Origin: a virus
IMG/VR virus record: IMGVR_UViG_3300047160_019164
Location: 28,464 to 92,463 of that record
Strand: one strand, 5' to 3'
DNA: 64,000 nt
Shown here: piece after piece, positions 1 through 64,000 of the stretch
Position numbering within the stretch: the stretch's first letter is position 1
Layout: each line of letters starts with the position of its first letter
Notes under the pieces: generated by a model
Databases searched by the model: none
Told to the model about the DNA's origin: nothing
What the model saw: the letters and a program-made list of their open reading frames with translations, nothing else
Program-made: the position numbers and the translations under genes

Positions 1-180
1 CTGCTCGCAGTGCAGGCGCTCTATCACGCGGACGACTCGCTGACCGAAGCGGCGGCGAATCTTTACGAAGACTACGAGTCGCGTCGGCTCTGTCGGCTCG
101 GCAGTGAAGACCACGCGCTCAGCGTGGTGAAGCATGCGGTGCGCACCGTCGGGGAGCGCATGCAGTTCCTTTCGGTTTGA
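1..180 (+). CDS. 3' end of a hypothetical protein (partial)
   Basis: Frame 1 is open from base 1 to TGA at 178-180, immediately before the next gene. Confidence 0.5.
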   Translation: MLAVQALYHADDSLTEAAANLYEDYESRRLCRLGSEDHALSVVKHAVRTVGERMQFLSV

Positions 181-191
181 TGGAGGCGCAC

Positions 192-1337
192 ATGGCGGAA
201 TTCGATTTCAGTGTGACGATCTCGAAGGTGGACACGAAGGTACTTGGTGAACATCTCGCCAAGATCGGCGTGAAGGTGCCGAAGGCCGATGCCGATTCGA
301 TGGCCAATGCGCTCATCGCGCACTATCGTGCGATCGAAGCGCAGTCGCTCGCTCGCTGCGAGAACTGCAATGGGCTCAGCGACCCCAACCTCGACGTTTG
401 CCCGTACTGTGGCCACGTCGAGTCGCTGGACGAAGTGCCGCTACCGGAGCCGACTCCGGTAGCGGTTGTCAAGACGACCAAGAAGAGCGAAAAGAAGGAC
501 GGCGCCGCCGAGGCGCAGGAAGGCGCGAAGAACATGTCGACGGAAACCACCACGGACAAGAAGAGCACCAACGGCGTTGCGAAGAAGGACGCACTTGCCA
601 AGGCCAAGGGCGACGAAGAGACCAAGATCACCAAGGCGGGGCTGGCCGACCTCGACAAGTCCGTCAGCACCATCCGCAAGCTGATGACCGAGACGGCGAC
701 CAACTACTGGCACCTCGGGAAAGAGCTGAACGTCATTCACGAGAAGCAGCTCTGGAAGCAGCGCACCACCGAGGATGGCAAGGTCGCGTTCAAGAGCTTC
801 GACAACTTCGTGTCGAAGGAGATCGGCTGGAGCGCGATGAACGCGTACCGTGCCATCGACGTCGCGAAGGAGTACAGCGAATCCGATGTGCGCAAGTTCG
901 GTATGACGAAGCTCTCGCTCGTGCTCGAAGCGCCGAAGGAAGCGCGTGCCGAGATCGAAGAAGGGCTCAAGAAGGGCGCCACGTACCGCGAGACCAAGGA
1001 AAAGGTGAAAGAGGCGCGCGCCAAGGCGGGTACCACGCGCCGCGAGACCGGTCGCAAGAAGACGCCGGCCGGCGAGAAGAGCGAAGGCGCGAAGAAGGCG
1101 CGCGCCAAGGCTGCGGCGGAGAAGGGGAAGTCGTCGCGCATGACCATCGCGAACATCGAAGGCACCAAGACGGTGCGCTTGTACGCGAAGGGCAGCGACG
1201 ACAAGCCTGCCAAGAAGGTCGCCGATCTTCCGTGGGGCCAGATGGAGCTGTCCAACGACGTCGTGATGCAGTTCGCGATCGTCGAGACGACGGCCGGCGA
1301 GCTGGTGCTCAGGGTCAAGGTCAAGCGCGGCGAGTAA
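192..1337 (+). CDS. Putative DNA-binding protein (Zn ribbon plus DUF3102-like helical domain, Lys-rich)
   Basis: GGAGG then ATG192; CENC..CPYC; 'YWHLGKELNVIHEKQLWK..FKSFDNFVSKEIGWS..AYRAI' pattern. Confidence 0.6.
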   Translation: MAEFDFSVTISKVDTKVLGEHLAKIGVKVPKADADSMANALIAHYRAIEAQSLARCENCNGLSDPNLDVCPYCGHVESLDEVPLPEPTPVAVVKTTKKSEKKDGAAEAQEGAKNMSTETTTDKKSTNGVAKKDALAKAKGDEETKITKAGLADLDKSVSTIRKLMTETATNYWHLGKELNVIHEKQLWKQRTTEDGKVAFKSFDNFVSKEIGWSAMNAYRAIDVAKEYSESDVRKFGMTKLSLVLEAPKEARAEIEEGLKKGATYRETKEKVKEARAKAGTTRRETGRKKTPAGEKSEGAKKARAKAAAEKGKSSRMTIANIEGTKTVRLYAKGSDDKPAKKVADLPWGQMELSNDVVMQFAIVETTAGELVLRVKVKRGE

Positions 1338-1419
1338 ATCGGCCGCGTGGACACGGTGGTCGGGCGCGCTTCTGTCAGTGCGCCCGACCCTTCAATTGGC
1401 AGATGGAAGAGAGGCGCGA

Positions 1420-1632
1420 ATGGCGATGACACCGGGACCGAAGGAAGAAACCGAGCGGTTGATCAAGAAGGTCGTGAAGGCGGCGGGGAAGAAGGGCGGC
1501 ACGCTCGCCGAGCTGGCGACGAAGGTCGGTGACGAGGTCGGTCCCGTGCGGCGCGCGGTGAAGTACGCCGTCACTCGCGGTGACCTCAAGAAGACGGGGT
1601 CCGGGCGCTTCACGGTCTACTGCATTCCGTAG
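1420..1632 (+). CDS. Small winged-helix DNA-binding protein
   Basis: GAGG RBS; 'TLAELATKVG..VRRAVKYAVTRGDLKKTGSGRFTVY' wHTH pattern. Confidence 0.6.
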   Translation: MAMTPGPKEETERLIKKVVKAAGKKGGTLAELATKVGDEVGPVRRAVKYAVTRGDLKKTGSGRFTVYCIP

Positions 1633-1652
1633 TAGGTCCGGCGTTTCGTGAA

Positions 1653-1697
1653 ACAGAAAGGCGGGAAGGCACCATTGCCTTCCCGCCTTCTGTCTTT
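1653..1697 (+). terminator. Stem-loop, probable intrinsic terminator
   Basis: AAGGCGGGAAGGCA-ccat-TGCCTTCCCGCCTT followed by ctgtcttt. Confidence 0.55.
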
Positions 1698-1699
1698 GG

Positions 1700-1709
1700 G
1701 CGGCATAAT
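1700..1709 (+). promoter_or_regulatory. GCSGCATAA promoter-like motif upstream of polB
   Basis: GCGGCATAAT 9 nt before the ATG, with no SD; one of 14 copies. Confidence 0.55.
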
Positions 1710-1718
1710 CCAAGCCGC

Positions 1719-4700
1719 ATGAACCAAGAGAACTACGTCAACGCATACGTCGATGGTGGTGAGATCGTTCTTCTGAAACGTGTCGACGGGAAGCTCGTCG
1801 AGAAGCGGACGCCGGCCGAGTACGTCACGTACTACGAACAGAGCAAAGTCCCCTCCGAGCTGGTGCGCGCGTTGAAGACGTCGGAGAACGTGCTCTCCAT
1901 GGTGCAGGAGAAGCAGTGGCTTCGCGTTCACTGGAAGCGCCCCTATCGCAAGAGCAACAAGAGTGATTGGGAATTCGACCCGCGGCGCTTCATGGCACAG
2001 GACGAGAGTAGTCCGTTCAACGAGCGCGGCATCGTCTCCTACGAAGCGGACGTTCATCCGGTGTTGCGGCACTTCGTCGATTGCGGGGTGGGCATCGCGA
2101 AGCCGAAACGCTGCTACATCGACTTGGAAACAGACAGCCGTGTCTCGTTCGCGCGCAAAGAGGAGATGCGCATCCTCTGCTACACGATCGTCGACGAGGA
2201 CGGTGGAGTCGTCGACTCTGCTTGTCTTCAGGAAGACACCGATGCGTCGGAAGCCAAGTTGCTCACGCGAATGTGGGACTTGCTGCACAAGTACGATCAG
2301 GTGTGCGCCTGGAATGGTGATCGCTTCGACTTTCCGGTGATGTTCGCGCGTAGCCAAGGGCGCGAGGTCAACGTCGACGTGAATCGATGGCTGTGGCTCG
2401 ACCACTTGATGGTCTTCAAGCGCATGAACGTGACGGCGTCGGAGAGCGGCGACGAGAAAACGTCGATGCGCTTGCAAGACGTGGCCACCGCTGTCCTCAA
2501 GGAAGGGAAGGACAAGTTCGATGGCTCGAAGACGTGGCAAGCGTGGGCGCGCGGCGATGGCTCGTGCCGCAAGGAAGCGTGTCCAGGCTGCGGCGAGAAG
2601 CACGAGCACAGCGCGCGCGAGTGCATGCGCCGCTACTGCCTGACGCCGGATCACAAGGTACTCGGTGAGGATCTTCGCTGGCGACCTTTGGGTGAATGCA
2701 AAGCGGGGGACGTAATCCTCGGGTTCGAGGAGAACGGTCCGAAGGGTTACGGTCGCCAGTATCGACGTGCCATCGTGAAGTCCGTCGAGCGAGCCATCGC
2801 GCCACTGTACGAGGTCGAGCTTGCTTCGGGGAAGAAGTTCCGGGTCACTCCAGATCACAAGTGGCTCGTCGCACGAGTGCGCAAGGACACTGGGTGCGTG
2901 AACCAGATGGAGTGGAGGGAGACCGTGGATCTTCTTTTCGATGGGCGCTCCATCCGCAGTGGTGGGAAAAGGATCACGAATGCCGGTTCGAGCGCGGCGA
3001 TCAAGCTGTTCGACGTGTGGGAGGAGGATGAGACGAAAGAGGCCGGTTGGCTGGCCGGGATGTTGGACGGTGAAGGATCTCTTTCCGTGAAGAAGAACAA
3101 GGGCCAAAGGTCCGCTGGTGGGTTCACCATCCAAGTGGGACAGGTGCTCGGACCTACGGCGGATCGACTCCACGCCTTGATTCGAGAGAAGAGTGTCGTC
3201 GAACCGAAGGTCTGTTATGAGGCGCCGCGAGGGCCCATCTCGCGCAAGTCCTTGAAGAAGATCATCGTGCGAGGCGCGATGCACGAGAAGTTGAAGTTCC
3301 TCGGCACGGTGCGACCCGAGCGGCTCATCCCGAAGGTCGACTTCGATCGCCTTGGCCGTGTCGAGGCCCGTAATCAGTTTGACCCTGTTGTGCGCGTGAC
3401 GCCGATCCCCGATGGGGAGATCGTCATGATGGAGACGTCAACCAAGACCTTCGTCGCTGACGGATATCCGATGCACAACTGCGAGCAGGACACCAAGCTC
3501 CTCGCCAAGATCGAGAAGAAGACGGGTTACCTCGAGCTGTTCTTCTCACTCTGCCAAGCCTGCGGCATCTTCCCCGACAGTCCGTCGACGAACCCGACAC
3601 ACCAGGTCGACGGCTTCATGCTGCGACTCGGAAAGGAGCGCCACACGCACTTCCGCACGCGCAAGTTCGGCGAAGAGGTGGAGGCGTTCGAAGGTGCCTT
3701 CGTGATGATCCCCGAGTACAAGGGCATCGTGCGCAACGTGCACGTCGGCGACTTCGCACGTCTGTACCCGTCCATCATCATCACGTGGAACATGAGCCCC
3801 GAGACGAAGGTCGGGGTGTACGACCATTCGACCAAACTGGTCACGCGTGTCGATGGCAAGAAGGAGTCGATGCGCGAGGAGTGGGCGCGGGCACCGCGCA
3901 CGAACGTGGTGTTCGACACCACGGCCCAAGGCATCCTTCCGACGGCGCTCTTGGAGATGATCCGCTTGCGCGCCTACTGGAACGATCGGAAGGCCAGCCT
4001 CACACCGGGGACCGAGGAGTGGCACGACGCCGACCGCCGCAGCACGGCTTACAAGATTGCGGCGAACAGTTTCTTTGGTGTCGCGGGCTCGCCCTTCAGC
4101 CGCTACTACGATAAGCAAGTCGGTGAGAGCATCACGCAAGCCGGTGTCTACTTGCTCAAGGCGACCATCGCCGAAGGGCTCACCTTCAAGCCACCAGTGC
4201 GTACGGGCTACGCCGACACCGACTCGATGTTTGCAGACCGCGTGACGAAGGCCGAATTCGAAGCCTTCGTGAAGCACTGCAACGCTGAGTTGTACCCGCG
4301 CATCACCAAGGCGCACGGGTGTAAGGCGTACGACATCAAGTTCGCGTATGAGAAGCAATTCGACCGTCTCGTGATGACCGGCAAGAAGCGTTACGCCGCC
4401 CGCTACGCTCACTACAAGGGCAAGCTCGCAGCGAAGGACAGCAAGCCCGAGATCAAGGGTCTCGAATTCAAGCGTGGCGACACCGCCAAGCTGGCGCGTC
4501 AGCTCCAAGAAGAAGCGATTCGCATGCTGCTCGGCAATTGGGAAGAGCCCTTCACTGCGCCGACGGAAGTCGTCGACGACTACCACAAGCTCATCGCCAA
4601 GTTCCAGCGCGAGGTGCTCGAGGAGAAGTTGCCTACCGAACTGTGTGTCATCTCCAAGAACATCACGAAGAAGCTGCCGCCAAGTCAGCGTGAGGTCGAA

Positions 4701-5561
4701 GAGCGGTTGGAGAAGTTCAAGGCTACAGCCGAGAAACGCAACAAGGAGTGGAACGACGAAGCTGTGCTCGACGCCATCGACACCATCATGGCGGAGTACG
4801 AGCGTGCGGATGGCTACAAGGCGCGCAAGAAGAACGACGGCACACGCGTCGCTCATCCGCCGCACGTGCAGGTCGCTCTCATTCTGAAGGAACGCGGCGA
4901 AGAGGTGCATGCCGGTTCGAAGATCGGCTACGTGGTGGTGGACGGGTCGAAGTCGCCGATGAAGGTGATTCCCGCCAGTGACTTCACCGGCGTGGAGGCA
5001 GATCGCTGGTACCTGTGGGAGAACCTCGTGTGGCCACCGACGGAGCGTCTACTCGTCGCGGCGTTCCCCGACCACGAGTGGAAGTCGTGGGGCAAGGTGC
5101 GGCCCAAGAAGCCGCGATTGCCACGCGGCAAGAAGACGGCGCAGCTCGCATCCCCTGAAGTCAAGCCTCCCACCGCACGGCGCCGTGCGGTGAAGACTCC
5201 TGCGCTCGTTGCTGGCGGCTCCGTGGCGGTGCCGAAGCAAGCACCACCGCCAGCGGCTCCGGCCAAGGCCGAACCGGCTTCTTGGATGCCGCAGGTCGTC
5301 TCCCGCACCGCACGGCGCCGTGCGGTGGACCAGCCACCCCTCGTAGCCCCAAAGGAAGAAGGGACGGGCATGGAGTGGCTCCTACCCGTGGGCCGTGGGA
5401 CGAATCTCGACGAGGTGACGAAGGCGCTCAAGGCAGCACCGGGGCGCACACCCGTGTTCTTGGAAGTGGCGCTCCAAGGTGCACGCCTCCGCGTCGACTT
5501 GCGGATCAAGGTGAAGCCGTCGAAGGAGCTTTGGTCGTTCGTCACTTCATTGCTCGTCTGA
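1719..5561 (+). CDS. polB: Family B DNA polymerase with an intein and a DnaE-CTD-like C-terminal extension
   Basis: Exo motifs DLETD, WNGDRFDF and Y[intein]CEQD; Pol motifs DFARLYPSII, KIAANSFFG, YADTDS, KKRYA. Confidence 0.95.
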   Translation: MNQENYVNAYVDGGEIVLLKRVDGKLVEKRTPAEYVTYYEQSKVPSELVRALKTSENVLSMVQEKQWLRVHWKRPYRKSNKSDWEFDPRRFMAQDESSPFNERGIVSYEADVHPVLRHFVDCGVGIAKPKRCYIDLETDSRVSFARKEEMRILCYTIVDEDGGVVDSACLQEDTDASEAKLLTRMWDLLHKYDQVCAWNGDRFDFPVMFARSQGREVNVDVNRWLWLDHLMVFKRMNVTASESGDEKTSMRLQDVATAVLKEGKDKFDGSKTWQAWARGDGSCRKEACPGCGEKHEHSARECMRRYCLTPDHKVLGEDLRWRPLGECKAGDVILGFEENGPKGYGRQYRRAIVKSVERAIAPLYEVELASGKKFRVTPDHKWLVARVRKDTGCVNQMEWRETVDLLFDGRSIRSGGKRITNAGSSAAIKLFDVWEEDETKEAGWLAGMLDGEGSLSVKKNKGQRSAGGFTIQVGQVLGPTADRLHALIREKSVVEPKVCYEAPRGPISRKSLKKIIVRGAMHEKLKFLGTVRPERLIPKVDFDRLGRVEARNQFDPVVRVTPIPDGEIVMMETSTKTFVADGYPMHNCEQDTKLLAKIEKKTGYLELFFSLCQACGIFPDSPSTNPTHQVDGFMLRLGKERHTHFRTRKFGEEVEAFEGAFVMIPEYKGIVRNVHVGDFARLYPSIIITWNMSPETKVGVYDHSTKLVTRVDGKKESMREEWARAPRTNVVFDTTAQGILPTALLEMIRLRAYWNDRKASLTPGTEEWHDADRRSTAYKIAANSFFGVAGSPFSRYYDKQVGESITQAGVYLLKATIAEGLTFKPPVRTGYADTDSMFADRVTKAEFEAFVKHCNAELYPRITKAHGCKAYDIKFAYEKQFDRLVMTGKKRYAARYAHYKGKLAAKDSKPEIKGLEFKRGDTAKLARQLQEEAIRMLLGNWEEPFTAPTEVVDDYHKLIAKFQREVLEEKLPTELCVISKNITKKLPPSQREVEERLEKFKATAEKRNKEWNDEAVLDAIDTIMAEYERADGYKARKKNDGTRVAHPPHVQVALILKERGEEVHAGSKIGYVVVDGSKSPMKVIPASDFTGVEADRWYLWENLVWPPTERLLVAAFPDHEWKSWGKVRPKKPRLPRGKKTAQLASPEVKPPTARRRAVKTPALVAGGSVAVPKQAPPPAAPAKAEPASWMPQVVSRTARRRAVDQPPLVAPKEEGTGMEWLLPVGRGTNLDEVTKALKAAPGRTPVFLEVALQGARLRVDLRIKVKPSKELWSFVTSLLV
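2637..3479 (+). mobile_element. Intein (281 aa) with a LAGLIDADG-type homing endonuclease motif, inserted in PolB ExoIII
   Basis: Starts CLTPDHKV; block B 'FRVTPDHKWL'; 'WLAGMLDGEGSL'; ends 'FVADGYPMHN' followed by Cys+1. Confidence 0.93.
5171..5192. repeat. Palindrome copy 1 (in polB)
   Basis: CACCGCACGGCGCCGTGCGGTG; encodes TARRRAV. Confidence 0.95.
5306..5327. repeat. Palindrome copy 2 (in polB)
   Basis: Same 22-bp core; encodes TARRRAV. Confidence 0.95.
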
Positions 5562-5588
5562 GCCGCATAACAGCGGCGGAGGTGAAGC

Positions 5589-6212
5589 GTGAAGAAACGC
5601 ACCGATGTGAGCGGCAAGAAGCTCAGCAAGATCGAGGAAGTGAGTAAGGAGCTGAAGGAGGAGTTGAAGCGCGGCGACGAGCACATCGACACGATGGGTG
5701 GGTTCCTGACGCATAAGCGATTCGACTCCCATCCCAAGCTCTCCGACGACCTCGAGCGCATCATCGCCAAGACGTTCAAGATCGACGTCGAGGCCACGCA
5801 CAAGGTTCTCCTCGAGAACCTTGTTATCGCCGGTACCGACCTCGGTGACCGCGGCACCATCACGGTCCACCTGAACCGTGCCGAGGACAATGCTCGACTT
5901 GCCCATCAGCTCTACTGTGTCGCGCGCGCCGACAAGGAAGAGTGGGACGCCCGTCATGAAGTGGTGCGCGGCGCCATGTGGACGCAAGCCACCGTCGCGC
6001 TCCAGCGCGAGAAGGACGCCGGCGAGCGGCGGAAGCAGATCACCGACGCCGACGTGAAGACGAAGTGCGCCGAGCTGTTCCCCGACGAGTGGCAGTACAC
6101 CGAGGCACGCGGCATGCGCGTCAAGCTGATGGTCGAGCACTTCAAGGAGCTGGTCGATTGTTGGCGCAGCCGATGCGCGACGCTCCGGACGCTTCTGGAG
6201 ACGCGTCGATGA
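5589..6212 (+). CDS. Hypothetical helical protein, possibly a UvsY-like recombination mediator
   Basis: GGAGG RBS; coiled helical sequence 'KQITDADVK'; position in the replication/recombination cluster. Confidence 0.45.
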   Translation: MKKRTDVSGKKLSKIEEVSKELKEELKRGDEHIDTMGGFLTHKRFDSHPKLSDDLERIIAKTFKIDVEATHKVLLENLVIAGTDLGDRGTITVHLNRAEDNARLAHQLYCVARADKEEWDARHEVVRGAMWTQATVALQREKDAGERRKQITDADVKTKCAELFPDEWQYTEARGMRVKLMVEHFKELVDCWRSRCATLRTLLETRR

Positions 6213-6862
6213 AGCGCCTTCATTTCGCGGTGAGAAGGGGCGTCGACGGTCGCATCGCCGAACCGGCGCGCGTGGTGGTGGCGGATCCTCCATGGAGCTT
6301 CAACGACAAGCTCCCCGGTGCATCGCGTGGCGCGGAGAAGAACTACAAGGTGCTCGATCTCGAAGGCATCAAGAACTTCAAGCTCCCACTCATCGACGAT
6401 GATGCTGCACTCTTCATGTGGCGTGTGTCCTCGCAGGTTGAGGAAGCGTACGAAGTGGTGCGTGCGTGGGGCTTCGTGCCGAAGACGGAGATTGTCTGGT
6501 GTAAGCTCACGCGGAAGGGTGGAGACGCACCTTCGGCGAAGTTCGCGCTCCAGGCAGCGAACACCGCAGGCGTGCAACCGCAAGACACGAAGCTCCACTT
6601 CGGGATGGGGCGCTATGTGCGTGCCTCACACGAGTCGTGCATCGTGGCGGTGCGTGGGCGTATGGTCGATAAGGTGTTGGACCGTGCCGTGCGCAGCGTG
6701 TTCTACGCACCGACTGGTGAGCACAGCGAGAAGCCCGCGGTGTTCTTCCAACTCGTCGAGCGCCTCTTCGAAGGCCCGTATGTGGAGATGTTCTCGCGTC
6801 ATCACCGAACGGGTTGGACCTGTTACGGGAACGAAGTGGGCAAGCTCGGTAAACGCGTCTAG
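6209..6862 (+). CDS. MT-A70 family N6-adenine DNA methyltransferase
   Basis: ADPPW catalytic motif, LFMW, AWGF, GMGRYVR..HE, HSEKP, EMFSR..GW..YGNE. Confidence 0.9.
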   Translation: MKRLHFAVRRGVDGRIAEPARVVVADPPWSFNDKLPGASRGAEKNYKVLDLEGIKNFKLPLIDDDAALFMWRVSSQVEEAYEVVRAWGFVPKTEIVWCKLTRKGGDAPSAKFALQAANTAGVQPQDTKLHFGMGRYVRASHESCIVAVRGRMVDKVLDRAVRSVFYAPTGEHSEKPAVFFQLVERLFEGPYVEMFSRHHRTGWTCYGNEVGKLGKRV

Positions 6863-6934
6863 GCTGCATAACCTCCCTTGCTCGGAGGGCAACCGAGTAC
6901 CGCCAAACCAAACAACCGTTGAGGTTTTCAATTC

Positions 6935-8326
6935 ATGGCGAACAGCATCGACGACTTCTTGAACCATCGGACCAACAGCGGCGATCGCGCGTCCTTCTTC
7001 AAGTGGAAGGACAAGGGCGAAGCCGACGTGTGGTTGCACACCAAGTGCATGCCGAAGCCCGTGTGGCGCCATCAGATTCCCAAGTTGGTGCCCATCGAGG
7101 ACAAGGACACCAAAGAGACGCACATCATGCTGTGGAGCGAAAACGCGGTCTGCCACGAGGACGAAGAAATCCTCCGCGCGCAGTATCAGCGCGACGACGA
7201 CGGCGCGCGGAAGAAGACTCCGACCAAGTGCGGGCTCTGTCGCTATGTCGAGTGGGTCTTCCAGCAAGTGCAGCAAGAGAAGCTCTCGTGGACTGATCCG
7301 GTGCTCCACTTCGAGGGCTTCACCAAGGAGAAGATCAAGGGCAATTGGGAGTACGTCGAGACGGAGCTGACGCTCCACGCCGGCGGGCTCTACGGTGCCT
7401 TTCAGAAGGTTGAGGACGACGACGAGAAGCGCGAGCTGAAGGAGGCTGGCATCTTCCTCAAAGAAGCGTGGAAGGAGAAGATGCTCGCGAGTTGCAACTA
7501 CATCTTCCGCATCGTCGACAACAAGTCGATCAAGGACGGCGTCCAGATCGCGATCGAAGCCTCGCTCCTCGGTGACAAGGTGAAGACCGTCATCAGTGAC
7601 CGCATGCAGTCGGTCGGTCGTGACAAGGGCAACCCGATGGTGACGCCGTACGCCATCCGTTGGAAGTACAACGACAAGGAGAAGGAATTCGGCAAGAAGT
7701 ACCACGCGCTCCCGCTCGAGGAAGAGCGCATCTCGCAGACGATCCGCGACCTCATCATCGAAGCCGAGCCGCCGGACATCACGCGCCTGACGGAGCCCTA
7801 CAACCAAGCCACCGTCCGCGCGTTCTTCGAGAAGCACAGCGTCCTCAAGAACGTCCCGTGGGACAAGCTCTTCCGCAAGGAGAGCAGCGCTGGCAAGTCC
7901 ACGACGGCCGGTGCGGAGGCGGAGAAGGCCAGCTCCAAGAAGGCACCGGACTCCGAGCCCGACGATCCCGACGAGACACAGGTCCGCAAGAAGCAGGACG
8001 ACGGTCCACCGAAGGGCTACACCACGTCGACCGGCATCTTCATCCCCGAAGACGATGCGGTCGAATGCAACAAGTGCGACAAGCCGATGCACGAGTCGTG
8101 GAACAAGTGCGTCGAGTGCGGCAAGACGTACGAAGGTGGCGAGGACCCGCCCGAGCCGCCCAAGAAGGAAGAGAAGGAACCGAAGATCGTTCCGCGCCGT
8201 CGTATGAAGGAGAAGGCTGAGACGAAGCCTGCCCCCAAGTCCGACCCGCCGCCCAAGAAGAAGCCCAAAGACGAAGAGGAAGACGAGGGTGGTGGGGACG
8301 AAGACGACGATTCCATCCCTTTCTAA
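6935..8326 (+). CDS. Putative single-stranded DNA-binding protein (gp32-like) with a Zn ribbon and an acidic tail ending DDDSIPF
   Basis: Lies upstream of recA; Cys/His clusters; C-terminus resembles the bacterial SSB tip. Confidence 0.65.
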   Translation: MANSIDDFLNHRTNSGDRASFFKWKDKGEADVWLHTKCMPKPVWRHQIPKLVPIEDKDTKETHIMLWSENAVCHEDEEILRAQYQRDDDGARKKTPTKCGLCRYVEWVFQQVQQEKLSWTDPVLHFEGFTKEKIKGNWEYVETELTLHAGGLYGAFQKVEDDDEKRELKEAGIFLKEAWKEKMLASCNYIFRIVDNKSIKDGVQIAIEASLLGDKVKTVISDRMQSVGRDKGNPMVTPYAIRWKYNDKEKEFGKKYHALPLEEERISQTIRDLIIEAEPPDITRLTEPYNQATVRAFFEKHSVLKNVPWDKLFRKESSAGKSTTAGAEAEKASSKKAPDSEPDDPDETQVRKKQDDGPPKGYTTSTGIFIPEDDAVECNKCDKPMHESWNKCVECGKTYEGGEDPPEPPKKEEKEPKIVPRRRMKEKAETKPAPKSDPPPKKKPKDEEEDEGGGDEDDDSIPF

Positions 8327-8350
8327 AAGGGATTGGTGAATCAGGCATGC

Positions 8351-8386
8351 AAGAGCCCACCGCACGGCGCCGTGCGGTGGGCTCTT
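8351..8386. repeat. Palindrome copy 3, extended to 36 bp (intergenic)
   Basis: AAGAGC-core-GCTCTT. Confidence 0.95.
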
Positions 8387-8434
8387 CGCTTGTGGGCGGC
8401 ATAACGACTACATCACTTCACGAGGTGAATTCGA

Positions 8435-9640
8435 ATGGCAAGGCGACGAATCGAGCAGGTCGAAGAAGTCGAAGAGAACGTGACACCGATCCGCAATTCA
8501 CGACTCAAGGCCATGGAGGCGCTCGCCAAGAGCCACTCTGCGTTCAAGCCGGCCGGTCAGGTGCTCACACCGGTGCGCGTGGTGCCAACGATCTTCGCGC
8601 AGTACGACCACGCGTTGCGTGTCGGTGGTCACCCCATCGAGCGCGTGGTCACGGTGCATGGGCCGTCCAACCACGGGAAGACGGCGTTCGTGTTGGGGCT
8701 CGGGCGATCGTTTCTCCAACGTGACCACTTCTTCAAACTGGTGGACGCCGAATTCACGACACCGACGGCGTGGCTCAAGACGATGCTCGGTCCGGAATTG
8801 TTTCAGGACGAGCGGACGCACCATCCGGGCTTCGTGGCCACGCGCCCGCAGAACTACGAAGAGACCGTCGACGACATCCGCAGCTTCGTGACCAAGATCG
8901 AGAAGGAGCGGGACGAAGGCAACCTCGACCCCGACACGACGGCGATCATCGCCATCGACAGTATCCGCAAACTGGTGCCGAAGAAGTTCTTCGAGAAGGT
9001 GGTCGGTGAAGGCTCCAAGAAGGGCGCGAAGGCCAACGGCATCGACGGCTTCGGCGGGCGCGGAGCGCAGATCAAAGCTGCGCTCAATGCCGCGTGGCTC
9101 GATGAGTTGGTGCCACTCCTCTACAAGACGCGTACGGGTATCGTGTTCATCGCGCGCGAGTCTGAGGACACCGAAGCCGACGCCAACGACAAGAAGTGGG
9201 GCAACGACTACAAGGTCACGGGTGGTAAGAGCATCATCTTCGACAGCTCCATCGTCGCGCGCGTCGAGCGTGACCGATGGGTGTACGGGCCTGGTCCCGA
9301 AGGCGAGAAGAAGCCCGTCTACGGCGAAAAGCACCGCATCACGGTCAAGAAGACCAAGATCGCCGGCAAGACCGACAAGGTGCAGGTCGGTTTTTTTCAC
9401 ACATCGAATGGTGTGTGGACGCCGGAAGGGTTCGACACCGCGCGTGACCTGGTGGAGTTGGGCATCCGCTTCGGTGTGCTCAAGCAAGCCAAGTCGTGGA
9501 TCCAATTCGGTAACCGCAAGTGGAACGGCGAGCATGCGGTTGTGAAGGCGCTCTACGAGAACCGCATCGTGCTGCGCGACCTCGAGTCCGAAGTGCGTGC
9601 TGCTTTCGATTCGACTTCGCCGTTGGAAGAGGACGATTGA
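8435..9640 (+). CDS. recA: RecA/UvsX-like recombinase
   Basis: Walker A GPSNHGKT; DAE; IIAIDS; 'TGGKSIIFDSSIV'; 'VKKTK'. Confidence 0.88.
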   Translation: MARRRIEQVEEVEENVTPIRNSRLKAMEALAKSHSAFKPAGQVLTPVRVVPTIFAQYDHALRVGGHPIERVVTVHGPSNHGKTAFVLGLGRSFLQRDHFFKLVDAEFTTPTAWLKTMLGPELFQDERTHHPGFVATRPQNYEETVDDIRSFVTKIEKERDEGNLDPDTTAIIAIDSIRKLVPKKFFEKVVGEGSKKGAKANGIDGFGGRGAQIKAALNAAWLDELVPLLYKTRTGIVFIARESEDTEADANDKKWGNDYKVTGGKSIIFDSSIVARVERDRWVYGPGPEGEKKPVYGEKHRITVKKTKIAGKTDKVQVGFFHTSNGVWTPEGFDTARDLVELGIRFGVLKQAKSWIQFGNRKWNGEHAVVKALYENRIVLRDLESEVRAAFDSTSPLEEDD

Positions 9641-9739
9641 GCGTGCTGGACGCCACTGCGGTAGGTACGCGCACGCTGCATTACTTAACCGGTCGCTCGT
9701 GGCGAACCCCGCGCGGCCGAGCCGGAAGTGGGTCTATCT

Positions 9740-10438
9740 ATGGCCGATAAGATCGTTGTCCGCAACATGCTCACGGCCGTCGCGGCGGTACGCCACGCGG
9801 TGTCGTCCGACGAGACGCGCCCGCACCTTTGCTGCGTCTCGCTCGACCTCTCCGACCGAAGGGAGCCGTGCGTCGTCGCGACCGACGGGCACAGGCTCGC
9901 GATCTACAGGCTCCGCGACGAGGACGTCGAGACGGCGACGCCCGCACCGAGCGCCATCAACCTCGCGCCGAAGCTCGTCAAGGAGATGACGGCGAAGTTT
10001 GTCATCGCAGCGCTCAAGCGATATGGCTCGATGCTCGACGAGGTCACGATCTCGGCGGACCGCGTCGCTGTCTCGCCGCACCCGGTATGGGGCGTCGTCG
10101 GGGGAGAGCCGTCGTGGCGGCTCCGGACGGTGGACGCAAAGTTCTCGTCGTGGCGGCATTTCGTGCCGACGCGCGCCCTCGAACCGGAGGACCGCGGCCC
10201 GCACACCATCAGCGTGAACCCGCGCTACCTACTGGATGCCGAGGAGGCGCACAAGCTCGTCGCCCGCGTGCAGTGGGCCTCGCGATCGAAGCCGAGCAAG
10301 AAGGACAAGGAGCCGAGCAAGAACAAGCTCTCGGCCTTCGTCACGCGCGTCGAACTCGGACCGGACGAGTTCGCCGCGATGCTCGTCCGGTCCGACGTCG
10401 CGGCCCTCACGTGCGTGGTCATGCCGAGGAAGTTCTGA
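9740..10438 (+). CDS. DNA polymerase III beta-clamp-like protein (truncated)
   Basis: 'VSSDETRPHL', 'VATDGHRLA', 'FSSWRHFVP', 'VNPRYLLDA' and 'VVMPR' match DnaN central and C-terminal motifs. Confidence 0.75.
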   Translation: MADKIVVRNMLTAVAAVRHAVSSDETRPHLCCVSLDLSDRREPCVVATDGHRLAIYRLRDEDVETATPAPSAINLAPKLVKEMTAKFVIAALKRYGSMLDEVTISADRVAVSPHPVWGVVGGEPSWRLRTVDAKFSSWRHFVPTRALEPEDRGPHTISVNPRYLLDAEEAHKLVARVQWASRSKPSKKDKEPSKNKLSAFVTRVELGPDEFAAMLVRSDVAALTCVVMPRKF

Positions 10439-10592
10439 TGGCCGCGTGCGCGATGGTTGATGCTTGTTCGTGCGGTCATCGCGTGGGCGGAGAGCAAACT
10501 CCCGCCGAAGGGAGAATCATGGTCAGCTGGCGCAAGATGATCGTCGGGAAGGCGATTGACGCAGCGAGCAGCGGGAAGGAAGGCAAGCTCCG

Positions 10593-11174
10593 ATGATTCC
10601 TCACCACTACACCAAAGAAGGTCTTCGCGAAGAATTGCTCATCTTCATGCACCGTTGCGAGAAGGCGGCAGCAAGTGTCGCAACGGCATTAGCCGGTCAA
10701 GAATTCGACGGCATCGCGCTGAGCACTGTTCGCTCGTATCGGCGCGTGTCGTTGAAGTTCCTTTGGATGAAGGACGAAGCACAGAAGCTCTATCGCTCGC
10801 TTTTCGACAAGCCATACGACGACTCCGAAGTAGAGGGGCGAGCGTACGAAGCCATTGCCATCGGTTCGGGATTCAACGAATGGTACGAGCAACATGAGTG
10901 TGAACGTGTTGCTCAAGAGGTCCGTGAACTGCGCGGTGTGTGGACTTTGAGCGATTCGGGAGGTTCACTCGCCGGCGCATTCATCGCGTTCCGCTCGTTG
11001 CCGCCCGAGGAGCGCGAGAAGCGAATGCGGTTTGGCGAACTGATGAAAGACGGATTGATCGGCTTCCAGGTCGATGCTTGTTCGTGTGGTCATGTGGGGC
11101 GTATCTACAATTTCGAGCAGTGGAGCGAATTCGAGAAGCACAAGAGCGATTGCACGAAGAGGGGTGAAGGATGA
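10593..11174 (+). CDS. Hypothetical protein
   Basis: ORF with a 4-bp overlap to the downstream sbcD-like gene. Confidence 0.6.
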   Translation: MIPHHYTKEGLREELLIFMHRCEKAAASVATALAGQEFDGIALSTVRSYRRVSLKFLWMKDEAQKLYRSLFDKPYDDSEVEGRAYEAIAIGSGFNEWYEQHECERVAQEVRELRGVWTLSDSGGSLAGAFIAFRSLPPEEREKRMRFGELMKDGLIGFQVDACSCGHVGRIYNFEQWSEFEKHKSDCTKRGEG

Positions 11175-12412
11175 AATTCATCGTCGCTTCCGACTTCCAC
11201 TTCGACGCAGTGACGGCGGGCGTTCGACGCTTCGAAGAACTGGAACGCGCCGCCGTCGCGGTGGTCAAGCACGCCATCGAAGCGAAGGTCGATGCGTTTC
11301 TCTTTCTCGGTGACCTGTGCGACCCGGACACCGGGAGCGCGGTGTTCCGATGCGTGGAGCTGGCGCAACGGATGGCAGTCAAGCTGGCGCAGGAACGCAT
11401 CACGTCGTTCTGGATGGCAGGGAACCACGACGTGATCGAGGACGGCACAGGGCACACCACACTCACGCCGATGCGCAGCATCGAGAAGTGGGGCGCGAAA
11501 CGGCTCTTCCCTGAACCCGGCTCCATCCTAGTCGTCGAGCGGTGGGAGCACTTCATCATCGACACCGGGCGCGACAAGAAGGACCACACTCCACCCATCA
11601 CGTTCGCGTTCTTGCCGTACACGGCGACGTCACACCACTACAGCCCGAAGGACGTGATGCCGACGCAGGCATTCCACAACGCGTGGAGAGCGCAAGCCCC
11701 GGTCGTCTTTGCCGGTCACCTATCCATCCCCGGCATCGTGCCTGGTGAAGAGACGCACGAGATGGGTCGTGGACGCGACATGACGTTCCCCTACGACGAG
11801 ATCATCGAACGGCGTCGCGAGTACCCGACGCTGATGCTGAACGGGCACTACCATCGTCAGCAGCACTTCCGAAAGCTCAAGGATAGTCGCGGCATCCACA
11901 TCCCCGGTTCGATGGCGCGACTCACCTTTGGCGAGGAGTACCACGCACCCGGCTACTTGTTCGTCGAGACGCGTGGTCACAAGTTCGATGTCTACAACAA
12001 CTCTTTCGGCAACAAGCATACGCCCGACACGAAGCCGGCGACGTTGCTCACCATCGGTGAGAGTGACCCGATCTGGAAGCAAGTGGCAGAAGGTGAAGCT
12101 ATCTACTTCGGCGACGACTTGCGCGCGACCATCGTGCGGCTCCGCCCCCCGCTCGAGGCCGAAGAGATTCATGTGGAGTTAGTCGTACACGCACTTCGTA
12201 CGCTCGGTGTCGCTGCCGTGAAGGTGCTTCCACGGCCTTCCAAGGCTGTGTTGCCGGCGTTCCGAACCGAGTTGGACGAAGAAGGCGAGCCCCTCCAAGT
12301 CGCGAAGCGTCCATACGAAGTCGTGAGCGAACTGGTCGAGAGCGCGAACACACGCGACCGTGATGCTCTCAAGCAACTGACCAGCGAAGTGATGGCGAAA
12401 GCGGGTCTCTGA
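11171..12412 (+). CDS. sbcD: SbcD/Mre11-like metallophosphoesterase nuclease subunit
   Basis: SDFH, GDLCD, GNHD, GHL, GHYH, PGS motifs; adjacent to an SbcC-like gene. Confidence 0.88.
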   Translation: MKFIVASDFHFDAVTAGVRRFEELERAAVAVVKHAIEAKVDAFLFLGDLCDPDTGSAVFRCVELAQRMAVKLAQERITSFWMAGNHDVIEDGTGHTTLTPMRSIEKWGAKRLFPEPGSILVVERWEHFIIDTGRDKKDHTPPITFAFLPYTATSHHYSPKDVMPTQAFHNAWRAQAPVVFAGHLSIPGIVPGEETHEMGRGRDMTFPYDEIIERRREYPTLMLNGHYHRQQHFRKLKDSRGIHIPGSMARLTFGEEYHAPGYLFVETRGHKFDVYNNSFGNKHTPDTKPATLLTIGESDPIWKQVAEGEAIYFGDDLRATIVRLRPPLEAEEIHVELVVHALRTLGVAAVKVLPRPSKAVLPAFRTELDEEGEPLQVAKRPYEVVSELVESANTRDRDALKQLTSEVMAKAGL

Positions 12413-14361
12413 TGCGCTACTTGGCAGAGCTGCACCTCAAGAACTGGAAGTGCTTTCGTGGCGAGCACGTGCTCAAGTTCGAGCCGAAGGCGTACGCAGT
12501 ACTTGCCACGATGGACCGCGACGTCGAGCGTTCCAATTGGCTCGGGAAGTCGTCGCTCCTCGAGGCCATTGCCTTCGCGATGTACGGATGGCACACCGAG
12601 GAAGGTGGCGACAACGCGCTCATCACACGCGGCGAGAAGGTGGCTGAAGCGAAGCTCGTCTTCGATGATGGAAGCCAGGTCATGCGCACCAAGCACGCCG
12701 GCAAACCGAAGCGGCTTTTCTACCACCACGGTGGGAAGGACTTGATGGGTGACGAAGCACAGTCGCTCATTCTCGATAACGTTGGGTTGAGTGAGCAGGA
12801 CTTCTTCGCTACGTGCTTTTTCGAACAGAAGAAGATGTCGCGCCTGGTGACGATGGAAGCCAGCGAACGGATGGCTGTGGTGGTGGAGTGGCTACGGCTC
12901 GGAGTACTGGAGCAGTGCGAAGCGCTCACGCTGCATCACGTGCGTATGTTGCTCGAGAAGGAGCACAAGATGCGCGCACAATTGGAATCGCAGCTTGCGG
13001 TTCAGAAGCACGCGCTTGGGACGTTCCCCAACATCGAAGTCCTCGTCAACGAGTTGGAGTCGGTGCGCAAGGAAGTGGCGGAGCACGCCGACAAGGTCGC
13101 GGAGCTGGAAGACCAGGAGAAGCGCTCGAACCGCGCCGTGTCGCTTCGTAAGGAGTGCGAGCGGTGGGGTAGCCTCAAGGCCGACGGGTTGGCGCTCAGC
13201 GAGGAGATCAAGTCGACGGATGAGTTGGCGCTACGGCGCGCCCTGGAAGAAGCGCGCGATGCGTTGCGCGAGGCTGACAGCAAGCAAGGGCTTCTCGAAC
13301 GAGAGGTGTCGCTGAAGCGCACCGTCGCTGTCGGGAAGTTTGATGGCGCCTGTCCTGTCGTGAAGTTCGCTTGCCCCGCACGCGACGATATCAACGACAT
13401 GACGGAGCAGAGCCGCAAAGAGCTGAAGAAGAGCGACGAGCGTCTGCGCGAGTTGCTCGTCGCGCGCGATGCCGTGCGCAAGGGTGTGAACCGCGCCGAA
13501 GCCGACTACCAAGAGCTGGCGCGCAAGCGCGATCGACTTGATTACATCCGCAAGGAGATGGAGCGCATCTTGCCGATGCGCGCCGAGTGGAAGAAGTGCA
13601 AGGACGACGAGCAGGACGGGGAGAAGCTGTCCACCGCACGGCGCCGTGCGGTGGAGAAGTCGATCGAGTTGGCGTCGGCCAAGAAGGTGCTCGCTAGTTC
13701 GGTGGACAGCTACAAGGCCACGCTTCAACCCATCGAGGAGTTGACCGCGGAGCTGAAGGACATCACCAACAAGCTCGCCACCGCGCGCGAAGCGATGATC
13801 ATCTTCGGCAAGAACGGAGCGCAACGTCGCATCGCGGAGACGGCGCTCGAGGACATTCAACAGAGCGCCAACACCATCCTCGCCGACTGCGGTATCCCGC
13901 TCAGCATCGTCATCCGTTGGGCGCGTGAAGGGTCGGGCCTTGCCAACACGTGCAGCGATTGCGGGTACCCGTTTCCCAAGTCGGCCAAGGACCGCAAGTG
14001 CACGCATTGCGGCGCCGACCGTGGTCCCAACATCATCAACAAGCTGGACATCGTGATGACGGACCGAAGTGGTGCTGCGGAAGACCTCGTGGGCGGTGCG
14101 TTGCAGCTCGCGGCGTCGACATGGCTGCGCACCGACCGAAACAGTGGATGGAGTGCAGCTTTCATCGATGAGCCGTTCGGTGCGCTTGATCGCGCCAACT
14201 TGCGCGCGTTCAGCTCGCACCTCCACGGCATGCTCAACTCGCGCTACGGGTTCGCGCAGTCGTTCGTCATCGCGCATCATGCGTCTGTCCTCGACGCACT
14301 CCCCGGACGCATCCTCATCACGTCGGACGGTAAGTACTCGAGCGTGAAGGTGGTGTCGTGA
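12412..14361 (+). CDS. sbcC: SbcC/Rad50-like ABC ATPase
   Basis: LKNWKCF; Walker A NWLGKSS; Q-loop; coiled coil; Walker B FIDEPFGALD; H-loop. Confidence 0.88.
   Translation: MRYLAELHLKNWKCFRGEHVLKFEPKAYAVLATMDRDVERSNWLGKSSLLEAIAFAMYGWHTEEGGDNALITRGEKVAEAKLVFDDGSQVMRTKHAGKPKRLFYHHGGKDLMGDEAQSLILDNVGLSEQDFFATCFFEQKKMSRLVTMEASERMAVVVEWLRLGVLEQCEALTLHHVRMLLEKEHKMRAQLESQLAVQKHALGTFPNIEVLVNELESVRKEVAEHADKVAELEDQEKRSNRAVSLRKECERWGSLKADGLALSEEIKSTDELALRRALEEARDALREADSKQGLLEREVSLKRTVAVGKFDGACPVVKFACPARDDINDMTEQSRKELKKSDERLRELLVARDAVRKGVNRAEADYQELARKRDRLDYIRKEMERILPMRAEWKKCKDDEQDGEKLSTARRRAVEKSIELASAKKVLASSVDSYKATLQPIEELTAELKDITNKLATAREAMIIFGKNGAQRRIAETALEDIQQSANTILADCGIPLSIVIRWAREGSGLANTCSDCGYPFPKSAKDRKCTHCGADRGPNIINKLDIVMTDRSGAAEDLVGGALQLAASTWLRTDRNSGWSAAFIDEPFGALDRANLRAFSSHLHGMLNSRYGFAQSFVIAHHASVLDALPGRILITSDGKYSSVKVVS
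13630..13655. repeat. Palindrome copy 4 (in the sbcC coiled coil)
   Basis: Encodes STARRRAVE. Confidence 0.95.
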
Positions 14362-14540
14362 GCGAGCACCGCTTCCTCGACGGCGAAGAGACGCTCGACG
14401 AGGCGGAGCTGATGCGTGTGTTCCTGAACAAGCAACGCACCCGCGAAGGCGTGTGCGACGGCTGCAACAAGCAAACGAAGGTCTACGTCGAAACCAACCT
14501 CTGCATCACGTGCCTTGCCGGCTACTCGGAGATCCCATGA
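14358..14540 (+). CDS. Small Zn-finger protein
   Basis: CDGC..CITC; translationally coupled on both sides. Confidence 0.55.
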   Translation: MSEHRFLDGEETLDEAELMRVFLNKQRTREGVCDGCNKQTKVYVETNLCITCLAGYSEIP

Positions 14541-15121
14541 GCGACGACACCAAGGACCGCGGCGACTGGAGCCAGACCTATACCGACCTGATGTTCTACC
14601 CGAAGGACCCGCGCCCGGAGGACATCGACATTCGCGACATCGCTCATGGGCTTGCGTACTCGTCGCGGTTCAACGGGCAGACCAATCGCTACTACTCCAT
14701 CGCGGAGCACTGCGTCCACGTCAGTTACGAGTGCGACGAAGCTGATGCGCTCGAAGGGCTGATGCACGATGCCGCAGAAGCCTACGTCGGCGACGTGGTC
14801 ACCTCGGTGAAGCGCCACCTTCCAGGCTTCTACGAGATCGAGGATGCCATCGAGCAGGTCATTGCGGCGAAGTACAAGTTGCGTCGTCCGTGGCCGGAGA
14901 GTGTGAAGCGTGCGGACATCGCGGTGCTCATCGCCGAGAAGCGCGATCTTTTCGCCAAGAATCTCGTGTGGAAGAAGCACGCGAACACCAAGCCGATGTC
15001 GCGCACGGTGAATTGCTGGAACGATTCGACCGCCTACGACCACTTCTTGAAGCGCTACGCCCAACTCAAAGGGCTCGATCTCGTCGGCGTGATGGTGCAC
15101 GGGGACGCGGTGCTCCTGTGA
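14537..15121 (+). CDS. HD-domain 5'-deoxynucleotidase (YfbR/YfdR-like)
   Basis: 'DIAHGLA..RFNGQ..YSIAEH..LMHDAAEAYVGDV..K', 'VKRAD'. Confidence 0.88.
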   Translation: MSDDTKDRGDWSQTYTDLMFYPKDPRPEDIDIRDIAHGLAYSSRFNGQTNRYYSIAEHCVHVSYECDEADALEGLMHDAAEAYVGDVVTSVKRHLPGFYEIEDAIEQVIAAKYKLRRPWPESVKRADIAVLIAEKRDLFAKNLVWKKHANTKPMSRTVNCWNDSTAYDHFLKRYAQLKGLDLVGVMVHGDAVLL

Positions 15122-15651
15122 GCAAAGTGAAGGGGAACGGCGGCGAGCGCGAGGTGGCAGCGCTCATCCAACCATGGTGGTCGAAGGTCGAACCGGGTGC
15201 CACCTTCGTTCGTACGCCGCTCTCTGGTGGATGGGGCAAGACGCGCGAAGTGCGCGCCGGCTTCAAAGCAAGCGGCGACCTGATGACCACCGCGACGCAG
15301 TTTCCCTTCACCATCGAAGTGAAGCGTCGCGAAAAGTGGACGTTGGAGCGTCTTCTCGCTGGCAAGGCGAGCCCCGTGTGGCCGTGGTGGAAGCAAGCGC
15401 AGACGCAAGCCGACGAGATGGGGCTTACTCCACTGCTCTGGATTCGAAAGAATCGGCAGCCGTGGCGCATCATCATGCCGCACTCGTTCGCCTTGCTGAA
15501 GGGGCTCATCACAGCGCGCTCGCGAGTGCATGTGTGGACCTGCTCACCGCATCTCGTCGCGGATCTGTTCGGTGAGCAGGTGCCCGCGATGATCGCGGCG
15601 GAGGACTTCCTCAAGTGCGACCCGAAGCGCTTCCTACTGACCAAGTGGTGA
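15118..15651 (+). CDS. Holliday junction resolvase (Hjc-like PD-(D/E)XK)
   Basis: 'SKVKGNGGEREVA', 'GDL', 'IEVKRRE'. Confidence 0.8.
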   Translation: MSKVKGNGGEREVAALIQPWWSKVEPGATFVRTPLSGGWGKTREVRAGFKASGDLMTTATQFPFTIEVKRREKWTLERLLAGKASPVWPWWKQAQTQADEMGLTPLLWIRKNRQPWRIIMPHSFALLKGLITARSRVHVWTCSPHLVADLFGEQVPAMIAAEDFLKCDPKRFLLTKW

Positions 15652-15677
15652 GTTACAACAAGGTTGGAGGCGCGACT

Positions 15678-16397
15678 GTGAAGAAGAAACTCGAGACTAC
15701 GAAGACCCCCGAGGCGGCAGCCGTCTATCTCGACCCCAAGAAGCTCGTCCCCAATCCCAAGAACCCACGTGTCAACGACGCGGTGGTTGACGACATCGTC
15801 AAGTCAATCGACAAGTTCGGGTTCACAGTGCCCATCGTCGTGCGCAAAGCGAACATGATGGTGGCGGCAGGGCATACGCGGTTGAAGGCGGCACTCAAGA
15901 TGGGGCTCAAGGAAGTCCCGGTTCGCATCCTCGACATCACGCAACGTCAGCTCGAAGCACTCACCATCGCCGACAACAAGCTCGGCGAGAAGGCCACGTG
16001 GGACGAGACGCTCTTGAAGGAGCAGCTCCAAGGGCTTCTCAAGGACGATTTCGACTTGAACATGCTCGGATTCGACGGGACCGAGTTGGCAAGCCTTCTC
16101 GCCGAGTCGCCTTCGGTGCTTGGTGGCGACTCCATTCCCGCCGAGGCAGCCAACGGCAAAGGCATGACGGACCCCGGCGCGCCGCAGGGCGATCCGTCGC
16201 ACGTGCGCATGGTGCAACTCTTCCTCGACGAGACGACGCACCCGGTGTTCCTCGAGCGCTGCAAGGTGCTCGGAAAGAAGTGGGGTCTCGACAACGTCAC
16301 GAAGGTCGTGATGAAGGCGCTCGAGGAGATCGCCAAGGAACCGAACAAGAAGGGCGAGAAGACCGATGTTCACGGTGCAGCTTCGAACGCAGGTTGA
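15678..16397 (+). CDS. ParB/Srx N-terminal domain protein with a putative C-terminal ribbon-helix-helix
   Basis: 'NPKNPR', 'SIDKFGFTVPIVV', 'AGHTRLKAA', 'IADNKL'. Confidence 0.85.
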   Translation: MKKKLETTKTPEAAAVYLDPKKLVPNPKNPRVNDAVVDDIVKSIDKFGFTVPIVVRKANMMVAAGHTRLKAALKMGLKEVPVRILDITQRQLEALTIADNKLGEKATWDETLLKEQLQGLLKDDFDLNMLGFDGTELASLLAESPSVLGGDSIPAEAANGKGMTDPGAPQGDPSHVRMVQLFLDETTHPVFLERCKVLGKKWGLDNVTKVVMKALEEIAKEPNKKGEKTDVHGAASNAG

Positions 16398-17265
16398 CGA
16401 GAAGCTCATCGCGTCACGCCATGGTGGCGATGTCACCGAAGAGGACATCGCGTTCAAGCCCACGAGCGACATCGCCGTCTACAAGTCCAACGGCCAGCCG
16501 CTCCTCTTCGTCTTCAAGCGCGCGGTGTCGCAGAAGGAGATCGAGCTGGCGCTCCCTGGCTTGAACGCCATGCGGATCACGAGCCCGAGCTTCAAGAGCA
16601 ATCGCAAGACGTATGGTGGTGGGCCGGCATACCGCAAGAAGGAAGACGGCACCGTCTCCAACACGACGTACGGCAAGAGCATCAGCAGTGCCATTGCTGG
16701 CTACTTCGATCGGTACCCACGTTTCCCGTTCTGTCGGCAGACGGCGTTCACCGCGAAGGAGGTCGAGAAGTGGCGCGACCTCCAACCGATGATCCACACG
16801 TGCGCGAAGCTGTTCAAGGAGCACCTCCCCGAGCGCTACGAGAACCAGGACAAGGTCGCGCGCAAGGTGCATCCCGACTTCCAGATCGCAGGGACGCCGT
16901 TCAGCACGCTCACGGTCAATCACAACGCGGTGGCCAAGCTTCACCAGGACAAGGGTGACCTTCCTGACGGTTTCGGTGTGATGACGGTCATCAAAGAGGG
17001 CTCGTACGACGGCTTCTCGTTGGTGTTCCCGCGCTTCCGTGTAGGAGCTGAGCTGGAAACTGGCGACGTGATCCTGTTCGACCCGCACGAGTTTCACGCC
17101 AACGTGCCGCCGCGCAATTGCTCGGACGATTACCACCGCATCAGCGTGGTGATGTACTTCAGGAAGAAGATGATCGAATGCGGCAGTGCTGCGGACGAGA
17201 TGAGGCGCGCACAGAAGGCGCGCGGCTCGCTCGACATCGTTGCGAACGAAGGAGCGACCGAATGA
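16366..17265 (+). CDS. TET/JBP-family 2OG-Fe(II) dioxygenase (5-methylpyrimidine oxidase)
   Basis: 'SAIAGYFDR..FCRQT', 'TPFSTLTVN', HxD 'HQDKGD', distal H 'HEFHAN', 'RISVVMYFR'. Confidence 0.85.
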   Translation: MFTVQLRTQVDEKLIASRHGGDVTEEDIAFKPTSDIAVYKSNGQPLLFVFKRAVSQKEIELALPGLNAMRITSPSFKSNRKTYGGGPAYRKKEDGTVSNTTYGKSISSAIAGYFDRYPRFPFCRQTAFTAKEVEKWRDLQPMIHTCAKLFKEHLPERYENQDKVARKVHPDFQIAGTPFSTLTVNHNAVAKLHQDKGDLPDGFGVMTVIKEGSYDGFSLVFPRFRVGAELETGDVILFDPHEFHANVPPRNCSDDYHRISVVMYFRKKMIECGSAADEMRRAQKARGSLDIVANEGATE

Positions 17266-18356
17266 ACGTCGCGGTATGGCGCTACGGGTTGCCGTTGCAG
17301 GTGGAGGCACAGAGCACGGTCGGCGGTGGCAAGATTGCTGGCGAGCTACTCAAGACGCTCAAGAAGCAAGGTCACAACGTCACGGTCGTGGGTCCGGTGT
17401 CGAAGGGTGTCGAGCAGTGGCTCGCGGACGCTGGCATCGCTCACAAGCGCACCAACGACTTGAGCACGATGGATGCTGCGGTGGTGCTCACGGGTCCGTT
17501 CAATGTGATGTACGGAGACGGTGTCTTCGACACCTATCGCCGACTCGCGACATTGAACGGCAAGGCCATCTATGCGCAGTGGGACGTCGCGTTGCCGTTC
17601 CACTTCGCCGCGGACCGAAGCACCAAGTTCGCAGCTGACTGTCACGTGCGCACTCCACACCTCTTGAAGAACAAGGAGTGGTTCCTCTTCACGCAACTCG
17701 AAGAGGAACACGTGCGTGCTAGCAAGGCCGCGAGCACGATGTATGCGACGGCACCTTTCAAGCACGTGCGCTGCCTTTTCGAACTGGTCGAGTTGGAGAA
17801 GGAGTTGCTCAAACCGGTGAAGAACCCGGTGCCGGCGATCGCTTACTTTGGTAGCGACCGCCCCGGTCGCATGCGTGAGCTACTTCGTTGGTTCGGAGCA
17901 CCCGGTTCGCCGCCCGTGCACCTCTATGGGCAGTGGAGCGAGAAGTCGCTCGCCGAGTTGATGAAGAACCAAGGCTTCGAACCCAACATCGAGTACCGCG
18001 GCAAGATCCCCGAGGGCCGGGTGACCGAAGTGTTGAATCAGTACGTGATGACCTTCTACATGGCGGACCCTGCGTACGTGAAGACCGACTTCATCGCGCA
18101 GCGGTTCTTCGAGAACGCCATCGCCGGCGTCGCGACCTACTACAGCGACAAGATTCAGCCGTCGGTGCGGAAGACCGTGCCGAGTGGGTTGGTGCTCGAG
18201 GACCCGAAGCAGCTCAAGGAAGCGTTCCAACACGTGGTGTCGATGCCGTTCAAGAAGCGCCTTGGGCTCGTGCACCAGCACCAGGAAGCGATCCTGAGCT
18301 TCGCGAAGAGCCATCCGCACAGCATGCGCAACGCGTTCGAGCAGGTGCTCTCGTGA
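17262..18356 (+). CDS. GT-B glycosyltransferase resembling T4 DNA beta-glucosyltransferase
   Basis: 'YFGSDRPGR..LYG..YRGKIP..V..D..Y..FIAQRFFE' parallels T4 BGT 'YGGSFRSGQR..FTGKIP..GDKNY..FITLRVWE'. Confidence 0.75.
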   Translation: MNVAVWRYGLPLQVEAQSTVGGGKIAGELLKTLKKQGHNVTVVGPVSKGVEQWLADAGIAHKRTNDLSTMDAAVVLTGPFNVMYGDGVFDTYRRLATLNGKAIYAQWDVALPFHFAADRSTKFAADCHVRTPHLLKNKEWFLFTQLEEEHVRASKAASTMYATAPFKHVRCLFELVELEKELLKPVKNPVPAIAYFGSDRPGRMRELLRWFGAPGSPPVHLYGQWSEKSLAELMKNQGFEPNIEYRGKIPEGRVTEVLNQYVMTFYMADPAYVKTDFIAQRFFENAIAGVATYYSDKIQPSVRKTVPSGLVLEDPKQLKEAFQHVVSMPFKKRLGLVHQHQEAILSFAKSHPHSMRNAFEQVLS

Positions 18357-19042
18357 CGATGGCGAGTTGCACGGTCGTCATCCCGGCGCACAACGAAGAG
18401 GACACCATTGGTGGACTCGTGGAGTGCGCGCTCGTGCACGCGGACCGCGTCATCGTGGCGAACGACTCGAGCACCGATCGAACGGAACAAGTGGCGGAGG
18501 AAGCGGGTGCAATCGTCGCTCTGGTTCCGCGTGAGCGTCGTGGCTTGGTGGGCGTCTACTCGTTCGGGCTCCGGGTCGCCGTTGCTCTCCACCGCACGGC
18601 GCCGTGCGGTGGACGTGGGGCGTACGTCTGCGAGATGGACGCGGGCGGCAGCCACGACCCGCACGAGCTACCCAAGTTCTGGAAGGCTCTCGACGAAGGC
18701 GCCGACATCGCCGCGGGCTGTCGCTTTGCGTACGGGGGCGAGTACCTCGGGTCGTGGCAGCGGAAGAGCCTGAGCTACTTCGGCACCAAGCTCACCAACA
18801 TCGTGCACGGCACCAAGTGGTGCGACGCGACGAGTGGCTTCGTGGCGTACAGGTCATCGTCGCTCGATGCGCTCTTGCAGGTCCCCTACAAGTCGACGGG
18901 TCACTACTACCAGACGGAGATGCGTCTGCGCGCGCAGGCCATGGGCATGAAGACGACGGAAGTGCCCATCACGTACAGGAACAGCGGCTCGTCGCTCAAT
19001 TGGCGTAGCATCCGTGAGGCATTGTCCTTGGTGATGCGATAG
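18353..19042 (+). CDS. GT2 (GT-A) glycosyltransferase, DPM-synthase-like
   Basis: 'VVIPAHNEE', 'NDSSTDRT', 'MDAGGSHDP', 'DATSGF', 'EVPITY'. Confidence 0.88.
   Translation: MTMASCTVVIPAHNEEDTIGGLVECALVHADRVIVANDSSTDRTEQVAEEAGAIVALVPRERRGLVGVYSFGLRVAVALHRTAPCGGRGAYVCEMDAGGSHDPHELPKFWKALDEGADIAAGCRFAYGGEYLGSWQRKSLSYFGTKLTNIVHGTKWCDATSGFVAYRSSSLDALLQVPYKSTGHYYQTEMRLRAQAMGMKTTEVPITYRNSGSSLNWRSIREALSLVMR
18588..18613. repeat. Palindrome copy 5 (in GT2)
   Basis: Encodes HRTAPCGG. Confidence 0.95.
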
Positions 19043-19053
19043 GAGAAGTCACA

Positions 19054-19695
19054 ATGGCGCGAAAGATGGCAGCACACATTGGAGCGACGCCGGTCGTCGT
19101 TCATGACACGACGCTCGTCGACGTCGAAAAGCTCAACCCCGCGCCGTACAACCCGCGCAAGATCAAACCGGCCATGCTCTCGGCGTTGAAACAGAGCATC
19201 AAGGAACAGGGGTTCATTCACCCCATCGTCGTGCAGAAGAAGGGTATGGTCATTATCGCTGGCCACCAACGAGTGAAGGCGTTGCGTGAGCTGTGCAGCG
19301 AAACGGGGCAGCCGCTCCCCAAGATTCCCGCCATCATCCGCGACATCGGCGATCGAGTCGCCAAGAAGCTCAACATCACGCTGAACCGCGTCGGTGGTGA
19401 ATTCGATGCGGGGCTCCTCGGTGACTTGTTGCGTGACCTGCAAGACGATGTGCGCCTGACGACCGACGAACTGACTGGCATGGGCATCTCGGCCGACGAG
19501 CTGGACGGGCTTCTCAAGCTCGACGATCCGCCGCCCGAGAACGAAGAGATTCCAACCTTCGGACGCTCGGTCACCATGTCGCTTTCGTTCAGCGACACCA
19601 AGATGCGTGACCGCGTGAAGAAGAAGCTCGAGGAGCGTTCGCGTGTGGAAGGGAAGAAGAGCGGCGAGATCGTCGACAGCCTGATGCGGCGATGA
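19054..19695 (+). CDS. ParB/Srx N-terminal domain protein with a putative C-terminal ribbon-helix-helix
   Basis: 'PAPYNPR', 'SIKEQGFIHPIVV', 'IAGHQRVKA', 'NITLNRVGGEFD'. Confidence 0.85.
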   Translation: MARKMAAHIGATPVVVHDTTLVDVEKLNPAPYNPRKIKPAMLSALKQSIKEQGFIHPIVVQKKGMVIIAGHQRVKALRELCSETGQPLPKIPAIIRDIGDRVAKKLNITLNRVGGEFDAGLLGDLLRDLQDDVRLTTDELTGMGISADELDGLLKLDDPPPENEEIPTFGRSVTMSLSFSDTKMRDRVKKKLEERSRVEGKKSGEIVDSLMRR

Positions 19696-20183
19696 AGCCC
19701 AAAGAGGCAACTCCGCTGGTGCGCTTCTTCCGTCGAATGGCGGAGAAGTTGTTCGGTACGTGGAAGGAAGGCATTGAGCCACCTGACCGGCTTGGCGATA
19801 TGGTCATTACCTTCGCCAACATGCACCCACACGCTACTCGGCAGGATTGGGTTGTCTTCGCGACGTTTCACGCACGCGAAGCGTACCGAAGTGGTTACTT
19901 GCGCGGCGTCGAGTACGCCGAGCGCGAAGACGATGAACCGGGCCTCGACCCCGATGTCTTGATGGACGCGATGAATGGCCCTTCGTGGCGCGGACGGCCC
20001 GTGGGACCGAATCTCGAGCCGCCCGCCGAAGACCTGCACGATTGGGAGTGGTATCCGACCGAAGGTCCCACGCTGGAAGGCGACGTGGCTGCACGCGTGC
20101 GTGAGTACGAAGACGAGAACCACATTGCGTGGGAGCAGCTCACCAAGATGGAGAGTGCCGATCAGGAGCGTTCGAAGCGCTGA
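19692..20183 (+). CDS. Hypothetical protein
   Basis: ORF with a 4-bp overlap to the upstream gene. Confidence 0.6.
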   Translation: MKPKEATPLVRFFRRMAEKLFGTWKEGIEPPDRLGDMVITFANMHPHATRQDWVVFATFHAREAYRSGYLRGVEYAEREDDEPGLDPDVLMDAMNGPSWRGRPVGPNLEPPAEDLHDWEWYPTEGPTLEGDVAARVREYEDENHIAWEQLTKMESADQERSKR

Positions 20184-20210
20184 GCGGCATAAGGGGAGTG
20201 GAGGTGCACG

Positions 20211-20642
20211 ATGTCCGAAGGAGACCCGTTGCAGTGGGCTCGCGCCCTCGGTGCCGGAACTGCGATGGTGATGCACATTCCCACGGACACCGTGGCGAAG
20301 GTGAAGGCGTTCTACGACGGTGTGACCACGAAGTTCATCAGCCCCATCACCAACGAGCCCGTCAACGGGCCGGTGCTGGTGATGGAGGACGGGAACAGCT
20401 TCATGGCAGAGGACGAGAAGTCCTTTCACCGTATGACCATGCAACAAGCGCAGTTCTATCGCACCATGCAGCGCGTAATCGCCAACACGCTGCGCGAAGC
20501 CGCGCAGCTCCTCAAGTCGCTCGGTATTCCGGTCGACGTCGGCGTTTCGTTGTTGGTTGCTACGCTCAAGGCGCAGCTTCGTGTACTCGAAGCCAAGCCC
20601 GAAGCCATGCCGCAGACGCTTCCACCCGAGGAGATGCCCTGA
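20211..20642 (+). CDS. Hypothetical protein
   Basis: GGAGG RBS; phage-typical codon usage. Confidence 0.65.
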   Translation: MSEGDPLQWARALGAGTAMVMHIPTDTVAKVKAFYDGVTTKFISPITNEPVNGPVLVMEDGNSFMAEDEKSFHRMTMQQAQFYRTMQRVIANTLREAAQLLKSLGIPVDVGVSLLVATLKAQLRVLEAKPEAMPQTLPPEEMP

Positions 20643-21040
20643 TGCCGCCCAACACCAACGTCCCCGTCGCCGCCCACAACGCGCTCAAGCAAGTGATCGA
20701 CATGTATGGTCAGCTCCTCGTCGAACAGGAGCATAGGTTCATGATGGAGCGCGCGCAGTTGGAGCTTCAGATCAAGGACATCCACCACACGAACAACGAA
20801 GTGACCGCGCGCTGTCTCGAGATCGAGGGGAAGAACCAGAAGTTGGTCGCCACGAACGAAGGGCTCGCGGCCGACTTCGTGAAGATGACCCAACTGATTC
20901 AAGACCTGAAGGGGAGGGTCGACGAGCTGACGGAAGAGAACGATGCACTGAAGCGCGAGAATGAACGCTACGTACCGTCGCACCTGCGTCGAGAATCCCC
21001 TTCCCACGGCAATTACGGGAACGTGGGATCGGGTGGATGA
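20642..21040 (+). CDS. Coiled-coil hypothetical protein
   Basis: TGATG coupling; heptad pattern. Confidence 0.6.
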   Translation: MPPNTNVPVAAHNALKQVIDMYGQLLVEQEHRFMMERAQLELQIKDIHHTNNEVTARCLEIEGKNQKLVATNEGLAADFVKMTQLIQDLKGRVDELTEENDALKRENERYVPSHLRRESPSHGNYGNVGSGG

Positions 21041-21396
21041 TGGATGGTCCCAAGGCACTGCCGCCCTTCGTTATCGACGCGGCGCTAGGAAGTGGTGCAA
21101 TCGATCTCCAGAAGTGGCGCACGTGGATCGATATCTACGGTCCGATGTGCGCCGCGTGGCTGGTGAAGCACTTCAGTAAGACCATCAAGCAAGCGGGTCA
21201 CTTCAAGGTCTTCGTGCCACGACTCGTCGATCTGTCCTTGCAGAGCAAGCGCTTCCGCTGGTTCAAGCTCGCACTCGCGTACATCCGCAAGTCCACGCGC
21301 TGGCGTGTAATCGTGCGTGACGTGTGGCACAAGGACACCGACCGCGGCAAAGAATTCGACTTCAAGTGGATGTTGTCGAGGCATCGTCGTGGCTGA
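21037..21396 (+). CDS. Hypothetical protein
   Basis: Translationally coupled ORF. Confidence 0.55.
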   Translation: MMDGPKALPPFVIDAALGSGAIDLQKWRTWIDIYGPMCAAWLVKHFSKTIKQAGHFKVFVPRLVDLSLQSKRFRWFKLALAYIRKSTRWRVIVRDVWHKDTDRGKEFDFKWMLSRHRRG

Positions 21397-21648
21397 AGGT
21401 CGCTGGAAAGAGAAGTGGATCCCGCCGTGGGCTCCACATGTCGTCGGTGAGTACGACATGCCGCGCGAATTCCGCGAGGACGGGCTTCCCGAAGCGCAGT
21501 GGGTCGAGATGACCTGCACGCACGCGGAATGCGCAAGCCGGCCGAAGCCGCATTACCGAGTCCCGTGCACCAGTGGCAACGTCCGACAGCACGTCGCGCG
21601 GTTTGCACTGGTGCACATGCACAAGGATCCATTCGAAGGAGGGAAGTG

Positions 21649-22293
21649 ATGAGCGGGAAGTTCGTGGTGATAGAGGGTATTGATGGGTCTGGGAAGACGA
21701 GCTTGGTGAAGCTGATGGCGGCGGAGCTGCGGAAGCGTGGGTTCACCGTGCACGAGACGTACGAGCCCACGCACGGTGAGATCGGCGCGTTGGCGCGCAA
21801 GGCGTTCAGTGCGGAGTCGAAACACATCGACGACCCGCTTGCGTGGGCGAAGCAGGAGATGCTCCTCGCGGCCGATCGCATGCACCATCTGTTTGGTGAA
21901 GTGAACCCGGCGCTCGAGACGCACGACTACGTCATCTGCGATCGCTACGTCGGCAGCGGGTACGCGTACGGCATGGCGTCGCGTCCGAATTCCGTCTCCA
22001 CGTTGAGCGCGCATGGGTTCCTCTGCGGCATGTATGCGTTCGCGTGGAAGCCGGATTACTGCATCCTCGTCGACGTGCCGATCGAAGTGGCAGTGGAGCG
22101 CATGGCCAAGCGCACGGACAAGACGCGCTACGACGTCGACGTGGAGTTGCTCAAGCGGGTGCGTAGCATCTACAACAGCGAAGCCGCAGAGCATCGGCAC
22201 TGGTACACCATCCGTTCCGGTGCCATGACGGCCGAGCAGACATGTCTCGCAGCGCTCGATCGCACGGGCATCGGCCTGCGCAGAACCTCGTAA
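21649..22293 (+). CDS. tmk: Thymidylate kinase
   Basis: 'FVVIEGIDGSGKTS', 'EPT', 'AADR..H', 'CDRY..S..AY'. Confidence 0.92.
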   Translation: MSGKFVVIEGIDGSGKTSLVKLMAAELRKRGFTVHETYEPTHGEIGALARKAFSAESKHIDDPLAWAKQEMLLAADRMHHLFGEVNPALETHDYVICDRYVGSGYAYGMASRPNSVSTLSAHGFLCGMYAFAWKPDYCILVDVPIEVAVERMAKRTDKTRYDVDVELLKRVRSIYNSEAAEHRHWYTIRSGAMTAEQTCLAALDRTGIGLRRTS

Positions 22294-22400
22294 CCACCGC
22301 AAGCGAAAACGTCGGAGTGACGCGAGCGCGGTCCCTATAAGGTGGGGACTGTCTGTGGCAGGTCGGGCGCGAAACGGCGCTAGCTAGCGGCCTGCCGCAC

Positions 22401-22442
22401 CGAAAAAGTCCACCGCACGGCGCCGTGCGGTGGACTTTTTCG
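22401..22442. terminator. Bidirectional terminator-like 42-bp perfect palindrome containing a copy of the 24-bp repeat
   Basis: CGAAAAAGT-CCACCGCACGGCGCCGTGCGGTGG-ACTTTTTCG. Confidence 0.7.
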
Positions 22443-22494
22443 TATGAGAATCCCTCACGAAAAAGGAAATCGTCAGGGCTCGGACGATTTCATG

Positions 22495-22523
22495 TTGCAC
22501 AGGGATGCAATGCGGCTTATTGT
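22495..22523 (+). promoter_or_regulatory. Sigma70-like promoter of the early region
   Basis: TTGCAC-17 nt-TATTGT with an A-rich upstream tract; AGGAGG RBS and ATG22566 downstream. Confidence 0.6.
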
Positions 22524-22565
22524 TCTTCTCACGGTGAACACGACGGTGACGCAAGGAGGTGTGTG

Positions 22566-22790
22566 ATGGACATGCGACGTAGCCAAGCGGCAAAGGTGCT
22601 GGATAGTGTGCGCACGATGTTGGCCCAACGTGAGAGCCCGGAGAAGATCGAGAGGTATCTGTCGCTCCAGTTTGGCATCGAAGCCCTCGTCAAGTGCAGT
22701 GGCGAAGCGCACTCCAACGCGCACATCGACAATTGCGGTTGCTGTGCGCCGCGGTGGGGTTGGGTGGGCGATACCGTCAACATCAAGTAG
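22566..22790 (+). CDS. Small Cys-rich early protein
   Basis: AGGAGG RBS; HIDNCGCC. Confidence 0.6.
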   Translation: MDMRRSQAAKVLDSVRTMLAQRESPEKIERYLSLQFGIEALVKCSGEAHSNAHIDNCGCCAPRWGWVGDTVNIK

Positions 22791-22841
22791 GTCGAAACGG
22801 GCACCAGCCCGTCCGCACGTGATGCGTGCGCTGACGAGACC
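22790..22841 (+). ncRNA. Type II hammerhead ribozyme 1
   Basis: GGUC-GAAA-CGGGC(acca)GCCCG-UC^-CGCACG(ugaug)CGUGCG-CUGACGA-GACC; complete core and three stems. Confidence 0.9.
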
Positions 22842-22855
22842 AGGAGCAAGTAGCC

Positions 22856-23092
22856 ATGGACACCAGCAAGATCGCGATCGGGGAAGTCGTGAAGGCCACC
22901 GCCACCACGTATACGGGCAAGATGTACGGCGGCGGGCTCATCGCCGGGCAGCTCTACAAGGTGGTTGATATGAGTCACCTACGCTGTACGTTCGGCGGTC
23001 ACACCACGTTGTTCGTGCGCTCCGTCGACCGCAGCATCGACCGCGGCATCATTCCGGTGCGGAACGCGCACCTGGTGTTGGAGGTGGCGTGA
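22856..23092 (+). CDS. Hypothetical early protein
   Basis: AGGAG RBS directly after hammerhead 1. Confidence 0.65.
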   Translation: MDTSKIAIGEVVKATATTYTGKMYGGGLIAGQLYKVVDMSHLRCTFGGHTTLFVRSVDRSIDRGIIPVRNAHLVLEVA

Positions 23093-23373
23093 TGATCAAC
23101 CGTTATACGGTCGAGAACGCGGTGGTCGTTGCCAGCCTGCTCACGGAGCAGGGCTTCTTCGCGCATGTCTACTCGGACCAGGAGTCGGTCGTTTGCACCG
23201 ATGCGCCAGTAGCTAAGGTGCAAACGACCGAGCGCAAGGCGTTCGAGCCGATCGAAGTGGCGTACTACACCGGGACGTGGAAGCGGCAGGTGTGCAAGAC
23301 GCCCGCATCGTTCCGCAAGCTGGTGGACCGTTGCATCGACGAGGGCTGGGAAACGCGTACGCGCAAGGCGTGA
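23089..23373 (+). CDS. Hypothetical early protein
   Basis: GGAGG RBS; coupled to the upstream gene. Confidence 0.6.
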   Translation: MMINRYTVENAVVVASLLTEQGFFAHVYSDQESVVCTDAPVAKVQTTERKAFEPIEVAYYTGTWKRQVCKTPASFRKLVDRCIDEGWETRTRKA

Positions 23374-23377
23374 TGTA

Positions 23378-23439
23378 GGTCGAAACCACCGCACGGCGCC
23401 GTGCGGTGGTCCGGGCGTAAGGCGCCCGCTGACGAGACC
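23378..23439 (+). ncRNA. Type II hammerhead ribozyme 2 (stem III formed by the 24-bp palindrome)
   Basis: GGUC-GAAA-[CCACCGCACGGCGCCGUGCGGUGG]-UC^-CGGGCG(uaagg)CGCCCG-CUGACGA-GACC. Confidence 0.88.
23385..23410. repeat. Palindrome copy 7 (hammerhead 2 stem III); copy 6 is within 22401-22442
   Basis: ACCACCGCACGGCGCCGTGCGGTGGT. Confidence 0.95.
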
Positions 23440-23456
23440 ACGAGGAGCAAGCCGAC

Positions 23457-23828
23457 ATGAGGACCACGAGCTTCCACGGCCACGCGCTCAACCTCCCGGC
23501 CGGCCGACTCGGCCGCACTCAGCGCTACGCGCTGGAGCACATCTACGAAGAGGGACAGGACTCGACCGATCGTGCCCTCCACCTCCACGGTCGGGCAGCG
23601 CGCTACGCTAGCCGCTACGCCACCGCGCTCGCGAACATCGTCGACGCGAACCCGCACCTCTTCGCCGGCGGTCCGTTCGGACCGCGCGGCGGCCGCGGGT
23701 ACAAGTGGATTTGGCACGGACCGATCCAGGCACCCCGGTGCACCGCGCACGAGGACTGCCGCGCGTGCGTCGACGTCGCGCTCGCGTGCGATCAAGAAGC
23801 CACGCGGCATAACCCAAACAAGCGCTGA
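23457..23828 (+). CDS. Hypothetical early protein
   Basis: GAGGAG RBS directly after hammerhead 2. Confidence 0.6.
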   Translation: MRTTSFHGHALNLPAGRLGRTQRYALEHIYEEGQDSTDRALHLHGRAARYASRYATALANIVDANPHLFAGGPFGPRGGRGYKWIWHGPIQAPRCTAHEDCRACVDVALACDQEATRHNPNKR

Positions 23829-23856
23829 GGCGCAGCAACCCAAAGGAGCACAGAAG

Positions 23857-24813
23857 ATGCCCACCAAGAAGCCGTTCGATCGTGACAAGTGGCTCGAGGA
23901 GAAGCGCGCCAAGGTGCAGGACGCGAAGGAGATGCTGGAGACTGGGCTCACTGCACTGCGCACCAGCGACGAGTGGAAAGCGTGCATGACTGCCATCGCG
24001 AAGAACGCGCGCCTGCGTTACAGCGTTACCCGCTACAGTTTCGGAAACCAGATGATGCTCGCCTGTCAGTGCGCTGGTGCGAACCGACCGCAGCCCACGA
24101 GCGTCGCTACCTTCAAGGCGTGGCAGCGCGTCGGTCGCAGCGTGAAGAAGGGCGAGAAGGGGATGTTCATCCTCACGCCGAAGCCCTGGAAGCGCGAGGA
24201 GAAGCAAAGCGACGGCACCTCCAAGGAGCTGCGCGGCATGTCGTTCGGCGTGGCGCACGTGTTCGACATCGCGCAGACCGAAGGTGACGAGCTGCCTGTA
24301 CCGCCGCGCGTGACGGTGGACATCGAAGATGCCGCCACCTTCAGCGCGGACGTGGAGACGCTGCGCGAAGTGGCGCTCGCCATCGACGGCGAACCGGTGA
24401 GCGATATCGAGATCCGTGCCAACCAACCGGGCGACCCGACCAACGCGCAAGGCTGGTACGTCATCTCCACCAAGGCGATCGTCGTGGTGGAGCACCGCAG
24501 CCGCGCTCACATGTTCAAGACGCTCGTCCACGAGGTGGCGCACGCGTTGCTCCATCCCAAGGGCGACCACCACTCTACGCCCGAGCGCGAGGTCGAAGCT
24601 GAATCGACGGCGTTCATCGTCTGCCAGGTGCTCGGTCTCAGTACCGACGCCTTTAGCTTCCCGTACGTCGAGTCGTGGGCGCAGCGCGCGAGCTGCACGT
24701 CGAACGACATGATCGCCAAGTGCGGCGACCGCATCACCAAGGCGTCGCATACCATCTTGGATGCGCTCCTCGGCAAGCAAGTCGAAGAGCCCAACGAGGA
24801 AGAGGCTGCGTAA
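23857..24813 (+). CDS. ardC: ArdC-like antirestriction protein (ssDNA-binding N-domain plus zincin-like HExxH domain)
   Basis: 'YSFGNQ', 'VATFKAWQRVGRSVKKGEKG', 'VFDIAQTEG', 'LVHEVAH', 'EVEAESTA'. Confidence 0.85.
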   Translation: MPTKKPFDRDKWLEEKRAKVQDAKEMLETGLTALRTSDEWKACMTAIAKNARLRYSVTRYSFGNQMMLACQCAGANRPQPTSVATFKAWQRVGRSVKKGEKGMFILTPKPWKREEKQSDGTSKELRGMSFGVAHVFDIAQTEGDELPVPPRVTVDIEDAATFSADVETLREVALAIDGEPVSDIEIRANQPGDPTNAQGWYVISTKAIVVVEHRSRAHMFKTLVHEVAHALLHPKGDHHSTPEREVEAESTAFIVCQVLGLSTDAFSFPYVESWAQRASCTSNDMIAKCGDRITKASHTILDALLGKQVEEPNEEEAA

Positions 24814-25001
24814 TGGCTCGCTGGTCGCTCAAGCGGCTCAAGGAGCACGGCTTCGATAAGAGCACGAGTGACCGCGTTGGACGTCTCACGGTGGGCTGCT
24901 CGCAGTGCGCCGTGAGCGTCATCAACGGCACTCCGTGCCACGAACACGACTGCCCTAATTGGGTGCGGCGTAACAAGCTCGGACAGGAAGTGGAGGACTA
25001 G
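24813..25001 (+). CDS. Small Cys-rich protein
   Basis: CSQC..CHEHDC; TAATG coupling. Confidence 0.55.
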   Translation: MARWSLKRLKEHGFDKSTSDRVGRLTVGCSQCAVSVINGTPCHEHDCPNWVRRNKLGQEVED

Positions 25002-25171
25002 ATGGCCACCGACATCGAAGAGGTCGACGAGAATCGTTTGGAGACGTGGATCTTGCGCTTCAAGAAACACCGCATCCTTGCGCGCCAAGGCTCCTACGAA
25101 GCGCGCAAGTTCTACGAGCGCATGGCGCGTCGCGACGAGATCATGATTCGCACCTTCATGGCGGAAGCGTC

Positions 25172-25381
25172 GTGAAGCCGGTCCAGATCGGCGAAGAAGA
25201 CTATCACGACCATGTCGAAGGGAGTGACGGTATCTGCCTGAGCTGTGGCGAGTGGAAGTACGGTGACTGCGAGCCCGACGCCGAGAACTACAGGTGCGAC
25301 GAGTGCGGTGCGATGGAGGTGATGGGCGTCGAGATGGCGATGGTGGCCGGTCACATTCAACTAGTCGAAGATGACTCGTGA
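25172..25381 (+). CDS. Small Zn-ribbon protein
   Basis: CLSC..EPDA..CDEC. Confidence 0.6.
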   Translation: MKPVQIGEEDYHDHVEGSDGICLSCGEWKYGDCEPDAENYRCDECGAMEVMGVEMAMVAGHIQLVEDDS

Positions 25382-25390
25382 AGCCCGTGG

Positions 25391-25723
25391 GTGAAGGAGC
25401 GAGTGATGGTGGTGCGCGAATTCAAAGAGCTGCACGAGGGCTTCGTCTTCTACAAGTGGATGAGCGTGGCGGTCGCCAATCGCCGCATCAAGTGGCAATG
25501 GGTCAAGCACGAAGTGCGCGCACGCTTCGACCCTGAAGAAGTGCCCTGGGAGAAGGGTCAACCGCCGGTCATCTCGCACCACGTGGTGTACCGCTACTGG
25601 TCTCCCAAGCGTGGATGGCACTACGAGCATGACGAGGAGTGGCTGATGTCGGTCAACACCATGATGAGTCTCTCGGCCTTCAAGCCGGGGAAGGACCCGT
25701 GGGGGAAGGACTTGGACAAGTGA
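25391..25723 (+). CDS. Hypothetical protein
   Basis: ORF within a coupled run of small genes. Confidence 0.5.
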   Translation: MKERVMVVREFKELHEGFVFYKWMSVAVANRRIKWQWVKHEVRARFDPEEVPWEKGQPPVISHHVVYRYWSPKRGWHYEHDEEWLMSVNTMMSLSAFKPGKDPWGKDLDK

Positions 25724-26007
25724 AGATCATGTTTCATCCCAACAAAGGTCCGGCGCGCAAAGCCAAGCTTCCTTACACCGATGCGGACTACTGTGTTGTC
25801 GATGGTGAGTGCCCTTACTGCAAAGCGATGCCATTCCACGCCGCAGGTGTGAAGGGCACGATGGTGAAGGGGCACGCCACGCTCACGAGTGATGCCGGTT
25901 GTATCGGCTGCAAGGTCGTCACTGGCAAGTTGGTCGTGAAGGTCAACACGCTGTTTGGTATCGAAGAAGACGAACGTGTCATGCGCAGTGGAGTGAGGAT
26001 CTACTGA
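25720..26007 (+). CDS. Small Zn-ribbon protein
   Basis: CPYC..CIGC; coupled. Confidence 0.55.
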   Translation: MKIMFHPNKGPARKAKLPYTDADYCVVDGECPYCKAMPFHAAGVKGTMVKGHATLTSDAGCIGCKVVTGKLVVKVNTLFGIEEDERVMRSGVRIY

Positions 26008-26270
26008 TGAAGCACACACTCAAGGTCAAAGACCTCAACAACCTCCGGCTATCGGAAGCCACGATGGCTGTGTGCGATGCGGCCGAGAAGCTCAAGCAAG
26101 CGGCACGCACCTACGCGGATAAGGTTCCCAAGAACGAACCGAGCGGGTTGCCCTCAAACGTCGACTTCGTTGACCAAAGCCCCGAAGGGAAAGCATTGGA
26201 GGCTGCGGCGCGTGACTTCTCGCTCTGGTACGACGCACTGGCGCACGTGAAGGTGCGGGAGAAGCTCTGA
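26007..26270 (+). CDS. Hypothetical protein
   Basis: TGATG coupling at both ends. Confidence 0.55.
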   Translation: MKHTLKVKDLNNLRLSEATMAVCDAAEKLKQAARTYADKVPKNEPSGLPSNVDFVDQSPEGKALEAAARDFSLWYDALAHVKVREKL

Positions 26271-26818
26271 TGGCACGCAAGATCGCGGTCATATCACCGG
26301 CACTGGTCGATATCCTTCAAGACCCCGGTCGCCAGCGTGAGTCGCTCGTCGGCCCACTGTGGGATGCGATGAGCCTCGGTTGGTGCACGTGTCACACGTT
26401 CCGAATCGCTGGTAATGATTGGATCGCGGTGTTGACGAAGAAGGGCATCGCGGCACGTAGCCAGCACGTACAGGACAAGACCATCTTACTCTCGAAGTCG
26501 TGGCACTTCGTGAAGCAACCCAATGGGCTCCTCGCATGGTGGTCAGACGCGACCGCCACTTTCGAAGAATTCAACATCGGTGTGCAGGAAGCCGAGGAAT
26601 ACGCCTGCGAGCAGGTGTCGCTTTCGCGCAGCATCGGCAAGCGCGTAAGCACTGTGATGCTCCAAGAGGCGCTCGACGACGTCCTACGTGGCTTTCCCTT
26701 CCAAGAGGCCAGAATCGAGAGCAAAGACGGGTTGGTGCGTTGGCGGAATTGCCTGCGGCTCATGCGAGGCATTCACGGTTTCGAACACGTACGTAGAGCA
26801 GAAGAACAAGCTCGATGA
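26270..26818 (+). CDS. Hypothetical protein
   Basis: Coupled ORF. Confidence 0.55.
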   Translation: MARKIAVISPALVDILQDPGRQRESLVGPLWDAMSLGWCTCHTFRIAGNDWIAVLTKKGIAARSQHVQDKTILLSKSWHFVKQPNGLLAWWSDATATFEEFNIGVQEAEEYACEQVSLSRSIGKRVSTVMLQEALDDVLRGFPFQEARIESKDGLVRWRNCLRLMRGIHGFEHVRRAEEQAR

Positions 26819-27228
26819 GCTTCCTTGCCTATTGTTGTGACGCTCGCCAGGTGCCCGAAGTGTTTTCTACACGAGCGGCGGCAGAGGCGTACTTGCGGCA
26901 GTGGGCTTGCTATCCCGATCCTGGTCGAATTGTTGAGGAATGCCCGATGACTTGGCGCTTTCATACAACGTGTGTGCAGAGTGATTACCTGTCTATTACG
27001 ACCATGCAGGATAAGGCGGTGTCGATTACGTATCGCACCATGCGCAGGAAGCTCGGTAAGGTGCTCACTGACGTGGAAGAGATGTTGGGCTACGACACGG
27101 GTCGTGGGAAGCGTGGGCTGCGAATGAAGAACGACTTCGCCGTGTCGTTCTACAAGTCCACCTACCAGGGGAAGCCGTGCTTGTACTTCGTGTGGTCGCA
27201 CATCGAGCACATCTTCTTGGAGGATTGA
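26815..27228 (+). CDS. Hypothetical protein
   Basis: Coupled ORF with locally lower GC. Confidence 0.5.
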   Translation: MSFLAYCCDARQVPEVFSTRAAAEAYLRQWACYPDPGRIVEECPMTWRFHTTCVQSDYLSITTMQDKAVSITYRTMRRKLGKVLTDVEEMLGYDTGRGKRGLRMKNDFAVSFYKSTYQGKPCLYFVWSHIEHIFLED

Positions 27229-27231
27229 GGC

Positions 27232-27528
27232 ATGGCAACGCGGACGTACATGCGCGGGGGAGAGGTCGTCACCTTCGAGACCAAGGTGCTGTTCAGCACC
27301 ACGTACATCGACATGAGCGGCCTTCGCGTCCTCACGCACGCGCGCCAAGGCCGTTACATGCAGCCGACGCGTGAAGCGGCCGAAGAGGCGCTCAAGAACC
27401 TCCTCGAGAACAACACGGAGCAGCGGCTCGCCGACATCTACGGTCCGCAGTCCATCGGTACCTTCCGTGTCGACGCGTTCGAGTGTTACGAGCACGGCGA
27501 CCCTATTCACCTCTTGGAGAAGCCGTGA
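27232..27528 (+). CDS. Hypothetical protein
   Basis: GGAGG RBS. Confidence 0.6.
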   Translation: MATRTYMRGGEVVTFETKVLFSTTYIDMSGLRVLTHARQGRYMQPTREAAEEALKNLLENNTEQRLADIYGPQSIGTFRVDAFECYEHGDPIHLLEKP

Positions 27529-27599
27529 GCGACCTGGACGAAGACCCGCGCCACCGCATCGCCGTGAGCGACCTGGACGAAGACCCGCGCCACCGCATC
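27522..27599 (+). repeat. 39-bp direct tandem duplication
   Basis: GCCGTGAGCGACCTGGACGAAGACCCGCGCCACCGCATC x2. Confidence 0.95.
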
Positions 27600-27800
27600 G
27601 TCATCGACGGCGTGGCCTACAGCGGCAAGAAGCTCGCCGTCTATGCGTACGCGCTAGCGCTCAAGGTGTCGGTCGAAGCGGCAGCTTTGGTCGCCGTCTA
27701 CATGGACCTTCTGGTGCTCTACGACGTGTCGGTGTTCCCGCCGCAACGAGCCACGTTGCGCGCCACCCTGTTCGGCCCACGCAACGAAAGGTGTGCCTGA
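27525..27800 (+). CDS. Hypothetical protein with a duplicated N-terminus
   Basis: GTGA coupling. Confidence 0.5.
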   Translation: MSDLDEDPRHRIAVSDLDEDPRHRIVIDGVAYSGKKLAVYAYALALKVSVEAAALVAVYMDLLVLYDVSVFPPQRATLRATLFGPRNERCA

Positions 27801-28309
27801 TGCGCAAGCGACTCGTCGAGACCCCCTTCGGCAGCTCCGACCGCACGGCGCCGTGCGGTGGGGAACCGGCCACGCCAGGACTCCGCAAACGCGTCCAGAC
27901 GCACGAACCGCCCGTTGCTCCGGCCAACGCCCAAAGACGCGCCACGGAGGCAGCTATGGGGGGCGCGCTGGCCGATATCGATGCCGACATCGTGCGGCTT
28001 AGGGACCAGCTCGGCGTCGGGTTCGCCATCACGGTGGTGGCGCCCATCAACGCGCCAGGGTTCGAGACGTGTCGTATCGGCTTGAGCTGGCACCGGCTCA
28101 GCGCGTTGCAGGCGCACCTCCCTACGGCCACGCGCATCACCTTCGTGTCCACGCTGCGCGCGGGACTCGACTACATGTTCGAGTACGAGAAGCGCGTGGA
28201 CCGCGACGGCGAAGAGGCGACGCACCGTTGGCACCTAGAACAGCGCACCATCCGCGAGAAGGAGATGGACCGCCTCATCGAAGAGGTGAGGAAGGTGCGT
28301 GCGCGATGA
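27800..28309 (+). CDS. Hypothetical protein (contains the palindrome in frame)
   Basis: TGATG coupling; GAAAGG RBS. Confidence 0.55.
   Translation: MRKRLVETPFGSSDRTAPCGGEPATPGLRKRVQTHEPPVAPANAQRRATEAAMGGALADIDADIVRLRDQLGVGFAITVVAPINAPGFETCRIGLSWHRLSALQAHLPTATRITFVSTLRAGLDYMFEYEKRVDRDGEEATHRWHLEQRTIREKEMDRLIEEVRKVRAR
27840..27859. repeat. Palindrome copy 8 (coding)
   Basis: 20-bp core. Confidence 0.9.
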
Positions 28310-28542
28310 GCAGCCCCATCACCATCGATCATTCCAAGCGCACCACTCCGTGCAACCCGACGTGCCAGCACCCGCTCTGTAAGTGGCTCATGAAGGAGCA
28401 ACGTATGCAGAAGGCACGGGCACTCGCGGAGCGGATCAAGAGCGTGAATCTGTACTGCGAACCGGGTGACCACTTCGACAATTCAGTTTCAGCCATCTAC
28501 ATGTGCGTCGACGCGTTGGTGAAGCTCGTCGAGGAGAGCTAG
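28306..28542 (+). CDS. Hypothetical protein
   Basis: ATGA coupling. Confidence 0.5.
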   Translation: MSSPITIDHSKRTTPCNPTCQHPLCKWLMKEQRMQKARALAERIKSVNLYCEPGDHFDNSVSAIYMCVDALVKLVEES

Positions 28543-28613
28543 CGATTGGTCAAGCCGGTAAGTGGGATGACGTCGGTGATCGCCGATCCTGTACATGAAT
28601 GGTCGAGTAGCCA

Positions 28614-29465
28614 ATGATGACCGAGACGAAACGTCGTGAGCTCGCGAAGCGGGTGGAGAACGATGTACGCGCGTCCTTCTCGATGAAGATCGGCTCCCTC
28701 TTCTCAGGCATCGGCGGCTTTGAGCTTGGCCTTGAGCGTGCCGGTCTCGGGAAGGTCGTCTACCAGGTCGAGATCGATCCGTTCCGTCGCGAGATCCTCG
28801 CGCGTCACTGGCCGAACGTGCGGAGGTACGTCGATGTCGAAAAGGTCGAGAAGGATGTCGGAAGCGAAGGATACGGGATCGGCTCCCTCCCCCGCGTTGA
28901 CGTCGTCTGTGGAGGTTTCCCTTGCCAGGACGTTTCGTCCGCGAACGTCCGTTCCCGGAAGCGTCTCGACGGACGAAAGAGTGGGCTCTGGAGAGAGTTT
29001 TTCCGCGTCATCCTCCGTCTCTGCGACCCGAACGTCCACGGAGGCTTTCGCCGGCCGATCTTCATCTTCGTCGAGAATGTCGGCTCGACGTGGCGTGACT
29101 GGTTGCCCGTCGTGCGGGGCGACCTTGGACGACTCGGGTACACCAGCCTGCCTCTACGCCTGTCCCCCGCGACTCTCGGCGCACCTCACCACCGAGATCG
29201 AGTCTTCGTCGTCGCGTGCTCGTTGGCCGACGCCGACGCGGAAAGCGAATTGCTTCGCACCGTCGATGCGGAAGTGGCCCGCATACAGGCGGATGCAGGA
29301 CGACTTGAGAGTCACTGGAGGAAGCCCTTCGCCGGCCCTGTTCGAGTGGATGATGGGGTTTCCCGACGGATGGACCGCGTAGCGGCCCTCGGCGACTCCG
29401 TCGTCCCTCAGGTGGCCGAGATGCTAGGGCGCGCCGTTGTGACTTCTTTCGCGATGTTACGATGA
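28614..29465 (+). CDS. C5-cytosine DNA methyltransferase, large (alpha) polypeptide; alternative start at 28683
   Basis: Motif I FSGIGG, IV GGFPCQD, VI ENV, VIII HHRDRVFVV, X LGDSVVPQVA. Confidence 0.9.
   Translation: MMTETKRRELAKRVENDVRASFSMKIGSLFSGIGGFELGLERAGLGKVVYQVEIDPFRREILARHWPNVRRYVDVEKVEKDVGSEGYGIGSLPRVDVVCGGFPCQDVSSANVRSRKRLDGRKSGLWREFFRVILRLCDPNVHGGFRRPIFIFVENVGSTWRDWLPVVRGDLGRLGYTSLPLRLSPATLGAPHHRDRVFVVACSLADADAESELLRTVDAEVARIQADAGRLESHWRKPFAGPVRVDDGVSRRMDRVAALGDSVVPQVAEMLGRAVVTSFAMLR
28720..29382 (+). CDS. Putative nested small (beta) subunit of the C5-MTase in an alternative frame; true start possibly ATG29077
   Basis: Ends 'WPTPT...PSPALFEWMMGFPDGWT', a motif IX-like segment absent from the main frame. 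Confidence 0.65.
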   Translation: MSLALSVPVSGRSSTRSRSIRSVARSSRVTGRTCGGTSMSKRSRRMSEAKDTGSAPSPALTSSVEVSLARTFRPRTSVPGSVSTDERVGSGESFSASSSVSATRTSTEAFAGRSSSSSRMSARRGVTGCPSCGATLDDSGTPACLYACPPRLSAHLTTEIESSSSRARWPTPTRKANCFAPSMRKWPAYRRMQDDLRVTGGSPSPALFEWMMGFPDGWTA

Positions 29466-29959
29466 CCGCATGCGCCCCGGCATCCGACGATGCATGACCG
29501 TCATCGCACTCCTCCCGCTTCTCGTCGCAATGACTGGTGTGCTCACGTACGCGCTCGCGTCCAACACCAAGATCGCAGACATCGGACGCATCGCGTTCGC
29601 CTGCGGCCTTCTGGCGTTTCTGCTCATTTCCGGGCCCTCGCTCGGTGTGGTGCACGTGCGCTAGACTCGTCTGCATGTCGGACGTGTCGGTCATCAAGTA
29701 CGTGGCACGCGCGAAGTGGGGCGGGCGCTCGTGGAAGAAGAAGTTCGCGTCTAACTCCGACGCGAACACCGAGATGGCGAAGCAACGCGCCTACCCGAAC
29801 CCGAAGTTGGAGCGCGTGTACCAGCTCTACAACGCACCGGGTGATGTGACGTACGACCTATGGATTCGCGGTAGCTGAGCGTGGTCGCGGCATAACCTGC
29901 CGTATGCAATCGCTCTTCCAGAACCCATTCCCAGTGGACCGTCACGTGCAGGTGTACCC

Positions 29960-30322
29960 GTGAGCGGCGACAAGAAGTGCAAGGGTGTGGAGCACATCAC
30001 CATCCATGGTGCGCTACCCAAGCGGGTCGAGCGCTCGGACGGGGTGGGTGAGTTGACCTGGGAAGACATGAAGATCACGTGGGCGGTCTACCCACCGCGT
30101 GAGGTGCAGAAGTCTGCGGCCGAGAAGCCCATGCTCGTGCGACCCATTCGCATCAAGTGTGTATTTACACACGACGATGACGAAGAGTACGAGGCCATGG
30201 GTGAGCACTTCATGGACGCCATCGCCTTCGCGCGCATCGCGAAGGAGGATTGGCCGGCCAAGTGCGTCGAGCTAGCCAAAGCTACTGTGAAGAGCGCCAT
30301 CGAGTCGCAGCGGATGAACTGA
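29960..30322 (+). CDS. Hypothetical protein
   Basis: ORF with phage-typical codon usage. Confidence 0.55.
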   Translation: MSGDKKCKGVEHITIHGALPKRVERSDGVGELTWEDMKITWAVYPPREVQKSAAEKPMLVRPIRIKCVFTHDDDEEYEAMGEHFMDAIAFARIAKEDWPAKCVELAKATVKSAIESQRMN

Positions 30323-30412
30323 TGAAGCGCAAGGACGGGCGGCAAGAGACGGAGATATCGACCGCTCATCCCCGACAATGAAGACGTCGCGGCGGCGCTC
30401 TTCTACGGTGCA

Positions 30413-31039
30413 TTGGCGCTGGTGAAGTTGGCAGAGTCCGACCCCGATATGAAGGCGCTCGATATTCTCGAGAAGGTCATGAAGTCAGAGACGAAACGGC
30501 GCGAGACTGCGCAGGAAGAGAAGCCCGTGGACAAGTTCTCGTACAAACAATTGCAAGAAGAGCAACGTGTGTGGGTCGCTCACAACTTCCCTGGTCGTAA
30601 ATCGCACCAACCGCTCCTCGGTATCTTCGAGGAATTCGGTGAGCTGGAAGTGGCGCTCAACGACGCCAACGCCGAAGAGATCGCCGACGCACTCGCCGAC
30701 ATCACGATCTTCTCGTCCGACTTCGCGAGTGCGATGGGGTGGGACTTCGAAGCGGTCATGGCTGAAGTGGACGCGGCGCCGTGCTCGTTGCTGCCGTCGA
30801 AGTTGATTCGAACGTTCGGGCAGCTCTCGCACGCCTTGCTCAAGATGGAGCAAGGCATTCGCAAGAGTGAAGACCACAACGGCAACGCGCGTCGGATGTT
30901 GGTGGAATTGCTCCAACACGTGCGCATGGCGAGTGACTACAACCAATTCCCATCACTTCTCGATCTCGTCGAGGTCACGTGGTCGCGTGTGCGGAAGCGC
31001 GACTGGAAGAAGGACGCAGTACACGCCGGCGAGGTGTAG
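30413..31039 (+). CDS. MazG-like nucleotide pyrophosphohydrolase
   Basis: 'LGIFEEFGEL..EEIADALADITIF'. Confidence 0.75.
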   Translation: MALVKLAESDPDMKALDILEKVMKSETKRRETAQEEKPVDKFSYKQLQEEQRVWVAHNFPGRKSHQPLLGIFEEFGELEVALNDANAEEIADALADITIFSSDFASAMGWDFEAVMAEVDAAPCSLLPSKLIRTFGQLSHALLKMEQGIRKSEDHNGNARRMLVELLQHVRMASDYNQFPSLLDLVEVTWSRVRKRDWKKDAVHAGEV

Positions 31040-31040
31040 A

Positions 31041-31862
31041 ATGAACGTTGTCACCAAGCAATCGCAACCGCTCGCCAACACATACGCGGGCTCCCTCATC
31101 AAGCTCTTCGATCACGGCAGTATCCAGCTCGTCGACTCGTGGGGGTCGGACGAGCGGATCATCGAAGCCGCGCGCATGTCGACGGGGAAGGGGTTCCTCG
31201 GGTGGGGACCGCGCTGCCCGCACGGGAACAAGTTCGGCGAGTGCTTGCGAGATGCTGCCTGCGCGTCGGGTACGTGCGAGACAACACCAGGTGACGAGAA
31301 GCTCCTCGCGTACCTCTGGAAGAACAAGCACGCAACGCCGTTCGAGATGGTGGGTGTAACCATCGAAGTGCAGGCGCCCATCTTCGTGTTCCGAGAGTGG
31401 CATCGGCACCGTGTGCCGTTCGGCTACAACGAGCTGAGCGCGCGCTACACGCCGCTTCCCGACTTCAACTACGTGCCCACCGTGGATCGGCTCACGGGTC
31501 CGCCCGATGCCAAGAACAAGCAAGCCGGTACGCACGATGGGGTTCCGCGCATCAGCGACGAGGCCACTGCGCGCACGTGGCTCGCCGAGCTGCGGCAGCT
31601 CTACGAGCACGCGGAACGCGTGTACCAGGAAGGGCTCGCCATCGGCGTGCCGAAGGAGTTGGCACGTCTCCCGGTGCCCGTGGGTCGCTACAGCCGCATG
31701 CGCGCGACAGGCAACTTGCGCGGATGGTTGGCCTTCCTCGCACTTCGTGACCACAAGTCGGCTCAGGAAGAGATTCGTACCTTCGCGTACGCGCTCGGCG
31801 AGCACATCCTGACGCCGCTCTTCCCCCGTTCCATGAAGCTGTTTAACGAAGGGCGTACGTGA
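31041..31862 (+). CDS. thyX: Flavin-dependent thymidylate synthase
   Basis: 'AARMS', 'HATPFE', 'REWHRHR..NELSARY', 'ELARL..P', 'AQEEIR'. Confidence 0.93.
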   Translation: MNVVTKQSQPLANTYAGSLIKLFDHGSIQLVDSWGSDERIIEAARMSTGKGFLGWGPRCPHGNKFGECLRDAACASGTCETTPGDEKLLAYLWKNKHATPFEMVGVTIEVQAPIFVFREWHRHRVPFGYNELSARYTPLPDFNYVPTVDRLTGPPDAKNKQAGTHDGVPRISDEATARTWLAELRQLYEHAERVYQEGLAIGVPKELARLPVPVGRYSRMRATGNLRGWLAFLALRDHKSAQEEIRTFAYALGEHILTPLFPRSMKLFNEGRT

Positions 31863-32182
31863 TGGGCGAAGCCAAGGAACGCGCCAAGCTCGGCATCGTC
31901 CCCGACGAGACCGCACGGCGCCGTGCGGTGGAGGAGTTGCCCTTCGAGACCTACGCGCGCAAGCCGCGCGAAGTGCGTGCGCACCAGATGGAGGAAGACA
32001 CCCTCATCGGGAAAGTGCGGCTGCGGAAAGGCGACTACGTTGTGCTGTGGGAGGGACAACTCATGCCCTTCGACCGTGAGACCTTCGAGATGGAGTATGC
32101 TCGCAAGAAGGAGACCTCTGATGATCGTCAAGACGAAGAAGGGGTATGGCGCATCGCGAAGCTCCGCGGAGACGCGCTATGA
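31859..32182 (+). CDS. Hypothetical protein (contains the palindrome in frame)
   Basis: Coupled ORF; 'TLIG..KGDYVV..FE..Y'. Confidence 0.55.
   Translation: MMGEAKERAKLGIVPDETARRRAVEELPFETYARKPREVRAHQMEEDTLIGKVRLRKGDYVVLWEGQLMPFDRETFEMEYARKKETSDDRQDEEGVWRIAKLRGDAL
31910..31929. repeat. Palindrome copy 9 (coding)
   Basis: 20-bp core. Confidence 0.9.
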
Positions 32183-32372
32183 GCATTCGCTGGCTCGTCA
32201 ACGCCTCCGGCATCTCGCACCTGTTCGGCCTGAACATGAGCGTGGAACGTGGCCGCGCGGTCGAACGGTCGGCATGCGGGCGCGTGAAGTTGGCGGAGGA
32301 TATGGAGCCTGAACAGGCTGGCGACCTACGATGCGCGGCGTGCTGGCACGTGGTGGAGATGGGGACGATGCG

Positions 32373-33170
32373 ATGATCAAACGGAGTGAGCTGCTACGTA
32401 ATGGTCTGGCGAAAGTGTTCGCTCCAGGCACGCGCGCAGACACCATGACAGCTATCTGCTCGGCGTTCGGCGCGCCCATGGAAGTCGAGTATCGTGGCGA
32501 GCAACTCGTCATTACGCCGGCGACGTCCAATTGGTTCAACGACGCCATCGCCGAGGCCGAACGCGAAGAACGATTGGCCGCCGACGACCGCGTGCGATGT
32601 GTCCTACTCGACCAGATTCTAGACGGCGACGAACGCGCGTTGACCATCGTGCCGGCCGAGATGTGGACGCGGCTGTCCGACGTTCGGAACGGCACGCGTG
32701 ACCAGATTCGGCGCGAGGAAGCGGCGAAGGCGCGACGTGGCGTGACGACCCCGCTGGACGTGGCTATGGGTGACACGCTGGAACGGATGGGTTCGCATGT
32801 TGGCATCAGGCGCGAGCGCATGTGGGTGCCTCGCCCGCTCGAATTCAATCTTGACGAAGCCGATGCAAACAAGCCGACCCCGCCGGCGCAAACCCGCATG
32901 GAGACAGACGACGAGTTGCGCGAGCGGATTCGCACGGCTGAATTGTATGCCATCGAAACGGTCGCAACGCGTCCACAGGCAACGGTCATGCGTCCGGACC
33001 CGCTGACTGATTGGGTTCGCCAGCAACGCGAGGCGCGCATCCAGGCTCGCATGCGCGAACGAATCGACCACGACTACCCTGGTCTACTGGCGCAGGCCGA
33101 TTCGGGCGACCCGATTGCGATTGACAGAGTGCGCACCATCGTGGCAGGCATGCCGCGGGCGGATTGGTGA
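32373..33170 (+). CDS. Hypothetical protein
   Basis: Long ORF with ATGA coupling. Confidence 0.5.
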   Translation: MIKRSELLRNGLAKVFAPGTRADTMTAICSAFGAPMEVEYRGEQLVITPATSNWFNDAIAEAEREERLAADDRVRCVLLDQILDGDERALTIVPAEMWTRLSDVRNGTRDQIRREEAAKARRGVTTPLDVAMGDTLERMGSHVGIRRERMWVPRPLEFNLDEADANKPTPPAQTRMETDDELRERIRTAELYAIETVATRPQATVMRPDPLTDWVRQQREARIQARMRERIDHDYPGLLAQADSGDPIAIDRVRTIVAGMPRADW

Positions 33171-33201
33171 TGACCAACTACGCGCGACGGAGGAACGCAC
33201 G

Positions 33202-33528
33202 ATGAGCGACTGCCAAGCCACCCCACCGCGTGCCGACTGCTGCGGGCCCTACGGTTCGAGCGACGGCCCGCACGATTGCTGCCCTACGTGCGTGCGCATC
33301 CACGAGGAGAAGCCGCACCTCGACTGCCAGTGCGGTGATGCGGACTGCCCAGGCCGCGATCGCTCGTTCCTGATTTCGGAGGTTGCTCGCTATCAGGTCA
33401 AGAGCGAGAGCGGTGACAAGAACCTCTCCTCGAATGACCTGACCGAAGAGGAAGCCAAGAAGCGTTTGGCGGAAGTCGAATACTTCAAGAAGAAGACGAA
33501 TGGCGCTCGCGCATTCGCCAAGAAGTGA
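33202..33528 (+). CDS. Hypothetical protein, Cys-rich N-terminus
   Basis: GGAGG RBS. Confidence 0.5.
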   Translation: MSDCQATPPRADCCGPYGSSDGPHDCCPTCVRIHEEKPHLDCQCGDADCPGRDRSFLISEVARYQVKSESGDKNLSSNDLTEEEAKKRLAEVEYFKKKTNGARAFAKK

Positions 33529-33638
33529 GTAGCATTCCCATGCTCGCATTCATCAAGCGCATCGAAGCCAAGGTCGACGAGTCACTGCACTTGCTCCGAC
33601 TGGTCGTCTCGATGCTCACCAACGAAAGGCAATTCATC

Positions 33639-33863
33639 ATGAGCGCCCTCGACGATCTCGAGAAGCAAGTCCAGGCCAACACCGACGCGGAGGCTTCGGC
33701 CGTCGCGCTCATCAAGGGGCTCGCCGAGCAGGTGGCGCAGGCCGCTTCCGACCCGGCCAAGGTCACCGCGCTCGCTGCCAAGCTCAAGGCGTCGGCCGAC
33801 GCGCTCGGTGCTGCGGTCTTCGCGAACACGCCCGCGGCGCCCGCACCGGCGACCCCGGCCTGA
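33639..33863 (+). CDS. Ala-rich small helical protein
   Basis: GAAAGG RBS; strongly biased codons. Confidence 0.6.
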   Translation: MSALDDLEKQVQANTDAEASAVALIKGLAEQVAQAASDPAKVTALAAKLKASADALGAAVFANTPAAPAPATPA

Positions 33864-33870
33864 TGTTCTC

Positions 33871-33894
33871 CCACCGCACGGCGCCGTGCGGTGG
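33871..33894. repeat. Palindrome copy 10 (3 nt upstream of the tRNA)
   Basis: Perfect 24-mer. Confidence 0.95.
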
Positions 33895-33897
33895 CAT

Positions 33898-33971
33898 TGC
33901 GCGGTAGAGCAACGGCAGCTCGCTAGGGGTTCATACCCTGGAAGTAGGAGGTTCGATTCCTCCCCGCGCGA
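33898..33971 (+). tRNA. Met-like tRNA with an atypical anticodon arm (CAT or TCA register)
   Basis: Acceptor TGCGCGG/CCGCGCG; D-arm GAGC/GCTC; T-arm GGAGG-TTCGATT-CCTCC; anticodon arm CTAGGG-GTTCATA-CCCTGG. Confidence 0.8.
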
Positions 33972-33997
33972 CCGTCGGGAAGTTGCGCTCCCGACTC

Positions 33998-34048
33998 GAA
34001 GCCCCTTCTCGCGAGATGGCTCATCCCCACTCTGCGAGAAGGGGCTTC
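33998..34048. other. Long inverted repeat downstream of the tRNA
   Basis: GAAGCCCCTTCTCGC ... GCGAGAAGGGGCTTC. Confidence 0.6.
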
Positions 34049-34073
34049 ACCTTTGGAGCGGCATAACCTCATC

Positions 34074-34466
34074 ATGCCCAAACTGAAGGTGCGATTCGAG
34101 ATCGACTGGTCCGGTGGCGACATGGCCAAGGCTCGTCTTCTGAACGAGCTGCAACGGCTCTACCCCGATGCCGTCAACATGCAGGTGCAGACCGAGGACA
34201 AGTCGGACCACCCTATCGACACCAGCATTCTCGCAGTCACCAAACACCTGACCAAGCTGCCCACCGAACCCTTCTCGAAGGTGAAGAAGTCGGTCGAGGA
34301 ATTTGATCGTCTGTGGTGCCTCTACATCGAGATGATGGCGTCGGCTTATCTCGCCGAGACGGACATCCCAGCGACCGACGTGGAGCTGGTGTGCGAGCAC
34401 GGTAGCGGGCTCGACGACTTCGTCATGCGGGCACGGTTTCGGCGTCTCGAAAAGGAGAAGGTCTGA
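34074..34466 (+). CDS. Hypothetical protein
   Basis: ATG 6 nt after a GCGGCATAAC motif. Confidence 0.6.
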   Translation: MPKLKVRFEIDWSGGDMAKARLLNELQRLYPDAVNMQVQTEDKSDHPIDTSILAVTKHLTKLPTEPFSKVKKSVEEFDRLWCLYIEMMASAYLAETDIPATDVELVCEHGSGLDDFVMRARFRRLEKEKV

Positions 34467-34886
34467 TAAACACCGACGTTGTGACGTTCAGACACTCGCT
34501 TTACCCCAAGGCCATCAAGCACTCGGCGCGCGGTAGCCGACGTTTCCTATGCACGTGCGGGAAGCTCCACCACTGGCCTCAAGGTGAGAACCCCGGAAGA
34601 GCGCTCCCGCTGCATCAACGCGTCATCCGTTGCAAGTGTGGCCAGGAGCACGTGCGCTGATGCAGGGAGAAGCCCAACGACTGAGCGGTCCCTAACCCCC
34701 CGAGTGAAGGAGACGAACGAACATGAAGATCCGCATGACCATTGCTAAGAAGATCCGCAAGCTCGCCGACGCCATCGACGGTAGTGAGACGCTTCACTTC
34801 TTCGAGTGGCGCCTGCGCGACTTGCAAGAGCGCGTGGAGAAGCTCGAGACCTTCGTGCGCACGGGTCGCCAACAAGGTGACCGATC

Positions 34887-35435
34887 GTGAAGGGCACACG
34901 AGCCGCAACGAATGCAGTGCTCATCTCCATGCTGGAGACGGAGTTGCAGTCCTACAACGCCGAAGCCGAGAAGGTCACTGTCAATATTCAGTATTGGGTC
35001 GTGGACACGGACCAGGACCAGCTCACCGTCACTATCGATGTTTTGCTGAAGAACGGTCCTATGCTTGACCACGAAGAGCACAAGGAAGGAATCCGCAAGC
35101 GAGCAATCGGCCTGTGCCATCCGCACGTGCCAGCGTCCGTCGTCATTCATTGGGACGTGCGGCTGTGGTGTCGCAACGAAGAGAACGCCATGCAGTTGCG
35201 CGCCAAGAGCGTCCACTGGCGCACGATGCTCGATGCCATCCTCCAAGGTGACGTCGCCACGCTGAAGAAGATGCAGGTGGAGCTTCACGAAGAGATGACC
35301 AAGCTGATGGACGAGGGGCGCGGCTTCGTTTTCAAGAAGCGCGTCAATCGCAACGCGCAGACCGAGGCTCACTTCCCCGTCGGACCCGATGGTGAATTCA
35401 CGTGGGTCGATTCGGACGAGAAGGTCGGGTCGTGA
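34887..35435 (+). CDS. Hypothetical protein
   Basis: Coupled ORF. Confidence 0.55.
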   Translation: MKGTRAATNAVLISMLETELQSYNAEAEKVTVNIQYWVVDTDQDQLTVTIDVLLKNGPMLDHEEHKEGIRKRAIGLCHPHVPASVVIHWDVRLWCRNEENAMQLRAKSVHWRTMLDAILQGDVATLKKMQVELHEEMTKLMDEGRGFVFKKRVNRNAQTEAHFPVGPDGEFTWVDSDEKVGS

Positions 35436-36151
35436 ACAAGCCAGCAAGGATCGGGAAGGGCCCGGTGACGCTCCTTCCCGACGTCCACGTGATGAAGGCC
35501 GGGAAGTCCGTTGCGTCGTTCGAGCTTATCGACCGCACGCCTAGAGCCGCCGACGCGTTCGCGCCGCTTGCTCATGCGCGCGCCGAAGCGAAACGCGTCG
35601 GCGGAACGCTCTTCGTCTCGGACGAGACGACGCTCGATTCATGGGCGTACGCACAGATCGGAGAGGCGCCGCGGCGCATCGCGCGTCTGCTCGTTCTCGG
35701 TCCTGCGTTCGTTCGACGTCTTGCACTCATCGCAGAGTGGTGTGCGCGCGACATCACCCCGCGGGCGCTCGAAGCCGCTGCGCTCGAATTCGACGCCACG
35801 GGCAAGCGCGGGCTCGCGAAGCACGCGCTTGCCTTACGTAAGCAGGCGCAGCGCCTCCGAGCGCTGAAAACGATATCGTGGCAGTCCATTCGATCAACGA
35901 GGGCGGCGGAGGCGGCGGAGGCGGCGGCAGAGGTGGCGGAGGTGGCGGAGGAGGCAGCGGAGGTGGCGGAGGTGGCGGAGGTGGCGGAGGAGTCGACGGC
36001 TAATCGCCATTGGGCGATTCGTCGGGCACGGTGGGTCGTTGGCTACGTCGGACGCACGTTCGCGGTCACGCTCGCGATCCCTGGCGTCGACCATGTCGCG
36101 CTCGGGATCTCGGCCGGTGACCTAATCGCGCGATTGGAGTCGGTCTCGTGA
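35432..36151 (+). CDS. Hypothetical protein with a low-complexity AEV repeat
   Basis: GTGA coupling. Confidence 0.5.
   Translation: MNKPARIGKGPVTLLPDVHVMKAGKSVASFELIDRTPRAADAFAPLAHARAEAKRVGGTLFVSDETTLDSWAYAQIGEAPRRIARLLVLGPAFVRRLALIAEWCARDITPRALEAAALEFDATGKRGLAKHALALRKQAQRLRALKTISWQSIRSTRAAEAAEAAAEVAEVAEEAAEVAEVAEVAEESTANRHWAIRRARWVVGYVGRTFAVTLAIPGVDHVALGISAGDLIARLESVS
35902..35992 (+). repeat. Degenerate 9-bp microsatellite (GCGGAGGTG)n
   Basis: Encodes AAEAAEAAAEVAEVAEEAAEVAEVAEVAEE. Confidence 0.85.
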
Positions 36152-36250
36152 TGGCCACCCGACATCAAGTACTCGACCTGATGTGCAAGTAGGCTCATAC
36201 TCCCAAGAGCAGTAAGAAGAACACTCTGTTCCTATAGAGGGAGTCGGCAA

Positions 36251-36841
36251 GTGCGTTGTGATGGTGCGAAGCCGGGGGAAAAGCGGGCGAAGGGACGGAG
36301 GAAAGTCCACTATTCCAAGGCAGAAAAGGCACAGCACCGTGCGCTCGTCGAGGCGATGCTTATCGAGGCGGGTACTCCGAGCGTGGTGCAGTTCCAGGCG
36401 ACGCTCCGCAAGGGCAACCCGGATCTCAACCTGCCGCCGATGTTCCTGTCACGGTCGTACATCGCGAGGATCATCGAGAGGATCGCCGAGCAGTGGCAGC
36501 GCGAGTCCATGCAGGACAACGGCATCGCGCGCGCTTCGCAGGTACGGCGCATGCGCCGTTACCGTGACCGTGCATTGCGCGAGAAGGACTTCCGAGCGGC
36601 AGTGGGTTTCGAGAAGGAGATCGCTAAGCTCCAGGGCAACTACGCGCCCATCAAGTTGCAGGTTGACCTTGTGCAAACGCAGGCGATGCAATTGATGCTC
36701 GGCGGACTCAGTGCGGAAGACTTGGCAAAGCAGCTCGAGGTCGCGCGCAGGATGGCCACCGATGCTCAACGTCTGCGCGCACTCGAGGAAGGCGCGTTAG
36801 TGGTGCCTGCGGAAGAACCCACGCGCGACTCTGCGGAGTAA
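36251..36841 (+). CDS. Putative terminase small subunit
   Basis: Immediately upstream of terL; helical, 'A...KDFRAA..EKEIAKLQG' pattern. Confidence 0.6.
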   Translation: MRCDGAKPGEKRAKGRRKVHYSKAEKAQHRALVEAMLIEAGTPSVVQFQATLRKGNPDLNLPPMFLSRSYIARIIERIAEQWQRESMQDNGIARASQVRRMRRYRDRALREKDFRAAVGFEKEIAKLQGNYAPIKLQVDLVQTQAMQLMLGGLSAEDLAKQLEVARRMATDAQRLRALEEGALVVPAEEPTRDSAE

Positions 36842-36843
36842 CT

Positions 36844-36865
36844 CACCGCACGGCGCCGTGCGGTG
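36844..36865. repeat. Palindrome copy 11 (between terS and terL)
   Basis: 22-bp core. Confidence 0.95.
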
Positions 36866-36903
36866 GCTTCGCCGTTGGTCTTGCGGTTACACTTCGCAGG
36901 GCA

Positions 36904-38619
36904 ATGGCAGCCGCAACCCGCGAAGAGATCCTCAGCGACCCGAACGCAGCCGCAACCCGCGAAGAGATCCTCAGCGACCCGAACAACATCCGACTCCTGA
37001 TGCAGTACAACCTCTTGCGCGCCCAACAAGCACGCGAGAGCCCGCGAGCGTTCTTCGAGTACGTGATGCGGGAGGAGACGAGCCAAGCGTGCATCACGCT
37101 GGCGGCGCACCAGCGGGTGATGATGGACTTCGTGTGGCGGCACCCGCGGTGCGTCGTGATGATGCCGCCGGAGCACTCGAAGACCTTCTGCACGGCAGCC
37201 ATTGCGCTGCACATCGTCGGCGAAGACCCGACCATGCGCGGGATGATCATCAGCGGTACTCAGGCTCAGGCCGAGAAGCCGCTAAAGCTCATCAAGGACT
37301 ACATCGAGAGCAGCCCTGCGATGCGCCTGGTGTATCCGCGCCTGCAACGTAGCCAACGCGCAAGCGCGCCGTGGACGCAAACGCAGATCGAGATCGACCG
37401 CCCGTTGGCCATCCGCGACGCGACCTTCGTGGCGGTGGGGCAGGGGAGCAATGTCATCGACGGGAGCCGGCTCGACTTCATCATGGTCGACGACTTGCTC
37501 AACGAGGAGAACACCGCCACCAAAGAGCAGCGCGACAAGGTGTTCTCGTGGTTCCAGAAGACGGTCGCCACGCGCCTTGTCAAAGGGCGCCGCAGTCGCC
37601 TCATCGTGACCAACACGGCACGACACCCGGAGGACGTGGCGCATCGCCTGCGCGACAAGCTCGGATGGCCGACCCTGCGCATGAGCGTGAGCGGGAACGT
37701 GTACTTGGAAGGCAACCCCAAGTTGTGGGCGCCTGGATGGGGGCTTACCGATCATATCGCCAAGGAGTTGCGACCGGCACAGGAGACGTCCAAGTACAAT
37801 CCCGCGAGCCGGCTCACTGCGCACGACCCCGACCCGCAGAACCTCCAAACGCTCTGGCCGGACAAGATGAACCGCGCCGTAGTGGAGGACATCAAGCATC
37901 ACCAGATGTTGCCGCTCGAATTCGCACAGCTCTACGAGCAAGACTGTCGCGACGATGCAACGAGCCCCTGCAAGCTCGAGTACATCAACGCGTGCAAGCA
38001 ACGCGCGATCGAGTTGGACGTGGTGCGGTTCCTCGACTCGTGGGCGTCCACTGGTGAAGACAGCGCCGTCACCGGTGTGGACTTGAGCACCGGCGAGAGC
38101 GGCGACTACAGCGCCATCTTCACGTTCTACGTGCGTCCGAGCGACAAGGTGCGCGTCGTGCTCGACATCCGCTACGGCATGTGGGGCGCGCCGGAGATCA
38201 TCGATCAGATCATCGACGTGCACCGGCGCTTCAATAGCGTTGTGCGTGTGGAGGACAACGGAACGCAGAAGCACATCCGCCAGATGGTTACGGCGCGAGC
38301 GCCTGGTGCGCACATCGTTGGGCACAATACCGACGCCACCAAGAAAAAGGACCCGAACTTCGGCCTGATGCGCATGTTCGTCGAATTCCGTAACGGCATG
38401 TGGGCCTTTCCCACCAATCGTCACGGCCAGTGCCCGGAGCCGATGCAGAAGTTCATCGACGACGCGCTATTCTACCGACCGAGCGCGCACACACCCGACA
38501 CGTTGATGGCGGCGCACTTGGCGATGGCGCAGGCGCACGAGTGGGGCATGCTCACCAAGTTCGACCAGAACGACCAGGCGCAGGTACAATCCATCGGTGC
38601 TGGTATCATGGCGCGATGA
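36904..38619 (+). CDS. terL: Terminase large subunit
   Basis: Walker A 'MPPEHSKT', Walker B 'FIMVDD', motif III 'TNT', nuclease 'GVDLS..DYSAI', 'EDN', 'PDTLMA'. Confidence 0.9.
   Translation: MAAATREEILSDPNAAATREEILSDPNNIRLLMQYNLLRAQQARESPRAFFEYVMREETSQACITLAAHQRVMMDFVWRHPRCVVMMPPEHSKTFCTAAIALHIVGEDPTMRGMIISGTQAQAEKPLKLIKDYIESSPAMRLVYPRLQRSQRASAPWTQTQIEIDRPLAIRDATFVAVGQGSNVIDGSRLDFIMVDDLLNEENTATKEQRDKVFSWFQKTVATRLVKGRRSRLIVTNTARHPEDVAHRLRDKLGWPTLRMSVSGNVYLEGNPKLWAPGWGLTDHIAKELRPAQETSKYNPASRLTAHDPDPQNLQTLWPDKMNRAVVEDIKHHQMLPLEFAQLYEQDCRDDATSPCKLEYINACKQRAIELDVVRFLDSWASTGEDSAVTGVDLSTGESGDYSAIFTFYVRPSDKVRVVLDIRYGMWGAPEIIDQIIDVHRRFNSVVRVEDNGTQKHIRQMVTARAPGAHIVGHNTDATKKKDPNFGLMRMFVEFRNGMWAFPTNRHGQCPEPMQKFIDDALFYRPSAHTPDTLMAAHLAMAQAHEWGMLTKFDQNDQAQVQSIGAGIMAR
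36907..36984 (+). repeat. 39-bp direct tandem duplication at the terL 5' end
   Basis: GCAGCCGCAACCCGCGAAGAGATCCTCAGCGACCCGAAC x2 (AAATREEILSDPN x2). Confidence 0.95.
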
Positions 38620-38972
38620 AGCTCAAGCGCGTCACCAAACACGGCACCGACGAGACGTGGGGTCACAAGTTCGTGTGTCCGGGATGCTTGGCCTGGTTCA
38701 AGGCCAACACTACCGATTCGGAGAACATCCAGCGGATGTACGCCACCCACTCCATCCCCACGGCAGGCACCAATGCGTGGAGCTTCAACGGCAACGTCGA
38801 CTCGCCCACGCTCCAACCGTCCATCCTGGTGCACGGCATCCGCAGCGACGGCGACATCACCCTGACACCGCGCTGCCACTCCTACGTGACCAACGGGTGC
38901 ATCCAGTATCTCGACGACTGCGAGCACGCGCTCCGTGGGCAGACGGTCGAATTGCCGGAGGTGGCGGCATAA
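38616..38972 (+). CDS. DUF6527-like Cys/His protein
   Basis: 'FVCPGC..H..WSFNGN..SPTLQPSIL..RCHSYVTNG.IQYL.DC.H'. Confidence 0.7.
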   Translation: MKLKRVTKHGTDETWGHKFVCPGCLAWFKANTTDSENIQRMYATHSIPTAGTNAWSFNGNVDSPTLQPSILVHGIRSDGDITLTPRCHSYVTNGCIQYLDDCEHALRGQTVELPEVAA

Positions 38973-39053
38973 CATGGGTTGAGCACCTCGTTCGAACGAG
39001 GTTGGGCAACTCGCGGGGGAGGAGAAGGGGAACGTCCCCCGACCGGCACTTTT

Positions 39054-39081
39054 CTCCACCGCACGGCGCCGTGCGGTGGAG
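39054..39081. repeat. Palindrome copy 12 (4 nt upstream of tRNA-Thr)
   Basis: Perfect 28-mer. Confidence 0.95.
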
Positions 39082-39085
39082 CTTG

Positions 39086-39158
39086 GCTGACGTAGCTCAA
39101 TCGGTAGAGCACCTGCTTTGTAAACAGGTGGTTATGGGTTCAACTCCCATCGTCAGCT
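39086..39158 (+). tRNA. tRNA-Thr(TGT)
   Basis: GCTGACG/CGTCAGC acceptor; GCTC-AATCGGTA-GAGC; anticodon loop TTTGTAA; ATGGG-TTCAACT-CCCAT. Confidence 0.92.
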
Positions 39159-39180
39159 CCGAGCCGCATAACGTAAGTCC

Positions 39181-39363
39181 ATGAAGACTGCATTCGTGAC
39201 CGGAACCAAGGTGCGTGCGAAGTCTAGTAATCCCGACACCGCGGAGGTCGCCGAGATCGTGCGCTACGACTGCGAAGGCTTCTACATCGTGAAGCGCAAT
39301 CGCGGCATCCGCGGCTTCGTCAACTACGTCGTGCACGAAGACGATATCGAGGTCGCGTCGTAA
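39181..39363 (+). CDS. Small hypothetical protein
   Basis: ATG 8 nt after GCCGCATAAC. Confidence 0.55.
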   Translation: MKTAFVTGTKVRAKSSNPDTAEVAEIVRYDCEGFYIVKRNRGIRGFVNYVVHEDDIEVAS

Positions 39364-39406
39364 AGCGCAACGCCGAAGGTTGACCATGACGCCGCATAAC
39401 GAGTGC

Positions 39407-39652
39407 ATGCACATCGTCATTCTCGGTCAGCGGTACGAAGTCCGGAAGTTCGTGGACCAAGGGATCCGGCAGTTCCAAGTGATGGGTCTGGAGCAGTGCC
39501 CGCGCTGCGATACACGCGGGCGACTCTACTGTCATTTCAAGATCGGTTGTGGTGTCGACGCTTACGCTGTGTGCTGCGGCCTGTGCATCGGGGGTATCTA
39601 CAGCCACCACCAAGAAGCGTCCGAGCTGGCGCGCAAGGTGAGGTCGTCGTGA
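39407..39652 (+). CDS. Small Zn-finger protein
   Basis: CPRC..CCGLC; ATG 6 nt after GCCGCATAAC. Confidence 0.5.
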   Translation: MHIVILGQRYEVRKFVDQGIRQFQVMGLEQCPRCDTRGRLYCHFKIGCGVDAYAVCCGLCIGGIYSHHQEASELARKVRSS

Positions 39653-40332
39653 GGGGACTGGAGAAGCTCCTTATCGCCATCTCCAAAGAGTGGCCACAGG
39701 ACAAGACGCGCCCCGGCATCGTGCTCGCGTACTTGCGGAGCAAGGGCAGCTTCTACGCGTCGATCGTGCGTTACCGCCAGAACGGCGAGAAGGACTGGCA
39801 GCGCGAGAAGCTCGTCCAGCGATCAGCTACGACGCCTCATCTAGTGGATGCGTTGAGTGGTTTGAATGCCAGCTACTACGCCACCAAGCTCCGCACAGAG
39901 TTGAAGCAAAGCGTCGAAGACGCTCGGTTACGTAAGCCCATCGAGGAAGGTCCGGAGAATGTCGAAGTCCAAGACGTACCGTGCATGGATTACGAGGAGC
40001 TTCATCACGTGCTGATGGCCAAGGTGGACGACCCGTTCTACGACAGCGACCCGCTCATGCGTGAGCTGGTGCGCGAAGCTGCCCATCGCTTGTCGGTGTT
40101 CGGTGAGCCGCAAGCGCGAGTGGGGTTCATCCAGGTTGGAGATGAGGAGCAGCCATCAGCTCGCCGTGTGCGCCGGCCACCGCGTTACATCGTGCAGCTC
40201 TTGACCAAGTTCCTGACGAAGCACCGAGTGCTCGTTTGGTTCATCGACACGTATGGTGTCGACGTGGCCAAGGACATCCAATTGTGGCTGGAAGACATCG
40301 GCATCGTCCTCTGGTGGGGAAGTGATGGTTGA
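39649..40332 (+). CDS. Hypothetical protein
   Basis: Coupled ORF. Confidence 0.5.
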   Translation: MRGLEKLLIAISKEWPQDKTRPGIVLAYLRSKGSFYASIVRYRQNGEKDWQREKLVQRSATTPHLVDALSGLNASYYATKLRTELKQSVEDARLRKPIEEGPENVEVQDVPCMDYEELHHVLMAKVDDPFYDSDPLMRELVREAAHRLSVFGEPQARVGFIQVGDEEQPSARRVRRPPRYIVQLLTKFLTKHRVLVWFIDTYGVDVAKDIQLWLEDIGIVLWWGSDG

Positions 40333-41056
40333 GCTTTCCGAAACTACCTTCGCGAAGGCGCTAAACGGCAGCCTTTCGGGTGCTTCGATTACCTCGCGAA
40401 AAGACCTCGAACCTTACATCCACGAACTGGCGCACGCGGCAGTGTTGGGCATTCCATTCAAGCGCGGTCTTTCGCGAAAAGTCACTAAGCGCATCGAGAA
40501 GATGTCGCCGATACGTGGTGACTTGAGTGAGTGTGCCGCGCTGGCCGTGGAGATCGTGGTGCTGAATGCACTCGGCATCGATGCCGAGGTAGAGCGTCTG
40601 GTCGACTTCGCTTCGGAAAGCATGAAAACTTACCGTTTCCGTTATCCCGACGGCGATGATCGCTTGCGGGCTCTTGCGCGCTTGTTGGGTGCGAAAGAGG
40701 TACGTGCACGATATGCGATATACCGAGTGATCGATTCGTTACTCACGCGGCGTCGTACGTACATCCTGGCAGAACGCATCGTGAAGTACGTGCGTGGATT
40801 GGAAGAGAAGTACCGCCACGTATTTCGAGAAGAACTGGCGAGTGAACGGAAGGATGCTCGGTTCCGCTTCCGATCATGGCGCCTCGATTACTTACAACCC
40901 AAGGCCAAGGTGCACATACCTCGGGCATCGTTCGAGCGACCGACTGGAATTCCTTCGTGGCCATGGGCGAGTGGGATGACAATGACTTACATGGTGAAGA
41001 TGTTCAGGATCCACGGGCCGCGTAAGTGCCACCGCACGGCGCCGTGCGGTGGCTAG
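40325..41056 (+). CDS. Hypothetical protein (lower GC; ends in palindrome-encoded HRTAPCGG)
   Basis: ORF overlapping the upstream stop. Confidence 0.5.
   Translation: MVELSETTFAKALNGSLSGASITSRKDLEPYIHELAHAAVLGIPFKRGLSRKVTKRIEKMSPIRGDLSECAALAVEIVVLNALGIDAEVERLVDFASESMKTYRFRYPDGDDRLRALARLLGAKEVRARYAIYRVIDSLLTRRRTYILAERIVKYVRGLEEKYRHVFREELASERKDARFRFRSWRLDYLQPKAKVHIPRASFERPTGIPSWPWASGMTMTYMVKMFRIHGPRKCHRTAPCGG
41028..41053. repeat. Palindrome copy 13 (3' end of an ORF)
   Basis: Perfect 26-mer. Confidence 0.95.
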
Positions 41057-41162
41057 CTGACAGCTCCACCAAAGGCTCCGAAACGTCCGAACGACCCAAC
41101 CCTCCATCTGGTTGCGAAAACGCTCTGGTGCGGCGCTAGATGCGCGGCATAACGGGTTCCAC

Positions 41163-41711
41163 ATGGCCAAGATCGACACCGTTCGCAAGCTCATCGCCCT
41201 GGCAGCCTCGCTCCCCGCCGACAGCGAAGAGGCGCGCACCGCTGCCTACCAAGCCTGCAAGATGCTGGCAGACCCCACCAACGGAATCGAGTTGCTCACG
41301 CGTGTCGACTTGGACATCGCCGCCGAGCAAGTAGCCGAGGACATCCGTAGGACTCATCAGCCACCGACGAATCCGTTCATCGACGAGTTGGATAACATGT
41401 TCCGCAACATGAACGCGCGTCAGGCCAAGTGGGAAGAGGAGCAGCGCGACAAGCAATGGCGCGAGCAGCAAGAGCGCAACCGCCAAGCGCGCATTCGTCA
41501 GGAAGACGAGTACAACCGTCGGCAAGAGGCCGCGCGCAGTGCAGCCAAGCGCTATGTCATCCCTACCGAGGAAGACCTCGAAGCCTTCAAACAGAAGTTA
41601 CGCACCGAGTACCGCACCGCGCCCGACTTCACGGGCGACGAGCGCCGCCGCAATCATGCCAAGGGCCAAGTCGTGAACCCAACACCACGCCCCGGTAGGA
41701 AGCGCATGTAG
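41163..41711 (+). CDS. DUF2786-like N-terminal domain protein
   Basis: 'KIDTVRKLIALA..SEEARTAAYQACKML'. Confidence 0.55.
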   Translation: MAKIDTVRKLIALAASLPADSEEARTAAYQACKMLADPTNGIELLTRVDLDIAAEQVAEDIRRTHQPPTNPFIDELDNMFRNMNARQAKWEEEQRDKQWREQQERNRQARIRQEDEYNRRQEAARSAAKRYVIPTEEDLEAFKQKLRTEYRTAPDFTGDERRRNHAKGQVVNPTPRPGRKRM

Positions 41712-41747
41712 AGTCCGGCAACATTCACCAGGTGTGGAGGAACCGAC

Positions 41748-42026
41748 ATGCCCTATTGGCTCAATCACGACGAGGTCACTGACAACACCGGCACCTACAT
41801 CCGCGTGATGGTGTTGTCGGAGATTCCCAAGGGCGCAATCCCCTCAACGCAGCAACCGCTCTTCACGCTCTACGGTCGCGACCTCGAGCGCACCTTGCGC
41901 CGTGCCGAAGCGCGCGTGCTGCGCGACTTGGCCGACGCAATCGAGAAGGATGGGCCGACCGTGGTGTCCATCTACATCGCGGGCATCTTTCGCGTAACCA
42001 ACTTCCAGGGGGAACCCGATGTCTGA
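41748..42026 (+). CDS. Hypothetical protein
   Basis: GGAGG RBS. Confidence 0.55.
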   Translation: MPYWLNHDEVTDNTGTYIRVMVLSEIPKGAIPSTQQPLFTLYGRDLERTLRRAEARVLRDLADAIEKDGPTVVSIYIAGIFRVTNFQGEPDV

Positions 42027-42675
42027 CACGACGGAAGGGAACCCGATCACCAAGATCGTCGGCACGCTGGCCTTCTTCCGATCGTGCATCCTCAGCGGTG
42101 AGGCTTGGTCCGACGCGTGCGAAGCGGAGTATGCCGATGCGTGCGCCACCATGGCCGAGCTTTACTCGGAGCAGACGCATATCGAGGATGTCACGGCCAT
42201 CGCTAGCAAGGTGCGCGACGTGGTGCCGCGGGGCATGGGCTTCGCGTTGCTGTTCGACGTCAAGAAGGACGCGTTCTTCCCGGCGAGTGTTGGTTACGCG
42301 TCGAGCGGCAGCCGCAAGCTCGTCGAGCTGGCCGAGATCGAGCGCGCGAACGTGACCCTCAACGAGAAGTACGTGCAGGTCGAGCAGATTGCTCAAGAAC
42401 GCTGGCGCGAGAACGAAGCTCTCAAGGCCAAGATCAAAGAGATGGAGCAACTGCTCGAGGCCAATGCTAAGGACGTCATCGTGGGGATGGCGCGCATCAA
42501 CGGCACCGCCAAGAACCAGACCAACCTCGGCGTAGTGAGTGACGCGCTCAAGGGGCGTACGTTCGTCATGGTGTTGGCAAAGCGCCTCGGCATCGCGACC
42601 GAGAACCGCTTGCTCGCCGACATCGCCAAGGACATCGATGCGTGCGTGCTCAAGCTGCAAGAGGGACGACTATGA
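42019..42675 (+). CDS. Hypothetical coiled-coil protein
   Basis: ORF overlapping the upstream gene. Confidence 0.55.
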   Translation: MSDTTEGNPITKIVGTLAFFRSCILSGEAWSDACEAEYADACATMAELYSEQTHIEDVTAIASKVRDVVPRGMGFALLFDVKKDAFFPASVGYASSGSRKLVELAEIERANVTLNEKYVQVEQIAQERWRENEALKAKIKEMEQLLEANAKDVIVGMARINGTAKNQTNLGVVSDALKGRTFVMVLAKRLGIATENRLLADIAKDIDACVLKLQEGRL

Positions 42676-42728
42676 ACCAGGTATTGAAGGTCACGATGGG
42701 CGTGAGCGGTAAGCGGTACGGGTAGTCG

Positions 42729-42752
42729 CCACCGCACGGCGCCGTGCGGTGG
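42729..42752. repeat. Palindrome copy 14
   Basis: Perfect 24-mer. Confidence 0.95.
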
Positions 42753-42765
42753 TAGTCTCGCAGGC

Positions 42766-44451
42766 ATGCCGAACGTCGCTGCCATCAACTACGCCACTGG
42801 AAACAATCCCTTCAAGGCTGTGTGGCGCCTGACGCGTGCGCTCAAGGCAGCGGGTTGGAAGTACTTGGCGAGTAGCGATGGTACCGCCACTGACAGCTCG
42901 GCCAATCCCTCGAGCGACAAGTGGGGTGGTGGTACCAGCACGGGCAACACAGGGTCGGCCGCATCCATCTCAAGCGGTGCACGCAATCGAGCGACGGTCA
43001 CCGGAGTGAGTGGCTTGGTGAGCCCCACGGTGGCAGCCGACGGGCTCATGACGGCGCGTGGCAGCGTCGGCAATTACCTCGCTATCACCGGGGCGACGGG
43101 TTCGTACGGCACGTGCCAGATTGTTCAGGTGGTCTCGTCCACGAGCTGTATCATCGACACTTCCATCAGCGGCAGCGATGCGAGCAACGGGGCCATCTCG
43201 TGGACGGAGAAGAACCCGGAGACGGACACCTTCCCCACGCTGACTGCCGGCGGATGGCTCGACCTGCAAGGCCCGTCGATCATCAAGGTGCCGTGCACGG
43301 CTGCCGCTTCGGGGTCGTTCATCCGCGGCGAGAACGTGCAGCAAGCCACCACGGGCGCACAGGGCGAGGTAGTGGGCTACACGGTCAACGGGTCGGGTGT
43401 GGGCTACTTGGTCGTCGCCCCGCGTGTGTACGGTACGGGTGCGGGGCGACGTGGCTGGGACGGCACGAGCGTCATCACGGGTGCGCTCAGCGGTGCGACC
43501 ATGACGCCTTCGGCGACGCCGCTCGAGTACGTGTGCGAGATGGTGTTCTGGTTCGCCAGCAACACGACCGGCACCGTCTACTACCAACGTGTGGACGCGG
43601 TGGGCGAGTCGACGTCGCGCTTCAGCGCGCTCACGCCCACGACCACGGTGGCACCGGGTGGCGGTGGCGCCAGCAATGGCTTTCCCACCAATGGAACGTT
43701 CGCGTGCTTCGGAACGGGTGGCTCCGCGTCCCACGCGGCATGGGCTGGTACGGCTTCGGCGCCGACGGTGGCCAACGCGCACATCATGTGCACCAACGCA
43801 ATCGACTACACCAACGTGTCGCCGGACGCGTCGTTCAACATCATGTTCGGCAACACCGGCAACACGTACACGGCGTGGTCATTCCAACGTCTCGACGACG
43901 GCGAAGAGGGTGACTGCGATCCGTACGCGTTCGGTGGTTCGTTCGATACGCTTCGCACATCGGCAAGTCGAACGGCGCAGACTGCATGGTCCAACGACTC
44001 CGCTTCGATGAGCCTGCAACGATGGATCATCGGAACGACGTCGACGAACCAGGCTTGTACGTGGCGGTTCAACCGCCGTCGTGGTGTAGGTTCGAGTGAA
44101 GGCTTCGGCGCGGGTGGGTCTTCGGTTTTGTGTACCGTGTCGCAGAACAGCGCAGGTTTCTGGCCGATCTTCAATGCAGTGGCTACACCCGACACCGAGA
44201 ATGTCGCGTCGGCTGCCTTGACCGTGCGTCTGCGCGAGCCCCTGTGGGTACAGGACAACACCAACGCCAACCGCACGCGTAAGGGGTCGACGCGTTGGAT
44301 CGGTATCGTGTCGGGTGGCAGTGCGTCGGACACGTATGACGGGAATCGCTGGATTCAGGGGTCGACTTCGGCGTTGTCTTCGAATGTGGGAACCGGCATT
44401 CCGCTCATCATGGCGCCCGCCGACGGAGCGACGAACCCGTTGCCGCAATGA
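42766..44451 (+). CDS. Gly/Ser/Thr-rich putative virion or receptor-binding protein
   Basis: 561 aa; beta-rich composition typical of tail appendages. Confidence 0.55.
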   Translation: MPNVAAINYATGNNPFKAVWRLTRALKAAGWKYLASSDGTATDSSANPSSDKWGGGTSTGNTGSAASISSGARNRATVTGVSGLVSPTVAADGLMTARGSVGNYLAITGATGSYGTCQIVQVVSSTSCIIDTSISGSDASNGAISWTEKNPETDTFPTLTAGGWLDLQGPSIIKVPCTAAASGSFIRGENVQQATTGAQGEVVGYTVNGSGVGYLVVAPRVYGTGAGRRGWDGTSVITGALSGATMTPSATPLEYVCEMVFWFASNTTGTVYYQRVDAVGESTSRFSALTPTTTVAPGGGGASNGFPTNGTFACFGTGGSASHAAWAGTASAPTVANAHIMCTNAIDYTNVSPDASFNIMFGNTGNTYTAWSFQRLDDGEEGDCDPYAFGGSFDTLRTSASRTAQTAWSNDSASMSLQRWIIGTTSTNQACTWRFNRRRGVGSSEGFGAGGSSVLCTVSQNSAGFWPIFNAVATPDTENVASAALTVRLREPLWVQDNTNANRTRKGSTRWIGIVSGGSASDTYDGNRWIQGSTSALSSNVGTGIPLIMAPADGATNPLPQ

Positions 44452-44463
44452 CGTCTAGGTGAA

Positions 44464-44473
44464 GCGGCATAAC
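44464..44473 (+). promoter_or_regulatory. GCSGCATAAC promoter-like motif (representative copy)
   Basis: 7 nt before ATG44481, with no SD. Confidence 0.55.
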
Positions 44474-44480
44474 TCTTCCC

Positions 44481-44837
44481 ATGACGCCACCTCTTGGGAT
44501 TCACAACAAGCGCCTCGACGACATCTACGAAAGTGCCGTCGAGGCGGAGAAGAACGGGCAGACCGTTTTACTCCCAGCACGCGAAGTACTGGTCATCGTG
44601 GGTGAGCTGCGGCGGAAGCGACACCAGTTGTCGCAAACGCGCGAAATGCTCCAACGCGTGCGCATCAAACTCGCGGACGTCCTTGCACCGATGGTGCTCA
44701 AGGACGGCGTCGACGAGAAGGCCAAGCACCCCGTCGCGAAGAAGACCGACGGGGATCTCTCCGTGTCTTTGAAGCCAGGGAAGTACAGTGACTTCGACGA
44801 CAAGGACGCAGGCAGCGAAGACACGGAGGACGCATGA
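44481..44837 (+). CDS. Hypothetical protein
   Basis: ATG 7 nt after GCGGCATAAC. Confidence 0.55.
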   Translation: MTPPLGIHNKRLDDIYESAVEAEKNGQTVLLPAREVLVIVGELRRKRHQLSQTREMLQRVRIKLADVLAPMVLKDGVDEKAKHPVAKKTDGDLSVSLKPGKYSDFDDKDAGSEDTEDA

Positions 44838-45262
44838 ACGCCGAACGCATTGTCGAGATCGTGCAGTCGTGCACCAAGATGTTCGCCAAGCCCGACCGTG
44901 CCAACACCGAAGATGTGCAGGTGCGAGCCCCCGAGCTGACCGAAGTCGACAAGAGCGAGTACCGCCAACTTATCGACGTGCACTTCTGCACCATCGCCGT
45001 CGACATCGATAAGGCCGCAGCCTTCAAGACTGACTTCGTCGAAGAGCTGCGCGTACTCGCGGCAGAGATTCCACTGAGCGAAGGCGTCAACTACATCACC
45101 ATCGGTGCTCAGGTCGGTAGCCAAGATACGGCACTGCGCATCCTCGCAGTTGGCAAGGCTCTTGGTCTTTGGGACATCATGACACCCGCGTTGATGGGAT
45201 TTAGTGGCAAGCAAGCCGATGTGCTCGCGGGCCACGGCTTCCTCTTCAACGACCACTTCTGA
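44834..45262 (+). CDS. Hypothetical protein
   Basis: GGAGG RBS; coupled. Confidence 0.6.
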   Translation: MNAERIVEIVQSCTKMFAKPDRANTEDVQVRAPELTEVDKSEYRQLIDVHFCTIAVDIDKAAAFKTDFVEELRVLAAEIPLSEGVNYITIGAQVGSQDTALRILAVGKALGLWDIMTPALMGFSGKQADVLAGHGFLFNDHF

Positions 45263-45274
45263 TTGGGAGGCGTG

Positions 45275-45736
45275 ATGTCGAACGAGATTCGTTACTGGTA
45301 TGTGGCCGAGTGGAATCCCGAGAAGCTCGCATACGTCAGCGAGGAGTACCCGTTCTACAACCGCTACTACTTCAAGACGCGCCTGTGGATCGATGCGAAG
45401 ATGATGGCCCTGAGTGTGTTTGGTCGCGAGCCGCCCAACAACGCCAATTGGATCGCTCGCGACAAGATGCCAATTCCGAAGCCCGAAGAGACCTTCCACA
45501 TGGTGGAGAAGTTCGAAACCGGCATCATTGTCCAGGTCATCACGTCTCGACCGAGCGTGGACCCGATGTTCGGCGTTGTAGTGAAGGACGAAGAGCCGGT
45601 TGCACTTCTGCTCGACTCGATTGAAGACCCCGAGCGCAAAGCACAAGAAGATCTACAAGCCGAAGCCGAAGCCGAGTATGCCGAAGAACGCGAGAAGATC
45701 GATCTGCTCCCGGAGTCGGAACCCATCGAATTCTAG
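45275..45736 (+). CDS. Hypothetical protein
   Basis: GGAGG RBS. Confidence 0.55.
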   Translation: MSNEIRYWYVAEWNPEKLAYVSEEYPFYNRYYFKTRLWIDAKMMALSVFGREPPNNANWIARDKMPIPKPEETFHMVEKFETGIIVQVITSRPSVDPMFGVVVKDEEPVALLLDSIEDPERKAQEDLQAEAEAEYAEEREKIDLLPESEPIEF

Positions 45737-45793
45737 GGCTCAGATTGTGGATGAGCCCGTCGCGCAGTAGCGTGGGAGGAATGAGGTGGCGCT

Positions 45794-46123
45794 ATGGGCA
45801 TGTCGGAAGCTGAATTCAAGAAGGCTGCCGTCGATATCCTCCGCCGCGATACGGATGCGTGGGTACGAGTCGGTCCACTCGGGCACGTAGTCGTCATGCG
45901 CGCAGGCGCAGCGGCAGAGGTGCACATCACGGTCACACCACGTCAGGTCGTGATGCCAGGACCGCCGAACGGCAGCTACGTGCACAAGGCGTGGACGGTG
46001 GATGCTGATGGTCTTGGTTACGCGTATCGGGTGATGGGCCCGCTGATTGCGCTGGAAGTGCTGCGCCAAGCGGCATCGCGCGACGCGGAGCGCATTAGGG
46101 CGCAGTACGCACTCCACGGGTAA
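45794..46123 (+). CDS. Hypothetical protein
   Basis: GAGG RBS. Confidence 0.5.
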   Translation: MGMSEAEFKKAAVDILRRDTDAWVRVGPLGHVVVMRAGAAAEVHITVTPRQVVMPGPPNGSYVHKAWTVDADGLGYAYRVMGPLIALEVLRQAASRDAERIRAQYALHG

Positions 46124-46125
46124 AC

Positions 46126-46149
46126 CCACCGCACGGCGCCGTGCGGTGG
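46126..46149. repeat. Palindrome copy 15
   Basis: Perfect 24-mer. Confidence 0.95.
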
Positions 46150-46193
46150 CGGGGCACTTGAGCTTCGGGGGATGGCCTCGTAGGCTCTCGGGC

Positions 46194-47102
46194 ATGTCGA
46201 ACGAGCCCGTCATCGAATCCGCACCGAAGAAGAGCCAGCGGGGCAAGGGGTACATCCCCAACACGCCCGCGCAGCGTGCCGGCATCAAGACCAGCAAGCA
46301 TCTCCTCGGTGCGCCGGCTCGATTGCCGTCGAGCATCGACTACAGCGACCTCATCCTCATCGAAGACCAGGCCGACAGTTCGGCGTGCGTGGGCGAAGCG
46401 AATGCTCAGGCGTGTCGCGCGCGCCTGCTCAAGATGACCGGTTACTCTGCCGGCGACTTCACCCACGTGCCGAAGTATTCGGTCCTCGGCATCTACGGTG
46501 GTGCGCGCACGCTCGGGCGTGGCGACAAGAAGATCCCGCTGACGGACGACGGTTGCCAGCCCATCGACGCAGTCACCTTCATGCAGGAGTATGGGGTGCC
46601 GCATGATGCCACCTGGCCGTTCGATCTCAGCAAGGTCAACGCGGAGCTGCCGCTCGACGTGCTCGAGGATGCCAGCGGCTTCGAAGTCACCGGCCACTAC
46701 GCCGTCGACACCATCCCCGAGCAACGCGCGCAAGAAATCATGCATGCGCTCTCGGAAGGCTACTTCCCGGTGTTCGGCACCGCGGCGGACATGGCCTTCG
46801 AAGAGGTGTCGAACGGCAACATCATCGATCGTGCCAAGGGCAACATCCTCGGTGGGCACATGATGATGTTCTGTGGCTACGACACGTCGTACGCTGGGAG
46901 CGTCGCCTTCCGCATCGTCAACTCGTGGGGCACGTCGTGGGGCGACCACGGCTTCGGCAACGTGAGTACCGACTTCATCACCGATCCGCGCCTCGGCGAC
47001 ATCGAGGTCATCACACTTGGTCCGGTGAACCCGTCGCTCGACACCAACGGTGACCCCATCAAGCGCAGCCTCAAGCGACTCCAAGCGCAGAAGGCGGCCT
47101 GA
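46194..47102 (+). CDS. Papain-like (C1A) cysteine peptidase
   Basis: 'LPSSID..DQ..SAC' (Q/C), 'GGHMMMFCGYD' (H), 'IVNSWGTSWGDHGFG' (N). Confidence 0.88.
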   Translation: MSNEPVIESAPKKSQRGKGYIPNTPAQRAGIKTSKHLLGAPARLPSSIDYSDLILIEDQADSSACVGEANAQACRARLLKMTGYSAGDFTHVPKYSVLGIYGGARTLGRGDKKIPLTDDGCQPIDAVTFMQEYGVPHDATWPFDLSKVNAELPLDVLEDASGFEVTGHYAVDTIPEQRAQEIMHALSEGYFPVFGTAADMAFEEVSNGNIIDRAKGNILGGHMMMFCGYDTSYAGSVAFRIVNSWGTSWGDHGFGNVSTDFITDPRLGDIEVITLGPVNPSLDTNGDPIKRSLKRLQAQKAA

Positions 47103-47110
47103 GGTAACCC

Positions 47111-47710
47111 ATGGCCCTTTGGACAGTTCTCGCCAACTTCACGGACCAGACTAACGGCAACCTCTTCACCAAAGGGCAAGTCGTCAGCGACGCGATCGTC
47201 GATATCACGGGGCTCAAGGCCAAAGGGGCACGATTCGCACAGGTCGGTGAGCTGAGCAGTCTTTGGGTTACCACGCCGCTCGGGAAAACCATCCCCGTAC
47301 TTACGACAGAAGACGGGAAGCTCATCGTCGATTCTTCATCGACCGCTATCGACGCAGCTACTTCCGTTTCGATGTTGGCACTCGGTAAGAGCCTCGTCGT
47401 TTCGGCTGCTTCGGCGACACTTCTCGCGGCGGCAGCAACGATCGACTCGAGCGCACCGACTGCGACTTATTACGTGCAGGTCATCGATTCGGCAGCGGCG
47501 GTCGATGGTAGTAGTGCGATCGTCGCTCTTGCGCGGCCGATCAAGGTTCAGCATGTTGTCGGCGTCGACGACTACGTGTCCTTCGCCGATAGTCTTCCCG
47601 TGGTGGGCGTCGCAGCGGCGAACGGCATCGTTATCCAGCTTTCGACGACGCTCGGAACTGGCACTCTTGTCGGCGGTAATTACCTGCTTGCCAATGGAGC
47701 GAAGAAGTGA
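47111..47710 (+). CDS. Putative virion structural protein
   Basis: GAGG RBS; Ala/Val/Ser/Thr-rich beta composition. Confidence 0.5.
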   Translation: MALWTVLANFTDQTNGNLFTKGQVVSDAIVDITGLKAKGARFAQVGELSSLWVTTPLGKTIPVLTTEDGKLIVDSSSTAIDAATSVSMLALGKSLVVSAASATLLAAAATIDSSAPTATYYVQVIDSAAAVDGSSAIVALARPIKVQHVVGVDDYVSFADSLPVVGVAAANGIVIQLSTTLGTGTLVGGNYLLANGAKK

Positions 47711-49257
47711 GCGGCAATAGCAACGCAGTTCGTCGCGCGATTGTCGACGGCGATATTGCTTCATCGGCGGGCATCGCTGGTTCGAAGCTTGGAGATCGCG
47801 ACCCCAAACTAGCGCCGTCGCGGATCAAGATCCTGCCGGCCGGTCATTCATTCGTTACCGGCTCGTCGCCTGCACCAGGAGGTCTGAACATCGCGCTCTC
47901 GCGCGTGCTCGATGAAGCGGGCTTCGATTACGACATCGTCGGGCCATATTCGCAACTGAACAACGTTTCTGTCGGGCGCGCCGACTCCTGCTTTCCACGG
48001 CACGGAGGTCACGCGGGCGACACCACCGAGCAAACTACGACGTTGTTCGCGCCGGGCGGAGCGATCGCGACCTACATCGCCGCGAATGGTCAGCCGGACA
48101 TCGTGACGCTCGACGTTGCTGTGAACAACTGCGCGGCGGGCGAGAGCGCGGCGTCGATGACGACGAAGGATGCCGCGCTCCTCGCGCAGGTTCGCGCGAC
48201 TTGTCCGAGCGCGCTCGTGCTCTTCATCGCGGAACCTCACCTCTATTCGCCCGTGTCTCCGGCGGGGGGGCTCTCCGCGGCGAATGCTGCGATGGACGCA
48301 AGGAACGCGTCCCTCGCATCTGTCGTGGCAGCCGACGCGCTCGCCGACGTCGTCGATGGATCGTCATTGCTCCTCGGCGACATCAGTACGGTCGATGGTA
48401 CGCACCCGACGCCCAGTGGCCAGGCGATTCGTGGTCGCGCAATAGGCGATCGGATTCTCCGGTATGTTCCGGGCCGGTTTGGGCGGCGGCATCCGCGCGA
48501 CTTCCGGCTCCGCCCCAATGTCGCAATGGCGCAACTCGTGTCGAAGGCGGCCGACACGATGGCGAGCAACTCTGCCGATGTCGGATTCCAGCTCCCGGCG
48601 GGAAACTTCGCCGTCATGCTCGACTTCGAGCCGTCGGACCTCGCGCAGGCGGGTGGAACGACGCCGATCTTGCAATCGACGCCGTCGGGTCAGAACTACT
48701 CGCACGGCTGGCTCATCGCGCATGACAGCGTCAATGGGAACTTCAACGTTTATCTGAAGAGCCTCTCCGGTCAACTGTCGTGCAAGTCGCCGCTCGTCGC
48801 GAACACCCGATACAAGCTCATGGTTCATGGTGACCGCGCCAATGGCATTGTCTCGGCGTGGCTCGCCTATCGACCGAACCTCAGTGGCGCCCGCGTCGTC
48901 GTTGGGTGCTTCGGTTTCGCCTCCGGCGTTTCGGCCTGGGCCGCGGGCGACGCGAACCCGATCCTGAGCGTCGGAAAGAACCCGTCATTCGGTGGTTTCG
49001 CCGGCTACTTCGGCGGGATCGAGTTCTTTTCTGGTTCCGCGGTTCCGCCCTTCGGGGTCGACGTGCGCAACGCCTTCCTCGACGCCGTCTACGACGGTCG
49101 CACGATGTTCCCGGGCGCTCGCACCGGCTTCGTCCCGGTGACGGAGGGGTCCGGGACCGCCGTCGCCTCCGGCATGAGCGGCATCGCGTACACGCTCGCG
49201 GGCGGCACGACGGCATGGAGAGCGGCAGCGAGCGACTCGGCGTGGTGGGGCGAATAG
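47707..49257 (+). CDS. SGNH/GDSL hydrolase plus LamG-like domain protein (putative tailspike esterase)
   Basis: 'ILPAGHSFVTG', 'HGGHAG', 'PDIV..VNN', 'DGTHP..GQ'; C-terminal beta-sandwich. Confidence 0.7.
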   Translation: MSGNSNAVRRAIVDGDIASSAGIAGSKLGDRDPKLAPSRIKILPAGHSFVTGSSPAPGGLNIALSRVLDEAGFDYDIVGPYSQLNNVSVGRADSCFPRHGGHAGDTTEQTTTLFAPGGAIATYIAANGQPDIVTLDVAVNNCAAGESAASMTTKDAALLAQVRATCPSALVLFIAEPHLYSPVSPAGGLSAANAAMDARNASLASVVAADALADVVDGSSLLLGDISTVDGTHPTPSGQAIRGRAIGDRILRYVPGRFGRRHPRDFRLRPNVAMAQLVSKAADTMASNSADVGFQLPAGNFAVMLDFEPSDLAQAGGTTPILQSTPSGQNYSHGWLIAHDSVNGNFNVYLKSLSGQLSCKSPLVANTRYKLMVHGDRANGIVSAWLAYRPNLSGARVVVGCFGFASGVSAWAAGDANPILSVGKNPSFGGFAGYFGGIEFFSGSAVPPFGVDVRNAFLDAVYDGRTMFPGARTGFVPVTEGSGTAVASGMSGIAYTLAGGTTAWRAAASDSAWWGE

Positions 49258-49395
49258 GGCGACGCCGTTGCCCACAGCGGATTCGCGTGCGATCGTCGTG
49301 GGCATATCGCGGCGCACGCGTCGGTCTCGTCGTTGGCGACCTACTGCGCGAGGTCGGATTGTCTCGTGTAGTGGGAGCTGACGAGGAGAGAACTA

Positions 49396-49785
49396 ATGGA
49401 AAAGCTTTCGAAGTCGCTGGTCGTGATGTTGTCATGCGTGGTGGGTGGCTACATGCTGGTGACGGCATGCAAAGACCCCGCAGTGCCCCCCAACGATGCC
49501 GACGCGGCATCTTGCTCGTCCTGTCCTCCATGCAGTATCGGTGCGGCTCCGTGCCATACAACGGATGCCGATGCGCCTTTCCCGAACACCATGAGCGGGC
49601 AAGCGTGCGCCAAGCTCGAATCGCTCGGGTGTCCTGAAGCGCACCCCCCGACGGGCGAAGGGTGCGTTGGCGTGCTCGACAAGACCCTGAAGGACAAGGT
49701 CTTCAGTATCGATGTCCAGTGCATCCTCAGCGCGCCGAACGTGCAGAGCGTTCGTACTTGCGGCGTTCGGTGTCAGACGGAGTAG
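49396..49785 (+). CDS. Cys-rich putative lipoprotein
   Basis: GAGGAG RBS; hydrophobic N-terminus and lipobox-like VTAC. Confidence 0.55.
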   Translation: MEKLSKSLVVMLSCVVGGYMLVTACKDPAVPPNDADAASCSSCPPCSIGAAPCHTTDADAPFPNTMSGQACAKLESLGCPEAHPPTGEGCVGVLDKTLKDKVFSIDVQCILSAPNVQSVRTCGVRCQTE

Positions 49786-49977
49786 AATCTCCGTCAAGGT
49801 GGAGCATCACAGCAAGCATCAGACGCGGCATCAGGACGGGAAGTTTCGCGAACGCCAGAAGCCGCACAAGAACCTGAATGGCGCGCGTGAATTCGCGCGC
49901 CGCGCTACTCCTACGGAATCGACCATTGCGTCGACACCCGTAGGAGACACTGGCACCACGCCGACCGAAGGAGGTTC

Positions 49978-51150
49978 TTGATGTCCTCGATGCCGATGAC
50001 GGGTCCTGGTGCGTTCGTCGCGTTCCCTTCGATGATGGGTGGTTACGACGCCATCATCGATCGAGCCGCAGACCTCGGGCTCAAGTGGTTGGCACCACGC
50101 GGTGCAGACCGTGGGCGTGACCAGAACTGGACGACCCCGAAGGCCGTGCATGCGGTGGCCAAGGCCAAGAGCCTCGGCATTGCGATGTACCCATGGGTTT
50201 ACAGCCGACCGGACGCCGTCACCTCCGAGATCGAGTGCATCCGGCAGTTCATCCTCGAAGGTGCTGCCGGTGCCATCATCGATGGTGAAGATCCGTGGGT
50301 GAGCGGAACGAACCACGTGCTCGAAGGTCAGAAGAAGCAACTCGCCGTCCGCTACATGGGTTCGTTGCGGCAGATCCTCCCGGATGTGTTCGTCGCGCAT
50401 TGCCCGTATGCCTACCCGGCCTTCCATACGGACTTTCCGTACGTGGAATTCGGGCAGGGCTGCGACATGGTGATGCCGCAGTTGTATTGGACCGAATTCA
50501 ATGATGCCGGCTTTCAGAAGCACTTCGACGTCGCGAAGAAGCAGTGGGCCAACTTCAATGCGAAGAACCCCAATGCCAACAAGCCGGTCGCGTACATTGG
50601 CAATACGTACGGTCACGAGCTGAAGGGTGTGCTCAATCCGCCGCCTGGTGAGATGCACGTGAGCGACTTCGATGCGTACGTGAGGGCGATGCAGTCGATT
50701 CAGAACTGCACGCCGCTTTACTCGCTCGAGGCTTCGAAGAAGGAAGTGCTCGAGGAGATGATGCGGTTGTGGGGTCATCCGAGCGACGTACCACCTCCCA
50801 TCATCTTCGAGATCGGCGACGTCGCTGGGCGCAAGGTGGTTCAAGGCGAGTTGGCGGCCGAAGGCTTCGACGTGGGTAACGCCGACGGTGTGTTCGGCTC
50901 GCGCACAACAGCAGCCATCTGCGCGTTCCAGGCGAAGCACGGGCTCGACGTCGATGGCACCATCGGTCCCAAGACGCTCGCTGCGCTCATGTTGGCGTAC
51001 AACGATCGAACCAAGTCGGCGTACAACCTGTCGCTCAAGTGGGGTGCGTCGGCGATGGACGAACGCGAAGCGGAGATGGCAATGTGGGACCGTCGGCCGT
51101 TCGGGTTGCGCGACTTCTGCACACAAGAGACACAGGTCGGGGTGGAGTGA
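49978..51150 (+). CDS. Putative endolysin (TIM-barrel glycoside-hydrolase-like domain plus peptidoglycan-binding domain)
   Basis: 'IIDGE', 'MPQLYW'; PG_binding_1 'GFDVGNADGVFGSRTTAAICAFQAKHGLDVDGTIGPKT'. Confidence 0.75.
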   Translation: MMSSMPMTGPGAFVAFPSMMGGYDAIIDRAADLGLKWLAPRGADRGRDQNWTTPKAVHAVAKAKSLGIAMYPWVYSRPDAVTSEIECIRQFILEGAAGAIIDGEDPWVSGTNHVLEGQKKQLAVRYMGSLRQILPDVFVAHCPYAYPAFHTDFPYVEFGQGCDMVMPQLYWTEFNDAGFQKHFDVAKKQWANFNAKNPNANKPVAYIGNTYGHELKGVLNPPPGEMHVSDFDAYVRAMQSIQNCTPLYSLEASKKEVLEEMMRLWGHPSDVPPPIIFEIGDVAGRKVVQGELAAEGFDVGNADGVFGSRTTAAICAFQAKHGLDVDGTIGPKTLAALMLAYNDRTKSAYNLSLKWGASAMDEREAEMAMWDRRPFGLRDFCTQETQVGVE

Positions 51151-51302
51151 TGCTCGTCGAAGAGAAGCGCAAGTTCGATTGGGAAGCGTCGGTGTTTCCC
51201 ATTACGGTCGTGGTGGTATTCCTCGTCGTCACGTTCTGGATGGTGTTCGACACCTTGCCCTGACCTTGCTTTCGAGTGCGGAGCCGCATAACGCTCCACG
51301 CC

Positions 51303-51797
51303 ATGAAGGCCCAACTACTCGCTCTTGTCCTACGGCTCATCGCCGCACAGCTCTACGTCGCGAAGCTTTCTACGCTTCCCGAGCCCGTCGCTTACATGGA
51401 CGGGGCCATCGACGATGTCTTGAGCTTCACGGTGGACCCCACGTGGACACGCCTACTCATCGTATGGGCGTTCCACGAGAGCGCGCTCCGTGCGAATCCC
51501 CCTGGTTCCAACGACAAGGGGCACGCGTGCGGCGCATTGCAGGTGCATGTCGACTCGTTGCCGGAAGGGTGGCTCCCGCCCGCATGGACGTGCGCACGTC
51601 TGCGTGCAGACCGTCGTCTTGGTCTTCTGGCGGGATACATCGTGATGGGCAACCTGATGGGCAAGTGCGGAAGTGCTGCGGCAGGGCTCACCGCATTCGT
51701 ATCCGATGGCCAGTGTCACAAGAGCACTTACGAGATCGTGCGCGTGAGGTGCGTAGAGGCAGGTCTCACCAGCGAGTGCGAGCTGCCGAAGAAGTGA
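51303..51797 (+). CDS. Lysozyme-like/SLT transglycosylase domain protein
   Basis: N-terminal hydrophobic segment; 'WAFHESAL', 'GALQVH'. Confidence 0.55.
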   Translation: MKAQLLALVLRLIAAQLYVAKLSTLPEPVAYMDGAIDDVLSFTVDPTWTRLLIVWAFHESALRANPPGSNDKGHACGALQVHVDSLPEGWLPPAWTCARLRADRRLGLLAGYIVMGNLMGKCGSAAAGLTAFVSDGQCHKSTYEIVRVRCVEAGLTSECELPKK

Positions 51798-51803
51798 CTC
51801 TTG

Positions 51804-51821
51804 CCGCACGGCGCCGTGCGG
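51804..51821. repeat. Palindrome copy 16 (18-bp core)
   Basis: CCGCACGGCGCCGTGCGG. Confidence 0.9.
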
Positions 51822-51852
51822 TGGCATTCTCCCTCGACTGGAGGCGCAATCC

Positions 51853-52404
51853 ATGTCGAGTGTTCACATCGTCATCGAAGACCCGAGCAACACCTATTGG
51901 GAGGGGTCGCTCGTCGAATCCATTCAAGCGCGCAAGCTCGCGCTCGCAGGGGTGGCTCTGCTCCCCGTGGAGCCTAACCTCTTTCGGCTCTCGTCCATCG
52001 CCGGCTACACGAAACGTGCATGGGGTGCAGGCGTGTCGCTCGCCAGCCAAGCGGCGACGCACGTGGCACCGCTCACGCTCTTCGCAGTCCCCGGCTTTGC
52101 GACGCTCCATTGGGCGGCACGCTTGGTGAAGGACGAAGCCCTCCAACATGTAAAGGGCTACAACGGGCTCATCCGCATTGCGAACGACACGCAACAACCT
52201 GGCGTGAAGACGTCCGGGTTGTTGAACATGCTCCAGGCACCGCCGGAGTTGTCCGAGTTAGGCGAGCCCGACGAGCGTGGTGGTTGGAACATCGGCGGGT
52301 CGTACCGCATCGGGGTGCCCGATGCCGCCTTCATGGGCCTGTCGCTCTTCGGGACGGCTCCCGGTCTCCGTCTGGTGTGGCTTGCTGCCACGCAATGCGA
52401 ATGA
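51853..52404 (+). CDS. Hypothetical protein
   Basis: GGAGG RBS. Confidence 0.55.
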   Translation: MSSVHIVIEDPSNTYWEGSLVESIQARKLALAGVALLPVEPNLFRLSSIAGYTKRAWGAGVSLASQAATHVAPLTLFAVPGFATLHWAARLVKDEALQHVKGYNGLIRIANDTQQPGVKTSGLLNMLQAPPELSELGEPDERGGWNIGGSYRIGVPDAAFMGLSLFGTAPGLRLVWLAATQCE

Positions 52405-52682
52405 GCCGGTTGCAAGACTTGGTGGGCTGGGCGCTCATCAACATCGGGCAACGAATCGTTCAAGCGGGTGCGTGGTGCATCGGTGGGCATGCCGAGGTTG
52501 TGGAGTACGACCGCAAGTTCGAATTCGGTGAAGACGAACCCGAGGCACCGCAACCAATGCCCGCGGTCAAGATGAGCGACGTCGCTAAGGGCATGGTCCA
52601 TCGACCCGTACCACCCGTGAAGGTCGAAGAAGCACCGCAACCGCTGAAGGGCAGCCTCGCCGACAGACGTCGAAGAGGGTGA
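52401..52682 (+). CDS. Hypothetical protein
   Basis: ATGA coupling. Confidence 0.5.
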   Translation: MSRLQDLVGWALINIGQRIVQAGAWCIGGHAEVVEYDRKFEFGEDEPEAPQPMPAVKMSDVAKGMVHRPVPPVKVEEAPQPLKGSLADRRRRG

Positions 52683-52695
52683 TAGAAAAGGGGGC

Positions 52696-54540
52696 ATGGC
52701 TCCCACCGCGCGTTCGCTCTCGCTCGCCAGCAACAACCCCAACCCTCAGCAGACGAGCATCAAGCGACCGAAGAACGACGTGCTGCCGCTGTCGGCCCGG
52801 AACATGTTCGACAATGAACGGTTCCGTGAGCTGGCGCGGCGGCAGTCGTACTACGACTGCACGCAACACGACACGAAGCGGTTCGACTTCGATGGGCGCA
52901 TCATCCCCATCACTGGCAACACCGCGAACTATAACGTCAGCGGGGAGAAGTTTGGCGGCTACGTGCCGCTGAAGATGCGGCGCCCGAGTGCGCCCTACCG
53001 ACTCGGGCGCGCGTTCGTGAGCGCGTTCACGAACCTGCTCTTCGGCGAGCAGCGCTTCCCTCTCATTCGCACCGAAGGCGACCCCAAGAGCCAGGACTTT
53101 CATCAGACGCTCGCCAAGGTGAGTCAGCTCCCGGTGAAGATGATCCGCGCGCGCAACATTGGCGGCTCGGTCGGGACAGCGGGCTTGTCGTGGGCGTTCA
53201 TCGATGGGAAGCCGCGCGTGAATGTGCACAACGGGAAGAACCTGTTCGTGCACGAGTGGGAAGATCGCGACCAGCTCGTGCCCGCGCACTTGAGCGAATT
53301 CTACATGTTCTTCAAGGACGAGATCGATCCGCTCAAGCGGCGCATCGTCCGCAATCAGTACATCTATCGGCGCGACTGGTCGCTCGATGAAGAGATCGTC
53401 TTCAAACCGGTGAAGTTCGAACCCGGCATCGAGTTGCTGTGGCAGCCCGATCGATGGGTTACGCACAACGACGGCATCTGCCACTTCGTGTGGATTCAGA
53501 ACATGCCGCATGAGGAAGTCGACGGGCTCCCCGACTACCACGGGTTGTACGAGAACTTCGATGACCTCGACATCTTGCTCTCCGTCATCACGCGCGGTGC
53601 GGTCCTCAACTTGGACCCTACGCTCAAGCTCAAGATGGACATCGAGCAGGTCATCCGCATGGGCGTGAAGAAGGGTAGCGACAACGCGCTCGCAGTCGGT
53701 AAGGAAGGCGACGCGGCGTACCTCGAACTGGCCGGCACCAGCATCACGGCGGGCATTGGGCTGTTCAACGCGAAGCGGAACCTCGTTCTCGAAACGGGCG
53801 AGTGTGTGTTTCCCGACCCCGACAAGGTGGCAGCGGGTGGGCTCTCGTCCGTGGCGCAGAAGGCTATGTACCAGCGCATGCTTGGTAAGGGCGACATCAT
53901 GCGCGAGCAGTACGGCACGGTCATCGAGCGACTCATCGAGCAGATGAGTCGTGTGGCACGCGCTAACTACGGCCAATCCATCGAGAATGAGGAAGACGTC
54001 GACGAGACCAACGAAGGCACCGATCAGGACGAAGGCAGCGCGGCGGTCGGCAAGAGTGACAAGCAAACGTGGACGCTGGTGCTGCCACCGAAGGTGACCA
54101 AGGAGCAGCCCATCGACCCGGAGACGGGTGCGCTGGACCACGACGCCGAACCCATCATCACCAAGGAAGAGCGTGAGCCGGGCGAAGGTGGCGACGTGCA
54201 TGCGAAGTGGGGACCGTGGTTTCCCCCTACGCCCGACGATCGTGCCAAGGAAGCCACCACGCTCCAGATTGCGACCGGGATGCAGCCCTTCATCTCGACA
54301 CAGACCGCGACCGAGCAGATGGCGCAGCTCTACGGCATCGAGCCCGAAGAGGAGTTGCTGCGCGTGTCGTCCGACAAGAAGGTCGCTGACGCCAAACAGG
54401 CGCAGATGTTCGCCGACAAGAACGGTGCGATGGGTGGCAAGCCTCCACCCTTCAGCAAGAAACCCGCTGACGACGAAGAACCGCCGCCGAACCAGGAGAA
54501 GCCCGACACCGACGAGAAGCCCGAAGGGACCAACCCGTGA
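52696..54540 (+). CDS. Portal protein
   Basis: 614 aa ahead of the MuF/scaffold/capsid genes; SPP1-like 'FTNLLFG', 'SSVAQKAMYQRM', 'ISTQTA', acidic tail. Confidence 0.8.
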   Translation: MAPTARSLSLASNNPNPQQTSIKRPKNDVLPLSARNMFDNERFRELARRQSYYDCTQHDTKRFDFDGRIIPITGNTANYNVSGEKFGGYVPLKMRRPSAPYRLGRAFVSAFTNLLFGEQRFPLIRTEGDPKSQDFHQTLAKVSQLPVKMIRARNIGGSVGTAGLSWAFIDGKPRVNVHNGKNLFVHEWEDRDQLVPAHLSEFYMFFKDEIDPLKRRIVRNQYIYRRDWSLDEEIVFKPVKFEPGIELLWQPDRWVTHNDGICHFVWIQNMPHEEVDGLPDYHGLYENFDDLDILLSVITRGAVLNLDPTLKLKMDIEQVIRMGVKKGSDNALAVGKEGDAAYLELAGTSITAGIGLFNAKRNLVLETGECVFPDPDKVAAGGLSSVAQKAMYQRMLGKGDIMREQYGTVIERLIEQMSRVARANYGQSIENEEDVDETNEGTDQDEGSAAVGKSDKQTWTLVLPPKVTKEQPIDPETGALDHDAEPIITKEEREPGEGGDVHAKWGPWFPPTPDDRAKEATTLQIATGMQPFISTQTATEQMAQLYGIEPEEELLRVSSDKKVADAKQAQMFADKNGAMGGKPPPFSKKPADDEEPPPNQEKPDTDEKPEGTNP

Positions 54541-54737
54541 AGCGCTTCGTGATGAACGTTTTCAAGCTACCACGCGAGAAGGTCTTCGATTACATCGCGA
54601 CGAGCCCCGAATTCCCCGACATCCAGTGGACGGGCAAGACGCGCGAAGAAGCCGTGACGCACTTCTGTGCGTTCGTACAGCAGTTCTTCCCCAAAGAGCA
54701 ACTCGAACCCATCATCAACGAACACGACGCCACGTAA
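54537..54737 (+). CDS. Small hypothetical protein
   Basis: Coupled on both sides (GTGA, TAATG). Confidence 0.5.
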   Translation: MKRFVMNVFKLPREKVFDYIATSPEFPDIQWTGKTREEAVTHFCAFVQQFFPKEQLEPIINEHDAT

Positions 54738-63516: not shown

Positions 63517-64000
63517 TGCCCGCGAGCGGACCGCTTCAGAGCACCATCTCGGCGTGGATTCGCTCACTCTTCCAGGGCAACCCGTTCGGTCAGGTCTACC
63601 GTCCGCCGGCCACCCCGCCCGTTCCGCCGGCCATCGACGGTCGAACGGCTGCACTTCGCATTCTGCGTCGCTACATCAGCGAGCTGATCTTCTATCGGAG
63701 TGGCGACCTCATCAGTCCGCCAACCGAGTCGTCGGACGCCGTGTACGGCACACCCATCCCGTTCCAGTTGCCATTGGACCAGGTGTTCGCCGAACAGAAC
63801 GACAACGACAACACCGTCCACATGCCGACGATCGCGGTTATCCCGAGCGACGGCCAGTATCTCCCCATTGGGCTCACGTCGTTCCTCGTCGAAGACACGC
63901 GCGACGTGTACGGCAAGGGGACCGTCGTGCAGTGGCAGAGCGAGTACCAAGAAGACATCGGGCTCGAGGTCATGGCGGGGTCGAAGGCCGAACGGCGCGC
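63516..64000 (+). CDS. Putative tail terminator/neck protein (partial)
   Basis: TGATG coupling and GGAGG RBS; frame open to the window end. Confidence 0.5.
   Translation, partial: MPASGPLQSTISAWIRSLFQGNPFGQVYRPPATPPVPPAIDGRTAALRILRRYISELIFYRSGDLISPPTESSDAVYGTPIPFQLPLDQVFAEQNDNDNTVHMPTIAVIPSDGQYLPIGLTSFLVEDTRDVYGKGTVVQWQSEYQEDIGLEVMAGSKAERR

Follow-up and report, generated by a model that had tools for sequence, protein, structure and literature searches.

The region at 15678–19695 of the window (the whole 64-kb stretch of DNA that was analysed) is probably a cassette for hypermodifying DNA after replication, of the ParB-dependent 5mYOX type known from the literature. Dispersed 24-bp palindromes occur in the same DNA. 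These palindromes are a trait of a capsid-defined phage lineage, separate from the modification cassette, and a link between palindromes and cassette is not supported.

Organization of the cassette

The original prediction described a tightly coupled cassette of ParB-N, TET/JBP, T4-BGT-like GT-B, GT2 and ParB-N proteins. All five were confirmed by Pfam, PHROGs and AF2/Foldseek, and the coupling is evident from ORFs that overlap or nearly abut. ParB1 starts at a GTG at 15678, with a GGAGG 7 nt upstream, and overlaps TET by 32 nt; TET overlaps GT-B by 4 nt. The GT-B/GT2 junction is either a 7-nt overlap or a 2-nt gap, depending on whether the alternative TTG at 18350 or the ATG at 18359 is taken as the GT2 start. 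An 11-nt gap separates GT2 from ParB2, which overlaps the p163 gene by 4 nt. The source phage is uncultured and has a genome of 92 kb. The relevant features are as follows.

15678..16397, + strand, ParB1 (Pfam ParB_N, E 3.7e-9; phrog_620, 5.6e-44)
16366..17265, + strand, TET/JBP (5mYOX) Fe(II)/2-oxoglutarate dioxygenase, 299 aa (Pfam Tet_JBP, 6.2e-27)
17262..18356, + strand, GT-B glycosyltransferase, 364 aa (AF2 model, Foldseek to T4 BGT)
18359..19042, + strand, GT2 (GT-A fold, DPM1/GtrB-like), 227 aa (PF00535, Glycos_transf_2, 6.9e-22; phrog_841)
18589..18612, no strand assigned, palindrome copy inside GT2, one of the dispersed 24-bp copies
19054..19695, + strand, ParB2 (Pfam ParB_N, 8.5e-12)
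19692..20183, + strand, p163, lineage-core protein (homologues in lineage genomes)
28614..29465, + strand, C5-cytosine DNA methyltransferase (PF00145, 3.2e-26; phrog_363, 1e-52)
30867..31862, + strand, ThyX, flavin-dependent thymidylate synthase (PF02511, 2.2e-36)

ParB1 and the TET/JBP enzyme

In the AF2 model of ParB1 (pLDDT 84 overall), residues ~15-141 form a ParB-type nucleotide-binding domain, 146-175 are a disordered linker, and 176-222 make up a C-terminal domain that resembles a ribbon-helix-helix. Foldseek matched the protein to the CTP-binding domains of ParB, Noc and KorB, and VIA-align gave Z scores of 11.9 against pNOB8 ParB-N and 11.3 against KorB. Residues 176-222 form an extended segment and two helices (187-202 and 207-220) at a pLDDT of 94-98, and the stretch 174-228 matches about 35 ribbon-helix-helix proteins with Z scores of 3.3-4.7. 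The best-scored of these is NikR (Z 4.7; 45 residues aligned at an rmsd of 2.0), and others include Arc, ParD2, MazE, AmrZ and the ParB of pCXC100. Predicted structure and VIA-align thus agree with the earlier suggestion that ParB1 ends in a ribbon-helix-helix-like segment; a helix-turn-helix domain is absent from the model. The GxxRxxA motif noted earlier in both ParB proteins is kept, as GHTRLKA and GHQRVKA. CTPase chemistry is doubtful for ParB1 and ParB2 because Box II reads GHTR or GHQR, not GERR, and published mutants of 5mYOX-associated ParBs, as described in PMC13229309, leave the role of the nucleotide open.

In nearly all of 80 IMG/VR loci the gene immediately before TET is a ParB1 orthologue, and the two usually overlap; the C-terminal motif V(R/K)MVQLFL...TDNxTDTV is kept in 60/60 orthologues examined. 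Such a gene order, ParB immediately followed by TET, is the ParB-dependent 5mYOX arrangement already published by O'Toole et al. (PNAS 2026, PMC13229309). The earlier association of the ParB-like proteins with the modification enzymes is sound and also published: a ParB was reported in that study to activate its cognate TET/JBP enzyme. The 5mYOX-associated ParBs are described there as a nucleotide-binding domain joined by a linker to a C-terminal domain, both of these domains being needed for activation; they have no DNA-binding domain. Where that paper speaks of a dimerization domain with no obvious DNA-binding domain, the C-terminal domain of ParB1 grouped with ribbon-helix-helix proteins in our fold search. 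ParB1 may activate the TET/JBP enzyme of the neighbouring gene.

The TET protein carries the catalytic HxD...H...R residues, and H193, D195, H241, H244, R258 and C272 are invariant among 26 aligned homologues. A conserved tail extends beyond the invariant Cys272; such a tail is described in PMC13229309 solely for ParB-dependent enzymes. We found 76 TET homologues, and relatives are encoded on 542 viral stretches. The closest likeness is to 5mYOX176/ParB176 of clade C1, a helix-turn-helix-free ParB beside a tailed TET/JBP enzyme with no adjacent C5-methyltransferase. Unlike that system, the present locus encodes another ParB paralogue, whose C-terminus differs, together with two glycosyltransferases, T4-BGT-like GT-B and GT2.

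Glycosyltransferases

Glycosyltransferases are the commonest 5mYOX neighbours, on 31% of contigs according to O'Toole et al. The 364-aa GT-B protein has no Pfam match of its own; 12 of its 22 homologues match PF13524 and one matches PF09198. Its AF2 model (pLDDT 95.1, pTM 0.91) has T4 BGT entries as its six best Foldseek matches, followed by T4 AGT, and the top PDB match is 1qkj (E 5e-15, TM 0.77/0.79). The predicted protein shares the two-Rossmann-domain GT-B fold of T4 beta-glucosyltransferase (1qkj, 1j39; TM 0.77-0.81), whereas sequence identity is only 15-16% and T4 forms its 5hmC before replication. For GT2, 74 homologues were found, the aligned ones being 51-61% identical. The lengths of the contigs that supplied the TET, GT-B and GT2 homologues match, suggesting that the three form a recurring trio.

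Proposed pathway and substrate

We propose that ParB1, with its ribbon-helix-helix-like domain serving for dimerization and its linker flexible, would activate, on double-stranded DNA, the TET/JBP enzyme whose gene immediately follows its own. The activated enzyme would oxidize a 5-methylpyrimidine in short sequence contexts. The T4-BGT-like GT-B would then place a first sugar on the hydroxymethyl group, and GT2 would add or extend a second, giving a base-J-like or glycosyl-hmC-like base. The order of the two sugar transfers is one that we infer, and the modified base probably shields the DNA from host nucleases. Kinetoplastid base J synthesis (JBP1/2 and JGT) would be a close parallel, as TET/JBP hydroxylation of thymine in DNA is followed there by glucosylation; it differs in that JBP includes a domain for binding J-DNA and does not depend on a ParB, and JGT is of the GT-A type.

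The substrate is most likely thymine, which would be converted to 5-hydroxymethyluracil, and 5mC from the distant phage C5-methyltransferase is a less likely choice. The phage encodes ThyX, conserved in relatives G001-G003, and a thymidylate kinase; as ThyX indicates that the phage makes dTMP, its DNA would start with thymine. In G003 the orthologous ParB-TET pair precedes an amino-acid:DNA transferase (ADDT), which is thymine-hypermodification machinery, and the ParB-linked enzymes characterized to date have been thymine dioxygenases, those of clade C1 having no adjacent C5-methyltransferase (PMC13229309). Against this stands a route in which the same cassette acts on cytosine: the methyltransferase at 28614-29465 could form 5mC at its sites, TET would convert this second candidate substrate to 5hmC, and the BGT-like enzyme would glucosylate that, as in the clusters of Burke et al. 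(2021, PMC8256090). Such a route is the less likely of the two. In its favour, the phage encodes a C5-methyltransferase whose homologue was not found in any of relatives G001-G005. It also gains from T4 BGT, the best structural match of GT-B, using 5hmC and from the finding that both characterized phage thymine dioxygenases oxidize 5mC in vitro too (PMC13229309). Post-replicative TET oxidation followed by transfer through GT-A and/or T4-BGT-like GT-B enzymes is common to those C5-MT/TET/GT clusters and the present cassette; the clusters are described as making glycosylated 5hmC, and ParB genes were noted in their contigs (PMC8256090; bioRxiv 10.1101/2023.12.21.572611). However, they have adjacent methyltransferases and GpC-specific 5mC oxidases, whereas here the nearest C5-methyltransferase lies 9.3 kb downstream of the TET gene and TET is of the ParB-linked type.

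The dispersed palindromes

The 24-bp palindrome CCACCGCACGGCGCCGTGCGGTGG that had been noted is real, with 18 copies in the 64-kb window against 0.01 expected. There are 26 copies in the whole genome, spaced more evenly than random (CV 0.52, P 1e-4). Of 21 large capsid-defined relatives, 20 have a dispersed 20-24-bp palindrome or inverted repeat of their own in 7-26 copies each, nearly always centred on CG; spacing in the five genomes tested was similarly even (CV about 0.5, P 1e-4 to 0.015).

It had been suggested that ParB1 and/or ParB2 may bind these palindromes through ribbon-helix-helix C-termini, load as CTP clamps and, after spreading, bring in TET and the glycosyltransferases, so that only phage DNA is modified. 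A role of ParB in guiding modification machinery to sites on DNA had been put forward by Iyer/Aravind 2013 (cited in PMC8256090), and the suggestion has attractions: the repeats are far above chance and evenly spaced, the ParB1 C-terminus resembles a DNA-binding fold, nearly all members of the lineage have ParB-like genes and nearly all have dispersed repeats, and KorB offers a precedent, its OB operators likewise being palindromes dispersed in the genome that encodes the ParB-type protein. We nevertheless consider it very unlikely that the palindromes are loading sites for the cassette, because the whole lineage has them, cassette-less relatives included. Co-occurrence across related phages fails both inside and outside the lineage. 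Tet_JBP is present in only 6 of 21 lineage genomes, and 14 of the 15 without it still have a dispersed repeat; conversely, among 26 ParB-TET loci of 15 kb or more from outside the lineage, 25 have no dispersed palindrome. ParB2-type proteins also occur in TET-less relatives. Nor do protein and palindrome covary. The type-1 strand VRMVQLF is unchanged between phages with unrelated palindromes or none, the type-2 strand shows the same outward residues (S, T, S, S) in this phage and in G021 despite unrelated palindromes, and the C-terminus of the p163-adjacent ParB varies among palindrome-bearing relatives. In these respects, and in having no helix-turn-helix domain, no ParA and a GH(T/Q)R rather than GERR Box II, the present proteins are unlike the ParB-parS and KorB-OB clamps. 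The accompanying claim that glycosylation is aimed at phage rather than host DNA by way of the palindromes does not hold for the published homologue: ParB176/5mYOX176 modifies E. coli and lambda DNA, and is reported to oxidize ~35% of E. coli DNA thymines with no phage site present (PMC13229309).

The palindromes would more plausibly be a separate lineage-wide feature, read by a factor other than the cassette. We favour, with somewhat better than even confidence, docking sites or hairpins for some lineage-core factor unrelated to modification, with transcription-unit punctuation, RNA 3'-end or 5'-UTR structure and chromosome organization as candidate roles. Besides the evenly spaced repeats of the 20 relatives, the placement of the copies points this way: about 20 of the 26 are intergenic, 10 start 0-7 nt past a stop codon, and tRNA genes lie directly downstream of two. 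At least 4 extra flanking bases are paired at 5 of 20 perfect copies (0.08 expected), two of these five being flanked by A5/T5 runs, like bidirectional terminators; in G001-G003, copies adjoin -10-like or ribosome-binding-site elements. However, a plain terminator would not need perfect sequence conservation, some copies are intragenic, and a reader protein was not found, no core family standing out in similarity among palindrome-sharing phages. Cresawn et al. (2015, PMC4351075) described a parallel in Cluster O mycobacteriophages, whose genomes have >30 invariant 17-bp dyad repeats between and inside genes, and also a ParB-like domain protein and glycosyltransferases. Those repeats have 7-bp arms, a 3-bp spacer and one sequence cluster-wide, whereas those described here are spacer-less, 20-24 bp long and phage-specific. 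The copy within GT2 encodes an HRTAPCGG loop at which 12 of 12 aligned orthologues have a gap of 5-8 residues. As that copy is an insertion whereas the one in the primase gene formed in situ, the full set of copies cannot be put down purely to insertion or purely to selection in place.

ParB2, p163 and the variable island

ParB2 and p163 are a lineage-core pair rather than cassette-specific proteins; they follow SbcCD and border a variable DNA-modification island. ParB2 matches chromosomal ParB, Spo0J and Noc by profile and has a nucleotide-binding domain of the ParB type. Its C-terminus, judged by sequence pattern, appears to be a type-2 strand-helix-helix (SVTxSLxF...RD.VK..L...KK.G) that differs from that of ParB1, and type-2 orthologues occur in G006, G009, G010, G012, G014 and G021, TET-less relatives included. 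The order SbcC-ParB-p163 is syntenic in the lineage, and p163 homologues are present in 19 of 21 lineage genomes. No Pfam, PHROG or PDB profile matched p163, and a structural search gave one weak sigma-factor-like match (TM 0.45). The ParB adjoining p163 has a variable C-terminus, which is a ribbon-helix-helix-like segment in some palindrome-bearing relatives and a zinc ribbon or a methyltransferase in others, and the content of the island likewise differs among relatives, comprising C5-methyltransferase, TAGT and epimerase, ADDT or GNAT genes.

Composition and kinship of the cassette

The window covers positions 28464-92463 of the 92,463-bp IMG/VR virus record of the phage under study (G000). 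Its GC content is ~62%, and all of the genes identified lie on the + strand, including those for a family-A DNA polymerase, a UvsX-like recombinase, SbcCD, the large terminase and the major capsid protein. Five of them are closely packed in a cassette in which ParB1 overlaps the start of the TET/JBP gene by 32 nt. The cassette and its neighbours are as follows.

12412-14361, + strand: SbcC, upstream of the cassette
14537-15651, + strand: HD-domain protein (YfbR-like 5'-deoxynucleotidase family) and phage PDDEXK_15 nuclease, directly upstream of the cassette
15678-16397, + strand: ParB1 (Pfam ParB_N and phrog_620)
16366-17265, + strand: TET/JBP dioxygenase (PF12851, E 6.2e-27)
17262-18356, + strand: GT-B glycosyltransferase, 364 aa (AF2 model and structure match)
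18359-19042, + strand: GT2 glycosyltransferase (PF00535, E 6.9e-22)
19054-19695, + strand: ParB2 (Pfam ParB_N)
19692-20183, + strand: p163, sharing 4 nt with the end of ParB2; 19 of the 21 lineage genomes have a homologue

The gene content originally predicted from the sequence (ParB-N, TET/JBP, a BGT-like GT-B, GT2 and a second ParB-N) is therefore borne out by the Pfam, PHROG and AF2/PDB matches of the five genes. The HD-domain protein and the nuclease have no homologues at the matching position in four related phages (G001 to G004). No isolate phage matched the cassette by Megablast, and TET and terminase as single-protein queries recovered no close relatives; the relatives of TET and of the lineage, i.e., the capsid-defined relatives of G000, were obtained by alignment-based scans.

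The TET/JBP enzyme has kept the Fe(II)/2OG ligands HxD...H...R, with H193, D195, H241, H244 and R258 invariant in 26 homologues. A conserved tail of 27 residues follows the invariant Cys272, as judged among these homologues. Across the 80 IMG/VR loci that encode relatives of this enzyme, a ParB1-type gene lies directly upstream of TET in nearly every locus not cut off there. A predicted complex of TET with ParB1 was neutral on binding (score, 0.01). ParB-dependent phage 5mYOX enzymes (TET/JBP-type 5-methylpyrimidine dioxygenases) were defined by O'Toole et al. (PNAS 2026, PMC13229309), who describe an extra C-terminal tail on these enzymes and name glycosyltransferases and ParBs as the commonest 5mYOX neighbours. 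In the associated ParB, a linker connects the nucleotide-binding domain to the C-terminal domain, and no DNA-binding domain is obvious; activation of the partner dioxygenase, which takes place on double-stranded DNA, depends on both domains (PMC13229309). The tested ParB-dependent members oxidise thymine; with no phage site present, the ParB176/5mYOX176 pair acted at NTG in E. coli DNA, where ~35% of thymines were oxidised, and acted on lambda DNA as well (PMC13229309). The G000 cassette has in common with these systems a ParB gene adjoining TET and a ParB with nucleotide-binding and C-terminal domains and no helix-turn-helix, and, as far as its sequence can tell, it is a member of this already published kind.

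The 364-aa GT-B protein has no Pfam match of its own, and PF13524 is matched by 12 of its 22 homologues. When its AF2 model (pLDDT, 95) was compared with the PDB, the first six places went to T4 BGT entries (E 5e-15 to 2e-12; TM, 0.67 to 0.81), with T4 alpha-glucosyltransferase ranking next, so that a GT-B fold common to T4 BGT and this enzyme is predicted. The GT2 enzyme has an acidic motif of the DxD type, the segment E-M-D-A-G-G-S-H-D-P, which varies little or not at all among 13 orthologues. Homologues of TET, GT-B and GT2 come from contigs of matching lengths, which suggests that the trio recurs in other genomes.

Domain structure of the ParB proteins

Three parts can be told apart in the ParB1 structure that AF2 predicted from 40 orthologues (pLDDT, 84): a confident nucleotide-binding domain (residues 15 to 141), a disordered linker (146 to 175) and a confident C-terminal unit (176 to 222) of an extended segment and two helices. 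The N-terminal domain resembles the CTP-binding domains of Noc, ParB and KorB (Foldseek E 1e-6 to 1e-5; VIA-align Z, 11.3 to 11.9), and the alignment of a ParB2 profile to chromosomal ParBs is confined to the N-terminal part. ParB1 thus has the N-terminal nucleotide-binding fold of the canonical ParB/KorB CTP clamps. However, these clamps also have a GERRxRA motif, a central helix-turn-helix and a ParA partner, whereas the ParB1 model contains no helix-turn-helix domain between its domains, only short helices at 127 to 141 and the disordered linker. The GxxRxxA motifs originally noted, GHTRLKA in ParB1 and GHQRVKA in ParB2, are present in the translations as box II, a stretch with just two positions, the Gly and the last Arg, that never vary across 40 orthologues; neither protein has a GERRxRA box II, and with GHTR or GHQR in its place the catalytic Glu of GERR is therefore missing. 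The phage encodes no ParA: PF13614 had no match, and the single PF01656 match, to a P-loop within a protein of 509 aa, scored 13.5 bits.

Residues 174 to 228 of ParB1 were aligned by VIA-align to some 35 ribbon-helix-helix chains, including NikR (Z 4.7; rmsd, 2.0 over 45 residues), Arc, ParD2, MazE9, AmrZ and the centromere-binding protein pCXC100 ParB, at modest Z values, in keeping with the small size of the domain. When 32 C-terminal domains were combined into a profile, ParG (1p94) was matched weakly (E 0.11) along the whole ribbon-helix-helix domain, and no Pfam ribbon-helix-helix family matched either ParB C-terminus at E values of up to 10. In sequence comparisons the motif V(R/K)MVQLFL...TDNxTDTV is kept throughout ParB1-type proteins. 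The C terminus of ParB2 has a different but equally regular strand-helix-helix sequence pattern. Hence, of the two ribbon-helix-helix C termini proposed originally, that of ParB1 holds at the level of the modelled fold, while that of ParB2 is a candidate from its sequence pattern.

A variable modification island next to ParB2

With a lineage-informed ParB profile, all but one of the 21 lineage genomes proved to have a ParB-like gene, and the typical gene order is SbcD-SbcC-(variable genes)-ParB-p163. One phage, G007, had been taken to carry palindromes without a ParB gene, but this candidate was dropped as uninformative because its contig ends at SbcC and most of the SbcC-to-terminase region is missing (~6 kb, versus 22 to 33 kb in relatives). 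A conserved motif (F.EGP.PP.RL...ATR.DW..FA...AYR.GY.RG.E..ER) characterises the p163 product, which matched nothing in Pfam, PHROGs or the PDB profiles; its low-confidence model gave a weak sigma-factor-like match among ESM Atlas structures (TM, 0.45).

The genes lying between SbcC and p163 differ from phage to phage. G003 has ParB-TET followed by an amino-acid:DNA transferase (ADDT), G006 and G011 have a C5-methyltransferase, and G015 has a GNAT/P-loop protein; in G014 a 'TET-associated' glycosyltransferase (TAGT) and a sugar epimerase are flanked by two ParBs, and no Tet_JBP match was found in this genome despite the TAGT. ParB-methyltransferase fusions occur in G013 and G016. Island coordinates in loci of the relatives are as follows.

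L101: 17307-18224
L246: 8441-9928
L237: 16191-17621
L256: 15126-16987
L262: 5626-6813

Because ParB-p163 recurs while the neighbouring modification genes change, ParB2 is, on comparative gene order, best described as a lineage-core gene bordering a variable DNA-modification island, and we infer that in G000 this island is occupied by ParB1-TET-GT-B-GT2.

Dispersed palindromes and their relation to the cassette

The genome of G000 has 26 copies of its 24-bp palindrome, CCACCGCACGGCGCCGTGCGGTGG, 18 of them within the window, where 0.01 copies would be expected, at a spacing more regular than random (coefficient of variation [CV], 0.52; P = 1e-4). The palindromes recognised at the outset are therefore real and evenly spaced. 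An exact 22-mer of the palindrome was not found in other IMG/VR contigs. Phages G001 to G004 share ~40 syntenic genes with G000, with capsid proteins 53 to 64% identical, and have repeats of their own: 24-bp palindromes in G001 (CCGTCGGTGATCGATCACCGACGG), G002 (GATTGGAAACCCGGGTTTCCAATC) and G003 (GATTCGAAAAGCGCTTTTCGAATC), and a shorter, more variable repeat in G004 (GGGAACCCGGGTTCCC), each in 14 to 20 evenly spaced copies. A capsid-profile scan extended the set to 159 relatives. Among the 21 large lineage genomes counted, which do not include G019 or the unrelated G005, 20 have their own dispersed repeat of 20 to 24 bp, nearly always CG centred, with 7 to 26 copies per genome and a spacing CV of ~0.5 in most. 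The repeat sequences vary from phage to phage (e.g., ACGGATGATCGATCATCCGT, AGATAACACCGGTGTTATCT and ACCGCGCCGCGCGGCGCGGT). G020 has only a direct-repeat motif; G022 had been considered a repeat-less genome until dispersed inverted repeats, asymmetric at the centre, were found in it.

These palindromes do not need the cassette, since 20 of the 21 lineage genomes have repeats while most are without Tet_JBP, which was not found in 16 of 17 large capsid relatives. Conversely, among 30 TET loci with a length of 15 kb or more, a dispersed palindrome is present in only 4, all from the lineage of G000 itself, and in 25 of the remaining 26, which lie outside the lineage, a ParB adjoins TET. The original prediction had the ParBs loading at the palindromes as parS-like sites and the two features occurring together across related phages; the distribution tests came out against this link, so that co-occurrence fails both among TET loci and among the 21 lineage genomes.

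Loading at the palindromes also disagrees with the ParB sequences themselves. The type 1 strand, VRMVQLF, is constant among phages with unrelated palindromes and phages without any, and the outward residues of the type 2 strand, SVTLSLxF, are identical in G000 and G021, whose palindromes have nothing in common. Among palindrome-bearing relatives, the ParB adjoining p163 varies in its C-terminal part, which is ribbon-helix-helix-like in some and in others a zinc ribbon or a methyltransferase fused to the ParB. The constancy of the strand residues and the activity of the published pair on E. coli and lambda DNA both count against such loading. That a ParB might steer modification machinery to DNA sites is an old idea of Aravind's group, cited in Burke et al. 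(2021), but a mechanism of ParB-ribbon-helix-helix clamps at parS-like palindromes is not supported here, and our tests exclude both that the ParB C-terminal domains read the palindromes directly and that there is any dependence on TET. An indirect arrangement, in which ParB-p163 and the island enzymes would act preferentially at or from the palindromes through an adaptor and thereby set epigenetic-like marks at transcription-unit boundaries, with base J at kinetoplastid transcription boundaries as the proposed analogue, strikes us as very improbable. When the core genes were searched for a palindrome reader, none of 34 families was unusually similar between palindrome-sharing phages.

Substrate and significance

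Accessory genes of G000 are as follows.

21649-22293, + strand: thymidylate kinase
23572-24813, + strand: ArdC-N/IrrE-like anti-restriction protein
28614-29465, + strand: C5-cytosine methyltransferase; no homologue in G001 to G005
30867-31862, + strand: ThyX

Thymine is the favoured substrate of the G000 TET because the enzyme is of the ParB-linked type, because no C5-methyltransferase adjoins it, because the phage encodes ThyX and thymidylate kinase and because the orthologous enzyme of G003 sits with thymine-hypermodification machinery. 5mC is a possible substrate, given the C5-methyltransferase encoded 9.3 kb downstream, a gene specific to G000 in the comparison with G001 to G005, and given that the enzyme with the closest fold to GT-B acts on 5hmC. 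The cassette represents a further natural example of the ParB-assisted TET/JBP pathway.

Three points make the cassette of interest. It joins T4-BGT-like and GT2 sugar transferases, a pair not characterised together before, and is a reasonable candidate source of a new DNA glycan. The predicted ribbon-helix-helix-like fold offers, for the 'C-terminal dimerisation domain' of 5mYOX-associated ParBs, a concrete hypothesis of how such helpers may contact DNA. In the ParB-anchored island, a fixed ParB neighbours changing enzymes (TET, C5-methyltransferase, TAGT, ADDT and fused methyltransferases) within one lineage; because one ParB-like gene adjoins so many enzyme types, ParB helpers may serve more classes of enzyme than the dioxygenases tested.

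Sequence context of the palindromes

Once parted from the cassette, the palindromes are an independent, lineage-wide puzzle, and in the literature they come nearest to a 17-bp dyad repeat of Cluster O mycobacteriophages, which is itself unexplained. About 20 of the 26 copies in G000 are intergenic, and ten begin 0 to 7 nt past a stop codon. At least four extra complementary flanking bases are present in 5 of 20 perfect copies (0.08 expected), and two of these five bear A5/T5 flanks and resemble bidirectional terminators. These two 42-bp copies, at 22401-22442 of the window and, outside it, at 24964-25005 of the genome, both lead into nearly identical sequence (GTATGAGAATCCCTCACGAAAAA...), and this points to a longer regulatory unit duplicated ~26 kb apart. 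Type II hammerhead ribozymes, proposed at 22790-23439, were considered in the stretch 22300-23700, one with the palindrome as stem III, and were rejected for want of an Rfam covariance-model match at E values of up to 1; the subthreshold Rfam hits in this region are only to generic hairpin families, on the extended palindrome. A modification or restriction site avoided elsewhere was also rejected as an explanation of the palindrome centre, the central hexamers occurring at Markov-expected frequency elsewhere in 19 genomes. The following features have palindromes close by or within them.

1719-5561, + strand: family-A DNA polymerase, 1280 aa; its C-terminal extension is long and poorly conserved
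33898-33971: tRNA gene (Rfam, 42.8 bits), a few bases after the palindrome at 33871-33894
39086-39158: tRNA gene (Rfam, 71.5 bits), a few bases after the palindrome at 39056-39079

The polymerase extension contains two palindromes 135 bp apart (5171 and 5306), both encoding TARRRAV, and the polymerase is ~400 to 500 aa shorter in three of four orthologues compared (G001 to G003). The copy within GT2 is an insertion of 5 to 8 residues not seen in 12 orthologues, whereas that in the primase gene replaces orthologous residues with length unchanged; a general rule that in-gene palindromes are 8-codon insertions is therefore true for GT2 and false for the primase, and the SbcC alignment is too loose to judge.

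In the relatives, the flanks of the repeats in G001 to G003 raise the possibility that they may border promoters or 5' UTRs. Repeat copies lie directly upstream of ribosome-binding sites in G003, and a G-rich run stands ahead of them in G002. In G001, many copies precede TG(G/C)TAGC(C/G)T, with an ATG 7 to 12 nt farther on, an arrangement that resembles an extended -10 element with a leaderless start.

What the first reader, a model, noticed from the sequence alone, without database searches (positions are those of the whole stretch)
22790..22841. Hammerhead ribozyme 1 between a stop codon and the next RBS in the early operon
SEEN: a complete type II hammerhead with stem II GGUC/GACC, GAAA, stem III CGGGC/GCCCG, cleavage triplet GUC (22811-22813), stem I CGCACG/CGUGCG and CUGACGA. 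It overlaps the upstream TAG and abuts the AGGAG RBS of the next gene. KNOWN: hammerhead cleavage leaves a 5'-OH on the downstream product. INFERENCE: the early polycistronic mRNA self-processes into a 5'-OH, hairpin-capped message, acting as a natural insulator that may resist 5'-monophosphate-dependent decay.
Basis: partly seen in the sequence, partly recalled or inferred. Interest (0 to 1): 0.78.

Follow-up and report, generated by a model that had tools for sequence, protein, structure and literature searches.

The report
Type II hammerhead ribozyme between phage genes
A genuine self-cutting RNA motif (a type II hammerhead ribozyme) fills the gap between two small genes of an uncultivated soil phage and has a twin 588 bases downstream; it is a clean new example of the clustered phage hammerheads described in 2011, not a new kind of element.

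Summary
Window 22790-22841 (+) is a complete type II hammerhead, with every core nucleotide present and C17 at 22813. Its first G is the last base of the upstream TAG, and the AGGAG ribosome-binding site follows directly.

- **More than chance:** a descriptor scan finds two such motifs in the window (the second at 23378-23439) against 0.01 expected, and no others in the 92-kb genome.
- **Rfam:** Hammerhead_II scores only 25.8 bits, below its cut-off of 37.
- **Independent model:** a covariance model built from 54 other phage examples scores HH1 at 74 bits (E 3e-18) and HH2 at 63 bits.
- **Family:** 99% of cells pair, and 10 of 12 variable pairs show compensatory changes. The layout "stop codon, ribozyme, RBS, start" is the family norm.

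Perreault et al. 2011 already described type II hammerheads clustered around single genes in prophages, including anti-restriction genes. They proposed processing of long phage transcripts and showed cleavage for three clusters.

Self-cleavage here is therefore very likely but untested. The "early" timing and the stabilising effect of the 5'-OH end are inference. The loop I/CAUCA pseudoknot is not a family feature.

This scan has found such hammerhead arrays before on other DNA. I class it as a new member of a known kind, of low to moderate interest.

The parts
22401..22442 (.). 42-bp perfect palindrome (the genome's dispersed 24-bp palindrome extended by A5/T5 flanks). It looks like a bidirectional intrinsic terminator and separates the thymidylate kinase gene from the hammerhead operon.
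   Evidence: Weak ctRNA-like Rfam hits on both strands at 22397-22447 are this hairpin.
22495..22523 (+). Candidate sigma-70-type promoter, TTGCAC-17 nt-TATTGT. Weak and untested.
   Evidence: Read. It does not pass the consensus scan (3 of 6 in the -35 hexamer).
22566..22790 (+). Gene A, 74 aa, no known family. RBS AGGAGG at 22553-22558. Its TAG stop (22788-22790) shares G22790 with stem II of HH1.
   Evidence: The longer GTG start at 22425 lies inside the terminator-like hairpin and is unlikely.
22790..22841 (+). HH1, type II hammerhead ribozyme. Predicted cleavage after C22813.
22842..22846 (+). AGGAG Shine-Dalgarno of gene B, directly after the 3' strand of stem II and 9 nt before ATG 22856.
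22856..23092 (+). Gene B, 78 aa, no known family.
   Evidence: No relatives in IMG/VR or JGI metagenomes by pattern and tblastn.
23089..23373 (+). Gene C, 94 aa, no known family. Its start overlaps the stop of gene B.
23378..23439 (+). HH2, second type II hammerhead with the same core and stem II. Its stem III is an 11-bp copy of the dispersed palindrome. Predicted cleavage after C23411.
23457..23828 (+). Gene D, 123 aa, no known family. RBS GGAG lies just after HH2.
23857..24813 (+). ArdC-like anti-restriction / metallopeptidase protein (probable start MPTKK).
   Evidence: (PF08401 1.6e-11, PF06114, phrog_7245).

Best explanation
HH1 is an active type II hammerhead ribozyme in the 65-nt gap between two small genes of a phage operon, and HH2 is its twin two genes downstream.

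As RNA polymerase passes, stem III and stem I form as local hairpins. The 4-bp stem II then closes the three-way junction, and the RNA cuts itself after C22813.

- The upstream message ends in the stem III hairpin plus UC with a 2',3'-cyclic phosphate.
- The downstream message begins with a 5'-OH directly on the stem I hairpin, followed by 11 nt of core and stem II strand and then the RBS.
- Only four base pairs hold the two products together, so they separate.

With HH2, one transcript becomes three messages: gene A; genes B and C (598 nt, 22814-23411); and gene D onward, including the ArdC-like gene.

Shown here: the motif, its significance, membership by sequence and structure, and the family-typical position.

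Inferred: cleavage in this sequence, and that the terminal hairpins and unusual end chemistry uncouple the stability and translation of neighbouring cistrons.
For: - All core positions and the three helices are present, and the hammerhead fold is the MFE for both elements.
- There are 2 motifs against 0.01 expected.
- The independent model R2 scores them at 74 and 63 bits.
- In IMG/VR, 124 of 127 matches to the core-plus-stem-II pattern fold as complete hammerheads.
- On the 56-row alignment A1 (54 of those phage examples plus HH1 and HH2), 99.3% of cells pair, against 71% in shuffles. All 6 stem I pairs and 4 of 6 stem III pairs show double-sided changes.
- Features outside my search pattern are conserved and present in HH1 and HH2: A before stem II in 87 of 87, a 6-bp stem I, and a U...G pentaloop closed by G-C.
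- HH1 and HH2 differ in stem I by two compensated pairs (repeat D18).
- Context is family-wide. In 100 of 112 cases a same-strand ORF ends within 40 nt upstream, with peaks at -1 and +2. In 98 of 112 a start lies within 60 nt downstream, 75 with an RBS. Random sites give 29% and 60%.
- Clusters are common: 158 hits in 100 loci.
- Published: phage and prophage hammerhead clusters cleave in vitro and in vivo, one flanking ardA (PMC3088659). Three type II hammerheads were shown active in D. vulgaris by end-specific RNA-seq (PMC8782182).
- The same palindromic hairpin that forms HH2 stem III ends 3-4 nt before both tRNA genes, that is, before RNase P cut sites. This fits a hairpin-then-cut design for 3' ends.
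Against: - There are no experimental or RNA data for this phage.
- The Rfam score is below the gathering cut-off.
- In a 231-nt context the thermodynamic MFE keeps stems I and III but pairs the GGUC strand elsewhere, so activity depends on co-transcriptional folding.
- No loop I/3'-tail pseudoknot of the kind that speeds many type II hammerheads; the tertiary contact is only inferred from conserved positions.
- No orthologous phage was found, so conservation at this site cannot be tested.
- A 5'-OH end is destabilising in hosts with RNase J1 (PMC3328962), and the host is unknown.
Confidence: 0.8

Rival explanations
1. The ribozymes are active, but their role is to shorten message life. Cleavage exposes a 5'-OH end to an RNase J-type exonuclease or removes protective upstream structure, setting low or transient expression of the downstream genes, as with glmS.
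For: The glmS 5'-OH product is degraded by RNase J1 (PMC3328962). The host is unknown, and reviews list different stabilities, in either direction, as the open question (PMC6765202).
Against: Stem I starts flush with the new 5' end in nearly all family members: 6 bp in 82 of 87. By general knowledge, not tested here, that is the arrangement that hinders 5'-end-dependent nucleases. A constitutive ribozyme is also an odd way merely to lower expression.
Confidence: 0.15
2. The two hammerheads act together in cleavage and ligation, circularising the 598-nt B-C RNA or joining the flanks (ribozyme-mediated splicing). Each half of a type II hammerhead is self-contained and both share the GGUC/GACC stem II, so a chimeric hammerhead could form.
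For: The 5' half of HH2 and the 3' half of HH1 can re-form a full hammerhead with the cyclic phosphate and the 5'-OH juxtaposed (read). Perreault et al. raised the possibility (PMC3088659).
Against: Perreault et al. looked for such products and detected none. 598 is not a multiple of 3 and both ORFs have stops, so a circle brings no evident gain. A 4-bp stem II favours product release. An earlier bold reading of this kind on other DNA in this scan fell on checking.
Confidence: 0.03
3. The motif is a decayed or chance look-alike with no activity, and the hairpins act only as ordinary intercistronic structures.
For: The Rfam score is below the cut-off, and the sequence is untested.
Against: About 0.01 is expected by chance against 2 observed. 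Every core base is intact. R2 gives 74 bits, in the upper part of the range for the family.
Confidence: 0.02

Closest known systems
Type II hammerhead ribozymes of bacteria and phages (Rfam RF02276; Perreault et al. 2011, PMC3088659)
   Same: Same core, same permutation (stems I and III closed, stem II open), same habitat (phage and prophage operons), and the same clustering around one or two small genes. In A. tumefaciens a triple cluster flanks ardA; here an ArdC-like gene lies in the message released by HH2.
   Different: This form has a 4-bp stem II (GGUC/GACC) and no loop I/3'-tail pseudoknot. Instead it has an invariant A before stem II and a U...G pentaloop on a 6-bp stem I, which is why the Rfam model scores it low. 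This form is itself abundant: at least 120 IMG/VR loci and 70 genome loci across many phyla.
Hammerhead arrays in other uncultivated phages noted earlier in this scan (7 and 9 per operon)
   Same: The same module of stop codon, type II hammerhead, RBS and start.
   Different: There are only two copies here. HH2 uniquely uses the phage's own dispersed palindrome as stem III.
RiboJ and similar synthetic ribozyme insulators
   Same: It works like one. A hammerhead upstream of an RBS cuts off the upstream RNA and leaves a defined 5' leader that begins with a hairpin.
   Different: RiboJ is an engineered part derived from a satellite-RNA hammerhead, not a relative of this element. The comparison rests on my own knowledge, not on a test here.
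glmS ribozyme
   Same: A self-cleaving RNA in a bacterial mRNA leader that yields a 5'-OH downstream product.
   Different: It is an unrelated fold, is ligand-dependent, and its outcome is decay of the message (PMC3328962). It is a caution against assuming that a 5'-OH end protects.

Membership tests
Hammerhead ribozyme | Core strand C3-U4-G5-A6-N7-G8-A9 | tested here: met
   CUGACGA at 22831-22837.
Hammerhead ribozyme | Core strand G12-A13-A14, A15.1-U16.1 pair, and a non-G at position 17 | tested here: met
   GAA at 22794-22796; A22797 pairs with U22812; C22813.
Hammerhead ribozyme | Three helices at the junction, paired next to the core (10.1-11.1, 1.1-2.1, 15.1-16.1) | tested here: met
   G22838-C22793, C22814-G22830, A22797-U22812. 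Stems of 4, 6 (+U.G) and 6 bp.
Type II hammerhead (RF02276) | Stems I and III closed by loops, stem II open | tested here: met
Type II hammerhead (RF02276) | Score at or above Rfam's gathering cut-off (37 bits) | tested here: not met
   HH1 scores 25.8 bits and HH2 21.9 bits. The model centres on forms with a 2-bp stem II and a pseudoknot tail.
Type II hammerhead (RF02276) | Pseudoknot between loop I and the tail 3' of stem II (in most but not all members) | tested here: not met
   At most 3 contiguous pairs with the 3' tail. The 5-bp UGAUG/CAUCA match lies upstream and is no more frequent in the family than in shuffled pairings.
GGUC/GACC sub-form of phage type II hammerheads (defined here) | A at -1, 6-bp stem I, U...G pentaloop closed by G-C, and a high score with a model built from other members | tested here: met
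   R2 gives 74 bits for HH1 and 63.2 for HH2.
Hammerhead ribozyme | Mg2+-dependent site-specific self-cleavage giving 2',3'-cyclic phosphate and 5'-OH ends | not testable with these tools
   No RNA run holds the stretch.

The most novel reading that the evidence does not exclude
Both hammerheads share stem II, and each half of a type II hammerhead is self-contained. The ends of the excised 598-nt two-gene RNA can therefore rebuild a chimeric hammerhead and be ligated, either by the ribozyme's reverse reaction or by a host RtcB-type ligase. That would give a circular phage mRNA. Alternatively the flanks could be joined, deleting genes B and C from part of the transcripts.
Probability: 0.03. Interest if true: 0.8.

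Novelty: new member of a known kind. Interest (0 to 1): 0.3.

Why it matters
The biological purpose of bacterial and phage hammerheads is still unsettled (PMC6765202). This locus adds a compact, well-defined example with several parts in one place:
- a likely terminator and a candidate promoter;
- three messages set off by two ribozymes;
- an anti-restriction-like gene in the last message;
- one ribozyme whose stem III is the same hairpin that follows many other genes and precedes both tRNAs.

That last point offers a testable idea: in this phage, ribozyme cuts and RNase P cuts both create hairpin-protected 3' ends. The locus does not change what is known about the class.

Tried and rejected
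- **Rfam whole-window scans** (gathering and E-value modes) did not list the hammerheads. Only a local search did.
- **Close relatives of the phage:** megablast against phage records found nothing. Pattern and tblastn searches with gene A, gene B and the ArdC-like protein found no relatives in IMG/VR or JGI metagenomes. Conservation at the orthologous site could not be tested.
- **Expression:** no RNA holder was listed among public runs. DNA contigs from four soil runs cover the locus in pieces. They also include unrelated contigs that match only the 55-nt HH1 stretch, with 11 differences and other flanks.
- **Loop I pseudoknot with CAUCA 22781-22785:** rejected as a family feature.
- **Other hammerheads:** relaxed scans for type I and III motifs and further type II copies in the whole genome found none.
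- **Gene association:** genes downstream of 92 family members are mostly small and unannotated, with no dominant family.
- **Host:** not identified. The portal protein is 25-26% identical to those of Ralstonia and Komagataeibacter phages, and part of PolB resembles mycobacteriophage genes.
- **Promoter scan:** the consensus scan found no promoter in 20500-25500.

Full report
**Observation.** The sequence at 22790-22841 (+) reads GGUC / GAAA / CGGGC-ACCA-GCCCG / UC / CGCACG-UGAUG-CGUGCG / CUGACGA / GACC. In hammerhead numbering:
- C3-A9 = 22831-22837;
- G10.1-C11.1 = 22838/22793;
- G12-A14 = 22794-22796;
- A15.1-U16.1 = 22797/22812;
- C17 = 22813;
- N1.1-N2.1 = C22814-G22830.

[quoted passage not shown] G22790 is the last base of the upstream TAG, AGGAG (22842-22846) follows the last base of stem II, and the next ATG is at 22856.

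**Is it more than chance?**
- A descriptor requiring GAAA, CUGANGA, A15.1-U16.1, a non-G at 17 and three stems finds two hits in the window: HH1, and a second element at 23378-23439. About 0.01 is expected from Markov shuffles.
- A relaxed scan of the whole 92,463-bp virus record for types I, II and III finds only these two.
- The hammerhead fold is the MFE and centroid structure of each isolated element.
- Rfam's Hammerhead_II model is the only family to match locally, but at 25.8 bits against a cut-off of 37. HH2 scores 21.9 bits.
- The low score reflects the sub-form.
- Of the 127 matches, 124 fold as complete hammerheads.
- On an alignment of 54 of them plus HH1 and HH2, 99.3% of cells pair, against 71% in shuffles and 26-47% with slid partners. 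All six stem I pairs and four of six stem III pairs carry double-sided changes.
- A covariance model built from the 54 foreign sequences alone scores HH1 at 74 bits (E 2.9e-18) and HH2 at 63.2 bits. That is well within the family's range.
- Positions that were not in my search pattern are conserved and are present in both window elements. These are an A immediately 5' of stem II (87 of 87), a 6-bp stem I (82 of 87), and a five-base loop beginning with U and ending with G, closed by G-C.

**Surroundings.**
- The window is the 3' two-thirds of an IMG/VR record from soil, with a CheckV completeness estimate of 100%.
- Genes on the + strand run from replication and recombination (PolB, UvsX-like, SbcCD-like) through thymidylate kinase (21499-22293) to terminase, portal and major head protein.
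- After thymidylate kinase comes a 42-bp perfect palindrome with A5/T5 flanks (22401-22442) that looks like a bidirectional terminator.
- A weak candidate promoter, TTGCAC-17-TATTGT, follows at 22495-22523. It is not picked up by the consensus scan.
- The operon then runs:
  - gene A (22566-22790, 74 aa, RBS AGGAGG);
  - HH1;
  - gene B (78 aa) and gene C (94 aa);
  - HH2;
  - gene D (123 aa);
  - an ArdC-like anti-restriction/metallopeptidase gene (about 23857-24813).
- The four small proteins match no family.
- 'Early' expression is plausible from this company but is not shown.

**How it most likely works.** The element would fold during transcription and cut after C22813.
- In the type II permutation the cut lies between two closed hairpins. 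The upstream RNA ends in the stem III hairpin plus UC with a cyclic phosphate. The downstream RNA starts with 5'-OH on the first pair of the stem I hairpin.
- Only the 4-bp stem II joins the products, so they should part. That also leaves the stretch next to the RBS single-stranded.
- With HH2 the transcript becomes three messages, the middle one 598 nt long (22814-23411).
- That hairpin ends shield RNAs from end-dependent nucleases is general knowledge, not tested here.
- The direction of the effect depends on the host's RNases. The 5'-OH product of glmS is degraded by RNase J1 in B. subtilis (PMC3328962). The host here is unknown.

**Family context.** Among 112 distinct family members:
- 100 have a same-strand ORF ending within 40 nt upstream, with the stop most often overlapping the first G or lying 2 nt before it;
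- 98 have a start within 60 nt downstream, 75 of them with an RBS-like motif;
- random positions in the same loci give 29% and 60%.

The downstream genes are short and varied. Isolated matches include ArdC, DUF932, amidoligase, Mor and small terminase. Many loci carry several hammerheads, 158 hits in 100 loci and up to seven in one locus. The same sub-form occurs in genomes of many bacterial phyla and in haloarchaea and methanogens.

**What is known.** Perreault et al. 2011 (PMC3088659) reported the first natural type II hammerheads.
- They noted that several hammerheads often flank single genes or short blocks in prophages.
- They proposed that long phage transcripts are processed into gene-length mRNAs.
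- They showed cleavage for three clusters in vitro and for the A. tumefaciens cluster, which flanks ardA, in vivo.
- They looked for spliced or circular products without finding any.

A 2019 review still lists the purpose as open (PMC6765202). Type II hammerheads next to phage genes were shown active in D. vulgaris (PMC8782182). This scan has also recorded arrays of seven and nine such ribozymes in other phages. The present finding is therefore a new member of a known kind.

**Points specific to this locus.**
1. HH1 and HH2 share 76% identity over 45 nt, including the RBS region (D18). They differ in stem I by two compensated pairs, so they look like diverged copies of one ribozyme-plus-RBS module.
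2. Stem III of HH2 is a copy of a 24-bp palindrome present 26 times in the genome.
   - Many copies sit 1-10 nt after stop codons and are extended by different complementary flanks.
   - Two end 3-4 nt before the two tRNA genes.
   - In three places the hairpin is therefore followed at once by an RNA cut site. This suggests, as inference, that it serves as a 3'-end hairpin.
   - Several copies lie inside long ORFs, including PolB, so this cannot be its only role.
3. The UGAUG/CAUCA pseudoknot proposed in a neighbouring note is not supported as a family feature.

**Limits.**
- No relatives of this phage were found.
- There are no RNA data.
- In a 231-nt context the MFE fold pairs the 5' strand of stem II elsewhere.

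Activity is very likely by analogy and sequence, but it is untested.

Noticed in passing
26 sites in the genome; in the window e.g. 8351-8386, 22401-22442, 23385-23410, 33871-33894, 39054-39081: A perfect palindrome with an invariant 18-nt core (CCGCACGGCGCCGTGCGG) occurs 26 times in the 92 kb genome. Many copies lie just after stop codons and are lengthened by different complementary flanks. Some lie inside long ORFs (PolB 5171-5192 and 5306-5327; 13630-13655; 18588-18613). Its role is open: terminator or 3'-end hairpin, or a protein-binding site.
   Followed up: partly
window 33871-33971 and 39054-39158: Both tRNA genes start 3-4 nt after a copy of the palindrome. RNase P cleavage would therefore leave the upstream RNA ending in that hairpin, the same hairpin-then-cut layout as HH2.
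   Followed up: partly
family alignment A1/A2; in the window A22789, U22820, G22824 and A23377, U23418, G23422: In the GGUC/GACC hammerhead sub-form the base before stem II is always A (87 of 87), the base after it is A or G (85 of 87), and loop I is a U...G pentaloop on a 6-bp stem. This probably marks a tertiary contact that replaces the usual pseudoknot.
   Followed up: partly
IMG/VR loci, e.g. L004, L011, L040, L081: About a fifth of family members have G after stem II, often as GUCAG, which is complementary to the CUGAC of the core and could mask it. HH1 and HH2 lack this.
   Followed up: no
window 27522-27599: An exact tandem duplication of 39 nt inside the ORF 27371-28309.
   Followed up: no
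window 35893-35995: A run of 9-nt GGC/GGA-rich repeats, which would encode a glycine-rich repeat if translated.
   Followed up: no
soil runs X1, X2, X4 laid on window 22788-22842: Other contigs in the same soil samples match only the 55-nt HH1 stretch, with 11 differences. Their flanks differ and again carry an RBS and ATG just downstream, so they are another phage with a related hammerhead.
   Followed up: no

What the first reader, a model, noticed from the sequence alone, without database searches (positions are those of the whole stretch)
23378..23439. Hammerhead ribozyme 2 uses the genome palindrome as its stem III
SEEN: a second type II hammerhead about 590 nt downstream has the same core (GTAGGTCGAAAC...GTC...CTGACGAGACCA). 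Its stem I differs but is fully compensated (CGGGCG/CGCCCG), and stem III is the 24-bp palindrome. It again sits between a stop codon and a GAGGAG RBS. The covariation between the two copies supports a real structure. INFERENCE: the palindrome is placed where a hairpin is structurally neutral, so the same DNA serves as both a DNA site and a ribozyme helix.
Basis: partly seen in the sequence, partly recalled or inferred. Interest (0 to 1): 0.8.

Follow-up and report, generated by a model that had tools for sequence, protein, structure and literature searches.

The report
Phage hammerhead ribozyme with repeat-palindrome stem
A soil phage carries two ordinary self-cleaving hammerhead RNAs between small early genes, and in the second one a helix that can take any sequence is formed by one copy of a 24-base palindrome that the phage repeats 26 times across its genome.

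Summary
Window 23378-23439 (+) is a complete type II hammerhead. It has stem II GGUC/GACC, GAAA and the A15.1-U16.1 pair. Stem III is the 24-nt palindrome at 23386-23409. The cleavage triplet is GUC (cut after C23411), stem I is a 17-nt hairpin, and the core strand is CUGACGA.

A sister copy lies at 22790-22841. A descriptor search finds only these two in the 92-kb genome and none in 100 shuffles. A covariance model built only from unrelated viral contigs scores them 69 and 64 bits.

This exact subclass is widespread: at least 120 IMG/VR contigs and at least 120 bacterial contigs, often in pairs a few hundred nt apart between a stop codon and an RBS. Perreault et al. 2011 described this arrangement. 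The ribozyme is therefore a new member of a known family.

The unusual part is stem III. It is one of 26 genome copies of an invariant palindrome. None of 311 sampled relatives has a perfectly palindromic stem III, though its length is within the family range.

Whether the palindrome is a DNA site is not shown. It is probably a secondary insertion tolerated, or exploited, in a sequence-neutral helix. No relatives of this phage and no RNA data were available.

Other first-stage notes of this scan describe the same stretch of the same genome. No note on other DNA was returned.

The parts
23378..23439 (+). Hammerhead ribozyme 2 (type II), whole motif
   Evidence: Sequence; MFE three-way junction; descriptor hit; 64.3 bits to the independent model R1; 21.9 bits to Rfam RF02276, below its cut-off
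23386..23409 (+). Stem III of ribozyme 2, one of 26 genome copies of the 24-nt perfect palindrome. It supplies the C15.2-G16.2 pair and folds as 10 bp plus a GCGC loop
23410..23411 (+). U16.1 and C17; predicted cleavage 3' of C23411
   Evidence: Position in the consensus. 158 of 170 relatives have C17. Cleavage itself was not tested
23412..23428 (+). Stem I hairpin, 17 nt: 6 bp, loop UAAGG closed by G-C
   Evidence: The 17-nt stem I with loop U-N-A-N-G is shared by 74 of 170 viral relatives
23429..23435 (+). Core strand CUGACGA (C3-A9)
22790..22841 (+). Hammerhead ribozyme 1 (type II). Short stem III (5 bp plus A-U, loop ACCA). Predicted cleavage after C22813. Its first G is the G of the upstream TAG stop
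   Evidence: 69.0 bits to R1
22814..23411 (+). Predicted 598-nt RNA released by both cleavages. It has a 5'-OH followed by the stem I hairpin of ribozyme 1, and a 3' end formed by the palindrome hairpin plus UC with a 2',3'-cyclic phosphate. It carries genes B and C
   Evidence: Inference from the two cleavage sites and hammerhead chemistry
22566..22790 (+). Gene A (74 aa, no family match), RBS AAGGAGG at 22553-22559
   Evidence: GC3 profile; sequence; no Pfam or PHROG hit
22856..23092 (+). Gene B (78 aa, no family match), AGGAG at 22842-22846 directly after stem II of ribozyme 1
23089..23373 (+). Gene C (94 aa, no family match); its stop codon lies 12 nt before the palindrome
23457..23828 (+). 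Gene D (123 aa, orphan), RBS GAGGAG at 23442-23447, 2 nt after stem II of ribozyme 2
   Evidence: only itself found among 5.8 billion proteins
22403..22440 (.). Another palindrome copy (22410-22433), extended by A-tract and T-tract flanks into a canonical bidirectional intrinsic terminator, 976 nt upstream of the ribozyme copy
   Evidence: 9 extra flanking pairs
22495..22523 (+). Sigma-70-like promoter candidate (TTGCAC, 17 nt, TATTGT) that would start the transcript carrying both ribozymes. It is part of a roughly 150-bp cassette duplicated elsewhere in the genome
   Evidence: Sequence; duplicate cassette alignment. Not called by the simple scan; inferred only

Best explanation
Window 23378-23439 encodes a genuine type II hammerhead self-cleaving ribozyme. 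It is the second of a pair that punctuates an early polycistronic phage transcript: promoter near 22495, gene A, ribozyme 1, genes B and C, ribozyme 2, gene D, then an ArdC-like anti-restriction gene. Each ribozyme sits between a stop codon and the next Shine-Dalgarno sequence. Cleavage after C22813 and C23411 would cut the transcript into separate mRNAs. The upstream piece would end in the stem III hairpin with a 2',3'-cyclic phosphate. The downstream piece would begin with a 5'-OH and the stem I hairpin, followed by about 12 single-stranded nt and the RBS. In ribozyme 2 the whole of stem III is one copy of the phage's dispersed 24-nt palindrome. Stem III faces away from the stem I/II contact and tolerates any paired sequence and many lengths, so the palindrome can serve as this helix without harming catalysis. 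It most likely got there secondarily, by insertion into or replacement of a shorter ancestral hairpin, as it did in coding loops elsewhere in the genome. A by-product is that the B-C mRNA acquires a very stable 3'-terminal hairpin, like the many genes in this genome that end 0-3 nt before a palindrome copy. Shown here: the motif, its family membership, the identity of stem III with the repeat, and the insertion character of the repeat in one gene. Inferred: self-cleavage, the fate of the fragments, and the order of events.
For: All 13 conserved core positions are present, together with G10.1-C11.1, A15.1-U16.1, C15.2-G16.2 and the GUC triplet. The MFE is the three-way junction, and for ribozyme 2 it persists in a 150-nt context. 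There are 2 descriptor hits against 0 in 100 shuffles. The two copies score 69 and 64 bits to a model built from other viruses. The same subclass occurs in at least 120 IMG/VR contigs and at least 120 bacterial genome contigs of many phyla. Of the viral loci, 32 of 115 have more than one copy, with a median spacing of 424 nt. Relatives also sit after stop codons and before GGAG. Perreault et al. 2011 (PMC3088659) report that multiple hammerheads flank single genes or short gene blocks in prophages, that type II is common in bacteria, and that ardA lies directly downstream of a hammerhead in Legionella. An ArdC-like gene follows gene D, downstream of ribozyme 2, here. The stem III hairpin of ribozyme 2 (26 nt counting A15.1 and U16.1) lies within the family range of 12-38 nt: 30 of 170 viral relatives and 89 of 141 bacterial relatives are at least as long. 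The palindrome is an insertion relative to homologues in the GT2 gene. It is followed by UCCGGG, not a U-tract, so it should not terminate transcription here.
Against: No cleavage assay and no RNA reads exist for this phage. Rfam's Hammerhead_II model stays below its gathering score. No stem I/stem II tertiary contact could be identified: loop I has no 4-bp complement in the 3' tail, and this subclass as a whole shows no enrichment for such pairing. Fast cleavage at physiological Mg2+ is therefore not assured. No relative of this phage was found, so conservation of ribozyme 2 and the ancestral state of stem III are unknown. A stem this strong could pause RNA polymerase or pair with other palindrome copies in trans.
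Confidence: 0.75

Rival explanations
1. The palindrome is primarily a double-stranded DNA site, for example for one of the two ParB-N proteins of the phage, that must be spread along the genome. Ribozyme stem III is simply one of the few harmless places to keep a copy.
For: The 18-nt core is invariant in 26 of 26 copies, with no compensatory variants. The symmetry runs through the central GGCGCC. Spacing is more even than random (CV 0.54, P about 0.0005). Copies are kept in frame inside long genes. Two ParB_N proteins are encoded at window 15732-15977 and 19117-19377.
Against: No binding was tested. The ribozyme copy is only 976 nt from the next copy, so spacing does not require it. Five copies carry 4-9 extra, sequence-variable flanking pairs, and two are U-tract terminators, which is selection on a hairpin rather than on a duplex site. 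GGCGCC is not otherwise special in the genome: 70 copies against 57 expected.
Confidence: 0.35
2. The palindrome is mainly an RNA element, a gene-end hairpin that stabilises or terminates transcripts. Ribozyme 2 and the hairpin work as one device: the ribozyme trims the transcript two nucleotides after the hairpin, giving the B-C mRNA a defined, protected 3' end.
For: At least 14 of 26 copies lie 0-53 nt after a + strand stop codon, many of them 0-3 nt after it. Extended stems and two canonical terminators occur among the copies. Both tRNA genes are preceded by a copy 3 and 6 nt upstream. In one other phage locus (L040) the stem III hairpin of two hammerheads is identical to a U-tract terminator hairpin nearby.
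Against: A structural hairpin does not need an invariant sequence or a palindromic loop. Copies inside the polymerase, SbcC-like and GT2 genes would be harmful as terminators or processing sites. None of 311 relatives uses a palindromic stem III.
Confidence: 0.3
3. Ribozyme 2 is a disabled relic. Insertion of the palindrome, which acts as a terminator or strong pause, or misfolds by pairing in trans, has made it non-functional, and the core is intact only because the event is recent.
For: The same hairpin terminates transcription-like units elsewhere (22403-22440). There are no relatives to show purifying selection. Stem III is at the upper limit of stem length for the family: 11 pairs, matched by only 2 of 170 relatives.
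Against: Every core position, both closing pairs of stem III and a fully compensated stem I are intact. No U-tract follows the hairpin. Long stem III hairpins of 27 nt are the commonest form in the bacterial relatives. Gene D, with a strong RBS, depends on read-through.
Confidence: 0.1
4. The 598-nt RNA released between the two ribozymes is ligated into a circle. The junction would rebuild one chimeric hammerhead, because both copies share the same core and stem II.
For: The termini would be a 5'-OH and a 2',3'-cyclic phosphate, the substrates of RtcB-type ligases. Core and stem II are identical in the two copies. Perreault et al. raised this possibility for clustered hammerheads.
Against: No RtcB is encoded by the phage. 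Perreault et al. looked for circular or spliced products and found none. The shared stem II is a feature of the whole subclass, not of this pair.
Confidence: 0.05

Closest known systems
Type II hammerhead ribozymes of bacteria and prophages (Perreault et al. 2011, PMC3088659; Rfam RF02276, clan Hammerhead)
   Same: Same core, same permutation (stems I and III capped, stem II open), GUC cleavage site and intergenic position. Occurs in pairs or arrays flanking one or a few small phage genes, close to an anti-restriction gene.
   Different: Lacks the loop I / 3'-tail pseudoknot of the published consensus. It belongs to a subclass with a 17-nt stem I and U-N-A-N-G loop that scores poorly with the Rfam model. 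Stem III of copy 2 is a perfect palindrome that is also a genome-wide repeat.
Hammerheads with palindromic stem III loops (avocado sunblotch viroid, newt satellite, Penelope-like elements; reviewed in PMC6765202)
   Same: A self-complementary stem III sequence, which in principle permits intermolecular pairing of two ribozymes.
   Different: Those have a very short, unstable stem III and need dimers to cleave. Here stem III is a long, very stable intramolecular hairpin and no dimer is needed. They are type I or III and eukaryotic or viroid-borne.
Dispersed palindromic elements that insert in frame into genes and into intergenic hairpins (Rickettsia palindromic elements; bacterial REP elements). 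Named from my own knowledge, not tested here
   Same: A short palindromic unit repeated many times. It is found after stop codons and also in frame within proteins, and it appears as an insertion relative to homologues.
   Different: Only 24 nt, with a perfectly invariant core, in a phage. No REP-type Y1 transposase is encoded. None of those elements is known to form a ribozyme helix.

Membership tests
Hammerhead ribozyme, type II | Core strand C3-U4-G5-A6-N7-G8-A9 | tested here: met
   CUGACGA at 23429-23435 and 22831-22837
Hammerhead ribozyme, type II | G12-A13-A14 followed by the A15.1-U16.1 pair, and cleavage triplet N-U-H | tested here: met
   GAAA at 23382-23385; U23410; C23411; triplet GUC, with the G being the last base of the palindrome
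Hammerhead ribozyme, type II | Three helices around the core with the G10.1-C11.1 pair | tested here: met
   Stem II GGUC/GACC with G10.1-C11.1, stem III 10-11 bp, stem I 6-7 bp. The MFE fold is the junction. Stems I and III covary in relatives
Hammerhead ribozyme, type II | Permutation: stems I and III closed by loops, stem II open | tested here: met
   Order GAAA, stem III, GUC, stem I, CUGANGA along the strand
Hammerhead ribozyme, type II | [quoted passage not shown] | tested here: not met
   No such complement for either copy. In 74 relatives with the 17-nt stem I, loop-tail complementarity equals the permuted control (2.65 against 2.76). In 90 relatives with longer stem I it is enriched (5.23 against 3.93). 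Perreault et al. state that only about 40% of hammerheads use the pseudoknot, so it is not obligatory
Hammerhead ribozyme, type II | Score at or above the Rfam RF02276 gathering threshold (37 bits) | tested here: not met
   21.9 bits for ribozyme 2, no hit for ribozyme 1. A model of the subclass gives 64-69 bits
Hammerhead ribozyme, type II | Site-specific self-cleavage giving a 2',3'-cyclic phosphate and a 5'-OH | not testable with these tools
   Needs transcription and cleavage assays or end-specific RNA-seq
Clustered phage/prophage hammerheads flanking genes | Two or more hammerheads on the coding strand within a few hundred nt, in intergenic gaps | tested here: met
   Spacing is 588 nt. 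Both lie between a stop codon and an RBS. 32 of 115 viral loci show the same pattern, median spacing 424 nt
Intrinsic terminator (for the palindrome copy inside ribozyme 2) | GC-rich hairpin followed by a U-tract | tested here: not met
   Followed by UCCGGGCG. In contrast the copy at 22410-22433 has A7/T7-type flanks

The most novel reading that the evidence does not exclude
The 24-nt palindrome is a sequence-specifically recognised element, bound as DNA by a phage ParB-like protein or as an RNA hairpin by a phage protein, that has been exapted at least three ways in one genome: as a terminator hairpin, as peptide-coding insertions and as helix III of a ribozyme. Ribozyme 2 would then be a natural protein-responsive hammerhead, whose cleavage, and so the separation of genes B-C from gene D and the ArdC-like gene, is tuned by occupancy of its stem III.
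Probability: 0.12. Interest if true: 0.65.

Novelty: new member of a known kind. Interest (0 to 1): 0.33.

Why it matters
As a ribozyme it adds little. Type II hammerheads that bracket small phage genes have been known since 2011, and this subclass is common. There are two modest points of value. First, it is a natural helix-swap experiment: two sister ribozymes with the same core differ by a 5-bp and a 10-bp palindromic stem III, a ready-made pair for testing how stem III length and stability affect cleavage and the stability of the released mRNA. Second, it is one more constraint on what the phage's 26-copy palindrome is. The palindrome survives only where 24 extra nucleotides are harmless: after stop codons, in variable protein loops and in a sequence-neutral ribozyme helix. 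The survey also shows that a large, widespread subclass of type II hammerheads (17-nt stem I, no pseudoknot) is missed by the current Rfam model.

Tried and rejected
- Rfam at gathering and at E up to 10 gave no hammerhead call. RF02276 run directly gave 21.9 bits, below its cut-off.
- No relative of the locus was found. blastn of 22400-24000 against 50,697 phage records gave no match. Gene D found no relative in IMG/VR and only itself among 5.8 billion proteins.
- The exact 24-mer has 0 hits in IMG/VR and 0 in GTDB genome contigs.
- The 18-nt core matched 117 metagenome contigs. Each has a single copy, none has the full 24-mer and none resembles this genome, so I treat them as unrelated GC-rich hairpins.
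- Sequencing runs: no RNA holder listed.
- Contigs of four soil DNA runs laid on 22300-24300 were low-depth pieces identical to the window, or hammerhead-only matches from other organisms. No variant of stem III was seen and nothing can be concluded about strains.
- Four IMG/VR records with GT2 homologues have no hammerhead matching R1. Their fetched loci around the GT2 gene (up to 21 kb each) hold no repeated palindrome. They are not useful relatives.
- The pseudoknot proposed for ribozyme 1 (loop UGAU with AUCA upstream) is not shared by ribozyme 2 and not enriched in the subclass.
- No RtcB ligase and no IS200/REP-type Y1 transposase are encoded by the phage.
- The near-match to the core strand at 31902-31912, abutting another palindrome copy, has one mismatch, lies in coding sequence and has no R1 hit. 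I take it as chance.
- Apparent recurrences of stem III hairpins outside hammerheads in L285 and L319 turned out to be further hammerhead copies.
- PHROGs and Pfam gave nothing for genes A-D.

Full report
WHAT IS THERE. The window is bases 28464-92463 of a 92,463-bp IMG/VR virus record rated complete, at 62% G+C. Low-depth contigs identical to it occur in soil metagenomes.

Reading 23378-23439 on the + strand gives, in order:
- GGUC
- GAAA
- a 24-nt perfect palindrome (23386-23409)
- UC
- a 17-nt hairpin (6 bp, loop UAAGG)
- CUGACGA
- GACC

In hammerhead numbering this is the 3' strand of stem II ending in C11.1, then G12-A13-A14-A15.1, stem III, U16.1-C17, stem I, C3-A9, and the 5' strand of stem II starting with G10.1. 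The first and last bases of the palindrome supply the C15.2-G16.2 pair.

The sister element at 22790-22841 has the same core and stem II and a short stem III (5 bp, loop ACCA). Its stem I differs from that of copy 2 at two pairs, both compensated. Both fold into the three-way junction as their minimum free energy structure (-38.0 and -24.7 kcal/mol). For copy 2 the fold persists in a 150-nt context.

IS IT MORE THAN CHANCE. A descriptor requiring GAAA, a hairpin closed by A-U, a non-G cleavage base, a second hairpin, CUGANGA and a closing helix of at least 3 bp finds exactly these two sites on both strands of the genome. It finds none in 100 dinucleotide-preserving shuffles.

Rfam does not call them. 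Its Hammerhead_II model gives 21.9 bits for copy 2, against a threshold of 37, and nothing for copy 1. I therefore built a model without using the window.
- Eighteen gap-free examples from 14 contigs were aligned (A1) and turned into model R1.
- R1 scores the window copies at 69.0 and 64.3 bits (E about 1e-20 and 1e-18). The next hit scores 9 bits.

The core strands were part of the search pattern, so roughly 18 positions match by design. The GUC triplet, both hairpins and the loop I pattern were not in the pattern.

THE FAMILY. Among 170 descriptor-verified hammerheads in 115 viral loci:
- C15.2-G16.2 is present in 166 and C17 in 158.
- The stem III hairpin is 12-38 nt long, and 30 are at least as long as that of copy 2.
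- 74 have a 17-nt stem I with a G-C closed U-N-A-N-G loop. UGAUG and UAAGG, the two window loops, are among the commonest.

A stricter pattern for this subclass finds at least 120 contigs in GTDB genomes. They span Bacteroidales, Gastranaerophilales, Synergistaceae, Burkholderia, Paraburkholderia, Acidobacteriota, Rhizobiales and others. There the commonest stem III hairpin is 27 nt.

Thirty-two of 115 viral loci hold more than one copy, with a median spacing of 424 nt. Flanks typically show a stop codon just upstream and GGAG downstream. This matches Perreault et al. [quoted passage not shown]

That paper's type II consensus includes a pseudoknot between loop I and the 3' tail. I tested this. 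Relatives with a stem I of 20 nt or more show it: mean longest complement 5.23 against 3.93 in permuted controls. The 17-nt class, including both window copies, does not: 2.65 against 2.76 downstream and 3.04 against 3.10 upstream. The tertiary contact of this subclass is therefore unidentified, and the pseudoknot suggested for copy 1 in another first-stage note is not supported.

CONTEXT. The GC3 profile and the sequence define these elements:
- gene A, 22566-22790
- ribozyme 1, whose first G is the G of the TAG stop of gene A
- AGGAG, then gene B, 22856-23092
- gene C, 23089-23373
- ribozyme 2
- GAGGAG, then gene D, 23457-23828
- a larger gene whose product carries ArdC-N and zincin-peptidase domains

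Genes A-D have no family match, and gene D is an orphan.

Upstream, a palindrome copy at 22410-22433 with A-tract and T-tract flanks forms a textbook bidirectional terminator. It is followed by a sigma-70-like promoter candidate at 22495-23 (that is, 22495-22523). This roughly 150-bp terminator-promoter cassette is duplicated elsewhere in the genome.

The two cuts would release a 598-nt B-C RNA (22814-23411). Perreault et al. noted ardA directly downstream of hammerheads in Legionella, so the link to anti-restriction genes recurs here, with gene D in between.

THE PALINDROME.
- It occurs 26 times in the genome and 18 times in the window.
- The 18-nt core is invariant in all copies. Changes occur only in the outer three bases and are not compensated.
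- About 14-18 copies follow + strand stop codons, several within 0-3 nt. At least four lie well inside long ORFs.
- Both tRNA genes are preceded by a copy, 3 and 6 nt upstream.
- Spacing is more regular than random: CV 0.54 against 0.96, P about 0.0005.
- Five of the 20 fully symmetric copies have 4-9 additional flanking pairs of variable sequence. The chance of this is about 0.4% per copy.
- In the GT2 glycosyltransferase the palindrome encodes 6-7 residues that are absent from 12 of 13 homologues at 47-61% identity. There it is an insertion.
- It is absent from IMG/VR and GTDB contigs. The metagenome contigs were scanned only for the 18-nt core, and none of the 117 hits carried the full 24-mer.
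- The phage encodes two ParB-N proteins but no Y1 transposase.

These features pull in two directions. Invariance, central symmetry, regular spacing and coding copies argue for sequence-specific recognition or copy-paste spread. Extended stems, U-tract copies and gene-end positions argue that the hairpin is used at the RNA level at some sites.

HOW UNUSUAL IS STEM III OF COPY 2. Its length is ordinary for the family. Its sequence is not. None of 170 viral or 141 bacterial relatives has a perfectly palindromic stem III.

In only one other locus (L040) does a stem III hairpin recur outside a hammerhead. There it is a generic UUCG-loop hairpin that also forms a U-tract terminator. Two apparent cases in bacterial contigs were further hammerheads. 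Loci were at most 15 kb, so recurrences further away would have been missed.

INTERPRETATION. The best reading is that ribozyme 2 is a working member of a common phage hammerhead subclass, and that its stem III was taken over by the dispersed palindrome because this helix accepts any stable hairpin. After cleavage the palindrome becomes the 3'-terminal hairpin of the B-C mRNA. This mirrors the position of the palindrome behind many other genes.

The claim that the palindrome is a DNA site remains open. I put it at about one in three, roughly level with a mainly RNA-level role, and the two are not exclusive. The ribozyme copy is not needed to keep the spacing even, because another copy lies 976 nt upstream.

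LIMITS.
- There is no cleavage assay and no RNA data.
- No relative of this phage was found, so neither conservation of ribozyme 2 nor the ancestral stem III can be assessed.
- The literature searched holds no report of a dispersed repeat forming a hammerhead helix, but that library is incomplete.

VERDICT. The ribozyme is a new member of a known family in a known arrangement. The palindromic stem III is a real and so far unique oddity of modest interest. Its dual-use interpretation is plausible but untested.

Noticed in passing
window 22403-22555 and genome 24969-25125 (the latter lies before the window): A roughly 150-bp cassette is duplicated almost exactly. It consists of a palindrome with A/T-tract flanks (terminator), a second hairpin and a TTGCAC-17-TATTGT promoter-like site, up to the RBS of the next gene. 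It looks like a reused terminator-promoter module.
   Followed up: partly
window 33871-33894 with tRNA 33898-33971; window 39056-39079 with tRNA 39086-39158: Each of the two tRNA genes is immediately preceded by a perfect palindrome copy, 3 and 6 nt upstream of the tRNA 5' end.
   Followed up: no
window 18589-18612, within the GT2 gene ending at 19042: Here the palindrome encodes HRTAPC(G), which is an insertion in a variable loop relative to 12 of 13 homologous glycosyltransferases (alignment A2).
   Followed up: yes
window 23572-24813 (real start probably near 23830): The ORF downstream of gene D has an ArdC N-terminal domain (E 2e-11) plus an IrrE/M78-like zincin peptidase motif. It is an anti-restriction-type early gene in the ribozyme-punctuated operon.
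   Followed up: partly
whole genome G000: CTGCAG (PstI-type site) is absent: 0 copies against about 21 expected from a Markov model. This suggests avoidance of a host restriction system. GGCGCC, the centre of the palindrome, is not avoided (70 copies against 57 expected).
   Followed up: partly
window 15732-15977 and 19117-19377: Two ParB_N-domain proteins (47 and 39 bits) are encoded near the GT2 gene. They are candidates for binding the palindrome, untested.
   Followed up: no
loci L003-L122 (IMG/VR) and L250-L369 (GTDB contigs): Type II hammerheads split into two classes. One has a stem I of 20 nt or more and the published loop I / 3'-tail pseudoknot. The other has a 17-nt stem I with a U-N-A-N-G loop and no detectable pseudoknot. 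The second class is widespread across bacterial phyla and scores below threshold with Rfam RF02276, at least for the two copies here.
   Followed up: partly
L040, reverse strand about 6694 of the reversed locus: In another phage contig the stem III hairpin of two hammerheads (GC-rich stem with a UUCG loop) is identical to the hairpin of a nearby U-tract terminator. This is the only other case seen of a stem III sequence reused outside a ribozyme.
   Followed up: partly
window 21499-22293: A thymidylate-kinase-like ORF (PHROG 761, E 3e-29) ends the transcription unit upstream of the terminator copy of the palindrome.
   Followed up: no
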